Source: an uncultured Gemmatimonadota bacterium
GTDB taxonomy: Bacteria; SM23-81; DAOVCL01
Assembly (NCBI GenBank): GCA_964626665.1
Contig: CAZVGK010000002.1
Coordinates: 128,163-192,162 of the forward strand
Length of the DNA stretch: 64,000 nucleotides
Reading direction: 5' to 3'
The translations under genes and the position numbers were made by a program. Shown piece by piece: positions 1 to 64,000 of this stretch. The notes under the pieces are model-generated. The model made no database searches. It was not told where the DNA came from and saw only the letters and a list, made by a program, of their open reading frames with translations. Position 1 is the first letter of the stretch; the number at the start of each line of letters is the position of its first letter.

Positions 1-1
1 C

Positions 2-592
2 CTCTTTTGCACCCAACTTCTTGGCGTCATGGACAAGCATCTTTACGGTTCGGCCCAGCCCTTTCTTTCCTACAACCCTCAGGAGCTTGACCTTTCCCCC
101 TTTCCTCACCGATGCCTTATGGCTACTACCCTTCCCTTCTAGCCCCCACCCCCTAACCAGCTCTTCATCTACCCAAATCCCTCCACCCTTGAGGGTTAGG
201 CCCTTCATATACTCCACCCTCAACTCTAAGGGTTCGAATTTTGACTCCTTGGCTGATTCCAACAGCTGCTCTATCCTCTTGGCGGCAACTTCGGCAGTGA
301 GGTTCAAAAGGGGAATGTTAATATCCCTGCTACATAATATGACCAACATACCTGGGCCAATTAACCTGGCTATTACCCGGCCCTTTCCAAAGGAGAGGTC
401 AAACTCATCTGGGTTGAGGTGGGCAAACCCCAGCGATCTGGCTGCCTGAAAGATCTCCTGGCTTACTCCCCCTAAGGATCCTGCCGGGAAATTGGTTTCG
501 CCAACGGAGGAGAGAACCTTCCCTTTCCCATCCGCCACAAATGACCCTTGCACCCCCACCATCGCATTTATGTCCCTTAAGATGTCTTTCAT
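2..592 (-). CDS. Roadblock/LC7 (MglB-like) domain protein with C-terminal extension, runs off window start
   Basis: Not in ORF track. Own translation MKDILRDINAMVGVQGSFVADGKGKVL...; ATG overlaps the upstream stop (ATGA at 589-592); frame open to window edge. Confidence 0.75.
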   Translation of the reverse strand, partial: MKDILRDINAMVGVQGSFVADGKGKVLSSVGETNFPAGSLGGVSQEIFQAARSLGFAHLNPDEFDLSFGKGRVIARLIGPGMLVILCSRDINIPLLNLTAEVAAKRIEQLLESAKESKFEPLELRVEYMKGLTLKGGGIWVDEELVRGWGLEGKGSSHKASVRKGGKVKLLRVVGKKGLGRTVKMLVHDAKKLGAKE

Positions 593-924
593 CTTTTCTC
601 TTTGCCCCCCAACTCTACTTCTACCCGGTCCTCAATGAGCGATAAGGAGGCTTCAGGTTTAACGAACAGCCCCAGGCTGTGGTCCCCCTGGCCGTAGATT
701 AATACCCTCCTTCCCTGACCATTAAAGGTCCCCTTCTCAAATCTCCCGTAATTCAATGCTTCCCCCACCCTTTGGGCCATCTGAGCGACAAAGACGGTAA
801 GGGCGGCTGCCTCCTGAGGATTTCCCTTTCCACCCTGAGCCAAGACTATCCCCTCTGGAGAGGATAAGACCACTCCTTCCACCTCCTCCAGTTGGGATAG
901 AGCCCCAGTTATCTTATCGTTCAT
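589..924 (-). CDS. Roadblock/LC7 (MglB-like) domain protein
   Basis: LSQLEEVEGVVLSSPEGIVLA...AAAL pattern; ATG at 924 preceded by GGAGG. Confidence 0.8.
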   Translation of the reverse strand: MNDKITGALSQLEEVEGVVLSSPEGIVLAQGGKGNPQEAAALTVFVAQMAQRVGEALNYGRFEKGTFNGQGRRVLIYGQGDHSLGLFVKPEASLSLIEDRVEVELGGKEKR

Positions 925-1130
925 GCTTTGACCTCCTCTGCCTATCACCTGTAACAGCTAACCACGGGACCTTAGGGGACTAAAGAATGAAAAATTATAC
1001 AATGATCAATTAGCAATTAACATTTAGCAAGTTAAAACGGGATGAAATCAGAGAATCTGGAGTGCCATTTTCCATTGGTCATTGGCCGTTTCTTCTTCGT
1101 CCCTGGTGGATTATTGTTATTTGCTTATTC

Positions 1131-1146
1131 TGCAAAATCTATGCCA
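1131..1146 (-). promoter_or_regulatory. sigma54 -24/-12 promoter for the roadblock genes
   Basis: Minus strand TGGCATAGATTTTGCA, GG-N10-GC spacing. Confidence 0.7.
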
Positions 1147-1338
1147 TTCCTCCATCTGGGTTTGGTTCACTAAAAGTCCTGTTTTTACAGGGAGACAAGG
1201 TGGTTATCTCCACTTCCAGAACCTCTTCCTGATTGAAATTAGACCATAAATCCTTGGGCCCCAAAAATAAAATCCAGCTTAATTGCTGGGTTTTCAAAGG
1301 GTTAAATAAAGAAGCCTTTGTGTGCGAGAATCGAACGC

Positions 1339-2061
1339 TTACTTCTCCCGTAGTAACTTTACCAGTCTTCCCTCCTCCATTTTGGGGATAAGATTAAGCA
1401 GATTAAGGCGACTACAGTAGGGGAGATCGTCCTCGAAGCCCAATTCAATCAAGTATTTGCCATGGCTTGAGCTCTGTAGCATTCCCAATATGTCTGGGGA
1501 GTGCTTTTGGTAGAGGGCCTGAGCGGCCATGGCCCCATCATTGAGCTCCGCCAGCGGCAGATGGTTGACGAACATACCTCCGCCTACGGCATCCTCCAGG
1601 GCGAATTTCCCCAACTTTCCCGCACAGATAATGGCCAGATCGGCCTCAAGCTTGGAGAGGTAACGGAGGACCGCTCTAAAGTTGAGGAAGGAGCCAACCA
1701 GTACGGTGCTGGCCCCTTGGGCCCGGACAATGGCCTTCGATCCATTGGTGGTAGCAAAGATGAGGATTTTGCTATCAACCAACTTTTTCTTAAACTCCTG
1801 GGGTGAATTGCCCAGATCGAACCCATCAATTCTCCTTCCCTCCCTCTCTCCACAGAGGAGGACATTCTCCCTCCCCAAGGAGTGGGCCAATTCGGTTGCC
1901 TCATCAACGCTTTGGGTGGGGATAATCCCCCGCGCTCCGTTCTGTAGTGCCCTGATTATGGATGCACTGGCCCGCAGTATATCGACCACCACTACGGTCT
2001 TCCCAATTATTTCCTCCTCTGAGATCTCCGAGGGGGTAAAATAGAGGTCGATCTTTCTCAT
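1339..2061 (-). CDS. comB: 2-phosphosulfolactate phosphatase family
   Basis: VVVDILRAS, GFDLGNSP, TTNGS, ALEDAVG motifs. Confidence 0.9.
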   Translation of the reverse strand: MRKIDLYFTPSEISEEEIIGKTVVVVDILRASASIIRALQNGARGIIPTQSVDEATELAHSLGRENVLLCGEREGRRIDGFDLGNSPQEFKKKLVDSKILIFATTNGSKAIVRAQGASTVLVGSFLNFRAVLRYLSKLEADLAIICAGKLGKFALEDAVGGGMFVNHLPLAELNDGAMAAQALYQKHSPDILGMLQSSSHGKYLIELGFEDDLPYCSRLNLLNLIPKMEEGRLVKLLREK

Positions 2062-3158
2062 TTATGAGATCCGTTCTTGTAAAATGGGGATTTAACCACT
2101 TTCCCGGCGGCCAGTTTTCCCCTAATCTTCACTTGAACTTTAGTTCCTATCGCTGCAGCCTGGAGGGGGAGATAACCCAAGGCAATTCCTCTATTTAGCG
2201 AAGGGGAGAAGATGCCGCTGGTGATATTCCCCTGCTCTTTCCCAGCGAAGTAGATTGGGTAGCCTTTGCGGGGGAAGACCTTACCTTCCAGTTCTATACC
2301 TACCAACTTTCTTCCTATTCCCCTTTCCTTCTGAGCCAGCAAAGCCTCCTTGCCGATGCAATCCTTAGCCTGTAGCTTGGTTATCCATCCCAGCCCGGCC
2401 TCTAAGGGGGTAGTGGTTTTGTCTATGTCATTCCCATAGAGGCAGTATCCCATCTCCAAGCGAAGAGAGTCCCTGGCCCCCAGGCCGATTGGTTCTATTC
2501 CGTACTTCCTTCCGGTTTTTTCCACCGCGTCCCAAAGCTGGCCGGCGAACTGGGGGGGGGAGTAGAGTTCAAAGCCATCCTCTCCAGTATAGCCTGTCCG
2601 GGAGAAGAGCATCTCCACCCCATCTACCTCTCCCCTTATGGCCCAGTAGTATCTCAATGACCCCAAATCGGTCTTGGTTAGCTGGGCTAAAACCTCCTCA
2701 GCCCGCGGGCCTTGAATGGCTAAAAGGGCGGTCTGGTCGGATCTGTTCTCCAGTTCTGCATCTTCCTTTAAGTTTTCCTGCAACCAGTTAAAGTCCTTAG
2801 CGATGTTAGTGGCATTAACTACTAAGAGGAAATAACCCTCCAGCCTGTAGACCAAGAGGTCATCGACTATGCCACCATCAGGGTAGCAGAGAGCTGAATA
2901 TTGTGCCTGATAGGGGGCGAGTTGGGCAGCGTCGTTGATGGTTACTTTCTGCACAAATTGGAGGGCATCTGGCCCTCTTACCTCGACCTCCCCCATATGG
3001 GAGAGGTCAAACATCCCCACAGATGACCTTACCTTTCTGTGTTCCGTCAGTATGCTGTGGTAGAAGATAGGCATAGCAAAGCCGGCGAAGTTCACCATCC
3101 TACCACCATTTCCGATATGCATCTCATAAAAAGGGGTCCTCTCGCCTGCGGTCGCCAT
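2058..3158 (-). CDS. gcvT: Glycine cleavage system aminomethyltransferase T
   Basis: FDLSHMGE, RTGYTGEDGFE, GLGARDSLRLE motifs. Confidence 0.97.
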   Translation of the reverse strand: MATAGERTPFYEMHIGNGGRMVNFAGFAMPIFYHSILTEHRKVRSSVGMFDLSHMGEVEVRGPDALQFVQKVTINDAAQLAPYQAQYSALCYPDGGIVDDLLVYRLEGYFLLVVNATNIAKDFNWLQENLKEDAELENRSDQTALLAIQGPRAEEVLAQLTKTDLGSLRYYWAIRGEVDGVEMLFSRTGYTGEDGFELYSPPQFAGQLWDAVEKTGRKYGIEPIGLGARDSLRLEMGYCLYGNDIDKTTTPLEAGLGWITKLQAKDCIGKEALLAQKERGIGRKLVGIELEGKVFPRKGYPIYFAGKEQGNITSGIFSPSLNRGIALGYLPLQAAAIGTKVQVKIRGKLAAGKVVKSPFYKNGSHK

Positions 3159-3307
3159 CAACCCTCCCTCTTAAATTTCACCTGGGAATATAAGTTGACC
3201 TCTCCCCTCTGTCAAGGTATTTGTGGGAGGATTGTCTGATAGTCACTTTTTGAACTTAGTTCCACAATCCTACATTTGTGGAATTCGTCTTCAAAGCCTC
3301 ATCAAAA

Positions 3308-3335
3308 TGAGGTGGCAGAATCCCGATTCTGCCAC
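3308..3335. repeat. REP-like palindrome TGAGGTGGCAGAA-N6/7-TTCTGCCAC (also 5366-5393, 45848-45875; reversed at 22606-22632)
   Basis: Same hairpin at four intergenic or gene-edge sites. Confidence 0.75.
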
Positions 3336-3533
3336 TTGGGGGAGGGGCCTCCAGACCTTTCAAGAGCTGTCAGCCCCGTTCCGACGGGATTCCTGGCGGA
3401 AGAGGTAACTCCTGACAGCACACTTTTTATTGTGCTTGGTAGGGCCTTTGCCCTCAAGGAGTCCACTTCCTCAGCCTAAACCCTAAAGGCTGAATTCCTA
3501 CTAACGGAATCCAGCCTTTAAAATATCGCGGTG

Positions 3534-3585
3534 GTAGCCACAACCTTTAGGTTGCGAAAGGACGTAGACTGAAGTCTGCGGCTAC
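3534..3585. repeat. GTAG-type REP doublet
   Basis: GTAGCCACAACCTTTAGGTTGCG...CGTAGACTGAAGTCTGCGGCTAC; inverted copy at 5057-5108, half copy at 36799-36822. Confidence 0.8.
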
Positions 3586-3633
3586 CTGGGGAAAGGGGTA
3601 AATAGTAGGGGGGTTACCAACCTGTTTTTCTTT

Positions 3634-4935
3634 TCAGGGCCTGGCCGTAACCGAGGTATATTCGTAGATAACCTTAGGTCTGCCGACCATAAAACCGATT
3701 ACACCTCCCAAGATAGCAGGGAGGCTGAAGCTGAATCCGAATACCTCAATACAGATGACAATGCTGGCGATGGGGACATTTAATATGGCTCCTAAGGAGC
3801 CGGCAATCCCTACCACGATAAGGGCCAGGTGGGTGCCAGGAGCGGTGACCCCAAAGGAGATGGCCACCAGGTCACCGGCCAATGCTCCTAATATTATAGA
3901 GGGAAAGGTAAAACCCGCACTCCCCCCAGAGCCAATGGTAAAGGCGGTAGCCAAAATCTTACCCAGGAGAAGCAGAACGATAGAGAAAATGGCAAAAAGG
4001 GTAAATGTTGACCTTGGTTGCATAATCTCCTTTAGGGTGGTGATGCCCACCCCCATCACCCTTATCCCAATGGAGAGGCCAATGAGACCACAGCCAATCC
4101 CTCCCAGGGCGGGCTTGAGGTCGTCACTTACCTTTATCCTCCTCAAGAAGGCGGAGACCTTCTCATAGACGGAGATGAAAAGAAGCCCTGTCCAGCCGGT
4201 GAGGACGGCAGCGAGGAGGAAAAGGGGGATCTCTTTTGGCCGGAAGGAAAAGGCCATCCTCCCCCAAGGGGGAGTGAAATCGGTTAGCAAACCGTAGATT
4301 GTGTACCCCAGGCCGCTCGATAGGATTGCCGGGAATAGCTTACGGTAGTTAATAGAGGCGGCATAGAGAATCTCCACGGCGAAGATGCCCCCACCCAGAG
4401 GGGCCTTCAACAGGGCCCCCAAAGCTCCAGCAACACCACATACCGTCGCTGTGTGTAACTCTTCCCCTCTGAGATAGAAAGGATGAGAGAGCCCTTTCAG
4501 CTTTCTGGATAGGAATGAGCCCACACCTCCGTTTACCAGAGCCATAGGTCCCACAAATCCCCCGCTTCCCCCAAAGCCCAATGTAAACAGACCAGCGAGG
4601 TATTTGAGAAGGGTCAACCTAAGGGGGACAAACCCGCTCTTTTCATTGACGATTTGGATATAGGTGGGCATTCCCTCCCCTCTGGCCCTGGGCTCTATTC
4701 GGTAGATGAAAAGCCCTGTTATCAGTCCGCCCAAAGCTGGCCCAGCATAAGTCAGGATCTGCAGACTGGGGAGTCGGGAGAGGAAGAGGACCGCGCTTTT
4801 AAACAGGTAAACCACCAGGCCGCTTGTCGTGCCTATGATGAAGGAGGTCAGAGACCACCTCAATATATGGTTGAGGGTGCCCTCATTTTTTATCCCAAAG
4901 ACATTCCACCGATCACTAACGGTTGCAGTTTTCAT
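3634..4935 (-). CDS. ClC-family chloride channel protein with atypical motifs
   Basis: Multi-TM; GEGMP, GGSGGFVGP, APLGGGIFAVEI, SGGSAGFTFP align to the ClC signatures. Confidence 0.9.
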   Translation of the reverse strand: MKTATVSDRWNVFGIKNEGTLNHILRWSLTSFIIGTTSGLVVYLFKSAVLFLSRLPSLQILTYAGPALGGLITGLFIYRIEPRARGEGMPTYIQIVNEKSGFVPLRLTLLKYLAGLFTLGFGGSGGFVGPMALVNGGVGSFLSRKLKGLSHPFYLRGEELHTATVCGVAGALGALLKAPLGGGIFAVEILYAASINYRKLFPAILSSGLGYTIYGLLTDFTPPWGRMAFSFRPKEIPLFLLAAVLTGWTGLLFISVYEKVSAFLRRIKVSDDLKPALGGIGCGLIGLSIGIRVMGVGITTLKEIMQPRSTFTLFAIFSIVLLLLGKILATAFTIGSGGSAGFTFPSIILGALAGDLVAISFGVTAPGTHLALIVVGIAGSLGAILNVPIASIVICIEVFGFSFSLPAILGGVIGFMVGRPKVIYEYTSVTARP

Positions 4936-5056
4936 TTAGCTTTTTATCCTTTGTGGATGTCAAAAAGAGGGGGCAGAACCCCGATGCTACCGCCTCACGG
5001 GGATACTCCCGGTCTGATCAGGCATCTGACCGCTCAATAAAAACTCTCTCCCCTTG

Positions 5057-5108
5057 GTAGCCGCAGACTTCAGTCTGCGTCCTTTCGCAACCTAAAGGTT
5101 GCGGCTAC
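5057..5108. repeat. GTAG-type REP doublet, inverted copy of 3534-3585
   Basis: Reverse complement matches 3534-3585 at 50 of 52 positions. Confidence 0.8.
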
Positions 5109-5728
5109 TTGCCTTTATAGGGGCAAGCCCGCAAGATCGGGTCGCATAAACGCGACCTTCTATACTTCTACCCAGCTTTAGCTGAGGGTTTTTGGGACTT
5201 TAGCGCGTATACAGGGTCAATGGGGACAGGTCTTGCTTTTTGCTATCTTATGTTCCTGTAGGGAGAGTCTTGTGCCTATCCATTTCCCTTGGACATGCTT
5301 AAGGACCTGTGCCTACCGTATTCGTAGGGAGTCAAGTCTGTCCGATTTCCCTTCGCCCTTCAAAGTGAGGTGGCAGAACCCCAATTCTGCCACTGTCAGA
5401 TCAGGGGATCTGACCGCTCAATGGATCGCATAAATGCGACTCCTACCTTCCTATGCCGTCAGAGTAAAGGGCGTTGTCATTCCGACCGAAGGGAGGAATC
5501 TGTATGAACACCGCTCCTAAAAGTGAGGTGTTCGTTAGAATTTAGTGTTTTGTTGCCAAAAGGATTTTGCGCGGAATTTATCCTAAGGAACGAAGGGCTC
5601 GAAATGACACACATGGAACAGGGTTCACTGAATTTTTACGGGGTAAGGTCCCCTGACCTTGATTATCGGCATCAGGAGATGCCTCCCACAGATTAAAAAC
5701 CTGAGGTTTATGCTAATCAAGCTGATGA

Positions 5729-8377
5729 CTACCTGGCATCCAAGACTTCCCTTACCTTGTGGGATATTTCCTCCAGAGAGAATGGCTTATGGAGGAAGTC
5801 TTTTACCCCAAGATCCAATATCTGCTGGGCAGCACTATCCTGGGAGTAGCCACTGGCCAACAATGTCTTTACCTCGGGGTTGATCCGCCTGAGCTCCTGG
5901 TAGGTTTCCCTTCCTCCCATCACAGGCATCATCATATCAACGATTACCAGGTCAATTCCCTTCTTTTGTTTCCGGTATATCTCCACTGCCTCCCGCCCAT
6001 CAGAGGCTAACATCACCCCATATCCCAAATCCTCCAGTATATCCTTCATCAAATTGCGCAGAATCTCCTCGTCATCAATCACCAGGATAGACTCCGAGCC
6101 AGAAATTGGCTCTACCCTCCCTTTTCTGGGCTGGGACAAAGCCCTCTGAGCAAGAGGAAGATAAACCTCAAAGGTTGTCCCCTTCCCCAACCTGCTGTGA
6201 CAAGAGATGTAGCCACCGTGGTTCTTCACGACGCCATAGACCATAGCCAGGCCCAGTCCTGTGCCCCTGCCCTGCTCCTTGGTGGTGAAGAAGGGATCAA
6301 AGATCTTGGCCATCGTCTCCTCATCTATCCCCATACCTGTGTCTGAGATACTTAACCTCACATAGTCCCCTGGGGTGGCCCCCAAATGCTTGGAGACAAA
6401 CTTCTTATCCAGATGGGCCACCTCGGAGCAGATAGATAGCTCTCCCCCGCCGGGCATAGCATCCCGGGCATTGACACAAAGGTTCATCAGCACCTGCTCC
6501 AGTTGATTGAGATCTCCCTTGGCGCAGGGATTCTCCCCACATAGCTCTGTCTTGATTTTTATCTTCTTGTCTATAGAGGCGGAAAGCAGTTCCACCACCC
6601 CGCGGATCAGTTGATTGACATCCACAGGCTTCACCTCATACTTGCCCCGGCGGGCAAAGCCAAGCAGTCTGTTGGTCAACTCAGCAGCCCTATTGCCTGC
6701 TCTCTCAATAAGCTCCACATATTTGCGGTTGGTATCCTCGTTAGGCAATTTGCTCAGAAGCAAGGAGGAATAGCCCAGGATACCTCCCAGCAGGTTATTG
6801 AAATCGTGAGCGATGCCACTGGCCAGGGTGCCTATGGCCTCCATCTTCTGAGACTGGCGGAGCTGATGCTCCAGCTTTGCCCTTTCCTCCTCGGCCCGCT
6901 TGCGCTCGGTGATGTCCCGATAGATGGCGTAGCCGGCCTTTCCCCTTTTTCCTACATTTATTGGCGTGCCTAAGATGGAGACTTCAACTGAGGTTCCATC
7001 CTTTCGCCGTCGCACCCCCTCCAGGAAGATCTTTTCTCCCCCTAAGACTTTCTTGGTGAGGGAGAGGGCCTCTTGGCTGAGGCCCTCCGGGGCGAGTAGT
7101 TTATCAATCAGCTTACCAAGTGTCTCATCTGCTTCATAGCCGAACATCTTGCTAAATTCGCTGTTTACCCTAACCACCCGGCCATCTCCATCGACCACGA
7201 CAATCGCCTCTGGGGAAGATTCAAACAACCGCTCGAAGTATGCCTTTTCTACCTGCAGTTCCTCTTCCGCCCTCTTGCGTTTGGTGATGTCGGCGAATAT
7301 GGTGCCAAACTCCCCTTTATTGAGAGAAAAAACGGAGATACTGAAATGCTTCTTCATCGGCGGAAAATAAGTCTCGAATTGGGTAGGCTGACCTGTTTCC
7401 GCAACTTGTGAGTAGACTTCCAAATAAGGAGCTTTCCTGGTGCCATAAAGCGCTGTAGCCCTTTGGTCAAGGGCCTCTTCTCGTTTGATCCCCATAATTG
7501 ATTCAAATTGTGGGTTCACATCCTTGATGACATAGTCGATGGGTTTCTTCCCTGCATCATAGAGGAGCTTATGCACCGCTACCCCTTCATTCATATTGAC
7601 AAACAATCCCCGGTACTTCTCCTCACTTCTCCTCACCGTGGCGAGCTTGTCTTTCAGTTCCTTTTTTAAGTAGAGCGAGGGGATTTCATACCTTTTGGCC
7701 CCCTTGGTAATCCCATGACCTTGCCTTAAATATTCCTTGATGTAGCCCTCTATCTTTGTCGGTGGGGCCATAATAAACCGGCATTGCTCATCGCCCTTTG
7801 CCCTGCAGGAGATCTCGGAGGCGATGAGTTCAATGCCAAAGGACTCCTCACACCATCCGGAAGAATATCCGGCATTCATTATGCAGACGGGGAAATCCAC
7901 CTTCCTCCCGGACTTTATCCAGGATGCCGCCTCAAAGGAGTAGGGATGGTCATAGATAAGATAATAGTTCTCGTCGGCAACAGGGTTGGATGCGGGGAGA
8001 ATGTTCACAAATGCCCAGCCCATATAGGCAAAATGGATGGGACCTGCTGAGAGTTTCTCCACAGGGTCCTTAAGCCCCATCCTCTTATGAAAGTCCCTGG
8101 CATCTGCCTTGCCTATGGAATGGGCTATGTCAAAGAGCAGATCCCTGGCTATCCTCAGAGCCTCTTGCTCCCCGTCCTCCAGGTATAAGTTCTTTACCGC
8201 CTCGAAGAACTCCACCGATAGAGCGGCTGCCCGCACCATTACATACCTCTGTCCGCCGATATCAATTGAGCCTTTTTCCGGCAACTCCCTTTTCTCCCCA
8301 AAATACCTGGTTACATACTCCTGGGCTTGCCTAAAGATCGGCTCAAACTTTTTGGGGACTTGCACCGTGTTCAACAT
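5729..8377 (-). CDS. Hybrid sensor histidine kinase (V4R/XylR-N, 2 PAS, HisKA, HATPase, REC)
   Basis: V4[10 protein letters not shown]...[19 protein letters not shown]-box; GTGLGL; C-terminal receiver DMMMP. Confidence 0.93.
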
Positions 8378-8699
8378 TTTATGGTCTCCTGCTCTCAGCT
8401 AAAATTGGCTTGGTTTGGGGCTCATCTAACGCGGCAAAACCCCTTCCCTGGATTTTTACCTTTTGGCCGCATCTTCTTTTTATATCGGCTGATTTGCCAA
8501 GAACTTTAGCGTTTTCTCCCCTGTGGTATATTGTCCTATGTAGCGAAATACCCCATTCTAAGGAAACCTTGTGTGGTTGTTGAAGATAACGAAGCCCTGT
8601 CCGTTTTCTGTGGCCTTTTGCCCCATTTCTTAACCTGGTAAAAATTACCCTGTGGTAGTAAGTTATTGCCTACCTGTGGATTACCTAACTGATGGATGT

Positions 8700-8715
8700 T
8701 GGTATGGTATTTGCT
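8700..8715 (+). promoter_or_regulatory. sigma54 -24/-12 promoter for the PilZ-kinase-regulator operon
   Basis: TGGTATGGTATTTGCT, GG-N10-GC; identical 14-mer recurs at 12109. Confidence 0.75.
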
Positions 8716-8860
8716 TATAGGGGGAAATGGGGTTTGACAAAGGGTTTCTTTCCGCAGGGCAGAGGCCCGGGAAGCACAGCGGATGACAGCGAAATAGGGG
8801 GAAGCAAAATTTGGCTTCCCTTCAACGGTTTTCGCCCTTTAATAGATAATTTGGGGGAGA

Positions 8861-9481
8861 ATGTTATTTAAACTTGAGCAACTTCTCCTAATGCAGGTCG
8901 GCGGCAAGGATTACCCTGTCTGGATAAAGGAGATGAAGGGGAAGGGGTTAAGGGTTAGCCCTCCGGTGGAGAGGGGGGATTGGGTGAGGGTAAGGGTAGG
9001 GGAAAAGGTGAACCTATGCCTGCTGGCTGATGAGGCCACCTTCTTCTTTCGCGCTGAGGTCTTAGATCTTCGCTACCTGGATGAAGAGTCAACCATCCTT
9101 ATCTCCTTTCCCCAGGAGTTGGCCAAGAAGGCAATTACGCGTGGTGGTTTCAGGCTCAAGGGGGAGGTGAAGGTGCGCTGTTTCCCGCAAAGGGGAGAGG
9201 TGTTGGGGACGAGTGAGGATATAAGCAACAAAGGAGCCTTGCTTGCCGGGTTCCGACGGGGGGAGATCGGAAAGGGGGAGAGGTTTAAATTGGAGATACT
9301 CCTTCCTGATAAAGAGCCCATCCCTGCCTTGGGTCAGGTGAAAAGGTTAATAGACCAAGGGGAGAATAGGGTAGCTGCGGCTATAGAGTTTTTGGTCATC
9401 ACCAAAAAGGACAGGGAGAGGCTCACCCACTACCTCTTTGAGCTCGACCGCTTACAGAGGAGGGCTAAAAGTTGCCGGTAG
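8861..9481 (+). CDS. PilZ/YcgR-type flagellar brake-like protein
   Basis: YcgR-N-like half plus RxxxR (RGGFR) and DISxxG (DISNKG). Confidence 0.85.
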   Translation: MLFKLEQLLLMQVGGKDYPVWIKEMKGKGLRVSPPVERGDWVRVRVGEKVNLCLLADEATFFFRAEVLDLRYLDEESTILISFPQELAKKAITRGGFRLKGEVKVRCFPQRGEVLGTSEDISNKGALLAGFRRGEIGKGERFKLEILLPDKEPIPALGQVKRLIDQGENRVAAAIEFLVITKKDRERLTHYLFELDRLQRRAKSCR

Positions 9482-10536
9482 CAGTGAGGGGATTGGAGAG
9501 AAAGTTAGGGGGAGGGAATGGGATTTTCTCCTGGACTGGAGAGAGGGAGTATTTTATCCGGGCCATCATCAAGGGGATGGAGAGTGGTCTGCTCATCCTG
9601 AACAGGGAAGGGAGGATAGTGGAGTGCAATAGGGCGGCCCAGATGATTAGCGGCTATCGTAAAAGGGAGATTTTGGGAAAATTCTACCAGGATGTCTGGG
9701 GTGCTGATCTTCCGGTAGCACCTCAGGAGAGGGAGATACCGGTTGGGAATAAGGGAACTCTTATTAAATCGAAGATCTTTCCAGTTACCGGGGCGCAGAG
9801 GGAGCTTTTGGGTTGGGTGGAGATATTTCAGGATCACTCTCAATTGAAGGAGAGGATGGCTCTGGCCGAGGTGGGCGAGGCTACTGCCCAGGTGGCTCAC
9901 GAGATAAGAAACCCCTTGGGAGGGATAAGGGGATTTGCCAGCCTCCTGCAAAGGGAGGCAAAGGAGGAATCCCAGGAGAGGTTGATATCTCGCATAGCTG
10001 ATGGGGTGGCTAACATAGATAAGTTGGTGAATGACCTCCTTGACTTTACCCGCCCGCAACCCCGTTCCCAGGGACTTGTCAATCTAAATTTAGTGGTTCA
10101 GGAGGCGCTGGTATACTTAACCCAGGAGGTGGGGCTTGCGGGGATAGATGTGCAGAGGCGGTTAATGAAGGGGGGGGTGAGGGTGAAAGGTGATGGTTTC
10201 AAGCTGAGGCAAGCCCTTTTGAACCTGTTCTTAAATGGAGTGCAGGCTATGCCCCAGGGGGGGAAGTTGACTATAAAGACCTTCCAAAGGGGGGGAAAGG
10301 TTTGCCTCTCTGTCTCCGATACAGGCTGTGGCATTCCCTCCCAGTTTAAAGCCCAGATCTTTAAGCCTTTCTTTAGCAGAAGAGAGGGGGGCACCGGCTT
10401 AGGCTTGGCTTTGGTGAGAAAGATAGTTGTTGCCCATAAGGGTGAGATCTCAGTTTGGAGCCGGGTGGGGAGGGGGACCACCATCTCCCTCTCCTTCCCC
10501 TTGGCCAGGGCATCAGCAGGCAAAGAGGGACCATAA
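9472..10536 (+). CDS. PAS sensor histidine kinase (FlgS/FleS-like)
   Basis: AHEIRNPL, N/G1/F/G2 boxes; start uncertain. Confidence 0.9.
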   Translation: MPVAVRGLERKLGGGNGIFSWTGEREYFIRAIIKGMESGLLILNREGRIVECNRAAQMISGYRKREILGKFYQDVWGADLPVAPQEREIPVGNKGTLIKSKIFPVTGAQRELLGWVEIFQDHSQLKERMALAEVGEATAQVAHEIRNPLGGIRGFASLLQREAKEESQERLISRIADGVANIDKLVNDLLDFTRPQPRSQGLVNLNLVVQEALVYLTQEVGLAGIDVQRRLMKGGVRVKGDGFKLRQALLNLFLNGVQAMPQGGKLTIKTFQRGGKVCLSVSDTGCGIPSQFKAQIFKPFFSRREGGTGLGLALVRKIVVAHKGEISVWSRVGRGTTISLSFPLARASAGKEGP

Positions 10537-10636
10537 TCGCTCGATACTGAGGGGGTTTCCACCTTTTGACCTCTTTCTCGTAAGTTAAGGGAGAGCAAAC
10601 CGTCTTTAGAACTTACAAACCAAGGGGAGGAAAACT

Positions 10637-12004
10637 TTGGATCCTATTAATTTGCTTGTTGTTGAGGATGATGTGCTGATGAAGGATTTTATCTATCAGA
10701 CCTTGTCACAAGGTCCCTATGTTGTGGAAACCGCATCCAAGGGAGTAGAGGCCCAGAAGATGATCCAGAGAAAGTCTTATCATCTGGCGCTTCTCGATGT
10801 GAAATTGCCCGATCTCAGTGGGCTGGATCTCCTCTCCCAGTTAAAGAAACTCTCCCTCTCTACGGAGGTGGTGATGATGACCGCCTATGCCACCATCGAG
10901 GGAGCAGTCCAAGCAATGAAGATGGGGGCATCAAATTACCTTCGTAAACCGTTTTCAACTCAGGAGTTAGAGGCAACCGTAGAAAAGACATTGGATTATC
11001 GGAAACTTAAACAGGAGAATAGAAGGCTCAAGGGACAGTTGGACCTCCAATCTGGATATGGGATGATGGTGGGAAAGGACAAAAAGATACAGGATGTCTA
11101 CAAATTGATTGAGCTGGTAGCCCAAAGCCATTCTACGGTTCTCATCCAGGGGGAGAGTGGCACGGGAAAGGAGCTAGTGGCCAGGGCCATCCACCAGGTG
11201 AGCCCTCGCCGGGAGAGGTCATTTATCAGCATAAACTGCGCCGCTGTGCCCGATAACCTCTTAGAATCTGAGCTCTTCGGCCATGAGAAGGGGGCTTTCA
11301 CCGGGGCCATTTCCCGACGGAAGGGTAAATTCGAACTGGCCGATGAGGGGACCATCCTTTTAGACGAAATTGGGGAGATGAGCCTCGGCTTACAGGCGAA
11401 GTTACTGCGGGTTTTGCAGGAGTTCGAGTTCTATCGGGTGGGAGGTTCCGAACCCCTCAGGGTCAATGTGCGGGTAATAGCCACCACTAACCAGAATCTC
11501 CAGCAGGCAATAAAGGAGGGGAAATTTAGGGAGGATCTTTTCTTTAGGCTGAATGTGGTCAAGATCTCCCTTCCTCCTTTGCGGGAGAGGCGCAATGATA
11601 TTCCCCTTCTTGCTAAACATTTCCTAAGTAAATACAGGGACTTATATCACAAGGAAATGTCCTCTATCTCTAAGGAAGCGATGGAGATACTCCTTAAATA
11701 TGACTGGCCGGGCAATGTCAGAGAGTTGGAGAACCAGATGGAGAGAGCCGTTGTCCTCAACTCCACTCCAGAGGTGATGCCCGATCATCTTAGCCTCCAG
11801 TACAACCTCCGATTGGAAAAGGCCAACTCATTTTCCGGATTGGTAGGCCTTTCCCTGAGAGAGGTGGAGAAAAACCTTCTCCTGAAGACCTTGGAAGAAG
11901 GGGGCGGGAATCGAACCAGGACTGCCAAAGTATTGGGCATAACGGTTCGCACCCTGAGGAATAAGCTCAAGGAGTACAGAGAGGAGGGGTGGACGGGAAA
12001 ATAA
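10637..12004 (+). CDS. sigma54-dependent response regulator (NtrC family, FlgR/FleR-like)
   Basis: REC, GESGTGKE, GAFTGA, Fis-type HTH (LGITVRTLRNKL). Confidence 0.95.
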   Translation: MDPINLLVVEDDVLMKDFIYQTLSQGPYVVETASKGVEAQKMIQRKSYHLALLDVKLPDLSGLDLLSQLKKLSLSTEVVMMTAYATIEGAVQAMKMGASNYLRKPFSTQELEATVEKTLDYRKLKQENRRLKGQLDLQSGYGMMVGKDKKIQDVYKLIELVAQSHSTVLIQGESGTGKELVARAIHQVSPRRERSFISINCAAVPDNLLESELFGHEKGAFTGAISRRKGKFELADEGTILLDEIGEMSLGLQAKLLRVLQEFEFYRVGGSEPLRVNVRVIATTNQNLQQAIKEGKFREDLFFRLNVVKISLPPLRERRNDIPLLAKHFLSKYRDLYHKEMSSISKEAMEILLKYDWPGNVRELENQMERAVVLNSTPEVMPDHLSLQYNLRLEKANSFSGLVGLSLREVEKNLLLKTLEEGGGNRTRTAKVLGITVRTLRNKLKEYREEGWTGK

Positions 12005-12107
12005 GGCTATGTTGAGGAAAAATCTGCCGCAACCTTAGCCCCCGGAAGATCTGCGTTTTCCTAAACCCGTTCAGATGTTTAAGCCATTTTGGCTTATCGG
12101 ACCTTTT

Positions 12108-12123
12108 AGGTATGGTATTTGCA
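12108..12123 (+). promoter_or_regulatory. sigma54 -24/-12 promoter upstream of flgB
   Basis: AGGTATGGTATTTGCA, GG-N10-GC. Confidence 0.75.
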
Positions 12124-12413
12124 GGCAAAAAGAGTAAGATTCTAACCTTCCCGACACGGAACAAGCGGGGTAAAAAGAGGATCTGGTAGAACCTCGCTGA
12201 AATGAGAGCCTGTCAAGGATCGCATTTTGCGGCCTGAGCTATGCGGGCTCCGATAAGATCGGGCCTCACAGGATTCAATGGCCCCGTCTCTTTGTGGATG
12301 CTAACATCCAGCTCTTAGGGATCAGGCAAAATCTCTGACAACTGGTAACCGACAACTGTTTATAGGCTGAGAGCTGACCTTTGGTCCCCTTAAACTGCCT
12401 AAAGGAGGGAAAT

Positions 12414-12824
12414 TTGGGTGAATTCATCTTCAACGACCTCTCCATCCCCTGTTTGAAGCAGGGAATGGATGTCTATGCTTTAAGGCAAAGGGTAATAGCC
12501 AACAATATAGCCAACCTGACTACCCCCGGTTTCCATGCAGAGAAGGTTAAGTTTGAGGAGATGCTCTCCTCCCAGCTCAAGATGAGACTGGGGGTTAAGG
12601 GGAGAAGGACCGATCCCCATCACTTACCTATCGGCAAACGGGATATAAAGGGGGTTACGCCTCAGGTAGTGAAGGAGAGGACTGACTACTTCAATGGGGC
12701 CAACGATGTAAATGTCGACAGGGAGATGGCCAATTTGGCCCAAACAACAATAGCCTTCGATGCAGCAGCCAAACTCCTCTATGTAAAATACCAGATCCTG
12801 CAGAAAAGCATCAGGGGTAGGTAG
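12414..12824 (+). CDS. flgB: Flagellar basal-body rod protein FlgB
   Basis: RQRVIANNIANLTTPGF and NDVNVDREMA; TTG start after AAGGAGG. Confidence 0.93.
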   Translation: MGEFIFNDLSIPCLKQGMDVYALRQRVIANNIANLTTPGFHAEKVKFEEMLSSQLKMRLGVKGRRTDPHHLPIGKRDIKGVTPQVVKERTDYFNGANDVNVDREMANLAQTTIAFDAAAKLLYVKYQILQKSIRGR

Positions 12825-12869
12825 GAGAAGCTCTTGGTTAGAAAGAGCCTCGAATCTCTGGTGTAATCG

Positions 12870-14525
12870 ATGAGCAAAAAGGAGAAATTGAAGAGTTTAG
12901 TTGACCAGTTCTTAGAAGAGGCCTGGAAGGCAAACCCGGTTAAGGCTACCTCCCTGGGAATCCACAAATATGACAGTGAGTTAGGTAGTTTCAATAAGGA
13001 GGCTGTTTACGATAGGCTTAGCTCATTGAAAGGGTATGGCAGAAGGCTAAAAACCCAGATCGAGCAAGCCGATCTCGCTGCCGATGAGATCCTCGACTAT
13101 CGACTTCTGAAAAATGGAATTGATGAAGAGATACTAAATCTGGAGGTCATCAGGGATTGGGAGAGAAATCCAGGTTTCTATCTGGATTTAGCCCTTGATG
13201 GGTTGTTTTATCTCCTGGTGAGAGAATCTGTCTCCCTTCAAGAAAGGGCAGAGAACATAATATCCCGATTAGAAAAGATCCCTGAGCTCTTATCCAATGG
13301 TCAGAAAAATTTGGTCAACCCGCCGAGGGTTTTCACCCAAACGGCCATTGATGTTACCAAGGCAGGCCTAAAGTTTATCTCCACAGCTATACCTTCTTTG
13401 ACTAAAAGAACGAAGGGACTGGGGGCTCCCCTTCTGACTTCTCGGGAAAAGGCCCTGGTTGCATTTGAGAAGTATCTTAATTTCCTGGAGAATGAGCTCT
13501 ATCCCAAGGCCAGCGGCAGATTTGCCATTGGCAGGGAGGCTTTTATCTATCGCCTTAAATATGGACAAATGCTCGATTATACCCCAGAGGAGCTTTCGGA
13601 TCTGGCTCAATTCTACCTTGCAGAAACAGAAGAGAAGTTAAATGAATTAGCTAAGAAAATAGATCCCTATAAAAGCTGGCAGGAGATCTTCTTGGAGATG
13701 AAGGGAGAACACCCGGAAAGGGAGGAGGTGATCCCCTTTTATCGAGTCACGGTTAATAGAGCTCGTAGGTTCGTTATAGATGAAAATTTGGTCTCCATAC
13801 CCCAGAATGAGTGTTTAAAAATAGTTCCTACGCCGATATACCTTAGACCTACCCACCCCTACGCCGCTTACGAACCACCGGCTCCCTACGAAGCAGACCA
13901 GACAGGTTTTCTCTATGTCTCCCCGGTTGATGAAAACCTCCCTCCAGAGGAGCAAGAGGCTAAGCTTAGCTGGCCCGGAGTTTACGGAGTCGACTCTGTT
14001 GTAGCCCATGAAACTTATCCTGGGCATCATCTGCAACTTACCTTAGCCAACTCGATAAGCTCAAAGGTACGGAAGCATTTTACCACCTCACAATTTAAGG
14101 AGGGTTGGGCTCTCTATTGCGAGGAGATGATGGGAGAGCAAGGATTCTATTCCCGAAAAGCTCATATCTTTCAGTTATGGGCTCAATCTGTTAGGACGCT
14201 AAGGGTGCTTCTGGATGTGGGATTACATTGCTTTGAAATGGGGCTTTCCCAAGCAGAGGAAACCCTCAGGACTAAAGGAGTGATGGAAAGATCTGCCGCT
14301 GTCGCAGAGGTAAAACGGTATGCACTTAAGCCCACTCAACCATTGAGCTATTTAATTGGCAAATTGGAGATCTTGAAATTACGCAAGGAATATAGTAGGA
14401 AAGTTGGTAGAGGATTCAATCCAAAGGATTTCCATAGTAGATTGCTCAGTTTCGGTTCAATCCCTTTGAGATTGATTCGGGAGGGGTTAATTGGCAAGAC
14501 GGAAAGAAATATTGAAAACATCTAG
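12870..14525 (+). CDS. DUF885 family protein (putative metallopeptidase)
   Basis: HETYPGHHLQ, EGWALYCE, PTQPLSYLIG motifs. Confidence 0.9.
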   Translation: MSKKEKLKSLVDQFLEEAWKANPVKATSLGIHKYDSELGSFNKEAVYDRLSSLKGYGRRLKTQIEQADLAADEILDYRLLKNGIDEEILNLEVIRDWERNPGFYLDLALDGLFYLLVRESVSLQERAENIISRLEKIPELLSNGQKNLVNPPRVFTQTAIDVTKAGLKFISTAIPSLTKRTKGLGAPLLTSREKALVAFEKYLNFLENELYPKASGRFAIGREAFIYRLKYGQMLDYTPEELSDLAQFYLAETEEKLNELAKKIDPYKSWQEIFLEMKGEHPEREEVIPFYRVTVNRARRFVIDENLVSIPQNECLKIVPTPIYLRPTHPYAAYEPPAPYEADQTGFLYVSPVDENLPPEEQEAKLSWPGVYGVDSVVAHETYPGHHLQLTLANSISSKVRKHFTTSQFKEGWALYCEEMMGEQGFYSRKAHIFQLWAQSVRTLRVLLDVGLHCFEMGLSQAEETLRTKGVMERSAAVAEVKRYALKPTQPLSYLIGKLEILKLRKEYSRKVGRGFNPKDFHSRLLSFGSIPLRLIREGLIGKTERNIENI

Positions 14526-16048
14526 ATATTCTTGACTTCCTTTCTCTCCTTTTCCAGTTCCTTTATCCTCCTCTCTGCTGGTCCCTTTCGGTCTAAGCCG
14601 AACCTCAATCTGAGTTCTTTCATCTTCATAACTGCCTCATAGCTCACATCTACGATCTCCTCTCGGCTCATCGACTCTGTCTCATAGTTAAGCATCAGCT
14701 TCCATTCGGGACTTGTGATTGCCTCTATATGATCCTCTAAACTCCTGAAGAGAAGCCTGTAACCATACCTCTCTGGATTCTCAAAGGCTGGGCTGCCCGG
14801 GTCAATAAATGGTTCCAGTGGGGCAATTACTGGCTCTATCCTCTGGGGATACCTCTTTTTATATCTTTCCAGAAGGGTTTCTGCATAATCGATGGTCTGG
14901 TGGACCGATTTGCGGGTTTGGTGGGGCAGCCCGATCATAAAAAACAGTTGAACCTTTGCCGCCCCCGCCTTCAATGCATTTTTGATGGTCTCCTCTAAGC
15001 TCTCATTGCTGTAATTTTTCCCAAAGAACTTTCTTATTCTCTCATCGTGGGTTTCTGGGGAGAGTGAGATGACAAATCTGGGGGTGGCTGAACCTATCTT
15101 CTTGAGGAATTCCAACTTTGCTCCCCAGAAAAGCTCATACTTCACCCTGTTTTTAACCCTCTTTTTCCTGATTGCTTCAAGTAACTCCTCTGAGTTGCCC
15201 ATCCTGATGTCTCCATAAAGGACGATATCAAATGGTGAAAAGTGGCTAATGATATCCATCTCTTTGGCTATGATCTGAGGGCTTCTCTGGCCTATCTTCT
15301 TTCTTCCCAGGGCCCAATTTGATCCTCCACAAGTTACACACCTTAAGAGACAGCCTCGACAGGTGATAAGAGCGCTGGCAAATTTCATTGGCCACCTGGT
15401 TCCGGTAAGGAGGTTGCCCCTCAGGTCCCTATATTTAAATATTGATTTTAAAAGGCTTTTGTAGTTAATCATAATATGCAATTCTTCTGGCAGATAAGAG
15501 AAGGGATTGGTGTGGGTTTTGTCATTTTCCTTCCAGGTCAGATTGGGAACCCGGTGGGGAGATTTGCCGCTTTCGATACATCGCAAAAGTTCAAGTAATG
15601 GCCCTTCAGTGGAATCACCTCTGAGCACATAATCAACAAACGGATATTTGATCAAATCACGGTGATAATAGGATGCCGATAGCCCTCCGAGGATCATCGG
15701 GGTCTGGGGATGAACTCTCTTCACTATTTTGGCCACCTCCAAGCTCCCCTGGGCATGGACCAACCAGTGTAAGTCAAGGCCAAAGGCCATAGGATCAAGC
15801 CCCCTGATGAATTTCTCCACAGCGAATTTAGGATGACCCTTCATCTTAACGGCTAAGTTGACAATCCGTACGGAGAAGCCGTTTCTCTCCAAGAAATCCA
15901 TTATACTCAGGAATCCGATAGGGAAATACTCAAAGATAGGGGAACTGGCAATGGTTCCACCAATTAACCCCCAATTTGTCCTCTTCTGGCGGAAGTCATA
16001 GAGACTGGGAGGATGAAGCAAGATCAGGTGAGGCGATTTTCCTTTCAT
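14522..16048 (-). CDS. B12-binding radical SAM protein (TIGR04190/Ta0216-like)
   Basis: LILLHPPSLYDFR, DLHWLVHAQG, CxxxCxxC (CLLRCVTC); start trimmed to MKGKSP. Confidence 0.85.
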   Translation of the reverse strand: MKGKSPHLILLHPPSLYDFRQKRTNWGLIGGTIASSPIFEYFPIGFLSIMDFLERNGFSVRIVNLAVKMKGHPKFAVEKFIRGLDPMAFGLDLHWLVHAQGSLEVAKIVKRVHPQTPMILGGLSASYYHRDLIKYPFVDYVLRGDSTEGPLLELLRCIESGKSPHRVPNLTWKENDKTHTNPFSYLPEELHIMINYKSLLKSIFKYRDLRGNLLTGTRWPMKFASALITCRGCLLRCVTCGGSNWALGRKKIGQRSPQIIAKEMDIISHFSPFDIVLYGDIRMGNSEELLEAIRKKRVKNRVKYELFWGAKLEFLKKIGSATPRFVISLSPETHDERIRKFFGKNYSNESLEETIKNALKAGAAKVQLFFMIGLPHQTRKSVHQTIDYAETLLERYKKRYPQRIEPVIAPLEPFIDPGSPAFENPERYGYRLLFRSLEDHIEAITSPEWKLMLNYETESMSREEIVDVSYEAVMKMKELRLRFGLDRKGPAERRIKELEKERKEVKNI

Positions 16049-16215
16049 TGTAGCTATCCTTTCATATTCAGGGCCAAACCGAATTTCAGGGGGTATGGAG
16101 CTCCTGACGAAAGATAACCTACATTGCCATTTTGTCAAGCTCTTTGGGCTCCTTGGATCTTCAGGTAGTTAACCTTTGACATTTTGGAATTTCTCAGAGA
16201 ATTCGAAGCATCCTG

Positions 16216-16360
16216 ATGAGACCCACCAGGTTATTGAGGCAAGCGAGAACGACAGGAATTCTGTAAAAGTGACCACCCATCCTACGGCACACCATTACAT
16301 CTCCCCCCTGGACCATTAGGAAATTATCGGGCCACACTCTACCGGCCCTCGCTTGCCTCT
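16216..16360 (-). ncRNA. Candidate structured non-coding element, copy 1
   Basis: Homologous to 22266-22416; closing stem GAGGCAAGCGAGGGC/GUUCUCGCUUGCCUC; differences are G-U compatible on the minus strand. Confidence 0.5.
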
Positions 16361-16408
16361 TCTCCATCAACTTAGTCCTTGACAAATCAGACGAGCTTCC
16401 CTATCTTT

Positions 16409-16443
16409 AAAAAGCAAAGGCCACCGTTGCTGGTGACCTCTGC
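16409..16443 (-). terminator. Intrinsic terminator after the secreted protease gene
   Basis: GCAGAGGTCACC-AGCAAC-GGTGGCCTTTGC-TTTTT. Confidence 0.75.
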
Positions 16444-16467
16444 GCCCAAGCCGGATCTGGGTCGGGG

Positions 16468-19400
16468 CTATCGCAAGAGCAACATCTTCCTGGTGAAGAT
16501 GTAATCACCCGCCCGGATCCGGTAAAAGTAAATTCCACTGGCCAGACTTTTCCCTTTAGCACTTCTTCCATCCCAGGTGACCCTGTGGATTCCCGCCTCC
16601 TTTTGCCCATCTACCAAGGTAACTACCCTTTGACCGAGCAAATTATAAACCTCCATTTTGACATAGACGCGGTGGGAGATGCAGTATTCTATGTTAGTCG
16701 CCGAGTTGAACGGATCTGGATAATTCTGACCCAAGGAGAAAGTAATTGGCTGTTGATTCTGAGGGTGGGTTTCCACCTCCGTCTCCTCTACTACCTCGAA
16801 TACCCCATCAACCAAGGTTGGGCGATCCACAGGACTGTTGTCATAGCTGGCCAGGTCGTTAAAGTAGTATCGGGACTGGTCAAATACAACGGGGTAATCT
16901 CCCAATGGAGCATCAGGCGAGATGGTGAACACCACCTTAGCTATAGGACCAGATCCTATAGGCATTGGATAGCAGGTATCTGAACTCCAGTCCTCATAAA
17001 TGCCCAAGACATTGACCACTCCAGAATCAATTCGGACTGAAAAGATTTTAAACGAATCCGTGCGAGTGGTGCGTTCCACCCTGGTAGCAGTTAGTATTGA
17101 GCTGTCAAAGGCAATCTGGAAATCAAATGCCGCAAGCACAAAGGAGTTGACCAAGGAGACAGGTAGAACAATCCCTGTATCCCCTGGAGAGCCCGTGGCA
17201 CCTTCCACTATCAGGCTATCCTTATCGCTGGGATCACCCATCATAGCAAGGCTCCCAGAGGATTTCTCCTCCTGAGGGGGGCCGACTGAACCATTGATGA
17301 TATTCACCAGATAACAAAGGTCAGCAATAGTCCAGTAATGTCCATCTCCATTCAGATCAGAGGCAATTTCCTGCTCCTCATCTGGACAGTCATCATCGGC
17401 AATATCAATGTGTTCCTTAATATATTCTATCCAAAACACAGCATCATCAACTGTATATGCCTGCCTATCACAGTTCACATCGCTCAGGATATATGGGTAT
17501 TCGGGAATGCCATGTGCCGCCCAAAGATTCCTCATCGCCTCCGAAGCACCATATATATCAGACCAGCCCGTGCAGAATTGCCTGATGTTGTAGGGGTTGT
17601 GGTCGTTAACCTTGAATACATCCAGGACAGACCATATCGTTAAGTAGATCTCGCTAACCCCCACATCATTATTGCAGTCATCCACATCGTCATCAGAGTC
17701 ATACATATCCCACAAAAGGGCAGTTACCTGGGCCTCGATGCTGTCACCGGGAAGTGGACAGGGTTCGGTTCTGCCACTGGGACAGGGCTCACCCACCGGC
17801 ATCAGAGTGTCACAGCAGTTCTCACCGTTCATACAATAATAGAACCCCTCATTTGCCATTCTATTCAAAAATCGCGGATCATCATTAACCGCCATACTGA
17901 AGAAGTTGGCCCATCCCTCACAGTATGCACTGTTTGGATGTTGAGGCTTAGACCAATAGTGAGTTCCACCAATATGGGGAGGAATACTACTACCCCCATA
18001 CCCGAACATAACATAGTGACCATATTCATGATAGATCGCGTTCTCATCCCATTGATCCTCATCTCCGGCATCAGAACGAATCGTTATCACGCGGTCACTT
18101 AGTCTATATCCGCTCCCGTGGATTTCTGGCCCCCACTCAACCTCAACCCTATCCGGCGGTGTCCCGATGGTGGCAAAATCTCTGGCGATCCCGGTTGTCC
18201 GACAGATGTTTAGCGCCGAAGAGATATTCCAGTCCGACTCACAAGTCCAGGTTCCCCAGTCTAAAATGTCATTGTCAGGGATTAACTGGGCAACATTTTC
18301 GCAATAAACATACCTCCCCCAGACATGGTCATGATCGTCATTTACAAAGACATCAGCCGCTTCTGCCTGTGAGATAATCCAAACCTGGACGTAGCAAATG
18401 TTAACATTCTCAAATGTCCAATGGCCGGTGTTGTCGGTATAAGTCACCTCTACCTGTTCACCAGTATCACCATCAATCAACCTGATCTGAGTATTGGGAC
18501 AGACCCGGGTATCTCCTGGTTCTTTCCCATAAACATATTGGTAAATACCATGCAGAGAAAAGTTGGCGATAACCCGCACACTTCCTCCATAATAATCCTG
18601 TCCTCCGTAGGATGCCCAGATTTCTCCTGTTCCCGCAGAGCTCCCAGCGTTGAGTATGGCCTTGTGAGTAGTAAGATTCTCCTCCACGCTTCCTAAACTG
18701 GATGGCGTTACCCACCAACTATCCATATCCACCACATTCCCCCATTGATCTTCAAACCAGAATTCTACGGCGGATGGATGGTTGACAACAGCCTGGATGT
18801 CATAGCTCCCCTTGGGAGATGACTCATTCAGCTTGAGGGGTATCCCGATGCCCGGGTTCTTTTTTCTCCATAGTTCATGCGATAAGCTATCATACTCCTG
18901 CTGCAGGCTGTCCAGGAGAGCGCTGAGGCTGTCTTGGTCAACAGAGTCACAAGGAGCTATTTCCCTGCCCTTGGCATCAAGTCGCGGGGCAACATTAAGC
19001 AAGGGCGGTCCCCACCTAACCCCAGGGGGATGCCCACTTGTGTCCTTTGGCACCTTACCCTCCTCAACCTCTTTCAGCTCCTTCTTCAGTTCCTCAATCG
19101 CCTTCTTGATCATCTTAACCCTGGGGTCCGGAGCACCCTTAACCTTGATCTGGATTACTTTATCACCAAATCCAGAGACGGAATACTTTTTTTCTCCACT
19201 GGGATAATAACCCTTAACATCGAAATAACCATAGCATAGAAAGCGTTCCCTCTCGACCGGTTTAATCACAATCTCTCGTACAACAGTTTCACCCATGCCT
19301 GCAGCCCCGCTCCAAAGGGTATCCCCGCTTATGACTTCCATTCCTCCTGGTATTTTAAATCTGATAGTTGCCTTTTCTGCCACCAGTCTGCCGCCCGCTG

Positions 19401-19629
19401 AACATTCCAACCGAAGGGTTACCTCCTCATTTAAGTCGGGATTTATCTCTGTGGCAAAAAGTTTGATCTCAGGCCCTGTGCTTGAGCCTCCTATATCAGA
19501 ATAGGGAAACTTGGGATTGGTAGTGGCAGTGTCGGAATTGGAGGTCTCAGAAGTGATGATTGTAGCCAGGGTTTGCACTGACAATACCAGTGCAAACAGG
19601 ACGATCAATAAGTTTAAGACCCGTTTCAT
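16468..19629 (-). CDS. Secreted multidomain zinc metalloprotease-like protein (signal peptide, N-terminal module, HExxH domain, dockerin-like, cohesin-like, FlgD-Ig/T9SS-type C-terminal domain)
   Basis: MKRVLNL signal; YHEYGH...CEGWANF; DVNCD/DLNGDG pair; QNYPDPFN...WDG...SGIYFYR tail. Confidence 0.85.
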   Translation of the reverse strand: MKRVLNLLIVLFALVLSVQTLATIITSETSNSDTATTNPKFPYSDIGGSSTGPEIKLFATEINPDLNEEVTLRLECSAGGRLVAEKATIRFKIPGGMEVISGDTLWSGAAGMGETVVREIVIKPVERERFLCYGYFDVKGYYPSGEKKYSVSGFGDKVIQIKVKGAPDPRVKMIKKAIEELKKELKEVEEGKVPKDTSGHPPGVRWGPPLLNVAPRLDAKGREIAPCDSVDQDSLSALLDSLQQEYDSLSHELWRKKNPGIGIPLKLNESSPKGSYDIQAVVNHPSAVEFWFEDQWGNVVDMDSWWVTPSSLGSVEENLTTHKAILNAGSSAGTGEIWASYGGQDYYGGSVRVIANFSLHGIYQYVYGKEPGDTRVCPNTQIRLIDGDTGEQVEVTYTDNTGHWTFENVNICYVQVWIISQAEAADVFVNDDHDHVWGRYVYCENVAQLIPDNDILDWGTWTCESDWNISSALNICRTTGIARDFATIGTPPDRVEVEWGPEIHGSGYRLSDRVITIRSDAGDEDQWDENAIYHEYGHYVMFGYGGSSIPPHIGGTHYWSKPQHPNSAYCEGWANFFSMAVNDDPRFLNRMANEGFYYCMNGENCCDTLMPVGEPCPSGRTEPCPLPGDSIEAQVTALLWDMYDSDDDVDDCNNDVGVSEIYLTIWSVLDVFKVNDHNPYNIRQFCTGWSDIYGASEAMRNLWAAHGIPEYPYILSDVNCDRQAYTVDDAVFWIEYIKEHIDIADDDCPDEEQEIASDLNGDGHYWTIADLCYLVNIINGSVGPPQEEKSSGSLAMMGDPSDKDSLIVEGATGSPGDTGIVLPVSLVNSFVLAAFDFQIAFDSSILTATRVERTTRTDSFKIFSVRIDSGVVNVLGIYEDWSSDTCYPMPIGSGPIAKVVFTISPDAPLGDYPVVFDQSRYYFNDLASYDNSPVDRPTLVDGVFEVVEETEVETHPQNQQPITFSLGQNYPDPFNSATNIEYCISHRVYVKMEVYNLLGQRVVTLVDGQKEAGIHRVTWDGRSAKGKSLASGIYFYRIRAGDYIFTRKMLLLR

Positions 19630-19649
19630 TTCAAACACCTCTTTCCTTT

Positions 19650-19712
19650 CTAAAAGGTTAACAACCCTGGATACCCTGATTGAGCATCCGCTACCTCCTT
19701 GAGCTTCTCCAT
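19650..19712 (-). CDS. 20-aa upstream ORF MEKLKEVADAQSGYPGLLTF (copy 1)
   Basis: AAAGGAGG RBS and ATG; frame and length conserved in three copies. Confidence 0.45.
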   Translation of the reverse strand: MEKLKEVADAQSGYPGLLTF

Positions 19713-19851
19713 CCACACCTCCTTTCAATTGAGAGTTTAAGGTTTACTTTTCCTTTTGATTTACAAACCAGATAATTACAAAGTGTTCTTATAGTTGCTC
19801 TATCTATGAAGCTCTTCTCTTAAAAATACAGGATATTTATTGATGTTCTCT

Positions 19852-20706
19852 TTAAGATTTAAGGAACTGTGTTCTTTTGACTTTACCCTCTCCTACCGCC
19901 TGGAGATCATAGCTCCCCTTGGGAGATGACTCATTAAGCTTGAGGGGTATCCCGATGCCCGGGTTCTTCTTCCTGTATAGTTCATGCGATAAGCTATCAT
20001 ACTCCTGCTGCAAGCTATCCAGGATAGCTCTCAAGCTATCAGGGATAAGAGTATCAGCGGGGACTACTTCCACTCCGCTGGGGGTAAGCTTTGGAGCGCC
20101 AAATAAGGGCTCGACAATTCTAAACCCAGGGGGATGCCCACTTGTGTCCTTTGGCACCTTACCCTCCTCAACCTCCTTCAGCTCCTTCTTCAACTCCTCA
20201 ATCGCCTTTTTGATCATCTTTATCCTGGGATCCGGTGTGCCTTTAACAATAAAATCTAGTGAGCGACACTCTGCAAGTCCCCGCTTTCCTTCTGAAAAGA
20301 CAAATCCCCCAAAGATCCGGAAACGCCGTCTTTGGGTTGGTTTTACCACGAGTTCTCTAACTGCCTTTCCCCCCTTCTCCATATTAACTGTCCAAACAGT
20401 GTCATTGCTTACAACTTCAACCCACGAAGGAATCCTGTAAAACAGAATAGTTGAGTTTGGGGCATTAATAAGAGGGCTGCATTCGAGTCTAAAAGTAATT
20501 AGCTCATTAAGATCAACCTCCATTTTCGCTCTATCTGCAGAAAGCTTAATTTGTACTGGGGCCACCTGCATTTCACCGCCACCACTATCTACATAAACAA
20601 ACTCGGTTTGGCTCTTTTTCTCCGTTGAAATCCCATCAAGTGCCAGGGTAGCCTGCACTGGAAAAAACAGTACTACCAATATGATTACCACCAAGACCCG
20701 TTTCAT
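19852..20706 (-). CDS. Secreted protein, stand-alone paralogue of the protease N-terminal module
   Basis: Signal peptide; shares PDPR.K..KKAIEELKKE...KDTSGHPPG...LDSLQQEYDSL...KLNESSPKGSYD with the gene at 19629. Confidence 0.8.
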   Translation of the reverse strand: MKRVLVVIILVVLFFPVQATLALDGISTEKKSQTEFVYVDSGGGEMQVAPVQIKLSADRAKMEVDLNELITFRLECSPLINAPNSTILFYRIPSWVEVVSNDTVWTVNMEKGGKAVRELVVKPTQRRRFRIFGGFVFSEGKRGLAECRSLDFIVKGTPDPRIKMIKKAIEELKKELKEVEEGKVPKDTSGHPPGFRIVEPLFGAPKLTPSGVEVVPADTLIPDSLRAILDSLQQEYDSLSHELYRKKNPGIGIPLKLNESSPKGSYDLQAVGEGKVKRTQFLKS

Positions 20707-20726
20707 CTTAAACACCTCTTTCCTTT

Positions 20727-20789
20727 CTAAAAGGTTAACAACCCTGGATACCCTGATTGAGCATCCGCTACCTCCTTGAGCTTCTCCAT
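20727..20789 (-). CDS. 20-aa upstream ORF (copy 2)
   Basis: Identical to 19650-19712. Confidence 0.45.
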   Translation of the reverse strand: MEKLKEVADAQSGYPGLLTF

Positions 20790-20928
20790 CCACACCTCCT
20801 TTCAATTGAGAGTTTAAGGTTTACTTTTCCTTTTGATTTACAAACCAGATAATTACAAAGTGTTCTTATAGTTGCTCTATCTATGAAGCTCTTCTCTTAA
20901 AAATACAGGATATTTATTGATGTTCTCT

Positions 20929-21816
20929 TTAAGATTTAAGGAACTGTGTTCTTTTGACTTTACCCTCTCCTACCGCCTGGAGATCATAGCTCCCCTTGGG
21001 AGATGACTCATTAAGCTTGAGGGGTATCCCGATGCCCGGGTTCTTCTTCCTGTATAGTTCATGCGATAAGCTATCATACTCCTGCTGCAAGCTATCCAGG
21101 ATAGCTCTCAAGCTATCAGGGATAAGAGTATCAGCGGGGACTACTTCCACTCCGCTGGGGGTAAGCTTTGGAGCGCCAAATAAGGGCTCGACAATTCTAA
21201 ACCCAGGGGGATGCCCACTTGTGTCCTTTGGCACCTTACCCTCCTCAACCTCCTTCAGCTCCTTCTTCAGCTTCTCAATCGCCTTTTTGAGCATCTTCAC
21301 CCTGGGGTCTGGAGCGCCCTTAACCTTGATCTGGATTCCCTTATCACCAAATCCAGAGACGGAATACTTCTTGCCTCCATTAACATAATAACCCTTAACA
21401 TCGAAATAACCATAGCAGAGAAAGCGTTCCCTCTTGACCGGTTTAATCACGATCTCTTGCACAACAGTTTCATCCCTGGCTACAGCCCCGCTCCAAAGGG
21501 TATCCCCGCTTATGACTTCCATTCCTCCTGGTATTTTGAATCTGATAGTTGCCTTTTCTGCCTCCACTCTACCACCAGGTGAACATTCTAATCGAAGGGT
21601 TATCACCTCATTTAAGTCGGGATTTATCTCTGTGGCAAAAAGCTTGATCCTCGGCCCTGTGCTCGAGCCCCACTTAGCAGAATAGGGAAACTTGGGATTG
21701 GTAGTGGTAGTATAAGACTTGGTGGATGTGGACTTAGATGTGTCCACTGTAGCCATAGCTTGCACTAAGAATACCAGTGCAACGAGGACAATCAATAAGC
21801 CTAAAATCCGTTTCAT
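20929..21816 (-). CDS. Secreted protein, second stand-alone paralogue (mosaic)
   Basis: N-half resembles the gene at 19629; C-half identical to the gene at 20706. Confidence 0.8.
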   Translation of the reverse strand: MKRILGLLIVLVALVFLVQAMATVDTSKSTSTKSYTTTTNPKFPYSAKWGSSTGPRIKLFATEINPDLNEVITLRLECSPGGRVEAEKATIRFKIPGGMEVISGDTLWSGAVARDETVVQEIVIKPVKRERFLCYGYFDVKGYYVNGGKKYSVSGFGDKGIQIKVKGAPDPRVKMLKKAIEKLKKELKEVEEGKVPKDTSGHPPGFRIVEPLFGAPKLTPSGVEVVPADTLIPDSLRAILDSLQQEYDSLSHELYRKKNPGIGIPLKLNESSPKGSYDLQAVGEGKVKRTQFLKS

Positions 21817-21836
21817 CTTAAAAACCTCTTTTCTTT

Positions 21837-21899
21837 CTAAAAGGTTAACAGCCCTGGATACTCAAATTGAGTATCCGCTACCCTCCTGAGTTTCTCCAT
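21837..21899 (-). CDS. 20-aa upstream ORF MEKLRRVADTQFEYPGLLTF (copy 3)
   Basis: AAAGGAGG RBS; diverged but same length and frame. Confidence 0.45.
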   Translation of the reverse strand: MEKLRRVADTQFEYPGLLTF

Positions 21900-22017
21900 C
21901 TGCACCTCCTTTCAGTTGGGTTTCCCCCCATACAGCACCGCCTTCCTATATCTAAGCATCAAAAATGGGATTAGTCAAGATGTTTCCAAGCACTGGGAAT
22001 ATAGATAGTATAATCCA

Positions 22018-22179
22018 CTACCAATCATCCAAGTCCTTCCATTTCCCTTCCTCTGAGGCCCTCCTCTCTAGTGCATTGGAGATAAGCCTTTTGATCTTTT
22101 GCCAAAGGCTTTTCTTGGAGGGTTTCTCCTGGTCAAGCTCTAACTTTGGTTTCGGCTTTATCTTAGGATCAGAATTCAT
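22018..22179 (-). CDS. Small basic hypothetical protein (53 aa)
   Basis: ATG at 22179; AGGAGG rather far upstream; no recognisable family. Confidence 0.35.
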   Translation of the reverse strand: MNSDPKIKPKPKLELDQEKPSKKSLWQKIKRLISNALERRASEEGKWKDLDDW

Positions 22180-22241
22180 AGTGAATGTAAGACTCCTCCT
22201 ACAACAAAAGGTGGAAGGTGTATGGTTAAAAGTAATAGGGG

Positions 22242-22416
22242 ACCTGGCGGGTCCCAGACCCCTCAATGAGACCCACCAGGTTGTTGAGACAATGCGAGGG
22301 CAAACCGGAATTCTGCGTGACCAAGCTCATCCGAGGGCACTCCACCTCACAATAGCTCCCCCCTGGGATATAAGGAGGCTATTGGGTCACCTCTACCCTG
22401 CCCTCGCTTGCCTCTT
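22242..22416 (-). ncRNA. Candidate structured non-coding element, copy 2, with extra 3' hairpin
   Basis: Same stems as copy 1 plus ACCUGGUGGGUCUC/GGGACCCGCCAGGU hairpin. Confidence 0.5.
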
Positions 22417-22903
22417 GGTGACAGTTCACCACGGAACCTCACAGGAAAAAAGCAATTAAGAATTAAAAATGAAATTTTCCTGTGCTGGTAGGATGGGAAA
22501 CCCTTAGGGCTGGAAAATGGAAATTTAGTCTGAGCTGGTAGGTGCTCTCATCTGACAGTACCACCACCGAGCCGTCAGAACCCCGATTCTGACGGCAAAG
22601 GTAGATGGCAGAATCAGGGTTTTGCCACCTCATAATCTAACCGCAAAGACGCAAAGAACGCAGAGTTTAACGATCTACGAACTACAATCCTCTTATTCGT
22701 GAAGATTCGTCCATTCGTGCCATTCGTGTTCCTTATTGGAAGGGGTGGCAGGCAAGGGAGAGCCTACGGGGCATCTCCGCTATTTTATGTTTCCCAAAAT
22801 GCTGCTTCCAACCACCAAGCAAGAACAAGGCAGCATCGACCCTCTCCTTGCCCGCCTTTTAAGCCACGGACATAAGCGGAGACATTTACATTTTTATTCA
22901 TGT

Positions 22904-22919
22904 AGCAAAAAGTGTGCCT
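22904..22919 (-). promoter_or_regulatory. sigma54 -24/-12 promoter facing the secreted-protein cluster
   Basis: Minus strand AGGCACACTTTTTGCT, GG-N10-GC. Confidence 0.75.
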
Positions 22920-23033
22920 GAATTGGCCGAAAAAATAAAAAAGCACTTAGCGAACTAAGTGCCTCAAAAACATAGAGATATTCAACTTGTGAAAAGATGG
23001 TTATATCAACTCTTATTAAAACAAAAGCCTATT

Positions 23034-23136
23034 CGTCCATTTTTGGACATCATTTTTTGGGCTTACAGAATATCTGTTTATTTAACAAATAGTTAGGAGC
23101 GACCAAAAAAGAACGCTATTTGACCAAATTTGGACA
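23034..23136. promoter_or_regulatory. Two palindromic UAS-like sites (CGTCCATTTTTGGACA 23034-23049; TGACCAAATTTGGACA 23121-23136)
   Basis: Related 16-bp dyads about 115-215 bp upstream of the -24 box. Confidence 0.6.
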
Positions 23137-23153
23137 CTCATCCAATAGAATCC

Positions 23154-26099
23154 TCACTCGCCTTCGGTATAAATATTGAGCTTTTTCATTTTGTTGTGTA
23201 AGGTAGTGCGTGGAACTCCCAACATGTTTGCCGCTTCAGTAATCTTCCAATTGCTCTTTTCCAAAGCCGTTAAGCACTCCTCTCTCTCCATCAAAGCTAT
23301 CTTCTCAGGAAGGGAACCCCCCTTTGGTGGAAGAACAGATGCTCTTTTCTTGCCAATCTCCACCAGAGATGGTGTTATTATATCCCCATCTGCCAAGGTT
23401 ACAGCCCTGCGGATCAGGTTCTTCACTTCCCGCACATTTCCTGGAAAATCATACTCCATCAGCTTCTCCATGGCCTCTGGGGTCATAATCTTCTTGTGGT
23501 GATTCTCTCGGTTAAATCTCTCCAGAAAATAGTTCACTAATAAAGGCATATCCCCTTTCCTCTGGCGTAAGGGAGGAAGCTCTATGGGAAAACAGTTCAA
23601 CCTGTAGAAAACATCCTCTCTGAATCTCCCTGCATTCACTTCAGCTTGCAAATCCTTGTTGGTGGCTGCAATTACCCTTACATCCACTTTTCTCCACCTG
23701 TTATCACCTCTCCTCTGCATCTCTCCTTCCTCCAATATCCGCAAGAGCTTTACCTGAAGATCAGGCTTCAAAGTGGAGATTTCATCTAAGAAGATACTTC
23801 CCCCATTTGCCTCCTCAAATTTCCCCCTCCGCTCCTGAGTGGCCCCGGTAAAGGCTCCCTTGATATGGCCAAACAGTTCATCCTCTAGCAGTGACTCCGT
23901 TATGCTTGCACAATCCACCGTAACAAATGGCCCCAAAGCCCTCTGGCTGCTATAATGAATCAGCTTGGCTATCAGCTCCTTGCCAGTCCCAGATTTCCCG
24001 GTTAGCAATACCCCCTCCAGCGCGTCTTTTATCTTTTCTACTACCCTGAGAACCTCCTTCATCTTTTTGTCATCGGTTATCAGCCGGGAAAATCCATAGC
24101 TGTCCGCTATCTGATAAGCTTTCAAAACCAGGTTCTCAGCCTCCAAGCCCTCTACCCTTAGCTCGTCAACTACCCTGTGTATATGCTCAGATGCCGCTAC
24201 AAAGAATTGCACATCCTCCTGCCTCCACCCTCCCCGATCAGGCTTTTGGGCCAGATACAGTATCCCATCCAGCCTCTCCTTTAACCCCAGGGGCATAACC
24301 AACAGGGCCCCCACCTTAAGGGAGGAGAACTTCCCATCGGCAGAGAGCTTCACTGTAAGCCTCCCAGGTTCAAAGGAATTGGTAGCCAAAAGATGCAGTA
24401 CCTTCTCAGCTTCTTCCTCCCTCAACTTCACTCTCTCCGCTACCTTTAGACCATCGGTCTCCCTGTAGGCAACAAAGCCCTGATCTGCCCCCACCCTCTC
24501 GGCAATGGTATGAAGGAGGCTTTTTAAATGATTCCTCAACCCAGCCTCAGATGTGGGCTTGAAGGATAGCTCCTTAAGAAGCAGGTAGGGGTTCTCCTCG
24601 GAGTCGGTGGCGCTATCAAGCCGGCTCTCCACCTGAGAGCGGAGCCTTGCCGTCACTTTCAGAGCCTCTTTCTCACCCAACAGAGTCTCAGCTTCGGCTA
24701 TGAAATTTAAAACCTCATCGGAATGGGAGAAGAGGAGCTCAACCCGGGCCATCTCCAGCTTAGCCAAACCACGGTAGTGTCCACATCCAGGCCCCATATC
24801 AGAGAACAAACGATCAGCCTCCTGGAGGAGCTCCAGCCCCCGTTCCCTTTCTTTGAGTGCGGAGGCGGTGAATCTGCCCTGTTCCAATAATGTCCTGCCT
24901 AGTTCGAACCTGTCCTCTATGGACTCCAGAACCCTAACCGCTTTCTGAAAACTTTCCTTGGCTCCATCTAGGTTGCCCTGAGCCTCAAAGATAAGAGCCT
25001 GCACTCTGTAACAACAACCCTCTTCAAACTTATCCCCTAAAGATTGAGAGATCCTGAGGGCTTCTTGAACACATTCTGAGGCTTCATCAAGGCCTTTTCC
25101 CTCAGCTAAGAAAAGCTCTGCCCTTCTCCTCTGCACCTGGTTTATCAAATCCTTCTGCCCCAGCCTTCTCCCTATGTCCAATGTCCTCTGGTAGCAGTCC
25201 CTGGCAAGCCCAAGATCTCCTCTCTCCTTGGCCACATCTGCCAGGGATTCAAGAGACATCGCTTCAGCCCTTTCATAACTGTGGGCTTGACTTAAAGCTA
25301 AGGATTTTTTCAGCAATTCTTCTGAGCCGCCAAGGTCTCTTTGGAGAGCCTTCAGACGTCCAAGGGATATATATCCATGAGCTAAATGAATTGGATCGCT
25401 CATTTTTTTCTTAATCTTAAGACTCCGATTTAAGTAATCCTCTGCCTTTGCCCACCTCCCCGTTTTCCGGTAAAGCATTCCTATATTATTCAAGATAAGG
25501 GCTTCATTCCGCTTGTTTTCCCTTTTTTGAGCAATGCTTAAGCCCTCTTTTAAATTGACAAGAGCCTGTTTATAATCAGAGGTGGCGAAGTCTACATTGG
25601 CAAGGTAGTTATAGACAATCAACATCTCCATTTCATCATCTGCACGACGGAACGTGGATAGGCTATCCTGGAGGAATTTCCTTCCCCGCAAATAATCGCC
25701 CAACTGAGCAAATGCTCGGCCAATGAATTTCTGACAGAGCCCTACAATTTTATGCTGGGCTGTCCCTTTGTAGGATTCATAAATCTTCATGCTGAGATCC
25801 TTGGCCTCTTCATCCCTCCCCATCTCCAGTAATACCCTGGTGAGAAGCAGCCGTGTTCTGGCCAATTCTATCTCATCTCCCAACCGAGCAAAGCTCTCTT
25901 CTGCTTCCCTCGCCTCTTTGAGGGCTGAGTTCAAGTCTCCACTTCTCAGATAACAATAGGCCAACTCCCCCTTAATCTTTGCCTTCTCTTTAGGCTTTGC
26001 CTTCTTAAGGGCCTTTTCGTAAAGCCCTATCGCCTGGGAGAACTTCCCAGAGTCTATGTAATTGGTAGCTGACTTAAGCAGATTCTCAAAGCTATCCAT
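23154..26099 (-). CDS. TPR-repeat / GAF-like / AAA+ sigma54 activator with Fis HTH
   Basis: About 490 aa of TPR-like repeats; GKSGTGKE; GAFTGA; FPGNVRE; LGVPRTTL HTH; no receiver domain. Confidence 0.93.
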   Translation of the reverse strand: MDSFENLLKSATNYIDSGKFSQAIGLYEKALKKAKPKEKAKIKGELAYCYLRSGDLNSALKEAREAEESFARLGDEIELARTRLLLTRVLLEMGRDEEAKDLSMKIYESYKGTAQHKIVGLCQKFIGRAFAQLGDYLRGRKFLQDSLSTFRRADDEMEMLIVYNYLANVDFATSDYKQALVNLKEGLSIAQKRENKRNEALILNNIGMLYRKTGRWAKAEDYLNRSLKIKKKMSDPIHLAHGYISLGRLKALQRDLGGSEELLKKSLALSQAHSYERAEAMSLESLADVAKERGDLGLARDCYQRTLDIGRRLGQKDLINQVQRRRAELFLAEGKGLDEASECVQEALRISQSLGDKFEEGCCYRVQALIFEAQGNLDGAKESFQKAVRVLESIEDRFELGRTLLEQGRFTASALKERERGLELLQEADRLFSDMGPGCGHYRGLAKLEMARVELLFSHSDEVLNFIAEAETLLGEKEALKVTARLRSQVESRLDSATDSEENPYLLLKELSFKPTSEAGLRNHLKSLLHTIAERVGADQGFVAYRETDGLKVAERVKLREEEAEKVLHLLATNSFEPGRLTVKLSADGKFSSLKVGALLVMPLGLKERLDGILYLAQKPDRGGWRQEDVQFFVAASEHIHRVVDELRVEGLEAENLVLKAYQIADSYGFSRLITDDKKMKEVLRVVEKIKDALEGVLLTGKSGTGKELIAKLIHYSSQRALGPFVTVDCASITESLLEDELFGHIKGAFTGATQERRGKFEEANGGSIFLDEISTLKPDLQVKLLRILEEGEMQRRGDNRWRKVDVRVIAATNKDLQAEVNAGRFREDVFYRLNCFPIELPPLRQRKGDMPLLVNYFLERFNRENHHKKIMTPEAMEKLMEYDFPGNVREVKNLIRRAVTLADGDIITPSLVEIGKKRASVLPPKGGSLPEKIALMEREECLTALEKSNWKITEAANMLGVPRTTLHNKMKKLNIYTEGE

Positions 26100-26114
26100 T
26101 ATCTCCCTTTAGAT

Positions 26115-26468
26115 CTATTTGTTGAAGATCATCTGCCAGAGAAAGAGAAGCTTTAGTTTCCAGTTGAGGAATGAATCCCTGTTCTTGGTGGTATTTTGGC
26201 GCTCCCTCTGATAACTGCTTGTCTGAGTCGAACTGCTAAGGGAATGTTTAGTTACAGAATGGTTGGCAGGATCAGATGTTGCCTGGTTGTCTCCTCCCGC
26301 TGATCCTGAACCACCTTTACCTGAATGATACTCCCAATCCCACGGCTCGGCGGCCATAAGCATCCGTCTCTCTTCTTCACTGGCAGATGCCTTTCTCACC
26401 GGCAAAAAGCTAACTATGGAAAGAAGAAAGGCTATAGTCAATAGGATAATACCCAACTTTTTCATCAT
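26115..26468 (-). CDS. Small secreted pro-peptide-like protein
   Basis: Sec signal ending ASA, AEPWDWEYH core, Gly/Ser-rich linker, hydrophobic C-terminal helix; 15 nt upstream of the TPR activator. Confidence 0.75.
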   Translation of the reverse strand: MMKKLGIILLTIAFLLSIVSFLPVRKASASEEERRMLMAAEPWDWEYHSGKGGSGSAGGDNQATSDPANHSVTKHSLSSSTQTSSYQRERQNTTKNRDSFLNWKLKLLFLWQMIFNK

Positions 26469-26517
26469 CAATCACCTCACAGGGGAAATGTTTCCCAGCA
26501 GATTCAAATCAAAACCA

Positions 26518-26546
26518 AATATAACAATCTCAGCCCCCAAAGTCAA
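26518..26546 (-). promoter_or_regulatory. sigma70 promoter for the peptide-activator operon
   Basis: TTGACT-17 nt-TATATT with TGn extended -10. Confidence 0.65.
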
Positions 26547-26930
26547 GGATTTTTTTGAAGGTAACCTGCGTTTGAGGGAGCTTTTGTGTTCTATTGACTG
26601 GGAGCTAAGTTCCATAAATATCCTCGTTTACCCGGACTGTAGGAGTTGATGGGTAGGATTTTGTGTGTAATCCAGGTTAATATCTTCCTCAATGGGATTA
26701 CCGATTCCTTAGATATAATCAGCGGGTAAAAGAGGAACCTGAAATACCTTCTCCGGCTAGTTAGGACATAACTTCTTGATTCATAAAAAGAAAAAGGCAA
26801 TCATTTTCAATTTTAAAAAAAACTTAAAAATAAAACTTGACTTTTAAGCCCCTGTTGAGTTAATATAAGGCTTAATTCTGTGAAAAGAGTTAAGGACAAA
26901 ACCAGAAGCTAAGTAGAAAGGAGGAGAAAG

Positions 26931-28184
26931 TTGAAAGCCAACCTGCGTTTCGATTTCCGGGATGTCTTTAAGTCAGCCAGATTTGGATTGGCCGGAAAGA
27001 AGGTTTGGGTGCAGTTCTGCGGCATTCTCTTTGGCTATATTGTCTATCTTATTTTCAATTATATCGCCTTTCTTTCCAAGGGGATGAATATTGGGGAGAT
27101 TTGGAAATTATTTGGGCTCTTCCCCCTTCCCTTCTTGGGATTCCCTTGGTTTGGTTGGGTGATATTTGGAGTGGGCGCGGCCATAGCGCTAGCTATTTGG
27201 CTTTTGGCCTCCAGCGCTGTGGCCAAGATAACCTATCAGGAGTTGAAGGGTGACGATTTTTACTCCGTAAGCGATTCCCTTGGCTTTGTCAAGAAAAATT
27301 GGAAGCCTGTTCTCCTCTCTCCCCTAACCCTGATAGGTATGATCGTTTTCTTCCTGGCTGTGGGGGCGCTGATTGGACTCATAGCCAAGGTTATTCCCTA
27401 TGTGGGGGAGATTGCCTTCTCCCTGATCTTTGGCATCCCCATAGTGGGGGCTGCCGTATTTACCGTTTTTATGGCCGTAATTTTTCTCTTCTCCCTAATT
27501 TTGGGTCCGGCCATTGTGGCCACTACTGGGGAGGATACCTTCGAAACGGTCATCCAGCTCTTCTCTACCATTTGGAATCAACCCTGGAGGCTGGTTGTTT
27601 ACCAGATTGTCCTTAAGTTCACCGAATTTTTGGCAGTGGGCGTGATGGCCTGGTTTACTGTAAAGGGACTGAGGGTCATCCGTCTCGTTATGGGTTGGTC
27701 TATGGGGGTTAAACTTGATAAGCTTCTTGGCTCGGCAGCGGGACTTTTACCCAAATTCCACTTTCCGATTTTGGGTGAGTCCCAGCTCCTTCCCCATTTC
27801 TCCACCCTCTGGGCCAATTTGGGCAATCCCGGCCCTATGGTCTGGACGATGGATGTTGCTGGCATCATCATCGGAATTACCCTCATCTTAATTGGCTTCT
27901 TTATTTTTGCCTATGGTGGAGCAATACTTAATGCTGGGCAGACCCTCATCTATATCATTTTAAGGTTGAAGAAAGATGAAGAGAACCTCTTAGAGAGGAA
28001 GGAAGAAGAGGAAGAGGAGACGTTTCCAGAGGAAGAAGGGGGGAAAAAGGAAGAGGAGGAAAAGGTAGAGGGCAAAGAGGAGGCAAAGGAGCCAAAGAAG
28101 ACGGAAGGGGAGAAGAAACCGAAGAAAGAAGAGGAAGAAAAGCCAAAGAAGGAGGGGAAAAAGAAAGAAGGGGAGAAGAAGTAA
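26931..28184 (+). CDS. Integral membrane protein with Glu/Lys-rich C-terminal tail
   Basis: Several hydrophobic helices, AAAGGAGG RBS; family not recognised. Confidence 0.8.
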   Translation: MKANLRFDFRDVFKSARFGLAGKKVWVQFCGILFGYIVYLIFNYIAFLSKGMNIGEIWKLFGLFPLPFLGFPWFGWVIFGVGAAIALAIWLLASSAVAKITYQELKGDDFYSVSDSLGFVKKNWKPVLLSPLTLIGMIVFFLAVGALIGLIAKVIPYVGEIAFSLIFGIPIVGAAVFTVFMAVIFLFSLILGPAIVATTGEDTFETVIQLFSTIWNQPWRLVVYQIVLKFTEFLAVGVMAWFTVKGLRVIRLVMGWSMGVKLDKLLGSAAGLLPKFHFPILGESQLLPHFSTLWANLGNPGPMVWTMDVAGIIIGITLILIGFFIFAYGGAILNAGQTLIYIILRLKKDEENLLERKEEEEEETFPEEEGGKKEEEEKVEGKEEAKEPKKTEGEKKPKKEEEEKPKKEGKKKEGEKK

Positions 28185-28206
28185 AGCCTCTCAGATCTTT
28201 TCTTTT

Positions 28207-28247
28207 AAGCCATCGAATTCCCTCAAGGGTTCGGTGGCTTTAATTTT
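28207..28247 (+). terminator. Intrinsic terminator
   Basis: AAGCCATCGAA...TTCGGTGGCTT followed by a T-rich tail. Confidence 0.65.
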
Positions 28248-28399
28248 AGGTGATAATTCACCACGGACTGACCAAAAAATGGTCAATGGTCAATGAACAA
28301 TTATCAATGGAAAATGAAGTCTTCGCCTTTATCCCATTTTAACCTGCTAATTGTTTAGTTGACCATTCCGTGCTAAACCAATCTCAGAAGGGGGATGGT

Positions 28400-29386
28400 G
28401 TGAAGTTATATAGGTTGAGACGGGATGAACCAGATTTGTTAGAGGGGAAGAGGATAGCCATCATTGGCTATGGGAACCAGGGTCGGGCCCAGGCCCTCAA
28501 CCTGAGAGATGGGGGTAAGGATGTGAAAATAGGGCTTTATCCGGGGAGCCCATCCTGGAATAAGGCGAAAAGAGATGGTTTTCAGGTCCTTAAGGACGAG
28601 GAGGCCACGGAGTGGGCGGATTTGATCTGCCTTCTTCTTCCTGATGAAAAGCAACCTCAGGTCTTCCAAGAGGTTATCAGGCCTCATCTGCAGAAGGGTC
28701 AGGCCATCCTCTTTGCCCATGGTTTCTCCTTCCATTTTGGCCTCATCTCCCCCTTAGAGGGGGTTGACCTGATTATGGTTGCCCCCAAAGGACCTGGTCA
28801 ACTGCTCAGGGAGGCCTTTACAATGGGGAAGAGTCTTCCCTGTTTGGTGGCCATTGGGAGGGACTACTCTGGAGAGGCCAAGCCCTTAGCCCTCTCCTAT
28901 GCTCAGGGAATAGGGGGCCAAGAAGTAACCATTGTAGAGACGACATTTGAGGAGGAGACGGTCACAGATCTTTTTGGTGAGCAGGTAGTTCTCTGTGGAG
29001 GATTGGTAGAACTGGCCAGAGCTGCGGTGGAGGTACTCGTTGAGGCCGGTTTCTCCCCGGAAAATGCTTATTTTGAATGCGTCTATGAATTGGGTTTCAT
29101 CATTGACCTTCTTTTAAGGTATGGATTGGTGGGGATGAGGAAAAGGATAAGCAACTTGGCGGAGTATGGGGCTTACTTAACCGGTCCCAGAATAATAGAT
29201 GAAGGGATTAAGAATAGGATGAGAGCTGTTCTTACCGAGATAAGGAAAGGCGAGTTCGCTCGTAGATGGATGGAAGAGGACAAAAACAAGAAAAAGGAAT
29301 ACCTTCTTATGAGAGAAAAGGAAAAGAAAAACCTCCTCAATAGGATTTGGAAGAGGCTCTCACCTTTTATAAAAAGGAGGGCATAA
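28400..29386 (+). CDS. ilvC: Ketol-acid reductoisomerase
   Basis: IIGYGNQGRAQALNLRD, FAHGF, VAPKGPG, DLFGEQVVLCGG; start uncertain. Confidence 0.95.
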   Translation: MKLYRLRRDEPDLLEGKRIAIIGYGNQGRAQALNLRDGGKDVKIGLYPGSPSWNKAKRDGFQVLKDEEATEWADLICLLLPDEKQPQVFQEVIRPHLQKGQAILFAHGFSFHFGLISPLEGVDLIMVAPKGPGQLLREAFTMGKSLPCLVAIGRDYSGEAKPLALSYAQGIGGQEVTIVETTFEEETVTDLFGEQVVLCGGLVELARAAVEVLVEAGFSPENAYFECVYELGFIIDLLLRYGLVGMRKRISNLAEYGAYLTGPRIIDEGIKNRMRAVLTEIRKGEFARRWMEEDKNKKKEYLLMREKEKKNLLNRIWKRLSPFIKRRA

Positions 29387-29636
29387 GTTCTGAGAAAACT
29401 CTCTCCACCACAAACTGTAAAGGGTTTTTACAGCCACCTTCGGCATTTTGTCCTTGCTATTTCCGCAAAGCGGAAGGTCACGGCAAGTTGCCTCAGCCTC
29501 CGGGGGCAACCTTCATTGGAGAATTGTTAAAGGTTTTTCAGAATTACACCCTCCATCCTAAGTTTAACAAAAAAACCATCGAAAAGCAAGCACTTTTTTT
29601 AGTCTGAGGGGAAAATCTAGCTAAATTTGTCTTCCC

Positions 29637-30884
29637 TCATCTCCCCAGTTTCGAGTCTAAGGGGTTATGAGGGGGTTTCGCTCCTCCCCTGCTCAGGCTC
29701 CAGGAGAGGATGAAGGAGAGAAGACAGAGACCTCCCACTAAGCCAAAGAGAAAGATATAGGAGGAGATGTTAATTATCAAACCGCCCAGGGCCGAGAAGA
29801 AGACAGTGGGGGAGACTATTGTGTTCATAAACCCCACATAGGTGGATCTCTCCTCCTGAGGCGCTATCTCCAAGAGGTAGTTGTTATAGCCTATGTTTAA
29901 ACCGCTTGTCGTAGCCCCTAAGAAAAAGAAGACCAAGCGAAAACTGACTGGCGAAGGGGGAAAAGCAATAGCCAATAAGGGGGAGAGCAGGCCGGAGATA
30001 GAGGTGAGGCTGAGGACAAACCTATTATCCCCCTTGTTGCTCAACCTCCCCCAGATTACATTGGAGAAGATCAATCCGGCCATCTCAAAGGAGATATATG
30101 ATCCAATTAGCTTATCCTGCCCACCCATAATCCTTTGGGCGTAGAGGATATAGAAGGGCATTCCCAGAAGATATGTGCCCAATAAGGTCCTTACGAAGAA
30201 GAAACGACGGTAGTTTGCATCCTCTTTGAATATTTGGGGCCCTTTGAGCAGTGCATCCCTGAGGTTTCTCCTCTCCCCCTGGAGCCATGGTTCCCTGACA
30301 AAACAGAAGAAAATAAGGGCAATGGTGATGGAGATGAAGGCCAGGGTGAAGATGAGGCCAAAGTTGGTTGGAAAGGAATTGTGCACCATTATCTTCTCTA
30401 CTATCCATCCCCCTCCTATCCCTAAGAGGCCACCGAAGAACGTCCTCATCCCAAAGAAGGATCCCCTCCTCTGAGGGGGGATTGTTTTTCCCACGATCTC
30501 CATAAAGGGAACGCCGGCTATCCCTCCAGCCACAGCATAGAGGGTGAAAAGGGAGAAAAAGAGCGGAAGCATAAGCCCTTTCTGGTTACTGAAGAGGAAG
30601 ATGGAGATGGTTAACCCGGCAAAGAAGATGCTTCTTAAGGCAGCCATCCAGATGTAGAGGGGGAGTTTTTTCCCTCTATGTCCCACCAGCCCAGCCACCA
30701 ACATCTGCGGGAGAAACCAGGCGGCCGCTCCCAAATTGGAGGAGAGGCCAATGAGCACTTTAGAGGTAGTTAGTTGGGAGAGGAAGGCGGGGAGGACGGA
30801 TGAGCCCCGGATAAAGGCTGAGGCCAGGTTGAAGAGGGCTCCATTTAGGACACCCAAGGTGAAGTTTCTCCGCTGGCGGTCCAT
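29637..30884 (-). CDS. MFS transporter
   Basis: About 12 TM helices; IPPQRRG, WGRLSNKG, APQEERSTY; start trimmed to MDRQ. Confidence 0.85.
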   Translation of the reverse strand: MDRQRRNFTLGVLNGALFNLASAFIRGSSVLPAFLSQLTTSKVLIGLSSNLGAAAWFLPQMLVAGLVGHRGKKLPLYIWMAALRSIFFAGLTISIFLFSNQKGLMLPLFFSLFTLYAVAGGIAGVPFMEIVGKTIPPQRRGSFFGMRTFFGGLLGIGGGWIVEKIMVHNSFPTNFGLIFTLAFISITIALIFFCFVREPWLQGERRNLRDALLKGPQIFKEDANYRRFFFVRTLLGTYLLGMPFYILYAQRIMGGQDKLIGSYISFEMAGLIFSNVIWGRLSNKGDNRFVLSLTSISGLLSPLLAIAFPPSPVSFRLVFFFLGATTSGLNIGYNNYLLEIAPQEERSTYVGFMNTIVSPTVFFSALGGLIINISSYIFLFGLVGGLCLLSFILSWSLSRGGAKPPHNPLDSKLGR

Positions 30885-31299
30885 AGAAAGGAAAAGGAAG
30901 GGCCAAATTACCCTTCTGTCAACCCATTTCTCCCAAAATGTGAAAGTTCGTGGGAGATTCCATCTTCTCCGGACTCCTACATTCTCCCGGGTGTAATGGA
31001 AGGGTTTACTCGGGATTTGGGCTGTTATGTCAAGGGGATGGGGGGAAGTTGCTGGAGAGAAAGGGATAACTTGCAAAGTGAGGTGATATCCCGATAAATC
31101 GGGATGTCGAGGTCAGTAACCCTCAAAACCGGTGGCCGCAGAAGTTTTTATGTGGGAATTAGCAAAGGTTGGTGCCTTGGTGTATTTACTTTATATTTTA
31201 GGCTCAGGGCCGAGGAGGGGACTGAAGTCACAAAGCCTGAAGGAACCAGTGGCAATAAGAGGCCATACTTTCTGAGTTAAGTTGATCGGGCGCCCTGTA

Positions 31300-31471
31300 C
31301 TACAATTTTGCAAGATATTGTTTTTTTTGACAAAGTTTTTCGTTCCAACCGCAAAAACGCTAAGATCGCAGAGGAAAGCAAAAGGGAAATAAAACGATTA
31401 GTTAAAAATCTTTAAACTTTGCGTCCTTTGCGACTTTGCGGTGAATTATTTGGCTGCGGCTCTGCCGCGCT
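31300..31471. repeat. Intergenic repeat family (CGCAAAG/CTTTGCG arrays); related copies about 43170-43328 and 22639-22665
   Basis: Shared ATAAAACGATT.GTTAAAAATCTTTAAACT and TATTTGG.TGCGGCT.TGCCGCGCT. Confidence 0.7.
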
Positions 31472-31514
31472 ATGGAAACATATTACTGGTAGGCTACGAA
31501 ACCAAAAGAATAGT

Positions 31515-32564
31515 TTAATGGATGAAGCCCTGGAGGGAGACATCAATAACTGGCAGTTTTTTATCGTTTGTATAAAGGTGTAGCTTTTCCATAAATGATC
31601 CAACTGGGGCGTCTGGCTTGACCTGTACCTCTATCTGGTAATTTTGATGTAGTTTTTCTTTCTGGAGAAGGGATATTGTCGCGGTCACATATCCCAACTC
31701 ATCCTTGGCCCTTAATAGTTTAAATTCCTTTCTCTCCCCCACATTTACTGTAAGTTTAAGGGTTCTCTTATGCCCCCGGTGACAGCCGAAGACCAGCTCC
31801 TCTGGACTTGTCCAGATACCTCCCCTGATGGTGCCAATTATGGGGATAGGGATTATTGCCTGCTTCTTGCTGTTTGTATATATCTTCAAACTTTCCGATA
31901 GTTTACCTTGAGGGACCCTGGGCGAAAGGGTAAGGGTTATCTCTACCCCGGGTTTGTCCTCAATAACCTTCTCCTCTTGGTGGGTAGTTAGATAGGGAGC
32001 TGATGACTCTACCCTTTCCACCTTAAGCCTCTTTAATTTCATCGGAAAGAGGTCGATCACCTTTTGGTGGGATTCCCCTAACTCCGCCTGGCCGAAGTCT
32101 ACCCTACGGGGATTGACCCCGATGTCCACCAGAACCTTCCCGGTGATCTGCAGGGCAATCGTGGGTTCATCAGGGTCGTTGGATTGAACATAGATGGCCT
32201 TTCGCACCCAGCCCATATAGTTCTGCGAGTTGAAGACGGCCTTTATCTCTCCCGACTCCCCCGGTTTGAGCTCCTTCTTGGTGTCCAAAGCGGCAATGCA
32301 GCCACAGGTGCTCCCCACCTTCCTTATCTTCAGTAAGGCATTTCCCTTGTTCTTAAACTGGAAACTATGCGCGACCTTCTTCCCCTCATCCACTTCTCCA
32401 AAGTCAAAAACCTTCTCCTTAAAGTAGATATCTGGCCCCTGAGCGCTCTTCCCCTTGGTTGGAGGAACCTGAGGAGAAGGTCCCCTGGTGGTAAAACGGC
32501 AGACCAGGGAGATGGTCAGGATCAGAAGAATCCCGGCAAAAGAAAGGTAAAGTAACCGTTTCAT
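31515..32564 (-). CDS. DUF1573 domain protein (Ig-like repeats)
   Basis: FDFG...F.FKN.G...L.I..V.STCGC motif, SNDP. Confidence 0.85.
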   Translation of the reverse strand: MKRLLYLSFAGILLILTISLVCRFTTRGPSPQVPPTKGKSAQGPDIYFKEKVFDFGEVDEGKKVAHSFQFKNKGNALLKIRKVGSTCGCIAALDTKKELKPGESGEIKAVFNSQNYMGWVRKAIYVQSNDPDEPTIALQITGKVLVDIGVNPRRVDFGQAELGESHQKVIDLFPMKLKRLKVERVESSAPYLTTHQEEKVIEDKPGVEITLTLSPRVPQGKLSESLKIYTNSKKQAIIPIPIIGTIRGGIWTSPEELVFGCHRGHKRTLKLTVNVGERKEFKLLRAKDELGYVTATISLLQKEKLHQNYQIEVQVKPDAPVGSFMEKLHLYTNDKKLPVIDVSLQGFIH

Positions 32565-32619
32565 CTCATTTCTCCCTTAGGTGCAGAAAGCTAAAACCTC
32601 TTTTATCTATCCGACTTTC

Positions 32620-33936
32620 CTAATAGGATTTCCCTAAATTCTTTAAGTGACCTAAGAACTTCCCGTTTAACCTTCTCCACCTGTTTAAGAGATAGCGGGA
32701 GGCGATATAGGTTTTTATGTTATGGCCCAGAGAATAGAAGCTCTTCCAAGCCCAGATGTAGAGTTTCTGTAGCTCCAGGGGTCTCATCTTCTTGGGTTTG
32801 AAGACCACATGGGTGCCATCGTATAAGGACCAATCCTTGGTGAAGATCCTTCCCTCCGCTTCCAAGACGTCATAGAGCCTGGTGCCGGGGATGGGGAAGA
32901 GGATAGAGAACTGGGCGGTGTCTAAATCGTATTTGTGGCAGAAATCCACTGTGTGCTGCACCGTTTGGGAATCGTCTTCGTCTGAGCCCAAAACGAACAT
33001 ACCGTGTACCCTTATATTGTTGGCTTTGACCTTTTTGATGCTGTTGAGAATATCATCTACTGTTTGTCTCTTGTTGTAACTCAGCAAGGTCTGCGGGCTC
33101 ACCGACTCCAACCCCAAAAAGAGGACCAGACAGCCTGCCTGGGACATAAGCCTGAGAAGCTCATCATCCTTAGCTACATCTACCCTGGTCTCTGCTGACC
33201 AGGTGAACTTATAATCTTTCCTCAGTAAACCCTCTAACATAACCTTTGTCCCCTCCTGGTTGGCGGCGAAGTTGTCATCATAGAAGAAGAATTTGTGGTA
33301 GCCAGAGCGCAGGCGATAGCCGATCTCGTCCACAATTGCCTCTGGGCTGCGAAACCTGTATTTACGGCCAAACATCTTGGTCACCGAACAGAAGATGCAG
33401 TCATAGGGACAGCCGCGGGAGGTGGAGATGGGGACAAAACGGAGGTTTGCATCCACCCTGTCCAGAAGGGATAAATCCGGAATGGGAAGGGTGTCCAGAT
33501 CCTCCACTGGCGCCCCTTTAACTATCTTGTCGGTTGTATTCCCCTCTACTACATCAACTATCTGGTGTTCTGCCTCCCCGGTGATCACCGTGTCCGCGTA
33601 TTCCGCGGCCTCCTCGGCCCGGAAGGTGGCATGGGGACCGCCCATTAAGAGTCTAATGTCCGGCCTTTGTCTTCTGATGGCTTGAGCTATCTGGTAGCCA
33701 CGATTGACCGTGGAGGTCATAGAGGAAATCCCCACCACATCAGCGTCCAGTATTGCGGGGTGCAGCCTTCCCTTTTTTTCGTCGTAGGCTGTGGTATAGT
33801 TTTCGGTTATGATTTTAACCTGATGTCCCCCCTTCTTCAGGATGGTGCCCAGATAGATAGGTCCTAAAAGGGGAAGCTTAAAGTAACTGTAGGCATTGAA
33901 GATGCCTCGAGGCTCGATGAAAACAACCTTACTCAG
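32620..33936 (-). CDS. B12-binding radical SAM protein, probable CTG start
   Basis: SRGCPYDCIFC, GGPHAT; frame extends 66 codons past the track start to CTG after AAGGAG, giving xSKVVFIEPRG...LPLLGPIYLGTILK. Confidence 0.88.
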   Translation of the reverse strand: MSKVVFIEPRGIFNAYSYFKLPLLGPIYLGTILKKGGHQVKIITENYTTAYDEKKGRLHPAILDADVVGISSMTSTVNRGYQIAQAIRRQRPDIRLLMGGPHATFRAEEAAEYADTVITGEAEHQIVDVVEGNTTDKIVKGAPVEDLDTLPIPDLSLLDRVDANLRFVPISTSRGCPYDCIFCSVTKMFGRKYRFRSPEAIVDEIGYRLRSGYHKFFFYDDNFAANQEGTKVMLEGLLRKDYKFTWSAETRVDVAKDDELLRLMSQAGCLVLFLGLESVSPQTLLSYNKRQTVDDILNSIKKVKANNIRVHGMFVLGSDEDDSQTVQHTVDFCHKYDLDTAQFSILFPIPGTRLYDVLEAEGRIFTKDWSLYDGTHVVFKPKKMRPLELQKLYIWAWKSFYSLGHNIKTYIASRYLLNRWRRLNGKFLGHLKNLGKSY

Positions 33937-34349
33937 TTTTTCTCCTTCTCTTTTCTGTATTCGGTTCTCACCTTTGTGCTGATTCCTCCGCGGCTGGTAA
34001 ACTCCCCCAAGACCTCCATATATTTGGGCTGGGCCATCGAGACCAGGTCATTTAAGATCTGATTGACCAAATGTTCGTAAAATATCCCCACCTGACGGTA
34101 TTGCAGGAGGTAGTATTTGAGGGATTTCAACTCTATGATCAGCCCCCCGGGGATATATCGGATGGTGAGCTTACCAAAGTCGGGGAGACCAGTTTGGGGG
34201 CAGAGGGAGGTGAATTCAGGACAGGAGATCTCCACCTGGATATCTCTCTTCCCCTGATAGCTGTAGTTAACGACCTCCAATAAGTTTGGGTCAACTTCCT
34301 GGGGTGATTCTACTTTATCCTTTAACTTACGGCGAAATTCCTGTTCCAT
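33933..34349 (-). CDS. queF: NADPH-dependent preQ0 reductase (unimodular)
   Basis: PEFTSLCPQTGLPDF, ELKSLKYYL, RGGI. Confidence 0.95.
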   Translation of the reverse strand: MEQEFRRKLKDKVESPQEVDPNLLEVVNYSYQGKRDIQVEISCPEFTSLCPQTGLPDFGKLTIRYIPGGLIIELKSLKYYLLQYRQVGIFYEHLVNQILNDLVSMAQPKYMEVLGEFTSRGGISTKVRTEYRKEKEKN

Positions 34350-34533
34350 CAAAGAAGATTATACTAAATAAATCTCCTTAGGTCAAGGGATTTTAGATTT
34401 CACAACCAATTTTTGGGGTTGCTTTTTTTAGGTGGAACTGTATCTTGGGATGATATTGCTTTGCCTTAGTTGAGAACGAACGCTTCAGGGATTGAATTCC
34501 TGACCCCAATTTATCGTTCGAAAGGAGCAAGAG

Positions 34534-35763
34534 ATGGGTCTCTTTATAGCTGATTTCCATATACATTCCCGATTTAGCCGGGCCACGAGTTCCTCGATAA
34601 ATATAGAGAGCCTCAGCCGAGAGGCCAGAAGGAAAGGGATCAACCTCTTAGGGACAGGGGATTTTACCCATCCCGGATGGTTAGCGGAGCTTAAAGGAAA
34701 TCTTACCCCCCAGGGTGATGGCCTCTTTGAGCACGAGGGTGTCCTTTTTATCCTCACCGTGGAGGTGAGCAACGATTTCTATCATAAGGGAAAGTTCAAG
34801 AGAATACACAACCTCATCTTTGCCCCCAGCTTTGAGGCCGTCGAGAGGATAAACCGAGTTCTCTCCCGATTTGGTGGCTTGGAGAAGGATGGCCGTCCCA
34901 GCCTGCACCTTCCCGCAGAGGATATAGTAAGGTTGATCTTAGAGGTTTCCCCGCAATCCCTGATTGTCCCCGCTCATGTGTGGACCCCCTGGTTCTCCCT
35001 CTTCGGGGCCAACTCCGGATTTAACTCAGTGGAGGAGTGTTTTGGCCAGCAGACTCCCTACATCTATGCCCTGGAGACGGGGCTTTCCTCAGATCCCCCG
35101 ATGAATTGGAGACTGCAGAGCTTGGATAGATATACCCTGATCTCCAACTCCGATGCCCATTCCCCCACTCGCTTAGGTCGGGAGGCCAATGTCTTCTCCC
35201 AGCCCCTAAATTATTTAGAGCTGGTCAAGGCCATAAAGGAAAAGGACTCCGGGAAACTCCTTTACACCATCGAGTTCTTCCCTCAGGAGGGGAAATACCA
35301 CTGGGATGGCCACCGGAAGTGTGGCGTCCGCCTCTCTCCCCGTGAAGCCATAGCCAACTATAACCTCTGCCCCATCTGTCAGAGAAGGTTGACCATAGGG
35401 GTGATGCACAGAATAGAGGAGTTGGCAGATCGTCCAGAGGGTTTTCGCCCCCCGGGGGCCATTCCCTGCAAACATCTTGTTCCCTTGGTGGAGATTATAT
35501 CTCAGGTTTTGGGGAAGGGGCGGGATACCGTTACTGTGAGTTCCCTTTATGAGAGGATGACCGATTCCCTTGGACCGGAGTTTGAGATCCTCTTAGATAA
35601 GGGAAGAGAGGAGATAGCCAGGGTTGCCCCTCCTCAGGTGGCTGATGCCATTCTCCAGGTGAGGGAGGGGGAGGTAGAGATAACCCCAGGATATGATGGG
35701 GTCTATGGCCAGGTGAGGATAAAAACAGGAGAGGAAACCCCTCCTCAGATGGAGCTCTTTTAG
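34534..35763 (+). CDS. PHP-domain endonuclease Q family protein
   Basis: ADFHIHSRFS, GTGDFTHP, ETGLSSD, SNSDAHS, GKYHWDGHRKC, PGYDGVYG. Confidence 0.9.
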   Translation: MGLFIADFHIHSRFSRATSSSINIESLSREARRKGINLLGTGDFTHPGWLAELKGNLTPQGDGLFEHEGVLFILTVEVSNDFYHKGKFKRIHNLIFAPSFEAVERINRVLSRFGGLEKDGRPSLHLPAEDIVRLILEVSPQSLIVPAHVWTPWFSLFGANSGFNSVEECFGQQTPYIYALETGLSSDPPMNWRLQSLDRYTLISNSDAHSPTRLGREANVFSQPLNYLELVKAIKEKDSGKLLYTIEFFPQEGKYHWDGHRKCGVRLSPREAIANYNLCPICQRRLTIGVMHRIEELADRPEGFRPPGAIPCKHLVPLVEIISQVLGKGRDTVTVSSLYERMTDSLGPEFEILLDKGREEIARVAPPQVADAILQVREGEVEITPGYDGVYGQVRIKTGEETPPQMELF

Positions 35764-35766
35764 GAG

Positions 35767-36687
35767 ATGGCCAATTTAAGGTTGATTACCCTGGGAACCG
35801 GAGGGATGATCCCCTCCCTGAGTAGGGGGCTGCCCTCTACTGCCTTGAAGAGGGGTGGGGAGATAATCCTTTTTGACTGTGGGGAGGGAACACAGGTTCA
35901 GGTGATGAAAGCAGGGATCGGCTTCGGGGGGATAAAGAGGATTTTCATCTCTCATCTCCACGGAGATCACATAACCGGTCTCCCCGGCTTCCTGATGACC
36001 TTAAGCCAGACCAACCGCCAGGATCCCCTTTATATCTTTGGACCTCCTGGGTTAAAGGGTTTCTGGAGCGCCCTTGGTCGGACATTGGGATTTAAAACGG
36101 GGTATGAGGTGGTTATCCAGGAGATAGAAGGGGATTTCCAGATGGAGGGTGATGGCTATAGCATTAAAGCAACCCCTGTGGATCACACCATCTTCTGTTT
36201 GGCTTATGCCCTGATAGAGGATGAGAGGCCGGGTAAGTTCGATAAGAGTAAGGCACTGAGTTTGGGGGTTCCCGAAGGCCCATTCTTCGGCAGGCTACAG
36301 AGGGGAGAGGAGATAACCATCCCCAATGGTTTGGTGGTTGAGCCTTCCGATGTCCTCGGTCCTAATAGAAGGGGAAGGAGGATTGTCTATGCGGTGGATA
36401 CTAGGCCCTGCGAGGGGGTAGTGGGTCTGGCCCAAGGGGCAGATGTTCTGGTCCACGAGGGGGTCTTTGGAGAGGAGCTCAGGGAGGAAGCCAATTTGCG
36501 GGGCCATTCCACCGTAGTCCAGGCGGCGGAGGTAGCCCAAAGGGCTAGGGTGGGGAGGCTTATCCTCACCCACATCAGCCCCCGATACAAAGATGTAAAG
36601 GAATTGCTTGCCCAGGCCAGGGCGGTTTTCCCTCGGACAACCATCGCCTGGGATCTGATGGAGTGGGAGGTCCCGGTGCACAAATAG
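35767..36687 (+). CDS. rnz: Ribonuclease Z
   Basis: FDCGEG, SHLHGDH, GVPEGP flexible arm, THISPRY. Confidence 0.95.
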   Translation: MANLRLITLGTGGMIPSLSRGLPSTALKRGGEIILFDCGEGTQVQVMKAGIGFGGIKRIFISHLHGDHITGLPGFLMTLSQTNRQDPLYIFGPPGLKGFWSALGRTLGFKTGYEVVIQEIEGDFQMEGDGYSIKATPVDHTIFCLAYALIEDERPGKFDKSKALSLGVPEGPFFGRLQRGEEITIPNGLVVEPSDVLGPNRRGRRIVYAVDTRPCEGVVGLAQGADVLVHEGVFGEELREEANLRGHSTVVQAAEVAQRARVGRLILTHISPRYKDVKELLAQARAVFPRTTIAWDLMEWEVPVHK

Positions 36688-37452
36688 GCCCTAACCTGAT
36701 CTGTTCACTGAGGGGGCAGAAACCCTTTTCTGTCCCCAGAATGTTAAACCTCCCGCAACTCTTTTTTAGACTCTTCTCCCTCTAACTTCCAAACCCTGGT
36801 AGCCGCAGACTTCAGTCTGCGTTCCATCGCCACCCAGGAGAAGATAGAAGTGATTTCACCCTCTCTTTAATCCTCCCCCGTTAAGGGGGAGGAGAGTGTT
36901 TTGATTCCCGCTCTGTGAGGAGGGGTTCCCTGTAGAGATAGATCTTTAGTCTTCTCCGAGGAGGGCTTAATGAGGGCAGAACCTCACCAGTATGGAAATC
37001 CTGTTATCCTGTCAAAAAAGCCCCACCGCTTATGGCCAAGTTCACCCACGGTTCTTTTTGTAAAAATAGGAAGTGTCCCTATTTTTTCTATTTTTTTTGT
37101 TTTTCCTTTTTTGGTGACTGAGAAGTCCACAAGTTAGTTCACTTCATTCACTAACTTCCAATCCCGATTCTCTCGGGATATGGCGTCCCGCCAGCTCACA
37201 CCGAAATCCTGTTACCCCTTGGGGGAAAGCATATCCTTTCCCCCAAACCCCCTGATGGTCGTCTCGGAAATTGTGGAATTTCCGAGACGGCAAGGCTGCT
37301 ACACTTCCTAAGTTCCCTTAGGAGATTACCTGGGGCACTTAACCCAAAACCCCTACTCCACCTCCTCACAGGTTCCTTTACCCCTCTTCCTCTGGTCGCT
37401 ATCTATCCCTAACCATAGGTCCTTGTCTCTTCAGCAATGCTTCCCCTATGAC

Positions 37453-38250
37453 CTACCCACTCCTTTTCAACTTCCCCGTCTTTTTGGCGTAGGTCTCGGC
37501 CAAATTGAATATGAAGAGCCCTAAGGGGATGAACAGAAGGCCGATAATTAGGAGGAACAAAAGAGTGTCCCACATCTGACCGAGAGAGCTTCCCTTCAGA
37601 AGGGCGGCCCTCATTGCCCTTAAGGTATAGGTGGCCGGGGAGACGACCGAGAGGGGACGAATCCATCTGGGGAGCACGCTTATCTCATAATAGACGCCAG
37701 AGACCAAAAGGAGGACAGCCTGAAAGATGTGGGTCGCCTGGGAGCCCTTCTCTGGGGACATCAGGGGGAGGACGGCAGCCATTAACCCCAACCCAATGAA
37801 AGAGAGGCTGGAGACCACCAGAATCACCAGGGCAGCGCCAAAGTTGGCATTTTGCAGGCTGAGGTTAAAGAAGAGAGCAACGGCGAGCAATAAAACCACC
37901 GTCCTGATTATCCCATAGCCAATGGCATAGAGACACATCCCCCCTAAGTGGGTAAATCGGTGCACAGGGGCCATAAAGGTGTATTCGATCGTTCCCTCCC
38001 ATCTCTCCCAGGAGACCGATTCGCTCACCTCGTGGAAGAGGATGGAGAGAAAGCCCCAGATCATTGCCCCCACTACCAGATAGAGGACCTTATCTTTTCC
38101 CTGGGTTACCCCGATGAAGCCAATGGTTAAGGCGTTGACGATGTTGTAGACCAGAAAGACGATCTCCCAACCCAAATACCTCTTCACTAAGTTGAAGTTC
38201 CTTTCCACAAAGCCATAACAGGCCTTTAATTCAAAGATTGCTTGGCTCAT
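37453..38250 (-). CDS. ABC-2 type exporter permease
   Basis: ERWEGTIEY; 6 TM helices; SGVYY..LP.W. Confidence 0.9.
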   Translation of the reverse strand: MSQAIFELKACYGFVERNFNLVKRYLGWEIVFLVYNIVNALTIGFIGVTQGKDKVLYLVVGAMIWGFLSILFHEVSESVSWERWEGTIEYTFMAPVHRFTHLGGMCLYAIGYGIIRTVVLLLAVALFFNLSLQNANFGAALVILVVSSLSFIGLGLMAAVLPLMSPEKGSQATHIFQAVLLLVSGVYYEISVLPRWIRPLSVVSPATYTLRAMRAALLKGSSLGQMWDTLLFLLIIGLLFIPLGLFIFNLAETYAKKTGKLKRSG

Positions 38251-39056
38251 TCCTCTTCCTCCCAACCCTTTCCGGTGAGTTCCATAAAGACATCCTCTAA
38301 ACTTTTCCCCTTTACCATAAGTTTTAGGTTCTGGGGGGTATCCAAGGCCACAAACCTTCCCCGGTCAATTATGGCTACCCGATCACATATCTTCTCTGCC
38401 TCGTCCATATCATGGGTGGTGAGCAGGACAGTGGAGTTGTGGTCCTCCCTCACCTGGAGGATGAACTCCTGCACCTGCCTCTTCGATTTTGGGTCCAGGC
38501 CAGTGGTGGGCTCATCTAAGAGCAGGAGCACCGGGGAGGTGAAGAATGCCCGGGCAATGGCCACCATTTGCTGCATCCCCCGGGAGAGGTTTTCCATTGG
38601 TTGATTTATCTTTCCCTTCTGAAAACCGAACCTCTGCAGGATCTCTCTGGCCCTCCCCTTGGCCTCTTTTATGGGAACGCCATACAGGCGGGCCGCATAG
38701 CTCAGGTTCTCCCAACAGGAGAGCTTCTTGAAAAATGCCGCATCCACCGAAACCCTATTTATCATCCTCCTTACCTTTAACCCCTGCTTAACTACATCCA
38801 GTCCGAAAACCTCTATTTGGCCAGTATCTGGCAGAAGTAGGGTAGAGATAAGCCTGACCAGGGTGGACTTCCCGGATCCGTTGGGGCCGACGACCCCCAA
38901 TATCTCCCCTCGGTTCACCTCAAGGTTGAGGGAGTTTACTGCAACTGTCCTCTTCTTTCTACTGCCCCAACCAAACAGCCCTTTCCTTGGCTCCCCACCT
39001 GGTCTCTTTTCATAGAAAAACTTGGTAATTCCCTGACAATTAATGGCTAAATTCAT
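38247..39056 (-). CDS. ABC exporter ATP-binding protein
   Basis: GPNGSGKST, LSRGMQQ, LLDEPT, TTHD. Confidence 0.95.
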   Translation of the reverse strand: MNLAINCQGITKFFYEKRPGGEPRKGLFGWGSRKKRTVAVNSLNLEVNRGEILGVVGPNGSGKSTLVRLISTLLLPDTGQIEVFGLDVVKQGLKVRRMINRVSVDAAFFKKLSCWENLSYAARLYGVPIKEAKGRAREILQRFGFQKGKINQPMENLSRGMQQMVAIARAFFTSPVLLLLDEPTTGLDPKSKRQVQEFILQVREDHNSTVLLTTHDMDEAEKICDRVAIIDRGRFVALDTPQNLKLMVKGKSLEDVFMELTGKGWEEEE

Positions 39057-39092
39057 CTTCTGGATTCTCCTTGATTAAAAGATGGATATAAT

Positions 39093-39126
39093 AAAAAAGG
39101 CCGTGGGTTTGGAGGCATCCACGGCC
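39093..39126 (-). terminator. Leader (attenuator) terminator upstream of the ABC operon
   Basis: GGCCGTGG-12 nt-CCACGGCC-TTTTTT, 5' of the first gene. Confidence 0.8.
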
Positions 39127-39152
39127 AAGTTAAGTAAACAATCGATTAATGG

Positions 39153-39245
39153 TTAACTTTCGGTAATGGATAGACTCCTCCCTTGAATGAATGAAATTGG
39201 ATTCATAATGATAAGGGAAATTGTTATCCTCGGAAAATTAGCCAT
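39153..39245 (-). CDS. Putative 30-aa leader peptide MANFPRITISLIIMNPISFIQGRSLSITES
   Basis: Lies between a TTGACA-17-TATTTT promoter (39272-39300) and the leader terminator. Confidence 0.5.
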   Translation of the reverse strand: MANFPRITISLIIMNPISFIQGRSLSITES

Positions 39246-39804
39246 CAGATCTCGCACCTTTAGTTTTATATAAAATAATCAATCGATTCCTTCCTGTCAA
39301 GGAAAATTTTCGAGACTGCCTCATAAGGCAAGATCTTAAAATTTGTGTCAAGTTTTGGGGACCTAAAGGAAGAGGTGAAGAATAAGCTTAGCCCCAGGCC
39401 CCTTGGTTGCAGGTTTTTTCATTCTTAATTCTACATTCTCCATTTTACATTCGAAGCTTCGCTAAAAGAATTAGGGTCAGCCTGCAAATTTCAAATTCTT
39501 ATCGTAGATGAATGTATCCCGCTGACGGGTTGAACCTTGCGGAGTAAATTTTGTTGTTGATCTTATCTCTTGCGAGTATAAAAATTTGTGCTATATTTGC
39601 TCTATTGCTGACCTTTTCAATAGGCTTAATATGTGCCTGGTTCTTAACATCTATTAGCCCGCTTCTGGGTTATAAAGGAGTTAGAGGGAAAGGGTTCCTG
39701 AAGAGGGAGCTTCACCTTCATAATGAGAGGGCGATATCGATTCTCTTAGATGTGGAAGAGATGATTAAGTTTAAGGATGAACATATAACAGGAAGATTTG
39801 AGAG

Positions 39805-40941
39805 ATGAAAATTGCCTATGTATCAACCTATCTTCCCAAACAGTGTGGGATCGCTACCTACACGGATTATCTCATTCATGGCATTAGGGAGGAAGCCCCA
39901 GAACTACAGATCAAGGTCGTTGCCGAAAGGGGCGCATCACCCATCAAGGAGGAGAGGTTTGAGGTAATTCCCTGTTGGGAAAGGAATGAGGATTATGTGG
40001 AGCCTATCATTAGACAAGTGAAAGATGTGGATGTAGTTCATATCCAGCACGAATACAGCATATACAAGTTTGATGATAGATTGCCTACAGTGCTCCAGGG
40101 ACTTGATCTTGCTACCAAAAAGGTGATAACCATCCATTGCGTGCGGCCAGCTCAATTTTCGGAGGGAGGAGCTGTAGATGAAAACTTCGCTGCTCGGATC
40201 GCCCAACTCTCCGATGAGGTCATCGTTCACCTGGAGTCACAAAAGGCGATCCTGACCCGGCTGGGGATAACACCAGGAAAAATTCACATCATTCCCCATG
40301 GAACAGAGATCAGCGATGAAGACAAAGGGGGTTCACGGAGAAGGTTGGAACTGCCCTTAGAGGGGAGGATACTCCTTATGTTCGGGTTTGTGAAGAAGCA
40401 CAAGTGTCTACACATCGTTCTGGAGGCCCTCGGGGAGATATTGGAAAAGTTCAAGGATACATACCTCTTTGTGGCCGGAGGCCTTGCCCCATCACCCTCT
40501 AAAAAAGACAGAGAGTATGCAGAATTTATAGGCAAGAGGATAACAGAACTGGGAATTGAAAAGAATGTTATCTATCCAAACAGTTTCTTCCCCAACGAGG
40601 ATGTTCCCTATCTTTTTGGGGCCGCTGACATCGTCCTCTTTCCCTACTATGAGGAGGATCGGTCTGCATCGGGCTCATTTCATCTGGCCATAGGAGCAAA
40701 AAAGCCCATCATTGCCTCACGAATACCCAAGTTCGAGGAGTTGAAGAATATCTGTGATGAACTCCTTGTCCTTCCCTATAATTCCTCTGGAATAGCCGGA
40801 ATAGTTATCAGGCTTTTTGAAGATCAAGAATTTTGGCAATATGTGGTTGACCGCACTGAGGAGTATAGAAGACTCACCTCCTGGCGAGCCGTGGCCAGCC
40901 AACACTTAGAGTTGTATAGAGGGACATTTCGGAATTTCTAA
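39805..40941 (+). CDS. GT4 glycosyltransferase
   Basis: STYLPKQCGIATYT, HIQHEY, IIPHG, FGFVKKHK. Confidence 0.9.
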   Translation: MKIAYVSTYLPKQCGIATYTDYLIHGIREEAPELQIKVVAERGASPIKEERFEVIPCWERNEDYVEPIIRQVKDVDVVHIQHEYSIYKFDDRLPTVLQGLDLATKKVITIHCVRPAQFSEGGAVDENFAARIAQLSDEVIVHLESQKAILTRLGITPGKIHIIPHGTEISDEDKGGSRRRLELPLEGRILLMFGFVKKHKCLHIVLEALGEILEKFKDTYLFVAGGLAPSPSKKDREYAEFIGKRITELGIEKNVIYPNSFFPNEDVPYLFGAADIVLFPYYEEDRSASGSFHLAIGAKKPIIASRIPKFEELKNICDELLVLPYNSSGIAGIVIRLFEDQEFWQYVVDRTEEYRRLTSWRAVASQHLELYRGTFRNF

Positions 40942-41094
40942 GAAATTCCGAAATGTCGGGGGATGTTTGAAGGGGGTAAGCCCCCTTCAAGGGTGACAGC
41001 GGAGCAATCCGAGCGAGCGCAGGATTGCGAAGCACCAGAGGGGCGAAAGCCCCTATGGGAAATTAGCGACCGAAGGGAGCTAAGTTCGGATAAG

Positions 41095-41915
41095 ATGAAG
41101 ATAGCGATACTATCGAGATGGAATACCGCCTGTGGCGTATCGCTTCACGCTGAACTTATCGGCAGAGAATGGGTAAAAGGTGGGCATAGTTGAGCCGTCT
41201 TTGCACCCAACAACATAAGACCTGTGGGAGGAGATGAGGAGTGGTGCTCAGATGCTTCAGCGACGAGGGCGATCATACAGATACATATTTCCATTCCGAA
41301 CCCTCTTTGGAAAAAGATTATGAGATCCTAGTTGTGGAGCGAGTGGAGTGGGTGCCTTTAGAACCGCTGAAGAGATGTTTCCCCCAGATAAAGAAAAAGG
41401 CGCAATTGCATATCTACCCTATGCTCCCAGCGCTTCGAAGGTTGAATGAAAAGCATCCATTTGTCTATCTTGTTTTGGCTGACCCAAGGTATATTGCAGC
41501 AGACATTCGGCCATTAAAAGATGCCGGGTTCGTAGAATTGAGATACCAACTCGCCCCGCTGGAAAGAATCTACACCTATCTTTATGCCTCCGATGCATAC
41601 CTTATTCACAAGCGGGTGGAGGAGGTGCGCCAGGGTGAGGCTGTTGTCCCCAGCGCAATTCTGATGTGTTTGGGAGTGTCGACTCCTATAATTACCTCAG
41701 CCACAGAATTCGCCTGGTTTTTGGAGAAGGAAGTTATGAGGTATTCAACCAGGGATGAGCTTTGCAAGCTACTTATCCAGACATTTGAGGGAGATAAAAT
41801 CGTCGATGAAACCCTGAAATCTGCTGAAGAGTATGCAATTAAATACTCCCCTCAAAGGGTTGCAGGGAAGTTTTTAAGGCTGTTTGCCGGGTTATTAGGA
41901 GAGGAGGGGAGATGA
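41095..41915 (+). pseudogene. Disrupted second GT4-like glycosyltransferase
   Basis: MKIAILSRWNTACGVSLHAE, in-frame TGA at 41191, frameshift near 41240, short for the family. Confidence 0.7.
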
Positions 41916-43090
41916 AATCTTCCTTGGATCGCACTGTCAAAGGGTTAGGGGATGGAAAGGTTATTCAAATCGAGCCAGGAGAGACGATCTTCAAACTCTC
42001 CTCCTACGAAAAGAATCCAATTGTGAAGCCTCAGGACATTGGCCTTACCTGGTACGAGGATGGGAGGTTGAAGTTAGGGGCTGTCTTCAACGGTGGGGTT
42101 GAAGTGTTTGATGATAAGGTTTTTCTCTTGCCAAGATGTCACCGTAATTATCGGAAGGGAAAATACTTCGATGAGGAGCTTGGCATTGAACGATACTGTC
42201 TGGAAAACTACATCTCTGAGGTCTGGCCTCTGGTGAGTGAAGATGGCCTCCACTTCTCCAGACTCCGAAATATGGTGGTCCGGGGCGATGGCAGCGAGCA
42301 TCGGGATTTCACCTATGGGATAGAGGACATCAGGATCGTAAGGTTCGGACGAAGGTATCTTCTCATCGGATGTGGCAAGATCAAGCCACCATTTAAAGGC
42401 GGGAATGCAGATCGGATCGTCATCTACTCCACCGAGGATTTCGTGAAGATCACCTATCATGGAATGGTTAGATCCTTCGACTCCCGCAACGCCATTCCCC
42501 TCCCGCAGTCGGTTGGTGAGCGATATTATATGCTCTTCCGTTTTCATCCCAATATCCACTTGGACATCCTGGAGGGTAGTATCGATCAATTACTTAATCC
42601 CTCCAGGCATACAGGTGCTTGGGAAAAAATCTATGAACGTCGCAGCGAGAACTTGCTTTTGGAGGCCGGGCATCTTCCCCACGAGAGGGAGAAGATCGGT
42701 CCAGGCCCCCAAATTATTAAAACAGATAAGGGTTGGCTGCTCATCTACCATGCTGTCGGCGAGATAAAAGTTGACATCTGCCGGGCCTATGGGTTGCAGG
42801 AAAAGATCGAGAGGGGATATTCCATCTCTGCTGTCCTGTTGGATCCCGATGATCCCGGGAAGGTGCTCTGTCGAACCAGGAACCCGATCTACATTCCTTC
42901 AGCCACCTACGAACTGAGAGGCAGTGATCAATACCCTGTGGATGTTCCTGCAGTTGTTTTTCCTGTAGGTGCTATCATTTGGAACGGAAAGCTGCTTTTT
43001 TACTGTGGGGCAGGCGACAAATACATCGTCCTTTTAAGTTGCTCCCTCAATGACCTGGTTAATTATCTCTGGGAACATTGCAGATTGTAA
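41912..43090 (+). CDS. GH130-type glycoside phosphorylase/hydrolase
   Basis: NPI, AVFNGG, GIEDIRI, KIGPGP, WLLIYH, VVFPVG, YCGAGD. Confidence 0.88.
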   Translation: MKSSLDRTVKGLGDGKVIQIEPGETIFKLSSYEKNPIVKPQDIGLTWYEDGRLKLGAVFNGGVEVFDDKVFLLPRCHRNYRKGKYFDEELGIERYCLENYISEVWPLVSEDGLHFSRLRNMVVRGDGSEHRDFTYGIEDIRIVRFGRRYLLIGCGKIKPPFKGGNADRIVIYSTEDFVKITYHGMVRSFDSRNAIPLPQSVGERYYMLFRFHPNIHLDILEGSIDQLLNPSRHTGAWEKIYERRSENLLLEAGHLPHEREKIGPGPQIIKTDKGWLLIYHAVGEIKVDICRAYGLQEKIERGYSISAVLLDPDDPGKVLCRTRNPIYIPSATYELRGSDQYPVDVPAVVFPVGAIIWNGKLLFYCGAGDKYIVLLSCSLNDLVNYLWEHCRL

Positions 43091-43424
43091 CCTGAATTAT
43101 TCATGAACCAATTGGCGAAATTTCTTGGTCTGAAAGCGCTGGGAACAGAATCGGGCTTCTGCACGCTATACTTGCAAAATCTTGTTTTTTTGACAGACTT
43201 TTTTAAACTGCAAGGCAGGCAAAGTAGACGCAGAGAACGCAAAGGTTCAAAGAAAGATGAGATAAAACGATTGGTTAAAAATCTTTAAACTCTGCGGTGA
43301 AGTATTTGGTTGCGGCTTTGCCGCGCTGTGTATTGTGGGGAACATCTACTGATGGCGATAACCGAAGGGACCTAAGTTCTCTCAGGTGGAGAGAAGGAAG
43401 TCTTCCCCGGGAGTTTCCCCTCCG

Positions 43425-45827
43425 CTATTTCTCCCCCCAGATCTCCTTGTATCTGACATAATCCTTAAGAACCATCTTGAGGTAGGCCCTCGTTTGGCTG
43501 TAATCTATTCTCTCCACAAAGAGGTCTATATCCAGTGGCTCCTTCAACCCTTTCTTCCACCTGAACACATTGGTTGGTCCGCCATTGTAGGCGGCCAAGG
43601 CCATCTCTGGCCTCCCACTAAAGCGATATAGCTGTTGGGTTAAGTAGTAAATGCCCAGGTCTAGGTTAATATCTTTCCTGTAAAGCTCCTGGGAAGAGAT
43701 GATGTGCCTCCCCAAGGACTGGGCCACCTCCTCACCGGTAAGGGGCATAATCTGCATCAGGCCCCGGGCTCCGGACTTAGAGGTGGCATAAGGATCAAAT
43801 CTGCTCTCCCTCCTAATTAGGGCTAAGACAAAGAGAGGATCAAGGTTAACCCTGCGGCTCCGCTCCCAGGCATCAGCAAGGAGGTGTACAGGGTAGAGCC
43901 AGCGGAGGAGGTAAGGGGGAAGGTCCTCTACCCTTTTCCCTTTAGCCCAATCTTCAATCCAACTAGCCACCTTATGACCCCTTAAATTCCAGCCATGTCG
44001 GACATAATATCCCAGAAGAAGGGTGAGGGCCGGAGGTTTACCCCATGCAGCTTTTTCTGCTCGCACAAACTCCCTTTTAGCCTCCCTGGTTAATCCCAAA
44101 CGGGCCAACATCCTTCCCTCCTGATAATGGGAATTCCTCTCCAATGAGAGGATCTCCCCTCGAGGGAGATTGACCTTCATCCAGGAGGAGAAGTTCATCC
44201 TTTCCTTTAGCCTTTCCTCGAACCTTTGGGTTCTTACCAGAGGCCCGGCAGAGGTTTTTCTCAGGGGAAGGAATTCATCCCTTCCCTTAAGGAGGGATTT
44301 GGCCTTAAGGCCATAGTAGGAATGGGGGTACTTTCTGGCCAGTTCCCGCAGGGCCTTCTTTGCCTGGCTGACCTTGCCCATTCTCTGATAAATCTTGGAA
44401 ATCCAATAGATGGCCGTTCTGCAAAAGGGGCTCTGAGGATAGAGTCCACGAAACCGGTTTAACAGGGAAAGGGAGCGAAGCTCATCTCTCCCTTGGTAGA
44501 GGCAGAGAGCCGCCCGCCAAAGGGCCTGATCAGCCAATTTCCCTTGGGGATAGCGATTTTGAGCCATCAGGTATTGATTTGCCGCGCCCTCATAATCCCC
44601 ACTTCCTTCCAAAATCCCTCCGGCCAAAAAGAGCGCCCTTTCCCCATCCGCTGTCCTGGGGTAGCGCAGGGAACAGTCCCTGAATCGCCAAAAAGCATCC
44701 TCTATCTTTCCTAACTTCCAATCACACATGGCAGCATTAAACCTGAATTTTGGGGATAAGGTGCTGTGGGGGAATCCGGAGATCAGGGAAAGGTAGAGGG
44801 ATTTTGCCCTTGCATAATCCCCCAACTTAAAGAGGCAGTTGGCCTGCAAGAAGGTGGCCTCCTCAGCCCGTTTCCCCTGGGGGGCGGATTTGAGGTATCC
44901 CCCAAATTGGCTTAGGGCGTTTTTCCATTCCCTCCTCTGGAAATAGGCTTTTCCCATCTGAAACCTCTCTTCAGGGCTGAGTTTTTCACCCTGTAATTTC
45001 TTGATTTTCTCTATTGCTTTCCAAGTGAGGGAATCCCGGGGAAATGATTTAACAACCCTCCAGTAGTAGCTCAGTGCTTTGGATGTTTCCCCTAACGATT
45101 CATATATCTTCCCCACCTGAAAGAGGGAATTGGCATTGTCTCCCCAGTCCTCTGCTATCTTCACCGCCTGCCGGTAACTTCCCTGCTGGCTGTAGGCTTT
45201 GACCAACATCCGCTGAGAGTTCCAGTGGAGTAGGCTCGCCCGGGGGATGTGGGAGAGAAGATCTAGCGCGGTTGCTGGTTTCTTTAGGCCTAAATAGCAC
45301 TTTCCCAACAAGTAGAGGACCCAATCCCACAAGAGGAAATCCGGGGTTAAAGTCTCCAAGTGTTTTATCCCCTTTCTCCATTCCCCCAATTTAGTAAAGG
45401 AATATCCCATCTGAAATTGGACATTTGCCCCTTTCTCCTGGCAGGAGAAGAGCCAAGCCAGGGCTGCTGGGTAGTTTCTCTCCTCCAGATACAGTTTGGC
45501 CAAGGACCGCTTAGCCTCATCTGCTTGGGGGGGGTGGAGGAGGAGGAGGAGGAGTTGATAGGCCCTAATTGCCTCCTGCCTCTGGTTGAGCATCTCCAGG
45601 GAGAGGGCCAGCCTCTGGCGGGATTTTAAGAGGAGTTCTGGTCCCGCCCAGATGGAAATCAGCTCGCGATAGTCCTCCTTGGCCCTGAGATAATCTCCCC
45701 AGATGAAGGCCTTCTCCGCATCTTCCTGCAATTTTGCTACCCTTTGGGGGAAAGCAAAGGAGGAAGCAAGGGGGAAAAGGATGAAAAGGGTAAGGTAGGA
45801 GGTAATTTTTGAGAATCTAAATTTCAT
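43425..45827 (-). CDS. TPR-containing soluble lytic transglycosylase
   Basis: TPR array plus RRESRF, GLMQIMP, AAYNGG; start trimmed to MKFRF. Confidence 0.92.
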   Translation of the reverse strand: MKFRFSKITSYLTLFILFPLASSFAFPQRVAKLQEDAEKAFIWGDYLRAKEDYRELISIWAGPELLLKSRQRLALSLEMLNQRQEAIRAYQLLLLLLHPPQADEAKRSLAKLYLEERNYPAALAWLFSCQEKGANVQFQMGYSFTKLGEWRKGIKHLETLTPDFLLWDWVLYLLGKCYLGLKKPATALDLLSHIPRASLLHWNSQRMLVKAYSQQGSYRQAVKIAEDWGDNANSLFQVGKIYESLGETSKALSYYWRVVKSFPRDSLTWKAIEKIKKLQGEKLSPEERFQMGKAYFQRREWKNALSQFGGYLKSAPQGKRAEEATFLQANCLFKLGDYARAKSLYLSLISGFPHSTLSPKFRFNAAMCDWKLGKIEDAFWRFRDCSLRYPRTADGERALFLAGGILEGSGDYEGAANQYLMAQNRYPQGKLADQALWRAALCLYQGRDELRSLSLLNRFRGLYPQSPFCRTAIYWISKIYQRMGKVSQAKKALRELARKYPHSYYGLKAKSLLKGRDEFLPLRKTSAGPLVRTQRFEERLKERMNFSSWMKVNLPRGEILSLERNSHYQEGRMLARLGLTREAKREFVRAEKAAWGKPPALTLLLGYYVRHGWNLRGHKVASWIEDWAKGKRVEDLPPYLLRWLYPVHLLADAWERSRRVNLDPLFVLALIRRESRFDPYATSKSGARGLMQIMPLTGEEVAQSLGRHIISSQELYRKDINLDLGIYYLTQQLYRFSGRPEMALAAYNGGPTNVFRWKKGLKEPLDIDLFVERIDYSQTRAYLKMVLKDYVRYKEIWGEK

Positions 45828-46192
45828 CCCTACTACAATCTTAAAGGTGAGGTGGCAGAACCCAGATTCTGCCACCGTTCCCCCGGGCCGTCAGGTGAGG
45901 GTATCTGACCGCTCAATCATTGGTGGCTCGGAGGATCTGAGCAGGAACTTAAGTCAAAACTTCGGGGCTTTGTGGCATATGCATTATCCGGGTTAGTTCC
46001 AAGTCGAATATTCATAAAATTTCTAATTCCAGTCAGTTGTAGAAAATTTCCAATAGTCTATGAATGAATAGGTCGGGTTTCAGTTGGCTAAACAGCCCAG
46101 GAGATTATAGCTTTAATGCGGATTATGAGAATATATCTGCTAAATTTTTAAAGTCAAGCCGTCATTTGGGGGAATTTTTTTAAAAAAAAACC

Positions 46193-46221
46193 TTGACAGG
46201 GGGAAAATTCTTTGGTATAAA
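46193..46221 (+). promoter_or_regulatory. sigma70 promoter
   Basis: TTGACA-17-TATAAA with TGn. Confidence 0.7.
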
Positions 46222-46243
46222 TTAGGAAAATAAGGAGGGAAAG

Positions 46244-46954
46244 TTGGTTAAGAATGTGAAGAAGAAGATAGAAAGGTTTAACCACAAGTTTAAATCTAAG
46301 GGGGGCATAGCCAAATTCCGGAAGATGGTGGAGAGGCTCGACACCCTGCAACAGATCGGGAATTACTTTGGCTTTTCCCGGCAGAATGCTTGGCAACTTT
46401 ACAATGATCTTTACAAAGAGCCCTTCTCGACGATCAGGAACAAGAGGACCTTCCTCACGATGGAGAGGAGGACAAACACCTTAGAGGGGAAACTGGAGCT
46501 CTACCGCAAGGGGGGGAGTGCCTGGCGGAGGATATTTTATACAAAGGTGGTGCGGGCAGAGGCGACGAAAAAGGGATTGGATGTGAAACTCATAGGTAAC
46601 ACATCCTCTTATGTGGGACTATGGATAAATGGGTACAGGGTCATCGTTTCGGGCACCAAGACCAAGAGGGTGTTCTACAACACCAAGGGGAGGGAACCTC
46701 AGATCTACTTCCGTTTTCATATTAGCCCCCGGAAATGTGACTTCTACATCTTCGTCCTGGATGAGGGGAAGGGGGATCACCTCTTCTATATTATCCCTCA
46801 GGAGAAGATAAAGGGGCTCAGAGGGGTTAATCTGAAGGCTAATTATGATGTCCAATTGCCTCCAGGATCATCCGGCAAGCTCCCCTACAACTTAGGGAAG
46901 AGCAAATATCGGGAGTATCTGGGTGCCTGGGATGTGTTTAGAACCCCAAAGTGA
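46244..46954 (+). CDS. Basic hypothetical protein with N-terminal HTH
   Basis: TLQQIGNYFGFSRQNAWQL HTH-like segment; AAGGAGG RBS. Confidence 0.7.
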   Translation: MVKNVKKKIERFNHKFKSKGGIAKFRKMVERLDTLQQIGNYFGFSRQNAWQLYNDLYKEPFSTIRNKRTFLTMERRTNTLEGKLELYRKGGSAWRRIFYTKVVRAEATKKGLDVKLIGNTSSYVGLWINGYRVIVSGTKTKRVFYNTKGREPQIYFRFHISPRKCDFYIFVLDEGKGDHLFYIIPQEKIKGLRGVNLKANYDVQLPPGSSGKLPYNLGKSKYREYLGAWDVFRTPK

Positions 46955-47865
46955 GGTTCCTCCAGTTACTTTTTGTCCTCCTCCTTCTCTTTGGGTGTGC
47001 CAAGAAAGGGACAAAGTCAAACCATAATCCTCCGCCCCCTCCGCCTCCGGGCGTTGAGCTCCATGCCCCAGCGCACATCACCGGGCACTCTATGCTCCTC
47101 TCCTGGAGCCCCTATGTGGACTCCGGGTTTCGTTCCTACCGGCTCTACCATTCCACCACTGCCCCAGTGGATACCACCTCCCAGCTCTTGGTCACTGACA
47201 CCCTCAGTTATGATACAACCTTTTGCGATACCGGGTTGACTGAGAACACCAGGTATTACTATCGGGTCTATGTTCTCTCCACGGATACCTTCCCGCGCGT
47301 CAGCAACCTTACTTCTGAGTTTACCCAGGGGGGAGATTACTGCTTCTATCTGAGGATGGGGGAGGGGGTGGGAGTGGCAGGGGAGAAGGTTGCCATTCCC
47401 CTTACCCTGCGGAGCTGTGCCCCCTTGGGGGGGTTCAGCCTCCTGCTCAATTGGGAGAAGGGGTCAGTGGATTCGGCGCAGATTAGGGATTGGCCCTATT
47501 GGGTAGGAGGGAAGGAGTATCGTCTGGGTTACTTCCAGGTTACCACCCAGGGGGTAGGGGATTCTCTGCGGAACAGACTGGTGGGGCTCTGTCAATCCAT
47601 TGGGGAGGATAACCCCCCATTGCCCCCCAGCCAAGAACCGGACACCTTAGCCCTGTTCACCTTTTGGTTGAGTCCTCACTGGAATGGTCAAACCATTCCC
47701 ATCAGTTTTTTGACCGAGAGACCCGGCAATGACAATGTGATCACCAACCCCACTGGTTCCTCCCTATATTGCGCCTCCGCCGATTGCCCTCAGAATACCT
47801 GCCCGCCTAATCCAGCCATAAACCTAAAGGATGGCCAAATAACCGACCATAAGAGGGAAAAGTGA
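46951..47865 (+). CDS. Lipoprotein with FN3 and cohesin-like domains
   Basis: Lipobox LFGC, Pro linker, LSW...Y..Y...GL...T.YYYRV, then a cohesin-like beta domain. Confidence 0.75.
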   Translation: MRFLQLLFVLLLLFGCAKKGTKSNHNPPPPPPPGVELHAPAHITGHSMLLSWSPYVDSGFRSYRLYHSTTAPVDTTSQLLVTDTLSYDTTFCDTGLTENTRYYYRVYVLSTDTFPRVSNLTSEFTQGGDYCFYLRMGEGVGVAGEKVAIPLTLRSCAPLGGFSLLLNWEKGSVDSAQIRDWPYWVGGKEYRLGYFQVTTQGVGDSLRNRLVGLCQSIGEDNPPLPPSQEPDTLALFTFWLSPHWNGQTIPISFLTERPGNDNVITNPTGSSLYCASADCPQNTCPPNPAINLKDGQITDHKREK

Positions 47866-48041
47866 GGGTCAATGGGGACAATTTGATCCTCCTTAGCTAC
47901 AGCCCTTTTGACTGCCTAACAAGGGGGTCTGCCCTTTCCTCCTCGGCTATCTTTCAAGGGGAAGGGAGCCCTTCTGCTGTTTGCTGGTCCCAGTAGAGAA
48001 AACCCCAGATAGCCTCTTTGTTCGGGAAGATCTATAGCTGA

Positions 48042-48239
48042 GTGAAGTCCGACCTCTATTTACTGCCCGCCCATTCCTTGCTGGCCCTGTTGAAGGAGGG
48101 GAAGGTTTCCTCTGAGGAGATTATCTCCGCGGCCCTGCAGAGAATCGCAGAGATGGAAGCTGGCCTGAATAGCTTCATCACTCTTTTCAAGGAGGATTCC
48201 CTCACCCAGGCCAGAAAGATTGACTCCCATTTTAGATAA
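48042..48239 (+). pseudogene. N-terminal remnant of GatA/amidase
   Basis: LKEGKVSSEEI...LQRI...LNSFIT...ARKID, stop after 65 aa. Confidence 0.7.
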
Positions 48240-48291
48240 TTTGAGTTAACCTCATTATCTGCTCTGGGGCCGGAGTGCAGTGATTTTGAGC

Positions 48292-48320
48292 TTGACAGAG
48301 GAAGGGGTTAAGTTTATTAT
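48292..48320 (+). promoter_or_regulatory. sigma70 promoter for pfk
   Basis: TTGACA-17-TATTAT. Confidence 0.65.
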
Positions 48321-48348
48321 TCGGGAAAGTCTAAGGAGGATGGTTTCC

Positions 48349-49395
48349 ATGAAAATAGGAATTTTAACCGGAGGCGGAGATTGTCCGGGGCTGAATGCGG
48401 TGATCAGAGCAGTGGTGCGGAAGGGGATAAGCCTCTATGGTGACCAAGTCATTGGCATATTGGAGGGCTGGAAGGGTCTGTTAGAGGAGGGGATGACGGA
48501 GGAATTGGATATAGATAAGGTCTCCGGGATCCTCCACCGGGGTGGGACCATACTGAAGAGCTCACGCACCAACCCGCTTAAGGAGAAGGATGGCCCTCAG
48601 AGGGTCAGGGAGAATATGGATGAGATTGGGTTTGATGGCCTGGTTGCCGTGGGGGGGGAGGACACATTGGGGGTGGCCTATAGGCTCTTCCAGGATTATC
48701 AGCTAAAGGTGGTAGGTGTTCCCAAGACCATTGATAATGATCTCCCGGGCACGGATTACACCTTTGGCTTTGATACCGCGCTGAACATCGCCACTGAGGC
48801 TATCGATAGATTACACACTACAGCCGAATCCCACAACAGGGTTATCGTAGTGGAGGTTATGGGCAGGCATGCCGGTTGGATCGCCGTGGAGGCTGGTCTG
48901 GCCGGAGGGGCAGATATGATCCTTATCCCGGAGCGTCCATTTGATATCAATGAGGTGTGTGAGGCCATCCTCAAGCGACACAAGAGGGGGAGGGATTTCA
49001 GCATTGTGGTGGTGGCGGAAGGGGCCAAGATGCCTGAGGGGACTGAGGGAGAGGGTTACATCGCCCAGGACAAGAAGGTTGATGCCTTTGGTCACATCAG
49101 GTTAGGGGGGGTCGGCCATGTTTTGGCCAAGGAGATCAAGAAGAGAACGGGCTTTCAGACCAGGGTTACTGTCTTGGGGTATCTCCAAAGGGGAGGGACT
49201 CCCACCGCATTTGATCGGATTTTAGCCACCAGATATGGTATAGCTGCCATTGACCTCATCCACGAGGGTGGCTTTGGCCAAATGGTCTCCCTGCGGGGGA
49301 ACAGGGTTGTCCCCGTGGACCTGAAGGTGGTTACCACGAGGATAAAGACAGTGGATGAAGATCTTTACCATATAGCGGAGGTCTTCTTCGGTTAA
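48349..49395 (+). CDS. pfkA: Phosphofructokinase, group III, PPi-type signature
   Basis: GGGDCPGLN, GGEDT, PKTIDND, EVMGRHAG. Confidence 0.95.
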   Translation: MKIGILTGGGDCPGLNAVIRAVVRKGISLYGDQVIGILEGWKGLLEEGMTEELDIDKVSGILHRGGTILKSSRTNPLKEKDGPQRVRENMDEIGFDGLVAVGGEDTLGVAYRLFQDYQLKVVGVPKTIDNDLPGTDYTFGFDTALNIATEAIDRLHTTAESHNRVIVVEVMGRHAGWIAVEAGLAGGADMILIPERPFDINEVCEAILKRHKRGRDFSIVVVAEGAKMPEGTEGEGYIAQDKKVDAFGHIRLGGVGHVLAKEIKKRTGFQTRVTVLGYLQRGGTPTAFDRILATRYGIAAIDLIHEGGFGQMVSLRGNRVVPVDLKVVTTRIKTVDEDLYHIAEVFFG

Positions 49396-49527
49396 CGATT
49401 TTGTAACAGTTCCCGGGGATCAGTTTCCAAGGATCAGGGAAAATCCGTTACTATTGGAATTAGCTGATTGCTGACTGCTGATCCCTGATCTCTGTGCACT
49501 ATTACATTGCTTTTTAGGGAGGTGGGA

Positions 49528-50451
49528 ATGCCTTTAGTAACCAATAAGGATGTGCAGCTTGCGGCCCAGCAGGGTGGGTACGCCGTTGGCGCCTTTAATA
49601 CCAGTAATTTGGAGATTACCCAGGCCATAATTGAAACGGCAACCGAGAAGAGATCTCCGGTCATTGTGGCTGCCTCTCAATCGGCCATAAAGTATGTGGG
49701 TATGGAGATGTTGTCCCTTATGGTGAGAAAGTTTGCCGAGCAGGCACCCGTTCCGGTTACCCTCCACCTGGACCATGGCACCGATTATTCCATCATTATC
49801 GGCTGTTTAAGGGCCGGTTGGAGCTCGATAATGATCGATGGTTCCAGCCATCCCTTGGAGGAGAACATTAATTTGACCAAGGAGGTAGTGAAGGTGGCTC
49901 ACGCCGTGGGGGTCTCTGTGGAGGCAGAGTTGGGAAGGCTGATGGGGATAGAGGACGAGATCTCCGTAGATTCCCGGGAGACCAGCCTCACCGACCCAGA
50001 TGAGGCGGTGAGGTTTGTGGAGGAGACAGGGTGTGATACCCTGGCTGTGGCCATTGGCACCTCTCACGGGGCATACAAGTTTAAGGGGGAGCCCAGGCTG
50101 GCCTTTGATCGGCTCAAGGAAATAGCCGAAAGGGTCTCCGTTCCCCTTGTCCTGCACGGGGCCTCCTCCGTCAAAAAGGAGATCGTCCAATGGGGGGAGC
50201 GGTATGGGGCCAAATTCCCCGGAGCAGCGGGTGTTCCCGATGAACACATAAAAAAGGCCGTTTCCCTGGGGATTACCAAGGTGAACATAGATACGGATCT
50301 GAGGCTCTCCTTTACCGCTGGGGTGAGGGAGTTCCTGCAGGAGAAGCCTGAGGTCTTTGATCCGCGAAAGATACTGGGGGCGGGGAAGGAAGCGATGAAG
50401 GGGGTAATTAGCCAGAAGATAGACCTTTTGGGAAGTGGAGGAAGGGGATAA
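49528..50451 (+). CDS. fba: Class II fructose-bisphosphate aldolase
   Basis: HLDHG, IGTSHGAYK, LVLHGAS, KVNIDTD. Confidence 0.96.
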   Translation: MPLVTNKDVQLAAQQGGYAVGAFNTSNLEITQAIIETATEKRSPVIVAASQSAIKYVGMEMLSLMVRKFAEQAPVPVTLHLDHGTDYSIIIGCLRAGWSSIMIDGSSHPLEENINLTKEVVKVAHAVGVSVEAELGRLMGIEDEISVDSRETSLTDPDEAVRFVEETGCDTLAVAIGTSHGAYKFKGEPRLAFDRLKEIAERVSVPLVLHGASSVKKEIVQWGERYGAKFPGAAGVPDEHIKKAVSLGITKVNIDTDLRLSFTAGVREFLQEKPEVFDPRKILGAGKEAMKGVISQKIDLLGSGGRG

Positions 50452-50825
50452 GCCCCCCGAACTATTCATAAAATCTTATGTATTTGCTTGGATGGTCGCG
50501 GCTTCTTAGATATAGGGGCAGGTCTTTAGACCTGTCCGAGAAGAACGGACAGACCTGAAGGTCCCTCCCTACTGAACTATATATAAGATTTCAACCCAGA
50601 TTATGCAGTAAGAAACCACGAGATTCCACAAGATATACAAAATAAGGGTCCTTACAGGGATTGAATTCAAAACCTGTTTTTCACTTAAAGGGTGAAACCC
50701 TCCCTTCTTGAAGGTTCTTATTTAATCTGTGAGAATCTGTGTTCACCCCGTGAAATAATTTAGAAATAGGCATCATTGTATTCTTAAGATGGTTTTTATT
50801 TAACGGGGTTCATCTGTAGTTATAG

Positions 50826-51956
<1,131 letters not shown>

Positions 51957-51963
51957 GTGGGCT

Positions 51964-53157
51964 ATGGCCAAGCTAACTATAGATGACCTGGAGCTAAAGG
52001 GGAAGCGGGCCCTGATCAGGGTTGATTTTAATGTCCCCTTGGATGCCCAGGGGAGGATAACGGACGATCGGAGGATAAGGGCCACCTTGCCCACCATAGA
52101 GAAGGTTCTCTCCGCAGGGGGGGGGGCCGTTCTCATCTCCCATCTGGGTCGGCCCAAGGGGAAGCCAGACCCTAAGTTAAGCCTGAGGCCAGTGGCCCAG
52201 AGGTTGGGGGAGCTTTTGGGGAAGGAGGTTGGCTTCCTCCCTGACTGTGTGGGAGATGAGGTGGGGAAAAGGGTTGCCGCAATGAAACCTGGGGAGTATC
52301 TCCTTTTGGAGAACCTCCGTTTCCACCCCGGGGAGAGGGGCAATGACAGGAGGTTTTCCAGAGAGCTGGCCAAGTTAGGTGATCTCTATGTAAACGATGC
52401 CTTCGGCACAGCCCACCGCGCCCATAGCTCCACCTATGGAGTGACCAAATACTTCTCCCAAAGGGCTGCCGGATACCTGATGGAGAAGGAGCTTAACTAC
52501 TTGGGGAAGGCCCTTACTAACCCCAGCCGTCCCTTTGTGGCTGTTTTAGGGGGAGCCAAGATATCGAGTAAGATAGAGGTGGTAGCCAACCTGCTGCGTA
52601 AGGTGAACATCCTGCTCATCGGAGGGGGGATGGCCTACACCTTCTTGAAGGCCCAGGGGTTGGAGATAGGTAAGTCCCTCCTGGAGGAGGATAAGTTGAA
52701 CCTGGCCCACAACCTTCTGCAGAATGCCAAGGATAGGGGGATAAAGATCTGCCTCCCCAGTGATTCTCTGATCGTCAAGGAGGTAGATGGTGAGGAGGTA
52801 AAGACGGTCTCCGTGGATGCCATTCCCCCGGATTGGATGGCTGTAGATATTGGACCCAAGACCATCGAAGGGTTCACGGCTAAATTGAAGGAAGCCAAGA
52901 CGGTGGTCTGGAATGGGCCAATGGGCATCTTCGAGAAGGAGAGATTTGCCCAGGGGACGATGAAGATAGCTGAGGTGTTGGCTCAGATTACCCAGGAGGG
53001 GGCCACCACCATTGTGGGGGGTGGGGACACCGCGGCTGCTGTGCAGCAGGCAGGTTATGCGGATAAGATGAGTCACATTTCAACTGGTGGGGGGGCATCG
53101 CTGGAATTTTTGGAAGGGAAGGAGTTGCCTGGAGTAAGGGCCTTGACTGATAAATAG
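51964..53157 (+). CDS. pgk: Phosphoglycerate kinase
   Basis: RVDFNVP, DAFGTAHR, STGGGASLE. Confidence 0.98.
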   Translation: MAKLTIDDLELKGKRALIRVDFNVPLDAQGRITDDRRIRATLPTIEKVLSAGGGAVLISHLGRPKGKPDPKLSLRPVAQRLGELLGKEVGFLPDCVGDEVGKRVAAMKPGEYLLLENLRFHPGERGNDRRFSRELAKLGDLYVNDAFGTAHRAHSSTYGVTKYFSQRAAGYLMEKELNYLGKALTNPSRPFVAVLGGAKISSKIEVVANLLRKVNILLIGGGMAYTFLKAQGLEIGKSLLEEDKLNLAHNLLQNAKDRGIKICLPSDSLIVKEVDGEEVKTVSVDAIPPDWMAVDIGPKTIEGFTAKLKEAKTVVWNGPMGIFEKERFAQGTMKIAEVLAQITQEGATTIVGGGDTAAAVQQAGYADKMSHISTGGGASLEFLEGKELPGVRALTDK

Positions 53158-53187
53158 GGAATTGAACAGATCCAAATGGAGGTGAGA

Positions 53188-54291
53188 ATGGCTGAGAAGA
53201 TTACTGTATCGGTGATAAAGGCTGATGTTGGCGGTTATGTAGGCCACTCCGCTATGCATCCTGCCTTGGTGGAGAAGGCTGAGGAAAACCTGGAGGTTGC
53301 CAAGAAGAATGGAAAACTCATCGATTTCTGGGTGATGAGTTGTGGGGATGACCTCGATCTGATTATGACCCACAGAAAGGGGGTGGGGGATGAGGGGATT
53401 CACAAGTTGGCCTGGGACACATTTATGGAGTGCACCCAGGTAGCCAAAGGGTTGAAGCTTTATGGGGCCGGGCAAGATATGCTCTCCGATGCCTTCAGCG
53501 GAAATGTGAGGGGGTTGGGGCCTGGGGTGGCCGAGATGGAGTTTGGGGAGCGGGAGAGCGAACCCCTAATCATCTTTATGGCCGACAAGACCTCCCCGGG
53601 GGCCTGGAATCTCCCCTTGTTTAAGATCTTCGGCGATCCCTTCAATACCGCTGGTCTGGTGATCGATCCCTCTATGCACGGCGGTTTCAAGTTTCGCATA
53701 CTGGATGTCTTAGAGGGCAAGGGGGTTACCCTGGCCTGTCCCGAGGAGCTATACGATATGCTGGTCTTCTTGGGGGCACCAAGCAGGTATGTGGTTGAGG
53801 CCATCAACAGGAAGAGCGATGGGGAAATCGCCGCCGTCCCCTCTACCCAAAGGCTATCCCTGATAGCCGGCAGATATGTGGGAAAGGATGATCCGGTCTT
53901 AATTGTTAGGGCACAGAGTGGGTTTCCTGCAGTAGGGGAGATTCTGGAGCCATTTTCCTTTCCCCATCTGGTCGAGGGTTGGATGAGGGGTTCCCACCAT
54001 GGCCCCCTAATGCCGGTCTCATTTAAAAACGCTACCCCCAGCAGGTTCGATGGTCCTCCCCGGGTGATTGCTGCTGGATTCCAGTTGAACAACGGGAGGT
54101 TGGAGGGCCCTCGGGATATGTTCGACGACCCCAGCTTTGACCGGGCCAGGGATTTGGCCAACGACATTGCCGATTATCTGCGCAGGCATGGCCCCTTTGA
54201 GCCCCACCGCCTCCCCTTGGAGGCCATGGAATACACCACCCTGCCAGAGGTGCGCAAGAAGCTGGAGGGAAGGTTTGAGAAGACAAAATAA
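53188..54291 (+). CDS. fbp: Bifunctional FBP aldolase/phosphatase (FBPase class V)
   Basis: IKADVGG, GDD, LYGAGQD, YVGKDDP, GWMRGSH, MEYTT. Confidence 0.96.
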   Translation: MAEKITVSVIKADVGGYVGHSAMHPALVEKAEENLEVAKKNGKLIDFWVMSCGDDLDLIMTHRKGVGDEGIHKLAWDTFMECTQVAKGLKLYGAGQDMLSDAFSGNVRGLGPGVAEMEFGERESEPLIIFMADKTSPGAWNLPLFKIFGDPFNTAGLVIDPSMHGGFKFRILDVLEGKGVTLACPEELYDMLVFLGAPSRYVVEAINRKSDGEIAAVPSTQRLSLIAGRYVGKDDPVLIVRAQSGFPAVGEILEPFSFPHLVEGWMRGSHHGPLMPVSFKNATPSRFDGPPRVIAAGFQLNNGRLEGPRDMFDDPSFDRARDLANDIADYLRRHGPFEPHRLPLEAMEYTTLPEVRKKLEGRFEKTK

Positions 54292-54462
54292 GTGTTCCTG
54301 CCTCCTAAGCTAACCTACGGAATTTGAAGGCGTCCCTTTAGGATGATTGGAGCTGCATTTGGATGAGTAGATACTCATCCGAAAAGGAGGAGTTAAAAAG
54401 CTCTGCATTCCATCATGCTATCTAACTGGGGCGCAAAGAGTCAGGGATCGAGTGGAAACAGT

Positions 54463-54676
54463 GGGATTCGCATTCCGGCGGACAGCCATTGAGAAAGAGA
54501 GCCAGCAGGGGAGCCGTGGAGTTATACGAGTCGCATAACATGCAAGTTTTACCGTCAGATTCTGCAGATAAGGGCGTGGATATCAAGAGGTTACTGAAAA
54601 GGATCGTTTGGGTGTTATGCGACACAGCTTGTCATCTATAAGGTTCTTATGCGACTAACATAAGCCGTAGTTATGC
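54463..54676 (+). mobile_element. intI 3' tip plus attI-like region, copy 1
   Basis: About 210-bp near-duplicate of 59319-59532; repeated GTTATRC boxes; final GTTATGCGGCGGC is the exact complement of the first cassette's end. Confidence 0.75.
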
Positions 54677-54787
54677 GGCGGCTGGTGACATTGAGAGGCA
54701 AGTTTTCCACTGACACTACGTCAAGTTCAGAATGTAGGGAGTGCAATGTAGTCTGTCTTCAAAGAAAAAGATGGGAGTGGTGGGCAG

Positions 54788-55273
54788 ATGACAGGATCAA
54801 AATCGTTGTTGCGAGATGGACGAATTCAAAAGGCCGCTGGGGTGTGGGCAGAGTACGTAAAAGCGAAACGCGCATTGTTGGAAGCGGGTCTGATTCGCTC
54901 ATTCAAGGCCGCTGAAGCAGACTTTGCCGAGTGGCTTGTAGCAGTCGTGTTTGATGGTGAACTACCTCCCAGCAAGTCGTATGCTGGCTATGATGTAATC
55001 GCTGGGAACAGAAGAATTCAAGTTAAAAGCATCGCCAAAATGCCTGACAATCCCAATGGTTACATAATTGTAAAGAAGGACCGGAAAAACGATAGGGAAA
55101 CAGGGGCAACACACTACGCTTTTGTTTTCTTTGACGAGTTGATACCCGATGCCATCTTTCTTGTAAAGGAGGCTTTTGTTCGCCAGTTTCCAAAGAAGCA
55201 AATCAAGCGTCCGCATCTCGAAAACGCCAACAGTAGGGTTGAAGTTGATCTAAACGTTTTCAGGCGTTTGTAG
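54788..55273 (+). CDS. Cassette ORF, PD-(D/E)XK-like (DUF6998-like)
   Basis: DFAEWLVA...GYDV...IQVKS. Confidence 0.65.
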   Translation: MTGSKSLLRDGRIQKAAGVWAEYVKAKRALLEAGLIRSFKAAEADFAEWLVAVVFDGELPPSKSYAGYDVIAGNRRIQVKSIAKMPDNPNGYIIVKKDRKNDRETGATHYAFVFFDELIPDAIFLVKEAFVRQFPKKQIKRPHLENANSRVEVDLNVFRRL

Positions 55274-55290
55274 CGCATTTGTTCGCCGCC

Positions 55291-55422
55291 GCATAACCAC
55301 TCGCTGCAGCCGACCTTGCTATCGAGTATTTTTGTGAGGCTGTTTTTGCTTTTGTAGCACTTCAGGTTCAGGTTGGTCACACTGCGCAAGCCGCAAGGCG
55401 GCTGAGCTCGAGGCCGTTATGT
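55291..55422 (+). mobile_element. attC site
   Basis: GCATAAC...GTTATGT with CAGCCGACCTTGC/GCAAGGCGGCTG arms. Confidence 0.9.
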
Positions 55423-55449
55423 GTCAAAGAATATCTGGAGTTTTTTAAT

Positions 55450-56289
55450 ATGAAAAGAAGGTTGGAAAAAATAATTGAAGATAAATTAATAGCAAGCAGT
55501 TTGTGGTCTAATAAAATTGAACAGGACTGCAAAAATCAAAATGTCTTTCTTGCAATCAGAGATAATCGATTCGATCTGTATCACAACGGCGGAAAGCTTT
55601 TTTGCTATGACAGCAGTGGTTTTAAAACTCACCTAAAATATGCTTCCGTAATTACAACAAGCGGGAAGGATTATCTGACTGAATCAGAATTATCAGCTTA
55701 TAGGTTGGCTTCTGACTTTGAAAAAAATTATCAGAGAATTAAAGAAAATTGTTCCAACTATTCAGGGATAGAAGCTTCTGGTGTGTCACACTTATATCAC
55801 AAACACTCATACTTATCGAATAGCAATGTTCTTGTTTTGGATATTGAAATTTCGTTTGAATCACTGAATGAGAAATACAATCAGGATAGAATTGATATTT
55901 TACTATATAATAAAGACTCCAAAACTCTACAATTTGTTGAAGCAAAGCATTTCTCAAATAAAGAAATCTGGTCAAAGACAACTCCAAAAGTAATAAGTCA
56001 AATAAAAAGATATGAATCGCAAATAGCAAAACGAAAATCAGAAATACTTTTAGAATACACTGAATACGTAAAAATTATTAACGATATTTTTGGTATATCA
56101 CTGCCTGAACCAACAGATATTGAAGACAATGTTACTTTATTGGTTTTCGGCTTTGATAACGATCAGAAAAACGGCAGATTGAAAAAACTGATTACTAAAA
56201 ACCCCGCATATTCAGGAATACAGAATTACTCTATTGGAAACATTAAGCAAATTGTAACTGAAAATCTTTGGAATGCAAAGGTTTTGTAA
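55450..56289 (+). CDS. Cassette ORF, PD-(D/E)XK nuclease-like
   Basis: DIEI...DRIDILL...FVEAK; AT-rich. Confidence 0.7.
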   Translation: MKRRLEKIIEDKLIASSLWSNKIEQDCKNQNVFLAIRDNRFDLYHNGGKLFCYDSSGFKTHLKYASVITTSGKDYLTESELSAYRLASDFEKNYQRIKENCSNYSGIEASGVSHLYHKHSYLSNSNVLVLDIEISFESLNEKYNQDRIDILLYNKDSKTLQFVEAKHFSNKEIWSKTTPKVISQIKRYESQIAKRKSEILLEYTEYVKIINDIFGISLPEPTDIEDNVTLLVFGFDNDQKNGRLKKLITKNPAYSGIQNYSIGNIKQIVTENLWNAKVL

Positions 56290-56291
56290 CT

Positions 56292-56390
56292 ATGAACTTT
56301 AAAATTCACAGAGGCACAAAAGAAATTGGAGGTTCATGTGTAGAAATTTGGACAGAATCAACACGGATAGTTGTTGATTTTGGAACGCGT
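56292..56390 (+). pseudogene. Truncated MBL-fold (RNase J-like) hydrolase
   Basis: MNFKIHRGTKEIGGSCVEI...IVVDFG, cut by the repeat at 56394. Confidence 0.75.
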
Positions 56391-56393
56391 GTA

Positions 56394-56642
56394 ATAACGG
56401 GGTTTGCCCTTGACATTGGACAAATACCTCTAAAGGCTTGTTTAAGTGATTTTCACTTTGCCATTTGAAGCTTCGTCAAATTTGGGTCGTCTGTATCTTG
56501 TCGGTTTACCCCCTGCGGGCAGGAAAGGCGAAGCCTCGCTGGGGGGTGAGAGGTTTGCCTAACAAATAGCAAAAGAATTTAAAGAGAAAGAGGATATCAA
56601 CCAGAATCTTGTTAAAGATCAAGGGCTGACCCTTGTCTATCT
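56394..56642. mobile_element. MITE-like element A (imperfect TIRs ACGGGGTTTGCCCTTGA / TCAAGGGCTGACCCTTGT)
   Basis: Homologous to 57330-57552; left end repeated at 58345-58383. Confidence 0.7.
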
Positions 56643-56658
56643 CAGTTAGGAGTTTCCA

Positions 56659-56973
56659 ATGTCTGTCGTCGAAACGAGTTACGAACATATTATCCTTAAC
56701 GAAAAAAAACAACCGATCATTGAAGGCACGAAAATCAAAGTAATTGAGCTCGTACTTGACAAAATAGCCTATGGTTGGAGCCCCGAGGAACTCCAATATC
56801 AACATCCTCAACTTACACTGGGACAAGTATATTCGGCCTTGGCTTATTATGCTGACCACCAAGAAGAGCTTGATGAAGAAATAGAAACTCAATTGCAGCA
56901 AGTAGACCAATTGAGAGGATCGGTGAAACCCACTCCCCTTGTCAAAAGGCTGAAGGCTAAGAAACTGATTTAA
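56659..56973 (+). CDS. DUF433 family antitoxin
   Basis: P.I.GT.I.V...G.SPEE...HP.LT..QV..ALAYY. Confidence 0.88.
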   Translation: MSVVETSYEHIILNEKKQPIIEGTKIKVIELVLDKIAYGWSPEELQYQHPQLTLGQVYSALAYYADHQEELDEEIETQLQQVDQLRGSVKPTPLVKRLKAKKLI

Positions 56974-57306
56974 TGGCAATCCAACTCTACACGGATCATA
57001 ACGTGCCTCGCGCAATTGTGGACGGACTAAGATCACGTGGTGTCGACATCGTTACTTCATATGAAGATGGCACGAGTGAATTCGATGATTCAGAACTGTT
57101 CGGCCGAGCAACGGAATTAGGCCGTGCGTTATTCACCAGAGACTACGACCTGCTGCAGGAAGCAACAAGGCGGCAAAGGAGTGGTATTCGCTTCAGCGGT
57201 GTCATTTATGCACACCAGTTACGAGTTTCAGTAGGCATTAGAAATTATTGCAAAAGCGGGAGGGCCTGAAGATATCGAGAACAGGGTCGAATTCCTACCA
57301 TTGTAA
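56973..57306 (+). pseudogene. DUF5615 PIN-like toxin, frameshifted near the 3' end
   Basis: DHNV...L...G.D...D..L...A...R..FTRD.D; the expected tail LEIIAKAG...VEFLPL is in another frame (57238-57306). Confidence 0.75.
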
Positions 57307-57329
57307 CTCCTACCAGCCAGTCTCCCGTC

Positions 57330-57552
57330 GGACAAATACTTCTATAGGCTCATTTGAGTAATTTTCACTTTGCCATTTGAAACTTCGTCCAATTTAGGTT
57401 CTCTATACCATGTCGGCTTGCCCCCTGCGGGCCGGAAAGGCGAATCCTCACTGGGAGTGAGAGGTTTGCCTAACAGATAGCAAAAGAATTTGAAGAGAAA
57501 AAGGGTATTAACCAAAATCCTGTCAAATATCAAGGGTTAACCCCTGTCTATC
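57330..57552. mobile_element. MITE-like element B (left TIR missing)
   Basis: High identity to 56417-56642. Confidence 0.7.
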
Positions 57553-57557
57553 TTGAA

Positions 57558-57670
57558 GCCGACAATGCTATCGAGTCTCGTCTTGAGATTGCTTTCGTCT
57601 TCGAGCGATTTGTGTCAGGGTTCGTTTCACTGCGGTAGCCGCATTGCGGCTTGTGTGCCATACGTTCGGA
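57558..57670 (+). mobile_element. attC remnant lacking its R'' end
   Basis: GCCGACAATGC/GCATTGCGGC arms resembling attC 55291; ends GTTCGGA. Confidence 0.65.
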
Positions 57671-57717
57671 GTAACTATTCAATTGTTGTTGCACGATAAA
57701 AATGGTACATTAAGACC

Positions 57718-57909
57718 ATGAACAGGAAACACACAGCCAAATACCGAATGTCGGACAGCCGAAACGACGACTTTGTTCCTGGCAAGCCGGCAGATCGCAT
57801 TAAACTCGTCTGGATTCTTACCAGAGAAATTATGTCCCTGAGCAAAAAGCACGATGCTGAACGAAGACTACAAAGACATGTTACGCGCCTTATCCGACGA
57901 GAAGGTTAA
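57718..57909 (+). CDS. Small protein, putative partner of the nucleotidyltransferase
   Basis: Overlaps the next gene in TA-like arrangement; RLQRHVTRL tail. Confidence 0.55.
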   Translation: MNRKHTAKYRMSDSRNDDFVPGKPADRIKLVWILTREIMSLSKKHDAERRLQRHVTRLIRREG

Positions 57910-58318
57910 ATTTCTCCTCGTCGGTGCCTATGCAATGGCAGCTCACGGCTACCCTCGGGCTACCATGGACATAGATATTTGGGTCATGCCATCACCTCAA
58001 AACGCCGATGCCGTGCTACGAGCACTGCGCCGCTTTGGTGCACCTCTACACAATTTGACCAGGGAAGACCTCCAGAAGGATGGGACTATTTTTCAGATCG
58101 GTGTTGCCCCAAGGCGAATCGACCTTATGACTGCAGCATCCGGGCTTCAATTTGAAGAGGTATATAGACGGTCGTTGTCTGTGAACATCGAGGGGATCGA
58201 AGTACACATTCCATTAATTGGTGACCTGATTCGAAACAAAAGGGCATCAGGAAGAACCAAGGATTTAGCTGACGCAGAAGCATTGGAATCACTGAGGAAC
58301 TCAGAACAACCGCATTAA
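57854..58318 (+). CDS. Nucleotidyltransferase-fold protein
   Basis: LVGAYAMAAHGYPRATMDID...K...GRTKDLAD. Confidence 0.85.
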   Translation: MLNEDYKDMLRALSDEKVKFLLVGAYAMAAHGYPRATMDIDIWVMPSPQNADAVLRALRRFGAPLHNLTREDLQKDGTIFQIGVAPRRIDLMTAASGLQFEEVYRRSLSVNIEGIEVHIPLIGDLIRNKRASGRTKDLADAEALESLRNSEQPH

Positions 58319-58340
58319 CTCGGACTGTCAATTCCGCTGT
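58301..58340 (+). mobile_element. attC 5' half, truncated by MITE-like end C (58345-58383)
   Basis: TCAGAAC complements the cassette start GTTCGGA (one mismatch); AATTCCGCTG resembles the loop of attC 62307. Confidence 0.6.
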
Positions 58341-58548
58341 GGAAATAACAGGGTCAGCCCTTGACATTGGACAAATACTTCTGTAGGGGGGAGTTGGGGG
58401 CGGCCATAAAATTATAAATTTCATCTGTGGCCCGACTGTAGAAACCCTGGAATGAGTAGCCGTAAGCCCTTAGTAAACGAAGGGTTACACAGCAAGGGGG
58501 CTGGTTGAGCCCTATCTGTTTCCTGATGTTAGATAGAAAGAATAACAA

Positions 58549-58797
58549 TTGAAGAAAGAAAAGCTGTTACGAAAACTGCTTTCTGGCTCAAAAGATATTC
58601 GATTTTCGGAAATTCAATCGGCGGTGGAGCTATTTGGATTTCGTCTCGACCGTATTAAGGGCAGTCATCATATTTATGAACATCCCGATATACCAGAATT
58701 GATCAACCTGCAAAATGTAAAAGGTAAGGCAAAACCGTATCAGGTTAAACAATTCTTAGCATTGGTGGAAAGATATAACCTGCACATGGAGGAATAG
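58549..58797 (+). CDS. hicA: HicA toxin
   Basis: GF...R.KGSHH...HP...KAKPYQVKQ. Confidence 0.9.
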   Translation: MKKEKLLRKLLSGSKDIRFSEIQSAVELFGFRLDRIKGSHHIYEHPDIPELINLQNVKGKAKPYQVKQFLALVERYNLHMEE

Positions 58798-58799
58798 AG

Positions 58800-59018
58800 A
58801 TGAAGGACTATCATATTAATATCTTTTACAGTGAGGAAGATGAGGGATACATTGCCGATATTCCTGACCTCAAACATTGTTCAGCTTTTGGTTCAACACC
58901 ACAAGAGGCACTTAGTGAAGTATTAAAAGCTAAGGAAGCGTGGTTAGAAGCTGCTCGTAGTAGAGGTAAACCTATCCCTGAACCAAGCTATCATCCTCTT
59001 ATTTATGAGATTGCTTAA
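58800..59018 (+). CDS. hicB: HicB antitoxin
   Basis: EDEGY.A..PDL..CSAFG.T..EAL...W...G.PIP.P. Confidence 0.9.
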   Translation: MKDYHINIFYSEEDEGYIADIPDLKHCSAFGSTPQEALSEVLKAKEAWLEAARSRGKPIPEPSYHPLIYEIA

Positions 59019-59225
59019 GAATTTCCAATAGCAAAAGATACGAATTTAAAGAAGAAGTCATAGGATATCACTCAAAATTTGTTAAATACCAAGGACTGAT
59101 CCCTATTCGTTCCCCTTGAACCCCACTGACTCTCTCTCGAGGCGAAGGAATACTTGAAAGCGGGTATAAACTGCCAGGTTACCACACGTTTCTTCACTCC
59201 CTTGCTACCCGGCCTCCCTGAAGAC

Positions 59226-59348
59226 GGATATGACATACGAACCGTGCTGGAGTTGTTGGGACACAACGATGTGAAAACCACGATGATCTACACCCACGTT
59301 TTGAATCGTGGCGCGAAGGGAATTCGCAGTCCGGCGGATAGCCTTTGA
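59226..59348 (+). pseudogene. intI: C-terminal remnant of integron integrase
   Basis: [38 protein letters not shown], the IntI C-terminal motif. Confidence 0.88.
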
Positions 59349-59532
59349 GAAAGAGAGCCAACAGGGGAACCGTGGAGTTATACGAGTCGCATAACATGCA
59401 AGTCTTACCGTCAGATTCTGCAGATAATGGCGTGGATATCAAGAGGTTACTGAAAAAGTTCGTCTGGGTGTTATGCGACACAGCTTGTCATCTATAAGGT
59501 TCTTATGCGACTAACATAAGCCTTAGTTATGC
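59319..59532 (+). mobile_element. intI 3' tip plus attI-like region, copy 2
   Basis: Duplicate of 54463-54676 (offset 4856); GTTATGCGT complements ACGCATAAC at the cassette end. Confidence 0.75.
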
Positions 59533-59543
59533 GTGAAAAGAAA

Positions 59544-60002
59544 ATGAGTAGAGCGAAATTTCAAGTATTAATCATTCCTTTTCGAATCGCAGAAAATGGA
59601 ATACCTGAATTTGCAGTTACAAAGCGCTTTGATATGGATGCTTGGCAGTTCCTCTCCGGTGGCGGAGAAGCTGATGAAACTCCAATACAAGCTGCCAAGC
59701 GTGAAGCTAATGAGGAAGGGAATATCCCATACGATTATGAAATGATAAAGTTGGATTCAACTTCTTCAATTCCTGCAATTAACTTCGCCGCTCATAAGGA
59801 GTGGGGAGACACTGTCTATGTTGTCCCTGAATACTCTTTTGGAGTGAAAATGCAAGATAAGGATTTGATACTGAGTTTCGAGCATACAGAGCTAAAGTGG
59901 TTGAAATATACGGAAGCTGTCGCAGTATTAACATGGGATAGCAACAAAACAGCATTATGGGAATTAAATGAACGCATAACAAGGCGCTGCACTGGACGCT
60001 GA
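59544..60002 (+). CDS. NUDIX hydrolase cassette
   Basis: GGGEADETPIQAAKREANEEG Nudix box; ORF stops inside attC. Confidence 0.9.
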   Translation: MSRAKFQVLIIPFRIAENGIPEFAVTKRFDMDAWQFLSGGGEADETPIQAAKREANEEGNIPYDYEMIKLDSTSSIPAINFAAHKEWGDTVYVVPEYSFGVKMQDKDLILSFEHTELKWLKYTEAVAVLTWDSNKTALWELNERITRRCTGR

Positions 60003-60044
60003 TTCAGCTACGCTCCAAAATGCAGGTGAACTCAGTTGTTATAC
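59974..60044 (+). mobile_element. attC site
   Basis: GCATAAC...GTTATAC; CTGCAC/GGTGAAC L boxes. Confidence 0.85.
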
Positions 60045-60061
60045 TTAAGAGGTTATGTTAA

Positions 60062-60892
60062 ATGAAAAGAAGAGAACTTAAATATCGAATAAACTGGCGA
60101 GATGCATGGGAGAAAATGAGGCGTGAGAGAATTAGAAAACTCATAGTAACGTATGACAGGGATTTCCAAATAAAATCCAACGAAGATTTTTCAAATCGTT
60201 ATAAGTGGAATGATTACGAATCTGGAAGAGAAGTGGTGAATATATTGGGAAATATTTTAAATGAAGACTTCGAAGTTCTTGAGATCGGTCCTGGTCCTGG
60301 AACTTTAACGATCCCTCTTTCTGAAAAAGTTAGAAAAATCACTTGTGTAGAGGCTTCAAAAGCAAATTTAGAGATTTTAAAGGGAAATTTAAAAGAAAAG
60401 GGCATTGAAAATGTCGAATTGATAAATGAGTATTGGGAAAAGGCTAAAATTGAAAATAGCTTTGATTTAGTTGTTTGCTCACATTTTCTTTGGATGGTTG
60501 AGGATCTTGAAAAGCATTTGGAACGAATGGAGCAATTTTCGAACAGATATTGTGTCATAGTCCAGCCATCTGGGAGAGATGAAATGGTTAAGAAGGCTTT
60601 TGAGGAGATTTGCAAGGAAAGATACACCGGACAATTTGAATCGGATGCAGAGTATTTCCCTTATGTGATTTTAAGGGAATGGTCAAGATTTTTAGATGTT
60701 CGCTACCTCAAATATTCCTTTGAACTTAATATAGAGGAAGGTATTAGGTATATAGCGAGTTACTTGGGGAAATTCATAGAGGTTGATGAACAAGTTGCAA
60801 GTAAGATAAAGAATTTTTTGATAGCCGAGGTGGGCGAACCTTGGGTGGTAAGAGATAAAGCAGTTGTTATGTGGTGGGAACCAGAAAAATGA
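60062..60892 (+). CDS. Class I SAM-dependent methyltransferase
   Basis: VLEIGPGPG, FDLVVCSH. Confidence 0.9.
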   Translation: MKRRELKYRINWRDAWEKMRRERIRKLIVTYDRDFQIKSNEDFSNRYKWNDYESGREVVNILGNILNEDFEVLEIGPGPGTLTIPLSEKVRKITCVEASKANLEILKGNLKEKGIENVELINEYWEKAKIENSFDLVVCSHFLWMVEDLEKHLERMEQFSNRYCVIVQPSGRDEMVKKAFEEICKERYTGQFESDAEYFPYVILREWSRFLDVRYLKYSFELNIEEGIRYIASYLGKFIEVDEQVASKIKNFLIAEVGEPWVVRDKAVVMWWEPEK

Positions 60893-62088
60893 ATGAACAA
60901 AAAATTAAAATCTTTGAAGGTATTACCAGAAATATATTCATATTGGGGTTAGTAAGTTTATTCACCGACCTTTCAAGCCAGATGGTCTTTCCATTAATTC
61001 CTTTATTTTTAACTACTGTCTTAGGTGCTGGTGCTTATGCAGTGGGCATTGTTGAAGGTGCTGCGGAGACAACAGCTTCTTTATTAAAGGTTGTTTCTGG
61101 TTATTGGTCGGATAAAATTAAAAAGAGGAAGCCTTTTGTTTTGTTTGGCTATTCTCTGTCGTCTATAACAAAACCATTGTTCGCTTTTGCTAATGTCTGG
61201 TCTTTTGTTCTTTTTGTCAGGGTAATAGAGAGAATTGGTAAAGGCCTGAGAACTGCTCCAAGAGATGCACTTGTGGCTGAATCTTGTGATGAGGGTGTTA
61301 GAGGGAAAGCTTATGGGTTTCATAGGGCTATGGATGGTATTGGTTCAGTTTTAGGAGCAATTCTTGCTTTCTTACTTCTCCCAGTTTTAGGATATAGAAA
61401 TATTTTTCTATTTGCTTTTATACCGGGAATAATTGCAGTATTTGTTATTCTGTTCATCAAAGAGAAAAAAGCGCCTGTGAAAGAAGAACCACAAGAAAAA
61501 CCTGTTAGGTTAAGTTTCAAGGGATTACCTAAGAATTTAAGATTATTTATTATTGTTTCTTCAATATTTGCCTTAGGTCATTTTGGATATGCTTTTCTCT
61601 TGTTAAGGGCGAAGAATATAGGATTGGCTGATAACACGGCAATCCTTCTCTATGTTTTATTTTATATCGTTTATACTATTTGCATAATACCGGCAGGAAT
61701 ATTATCAGATAAGATTGGAAGAAAACCTGTCTTAGTCGCAGGATATTTAGTATTTGCGATAACTTCTTTTGGATTGATATACAGTTCAAATATTCATAGT
61801 ATTCTATTGTTTTTCGTAATTTATGGAATATTCTACGCAATGATTGACGGTGTTCAAAGAGCATTTGTAGTAGATTTAGCCCCAAAACACCTGAAAGCGA
61901 CGGCATTAGGAGCATTTCATACAGCAATAGGACTGGTAGCCCTTCCGGGTGGATTCATCGCTGGCTTGCTGTGGGATAAAGTAAGTCCGGAAGCAACCTT
62001 TGTGTATGGTGTTATACTAGCAATACTTTCAATAGTTTTATTCATATTTGTAAAATTTAAAACGCAATATGCAATTAAATATATATAG
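60889..62088 (+). CDS. MFS transporter
   Basis: SG..SDK..KRK, RIGKGLRTAPRDAL, GFHRAMD. Confidence 0.92.
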   Translation: MNEQKIKIFEGITRNIFILGLVSLFTDLSSQMVFPLIPLFLTTVLGAGAYAVGIVEGAAETTASLLKVVSGYWSDKIKKRKPFVLFGYSLSSITKPLFAFANVWSFVLFVRVIERIGKGLRTAPRDALVAESCDEGVRGKAYGFHRAMDGIGSVLGAILAFLLLPVLGYRNIFLFAFIPGIIAVFVILFIKEKKAPVKEEPQEKPVRLSFKGLPKNLRLFIIVSSIFALGHFGYAFLLLRAKNIGLADNTAILLYVLFYIVYTICIIPAGILSDKIGRKPVLVAGYLVFAITSFGLIYSSNIHSILLFFVIYGIFYAMIDGVQRAFVVDLAPKHLKATALGAFHTAIGLVALPGGFIAGLLWDKVSPEATFVYGVILAILSIVLFIFVKFKTQYAIKYI

Positions 62089-62306
62089 ATGAGCCCTCGG
62101 GGAGTTTTTTCTGTATAAGCGAGGGTTCATCCTGAGGCCGACGCAAAGAGGCTAAAAAGAGCTCAAAACTGAAGATCCTTCTTCGCCACACGACGTGGCG
62201 AATCCGACGCGTTGTTTGGCGGAGCTCTTCGCTTTAAACAAGCCGCTCAGGATGAAGGGTCGGCTCGTAAAACACACCGACCCCTCATATAGAGACAAGT
62301 AACTGT

Positions 62307-62378
62307 GTATAACAAGACGCCGCACCTGACCGCTATTCCGCTGCGCCCCATAACGGCAGGTGAGCTCTATCGTTATAC
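62307..62378 (+). mobile_element. attC site
   Basis: GTATAAC...GCACCTGACCG/CGGCAGGTGAGC...GTTATAC. Confidence 0.9.
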
Positions 62379-62388
62379 ATAAAAGAGT

Positions 62389-62922
62389 ATGATAATGAAC
62401 AAAGCTATGAAAAAATATACGGATTTACTCATTCAAAAAAGATATAGCGATAATACAATAAAAACATATTGTAATTATTTCAAAGATTGCTGTGTTTATT
62501 TTAAAGAAGAAAAATTAGAGGATGTAACAACAAATCAAATAAACTCATATATTTTAGAGCTGATAAAATTAAAAAATATTTCTATCAGTCAGCAGAACCA
62601 GCGAATAAATGCGATTAAATTTTATTATGAAAAAGTGCTTGGAAGAGAAAAGCAATATTATGAACTTCACCGGCCTAATAAGGAGCATAAATTACCAAAG
62701 GTTTTAAGCAAAAATGAAGTCAAAAATATTCTAAATTCATGTAGTAATATAAAACACAAGTGTATTTTGATGTTAACCTATTCTGCCGGATTAAGACGGA
62801 GTGAGTTATTGAATCTTAATATCTCTAGTATTGATTCTGAAAGAATGGTTATAAATATAAGAGGTGCAAAAGGCATGAAAGATAGAATTTCTTTATTATC
62901 TGATAATTTACTCCAACTTTTA
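62389..62922 (+). pseudogene. Tyrosine recombinase (SAM-like N-domain, catalytic Arg), truncated by IS
   Basis: YS.NTIKTY, LPKVLS, YSAGLRRSE, GAKG.KDR; HxxR and catalytic Tyr missing. Confidence 0.8.
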
Positions 62923-64000
62923 ACCCAAGTTCACCACAACAGAAAAGAAATGTTAATATTTTCAATAGCTTACGAAAGCTAATTAGCAATAATGGTCACT
63001 ACAGATTTTATTAGATCGTTACTCTCTTAGGTTTGCATGGCACATAATCCAGACCCAAGGCATCATATATTGTTTTATGGAAGTATTCTGGCTTTGAACA
63101 TTTCCTAATATAGATGGTTTTTCCTGACTCTGTTTTCAATTGAGTTGTTACTCTGCTATGTGTGGAAAGCCATCTTCTGATGGTTGACCACCTGTAGTTG
63201 ACCCCAACCTGTTTTAATCGGGTGCGGATACTATGCAAAATGTGATAACCAACAACTGTAATAAAAATATGTGCATCACTGCGATTCTCTTTCTGATGGC
63301 AAATGGGCCGCATATTCAGTTCGGATTTCATCGAGCGAAAGGCATCTTCCAATTCGTTCAACATGATATAAATTTCCCATATCTCTTTTTCACTCAGGTC
63401 ACCTCTATCAGTACGCAGGTAATAGCTGCCCGAGAATCTTTGCTCAGATTCATCTTTGATATATTCCCAAGTAATTTTATCAGCCAGGCCTTCTTTTTCT
63501 TTAACGGTGATATTATAAAATTGGGAAATCCTGGTATATTTCTCTTTTAACCGACCAATCCGCTCGCAGACTTTTTGATAATTCTTGGTACAACCTTTTT
63601 TGTGAATAGATTCAGCAATGTGCTTCAATTGATCCTCAAAAAGCTGTTGTAATCGGCTTTGCATGGCCTTCTCTTTCTTCTTCTTGGCCCGGCTTTTACA
63701 GTAAAGAAAAACCTCTCCGTCGCAGGTGATCTGCTGAGCTGCTACTTTATTTTTATTGTCCTCTTTAATGAGGATAAAATCATCCCCCTCCGGTGGGTCC
63801 ATCTTCCTACGGGACACACAAATGTAATGATACTGAGACTTAAGTGCTTCAAGGTTCTTTTCAGTGGCAATGCCAGCGTCAATGACTACTGTGGGCTTAT
63901 CAGGGTTTTGGGATGGCTCAGTTTGGTGGAGGACGTTGATCATTCCTAACAGTGCCTTGGGTTCACTCTGATTTCCAGCAAAAACTTTGCTGGTCTTGGG
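62923..64000 (-). mobile_element. IS1634-family insertion sequence (partial)
   Basis: Probable end CCCAAGTTC at the point where recombinase similarity stops. Confidence 0.8.
63011..64000 (-). CDS. IS1634-family transposase, 5' part outside window
   Basis: FAGNQSE, VVIDAGI, Y..L..LEDAFR.MKSEL..RPI.HQ...R..AHIF; frame open to 64000. Confidence 0.9.
   Translation of the reverse strand, partial: PKTSKVFAGNQSEPKALLGMINVLHQTEPSQNPDKPTVVIDAGIATEKNLEALKSQYHYICVSRRKMDPPEGDDFILIKEDNKNKVAAQQITCDGEVFLYCKSRAKKKKEKAMQSRLQQLFEDQLKHIAESIHKKGCTKNYQKVCERIGRLKEKYTRISQFYNITVKEKEGLADKITWEYIKDESEQRFSGSYYLRTDRGDLSEKEIWEIYIMLNELEDAFRSMKSELNMRPICHQKENRSDAHIFITVVGYHILHSIRTRLKQVGVNYRWSTIRRWLSTHSRVTTQLKTESGKTIYIRKCSKPEYFHKTIYDALGLDYVPCKPKRVTI

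Follow-up and report, generated by a model that had tools for sequence, protein, structure and literature searches.

A conserved cassette pairing a gene for a predicted exported Pro-Trp-acidic protein with a TPR-bearing sigma-54 activator in an uncultured Gemmatimonadota bacterium

Peptide signals that are read by cytoplasmic TPR domains are regarded as a speciality of the Bacillota and their phages; sigma-54 activators are known to be controlled through receiver, GAF, PAS, V4R and similar domains, or by partner proteins such as PspA. The RRNPP(A) pairs (Rap-Phr, NprR-NprX, PlcR-PapR, PrgX, Rgg-SHP and AimR-AimP) belong to Bacillota and their phages and plasmids (PMC9765709). The locus reported here lies in a window of 64,000 nucleotides (the whole stretch of DNA analysed) and resembles these systems in that a cytoplasmic TPR receptor gene stands beside a small gene for a pro-peptide that is predicted to be Sec-exported, in that many diverging paralogous pairs occur in each genome, and in that some of the cassettes are located near secreted proteases. 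It differs from RRNPP(A) systems in its output, where an AAA+ sigma-54 activator bearing a C-terminal HTH of the Fis type takes the place of an XRE-type HTH or a phosphatase, in its TPR domain, which contains 12 repeats of the TPR_12/MalT-like type, and in its host. The latter is a diderm outside the Bacillota that carries T9SS cargo, in keeping with the non-Firmicute origin anticipated by an earlier sequence-only reading of this DNA, and Opp-type re-import is unmatched in it: no OppA-type binding protein (PF00496) was found in the 99.65% complete host genome, against matches in 11 of 14 control genomes.

Kinesin light chain holds Trp- or Tyr-acidic peptides, such as SKIP TNLEWDDSAI and JIP1 PTEDIYLE, in its concave groove through Asn pairs together with Arg/Lys, the W-acidic ligands being defined by a Trp flanked by Asp/Glu within a disordered stretch (PMC6214655). 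The candidate ligand at this locus is likewise, as judged by eye, a Trp flanked by Asp/Glu (AEPWDWE, and EPWDDIY in one paralogue type), although here a Pro precedes the Trp. Kinesin light chain and LGN/Pins also provide the best PDB sequence matches, and the cassette TPR has conserved Asn and Arg residues on successive A helices; these proteins, however, are eukaryotic cytoskeletal adaptors without a transcriptional output. With described enhancer-binding proteins (NifA, NorR and FhlA with GAF, XylR/DmpR with V4R, PspF with PspA) the activator shares a GAFTGA-bearing AAA+ domain, HTH_8, UAS dyads, a -24/-12 promoter and a GAF-like domain ahead of the AAA+ module, but its main sensor is a long TPR solenoid to which a dedicated exported partner gene is added. 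Control of an enhancer-binding protein by a separate small partner has precedents in PspA and HrpV. Regulators of the MalT-type STAND class similarly couple a superhelical repeat sensor to an ATPase that must oligomerize; MalT, in contrast, combines a STAND NTPase with a LuxR HTH, works with sigma-70, senses maltotriose and lacks an exported partner gene.

A literature search found no published description of a TPR-bearing enhancer-binding protein with an exported partner gene, and the cassette, present in 4, 6 and 13 copies in the genomes of the genus, is thus undescribed in the literature searched. It joins the idea of TPR peptide sensing and sigma-54 activation in uncultured diderm lineages of at least two phyla, and its expansion within the genus constitutes a family of parallel channels adjoining secreted proteases and small RNAs. 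The system bears on the possible use of gene-encoded peptides as signals inside cells that have two membranes, and on the regulation of T9SS cargo genes outside the Bacteroidota. It also offers a cheap test system consisting of one TPR domain, one peptide of 10-20 residues and one promoter expected to function with the sigma-54 of E. coli.

Organization and linkage of the gene pair

All components of the cassette are on the minus strand (Table 1), in the order sigma70-type promoter, small gene, activator gene, terminator, two dyad repeats and -24/-12 promoter. The sequence-only reading had proposed a sigma70 promoter ahead of the small gene, a spacing of 15 nt between the two genes, and two UAS-like dyads with a -24/-12 promoter just downstream of the activator gene, and each of these holds. 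The sigma70-type sequence agrees with the consensus at 10 of 12 positions and is the top one of eight such sites between 21700 and 27000 (shuffled sequence gave a mean of 5.1); the activator ORF begins 15 nt after the stop codon of the small ORF, which encodes 117 amino acids from ATG or 118 from TTG; and both dyads and the promoter are present. The two UAS-like repeats are related, 32 nt long and spaced by 87 nt, both containing a TGTCC-N6-GGnC dyad, and the proximal copy has a near-identical match in a cassette of a genus-mate genome (G001:C20).

Table 1. Positions of features of the cassette and its downstream region within the window
Feature	Position	Strand	Basis or remark
Sigma70-type promoter of the bicistron, TTGACT-17-TATATT, extended -10 TG	26518..26546	-	10 of 12
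Gene of the 117-aa predicted exported Trp-acidic small protein, stop included	26115..26468	-	ORF list
Signal-peptide-like segment, residues 1-29 (MMKK, hydrophobic core, ASA)	26382..26468	-	Translation; layout common to all aligned homologues
Core AAEPWDWEYH, residues 39-48; P42 and W43 invariant	26325..26354	-	Alignments
C-terminal basic/aromatic amphipathic segment, residues 99-117	26118..26174	-	Translation, alignment
981-aa predicted sigma-54 activator gene	23154..26099	-	ORF list, Pfam
Activator TPR region	24690-26099	-	Pfam TPR families, ~residues 1-470
Activator GAF-like region	24180-24527	-	Weak Pfam GAF, residues 525-640, E 5e-5
Activator AAA+ with lid	23364-24083	-	Sigma54_activat (PF00158), residues 673-840, E 2.9e-64; AAA_lid_14
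Activator HTH_8	23178-23297	-	Pfam, residues 935-974
Distal UAS-like repeat, dyad TGTCC-N6-GGTCA (minus strand)	23105..23136	.	75% identical to proximal copy
Proximal UAS-like repeat, dyad TGTCC-N6-GGACG (minus strand)	23018..23049	.	~135 nt upstream of -12 element
Intrinsic-terminator-like hairpin closing the bicistron, 11 pairs + T run	22940..22965	-	Hairpin then promoter, order repeated in four related loci
Putative -24/-12 sigma-54 promoter AGGCACACTTTTTGCT (GG-N10-GC)	22904..22919	-	Promoter match, paralogous loci
Conserved structured RNA element: long outer helix, inner hairpin, slot for REP-like hairpin insert	22745..22890	-	10 loci aligned
53-aa charged ORF ending DLDDW, first ORF past the sigma-54 promoter	22018..22179	-	Repeated copies
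Three paralogous secreted proteins	16468..21816 (20929-21816, 19852-20706, 16468-19629)	-	ORFs, Pfam

The locus represents a regulatory cassette that is both conserved and repeated: across the three genomes of the genus, every TPR activator gene (23/23; 6/6, 4/4 and 13/13) is immediately preceded by a small ORF in the same orientation. The activator also occurs in 249 of 285 genomes of a second phylum, in which the small ORF precedes it in all 29 loci of one family and in 22 of 23 loci sampled from ten other families, the exception (L118) being without a small ORF. The earlier suggestion that homologous activators be inspected for an upstream signal-peptide ORF with a PW core thus gave a positive answer in every set. 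Between the two genes the intergenic gap ranges from -44 to about +130 nt, overlaps being frequent, and in the loci examined in the genus and the second phylum the pair has no third conserved gene at its side. These observations support the view that the pairing is not accidental. Among 55 pairs drawn from 11 cassettes, the identity of the small protein tracks that of the TPR-GAF part of the activator (r 0.77) rather than the AAA+ (0.29) or HTH (0.42) domains, a correlation confounded by gene order: with the small gene next to the 5' end of its partner, a crossover anywhere within the activator gene yields the same pattern.

The TPR sensor and the Pro-Trp-acidic motif

The domain composition of the 981-residue protein, its intact GAFTGA loop, the nearby UAS and promoter sequences, and the presence of a sigma-54 gene in the host genome (rpoN; PF04552 at G000:C12:37065-37535, E 2.3e-56) identify it, at the level of sequence, as a predicted bacterial enhancer-binding protein. 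Pfam and the translation agree with the TPR repeats, GAF-like region, intact AAA+ domain and HTH read from the sequence alone, and a Pfam search found no receiver domain in the activator. Paralogous activators carry the loop variants GSFTNA, GAFTDA, GAYTGA and GTFTGA.

A structure model of the TPR region (pLDDT 95.6) predicts a solenoid of 12 repeats and 25 helices. Among 60 homologues the most conserved polar residues of the region are N164 (55/60), N205 (60/60), S245 (48), E284 (56), R324 (55) and R277 (58); the conserved polar residues return every ~40 residues at an equivalent place in successive A helices, and R365 is also conserved and periodic. From this helix periodicity the polar ladder probably faces the concave groove. 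The activator has a TPR_MalT Pfam match (E 2e-25), its TPR being of the TPR_12/MalT-like type, and the best PDB sequence matches of the region are the TPRs of LGN/Pins and kinesin light chain (LGN E 3e-11, KLC1 E 6e-9), with no RRNPP chain among the 41 matches. Among structures, MalT domain III ranks with the best matches of the model (Z 27.8, rmsd 3.4, 358 residues aligned). RRNPP proteins are matched as well (phage phi105 Rap Z 25.9, NprR-NprX 24.6, RapI 22.6, AimR 22.0, PlcR-PapR 19.1), as are LGN (26.2), Pins (24.5) and the bacterial KLC-like BtubC (18.2); indeed APC subunits, MalT, LGN and OGT match at Z values equal to or above those of the RRNPP receptors (Z 19-26). Membership of the RRNPP family was considered for the cassette and is ruled out by the AAA+/sigma-54 output, the TPR model being no nearer to Rap, NprR or AimR than to MalT, LGN or APC subunits.

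The small protein is probably exported, as its translation begins with a signal-peptide-like segment. This start, the short aromatic core and the Gly/Ser-rich linker had been noted before; they are followed by a basic and then aromatic-hydrophobic C-terminus. The latter was previously described as a hydrophobic tail, a description that does not survive: the segment contains Lys/Arg/Gln-type residues (K, K, Q, N), is therefore unlikely to form a clean transmembrane helix, and reads instead as amphipathic. The protein belongs to a family that comprises 73 unnamed proteins and has no Pfam entry; the host genome encodes six paralogues. Homologues are 95-135 residues long and keep the linker, a second hydrophobic/amphipathic element and a basic tail.

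In the alignments, Pro-Trp followed by acidic residues is the only element of the small protein that is kept throughout. P42 and W43 are invariant in 15 sequences from the genus, and P-W-D is invariant in 20 sequences from the second phylum, the rest of the protein being variable. Homologues show the variants E(N/H)PWD(A/S)D, DHPWD and GDDGGWEE, one small ORF (locus L128) is without the Trp, and the residues immediately after PW differ among paralogues (DWEYH, DEYYH, DDIYN, HNDLY and SDGGW). In the 29 loci of one family of the second phylum, the mature protein is predicted to begin with the motif, whereas three paralogues carry it at the extreme C-terminus; from either end a single cut would free it. 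The association of the motif with the activators is also apparent genome-wide: of 7,790 mechanical ORFs of 60-170 codons in the host genome, 252 start in a signal-peptide-like manner, nine of these 252 carry PW[DEQHSN] at residues 23-75, and six of the nine are those that precede the six TPR activators.

The sigma-54 promoter and its downstream region

A -24/-12 site is located 170-300 nt past the activator stop codon, on the same strand, at all five paralogous loci of the host genome. Such placement is more than chance would provide, as only 126 matches to this promoter type (at most one mismatch) occur on both strands of the 3.17 Mb genome. Four of five genus-mate loci have an equivalent site, the fifth having TTGT at -12, and in the second phylum 10 or 11 short paralogues have a site at constant distance. 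The first conserved product of the predicted transcript is the structured RNA, rather than a protease gene. Aligned over 10 loci, this element has 35 predicted pairs, two with compensatory changes, and it matched no Rfam family. The 53-residue ORF beyond it has four copies in the host genome, all downstream of TPR activators, with nine and three matches in the genus-mate genomes G002 and G001, respectively.

The genes beyond had been described as a secreted metalloprotease cluster, which proved too broad. They encode three secreted paralogues, each preceded by a copy of the same upstream segment of ~100 nt, and only the 1,053-residue protein at 16468-19629 contains HExxH, together with a cohesin domain and a T9SS sorting tail; even this protein matched no peptidase family and no PDB sequence. 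Some paralogous cassettes do precede secreted proteases (C25, M4), and the neighbours of the cassettes are secreted or envelope proteins.

Proposed mechanism and alternatives

We propose that the sigma70 promoter transcribes a translationally linked pair, the exported small protein and then the cytoplasmic TPR-GAF activator, which the terminator would end. The activator may then bind the two dyads just downstream and fire the -24/-12 promoter, giving the structured RNA and then, probably by read-through, the 53-residue ORF and the genes of secreted/T9SS proteins. The small protein would be the cognate input partner of the activator, its Pro-Trp-acidic segment most likely lying extended along the conserved polar residues of the TPR groove and switching the AAA+ ring on or off. 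As the motif would be made outside the cytoplasm, the likeliest route is release by a protease followed by re-entry, perhaps through an OPT transporter (the host genome has one of this family), which would amount to RRNPP logic placed on a sigma-54 output. We give this mechanism as a whole a probability of roughly 0.55. We regard a role of the small protein as functional input partner of the TPR module as probable, and slightly favour its PW-acidic segment as the TPR ligand; action of the protein or its peptide after re-import is less likely than not. Export and processing of the small protein, its re-entry and binding, the direction of regulation and transcription continuing into the protein genes are all presumed steps.

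RRNPP-like logic is plausible because of the strict pairing, the PW-acidic motif and a polar ladder like that of peptide-binding TPRs. It was the central proposal of the sequence-only reading, of which the adjacent partner gene and the conserved PW core stand. It is possible, if rather doubtful, that the cassette is an independent invention of such logic in the diderm FCB group, in which an exported pro-protein yields a PW-acidic peptide that is read inside the cell by a KLC-like TPR. Were this so, each genome would contain 6-13 insulated 'channels' that differ in motif flank, sensor, DNA site and target, the targets being a small RNA, T9SS proteases or envelope enzymes. Should the controlled proteases also free the peptide, a channel would act as a loop that reports its own extracellular proteolysis, or as a quorum signal specific to kin. 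Against peptide release it could be argued that the linker, second hydrophobic/amphipathic element and basic tail kept across the family exceed the needs of a mere pro-peptide. The predicted locations, with the motif outside and the receptor inside the cytoplasm of a diderm host, also count against that route.

Alternatively, the TPR might bind the Trp-acidic motif of the unexported precursor in the cytoplasm, with Sec export freeing or starving the activator, so that the cassette would report export capacity or secretion load. Such export-coupled logic has precedents in FlgM/sigma-28 and ExsE; here it would run through Sec and, if true, would be a new kind of secretion monitor. It requires no re-import route, which fits the absent OppA match, and is consistent with the position of the motif 0-15 residues from the signal peptide in most homologues, with the translational linkage and frequent overlap of the two genes, and with targets that are secreted or envelope proteins. 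It should be emphasized, however, that 6 to 13 paralogues per genome with diverging motif flanks are superfluous for reading one export machine, that the motif is at the far C-terminus in three paralogues, and that Sec export is not known to be gated. We therefore consider this explanation improbable.

A low probability is likewise assigned to the view that the small protein never acts within the cytoplasm but belongs to the envelope or cell surface, or is a periplasmic sensor signalling via some membrane protein, and that the TPR binds something else. The signal peptide, second amphipathic/hydrophobic element and basic tail kept family-wide would suit such a role, and GAF and TPR domains can bind other ligands, as the match to MalT domain III recalls. 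The absence of a third conserved gene beside the pair in the loci examined argues against it, however, as do the one-to-one linkage preserved through duplication and across two phyla, and the fact that what is conserved in the small protein is solely a short linear motif such as TPR grooves bind. Finally, it is very improbable that the small ORF is a translational monitor of the SecM, MifM or VemP type, in which stalling of ribosomes at the end of the ORF, and through it synthesis of the activator, would depend on export state: although an exported small ORF does stop 15 nt ahead of the regulated gene (elsewhere overlapping it), and the C-termini within the genus are rich in Trp, Lys and Phe and conserved within subgroups, C-termini vary across the family, with 15-50 variable residues past the hydrophobic element in the second phylum, the conserved element is N-terminal, and the downstream gene encodes a transcription activator rather than an export factor.

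Anatomy of the cassette and its linkage in the genus

Every element that the sequence-only reading had named, the promoter, small ORF, TPR sigma-54 activator, dyads and -24/-12 promoter, is present in the sequence (see the table of features). The small protein opens with MMKK and a hydrophobic core running to ASA (residues 1-29), followed by SEEERRMLMAAEPWDWEYH and a Gly/Ser/Thr-rich linker; after the linker come a basic stretch and, as the last element, NWKLKLLFLWQMIFNK. Neither this protein, nor the 53-aa ORF and the two shorter secreted paralogues downstream, belongs to a family in Pfam or NCBIfam, and in the ESM Atlas the top feature score of the small protein was 0.80, below the lead level of 0.9 (its own model has a pLDDT of 0.60 and a pTM of 0.22). 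A type I transmembrane anchor, with a cytoplasmic tail contacting the TPR region, was dropped as a general model because in the genus the protein stops at the hydrophobic segment, with basic residues preceding it, and because the second hydrophobic element is too short or too polar in many homologues.

In the activator, Pfam assigns residues ~1-470 to TPR families (TPR_12, E 1e-36; TPR_MalT, E 2e-25), 525-640 to a weak GAF (E 5e-5) and 673-840 to Sigma54_activat (E 3e-64), after which come AAA_lid_14 and HTH_8 (935-974); the same search returned no receiver domain. Against NCBIfam the AAA+ part gave sub-threshold matches only, to NifA, AtoC, NorR and others. The protein is a bona fide sigma-54 activator, and the gene for sigma-54 is present in the source genome. 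Its sensor-partner arrangement is one not previously described in the literature found: we retrieved no publication in which an enhancer-binding protein with TPRs is paired with an exported protein, although the RRNPP_detector candidate tables, which might include non-Bacillota hits, lay outside this scope. The source genome also encodes at least 11 more sigma-54 activators that lack TPRs. In three of its TPR paralogues (contigs C41, C15 and C12) GAFTGA is replaced by GSFTNA, and GAFTDA, GAYTGA and GTFTGA occur among other activators of the genus.

Features of the cassette and its surroundings (positions in the window)
Feature	Position	Strand	Remarks
Histidine kinase (354 aa) and classical receiver-AAA+-HTH sigma-54 activator (455 aa)	9472-12004	plus	11 kb from cassette
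B12-binding radical SAM protein, 538 aa	14522-16138	minus	directly after the 1053-aa T9SS protein, same strand
~100-nt segments, ~86% identical	19728-19852; 20805-20929; 21816-21920		one before each secreted paralogue
53-aa highly charged ORF	22179-22018	minus	C-terminus DLDDW; family D(P/L)(S/D)DW
Spacer of short hairpin repeats	22180-22745		repeats in dozens of genome copies
Conserved RNA element	~22890-22745	minus	directly 3' of sigma-54 promoter; shares CCGTGGCTT with paralogous locus L002:1095-1262 (-)
Sigma-54 promoter AGGCACACTTTTTGCT, GG-N10-GC	22919-22904	minus
Terminator-like hairpin and T run	22965-22940	minus
Two 32-nt direct repeats, 87 nt apart	23105-23136; 23018-23049		3' of activator stop; each with TGTCC-N6-GGnC dyad
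Mosaic segment	23154-24083		compared with L038 (G001:C20) and L017 (G002:C104); HTH end matches the former
Activator ORF, 981 aa	26099-23154	minus	start 15 nt past small-ORF stop; AAGGGAG ribosome-binding site
Small-protein ORF, 117 aa	26468-26115	minus
Sigma70-type promoter TTGACT-17-TATATT with TG	26546-26518	minus	best of 8 such sites within 21700-27000
Multi-pass membrane protein, 417 aa	26931-28184	plus	divergent from cassette; long Lys/Glu-rich C-terminal tail; no family assigned

The source genome (3.17 Mb, 99.65% complete) contains five more activators of identical architecture, one of them interrupted by a contig end, and directly 5' of each, on the same strand, lies a small-ORF paralogue. 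This genome has 7790 mechanical ORFs of 60-170 aa; 252 have a signal-peptide-like start, nine of these carry PW[DEQHSN] at residues 23-75, and six of the nine are exactly the ORFs upstream of TPR activators. These pairs form a cassette and are not a coincidence. When the coordinates from the activator and small-ORF searches were compared in the other two species of the genus, the small ORF adjoined the activator at 13/13 loci in one (G002) and 4/4 in the other (G001), counting activators matched across the entire N-terminus. The sole orphan among the 24 small-ORF matches of the genus is a truncated copy in G001 (L078, C164:6644-6805; the first 55 residues in an open frame of 65 aa), beside which no activator was detected. 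The small-protein profile matched none of four genomes of the sister family. In a collection of 5.8 billion proteins the family has 73 members, none named and none with a Pfam family. A contig search with one very specific peptide pattern returned 15 loci, all from close relatives, and is uninformative on wider distribution.

Deep conservation of the pair and modularity of the activator

Among 34 genomes of other phyla in the relatives sample, one (G025) encodes a TPR-AAA+-HTH activator, of 984 aa, and the ORF upstream of it (124 aa) has a signal peptide followed by GEHPWDGD. The N-terminal 620 residues of this activator were matched in 249 of the 285 genomes of its phylum (E <= 1e-20). The best 30 loci belong to one family, and all 29 for which upstream sequence is present have a signal-peptide ORF there, with predicted mature N-termini of (G/S)E(N/H)PWD(A/S)D (23 loci), AEHAWDAD (3) or AEGPFDVD (3). 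A wider sample from this phylum covered 24 loci in ten genomes and ten other families; one locus (L138) had too little upstream sequence, and 22 of the remaining 23 (the exception being L118) again had a signal-peptide ORF upstream. In 21 of these 22 ORFs a Trp stands beside acidic or amide residues (DHPWD, EHPWQ, GDPWDD, GHTWDE and similar), and one genome has three paralogues whose motif lies at the very C-terminal end (GDDGGW[ED][ED]). When 20 diverse members were aligned, the only invariant columns past the start were P, W and D. The expectation of the sequence-only reading that a small signal-peptide ORF would consistently precede TPR activators is therefore borne out in both phyla. The PW core that it proposed is likewise conserved across the 20 aligned members; one ORF of the wider sample (L128) is without Trp. 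The anatomy, the one-to-one linkage across deep divergence and the single conserved Trp-acidic motif are established.

The residues immediately after PW vary among paralogues (DWEYH, HWWYH, DEYYH, DDIYN, HNDLY, SDGGW), and the activators themselves are recombinant mosaics. Compared with its G002 orthologue (L017, on C104), whose sensor it resembles, the window copy is 68% identical in the small protein, 74% in the TPR-GAF region, 61% in AAA+ and only 34% in the C-terminal part; compared with the G001:C20 cassette the corresponding values are 27, 34, 53 and 66%, and the dyad, terminator and promoter are near letter-identical. Across 55 pairs from 11 cassettes, small-protein identity correlates with that of the TPR-GAF region at r 0.77, a value that alone is no proof of interaction, given that the small gene lies right against the part of the activator gene that encodes the sensor, and with AAA+ and the C-terminal part at 0.29 and 0.42, respectively. 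Since small-protein identity tracks TPR-GAF alone, signal and sensor behave as one unit, and HTH and promoter as another.

The TPR sensor and the route of the signal

A model of activator residues 1-500, built from a 60-sequence alignment, contains 25 helices in ~12 TPR-like repeats (mean pLDDT 95.6, pTM 0.90). Strongly conserved polar residues recur every ~40 residues, at the equivalent place in successive A helices: N164 (55 of the 60 sequences), N205 (60), S245 (48), E284 (56) and R324 (55), with R277 (58) and Q321 (51) near this ladder. The periodicity of these residues is established; from TPR geometry, they probably face the concave groove. The proteins of known structure closest to the TPR region in sequence are LGN/GPSM2, Pins and kinesin light chains. 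A structure search against 48,161 PDB representatives gave Z scores of 29.7 for an APC subunit and for APPBP2, 27.8 for MalT domain III and 26.2 for LGN; RRNPP receptors (phage Rap with peptide, 25.9; NprR-NprX, 24.6; RapI, 22.6; AimR, 22.0; PlcR-PapR, 19.1) were not distinct from other TPR proteins, and repeat proteins commonly reach such scores. The model thus points to a solenoid of the peptide-binding kind, without indicating a specific kinship to RRNPP. Kinesin light chain offers an informative parallel. According to a published account (PMC6214655), its TPR groove takes peptides in which Asp/Glu flank a Trp (SKIP, TNLEWDDSAI) and also a Tyr-acidic C-terminus (JIP1, ...PTEDIYLE), with Asn pairs holding the peptide main chain and Arg/Lys the acidic groups. 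The cassette motifs, such as AEPWDWEYH, EAEPWDDIYN and ENPWDADGG, are alike in kind to these ligands.

The small protein is predicted to be exported, and its Trp-acidic motif is a putative ligand of the TPR groove that would set the activity of the AAA+ ring. Such a scheme poses a problem of topology, as the ligand would be made outside the cytoplasm and the receptor lies inside. The route we rank first is proteolytic release of the motif peptide followed by its re-entry, which is the logic of RRNPP systems. Consistent with this route, the mature protein usually carries the motif at one of its ends, the paralogues diversify, proteases are among the cassette targets and the genome encodes an OPT transporter; against it, OppA was not found in the source genome, at 99.65% completeness. 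Ranked second is a mechanism in which the precursor would be bound before export, and export would then free the activator. Third, the small protein may act extracytoplasmically, its signal being passed by some relay. A SecM-like translational monitor is unlikely because the C-termini of the small proteins vary and are not conserved.

The cassette falls outside the RRNPP family. The layout is like that of an RRNPP pair, but the output domain is that of a sigma-54 activator and no OppA for an Opp route was found; both features define the family. The sequence-only reading, which had proposed RRNPP logic coupled to a sigma-54 output, is confirmed as an observation and partly supported as an interpretation.

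Promoter, structured RNA and target genes

A match to TGGCAY-N5-TTGCW (at most one mismatch; 126 matches genome-wide on both strands) lies 170-300 nt past the activator stop in 5/5 loci of the source genome. An equivalent promoter is found in four of five loci from the genus mates, the remaining locus having TTGT at -12, and among short (720-800 aa) paralogues of the second phylum in 10 or 11, at 210-286 nt past the stop. This fixed geometry is established. The ~980-aa orthologues of the G025 family have no such site 3' of the activator; the next gene is LplA-like.

The RNA element that follows the promoter was aligned from ten loci (mean identity 67%). The fold predicted by RNAalifold has a long outer helix and an inner hairpin, plus a slot that in some copies holds a REP-like hairpin; it is tentative because compensatory changes occur in only 2 of the 35 predicted pairs. 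Nowhere in the window did an Rfam family reach its gathering score, and matches in 21700-23300 and in the paralogous small-RNA region L002:1000-1300 were at chance level only. At the same position, the paralogous C41-type cassette has a ~100-nt RNA whose 3' end is a clean intrinsic terminator (z -3.3), with no same-strand gene beyond it; a small RNA thus seems to be all that some cassettes control. Terminators lie 110-145 nt past the promoter in three of the six second-phylum loci with enough sequence, and the window has no strong terminator 3' of its RNA element. The idea that the 1-kb spacer is a single large non-coding RNA was rejected, as short hairpin repeats make up most of the spacer (a 1368-nt query gave 126 BLAST matches over the genome); only the first ~150 nt past the promoter are cassette-specific. 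The repeat tract looks like a REP/BIME-like mosaic within a probable 5' leader.

The 53-aa ORF belongs to a genus-specific family, found downstream of the promoter in four cassettes of the source genome, with nine matches in G002 and three in G001; G025, G239 and G255 have no match. The acidic C-terminus of the ORF, with its Trp, could serve the TPR as a second ligand, a cytoplasmic one, and so act in feedback. Beyond it lie three paralogous secreted proteins; HExxH, a cohesin domain and a T9SS sorting tail occur in the 1053-aa one only. The metalloprotease cluster of the sequence-only reading survives as secreted paralogues, one with HExxH, but the peptidase fold is without sequence support, since residues 330-800, the HExxH region, have a sole PDB match by sequence at E 0.7. 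The secreted genes and their upstream regions were duplicated jointly, in tandem; the repeated upstream segment contains the perfect palindrome GGATACTCAAATTGAGTATCC. Other cassettes have among their targets a C25 gingipain-like peptidase and an M4-like one, each with a T9SS tail, together with LpxC-FabZ, an FKBP, sets of radical SAM with ABC or MFS genes, and dockerin proteins; most of these have envelope or secreted functions. Radical SAM genes, like the one in the window, also lie 3' of the sigma-54 promoter in two second-phylum cassettes (L145 and L150).
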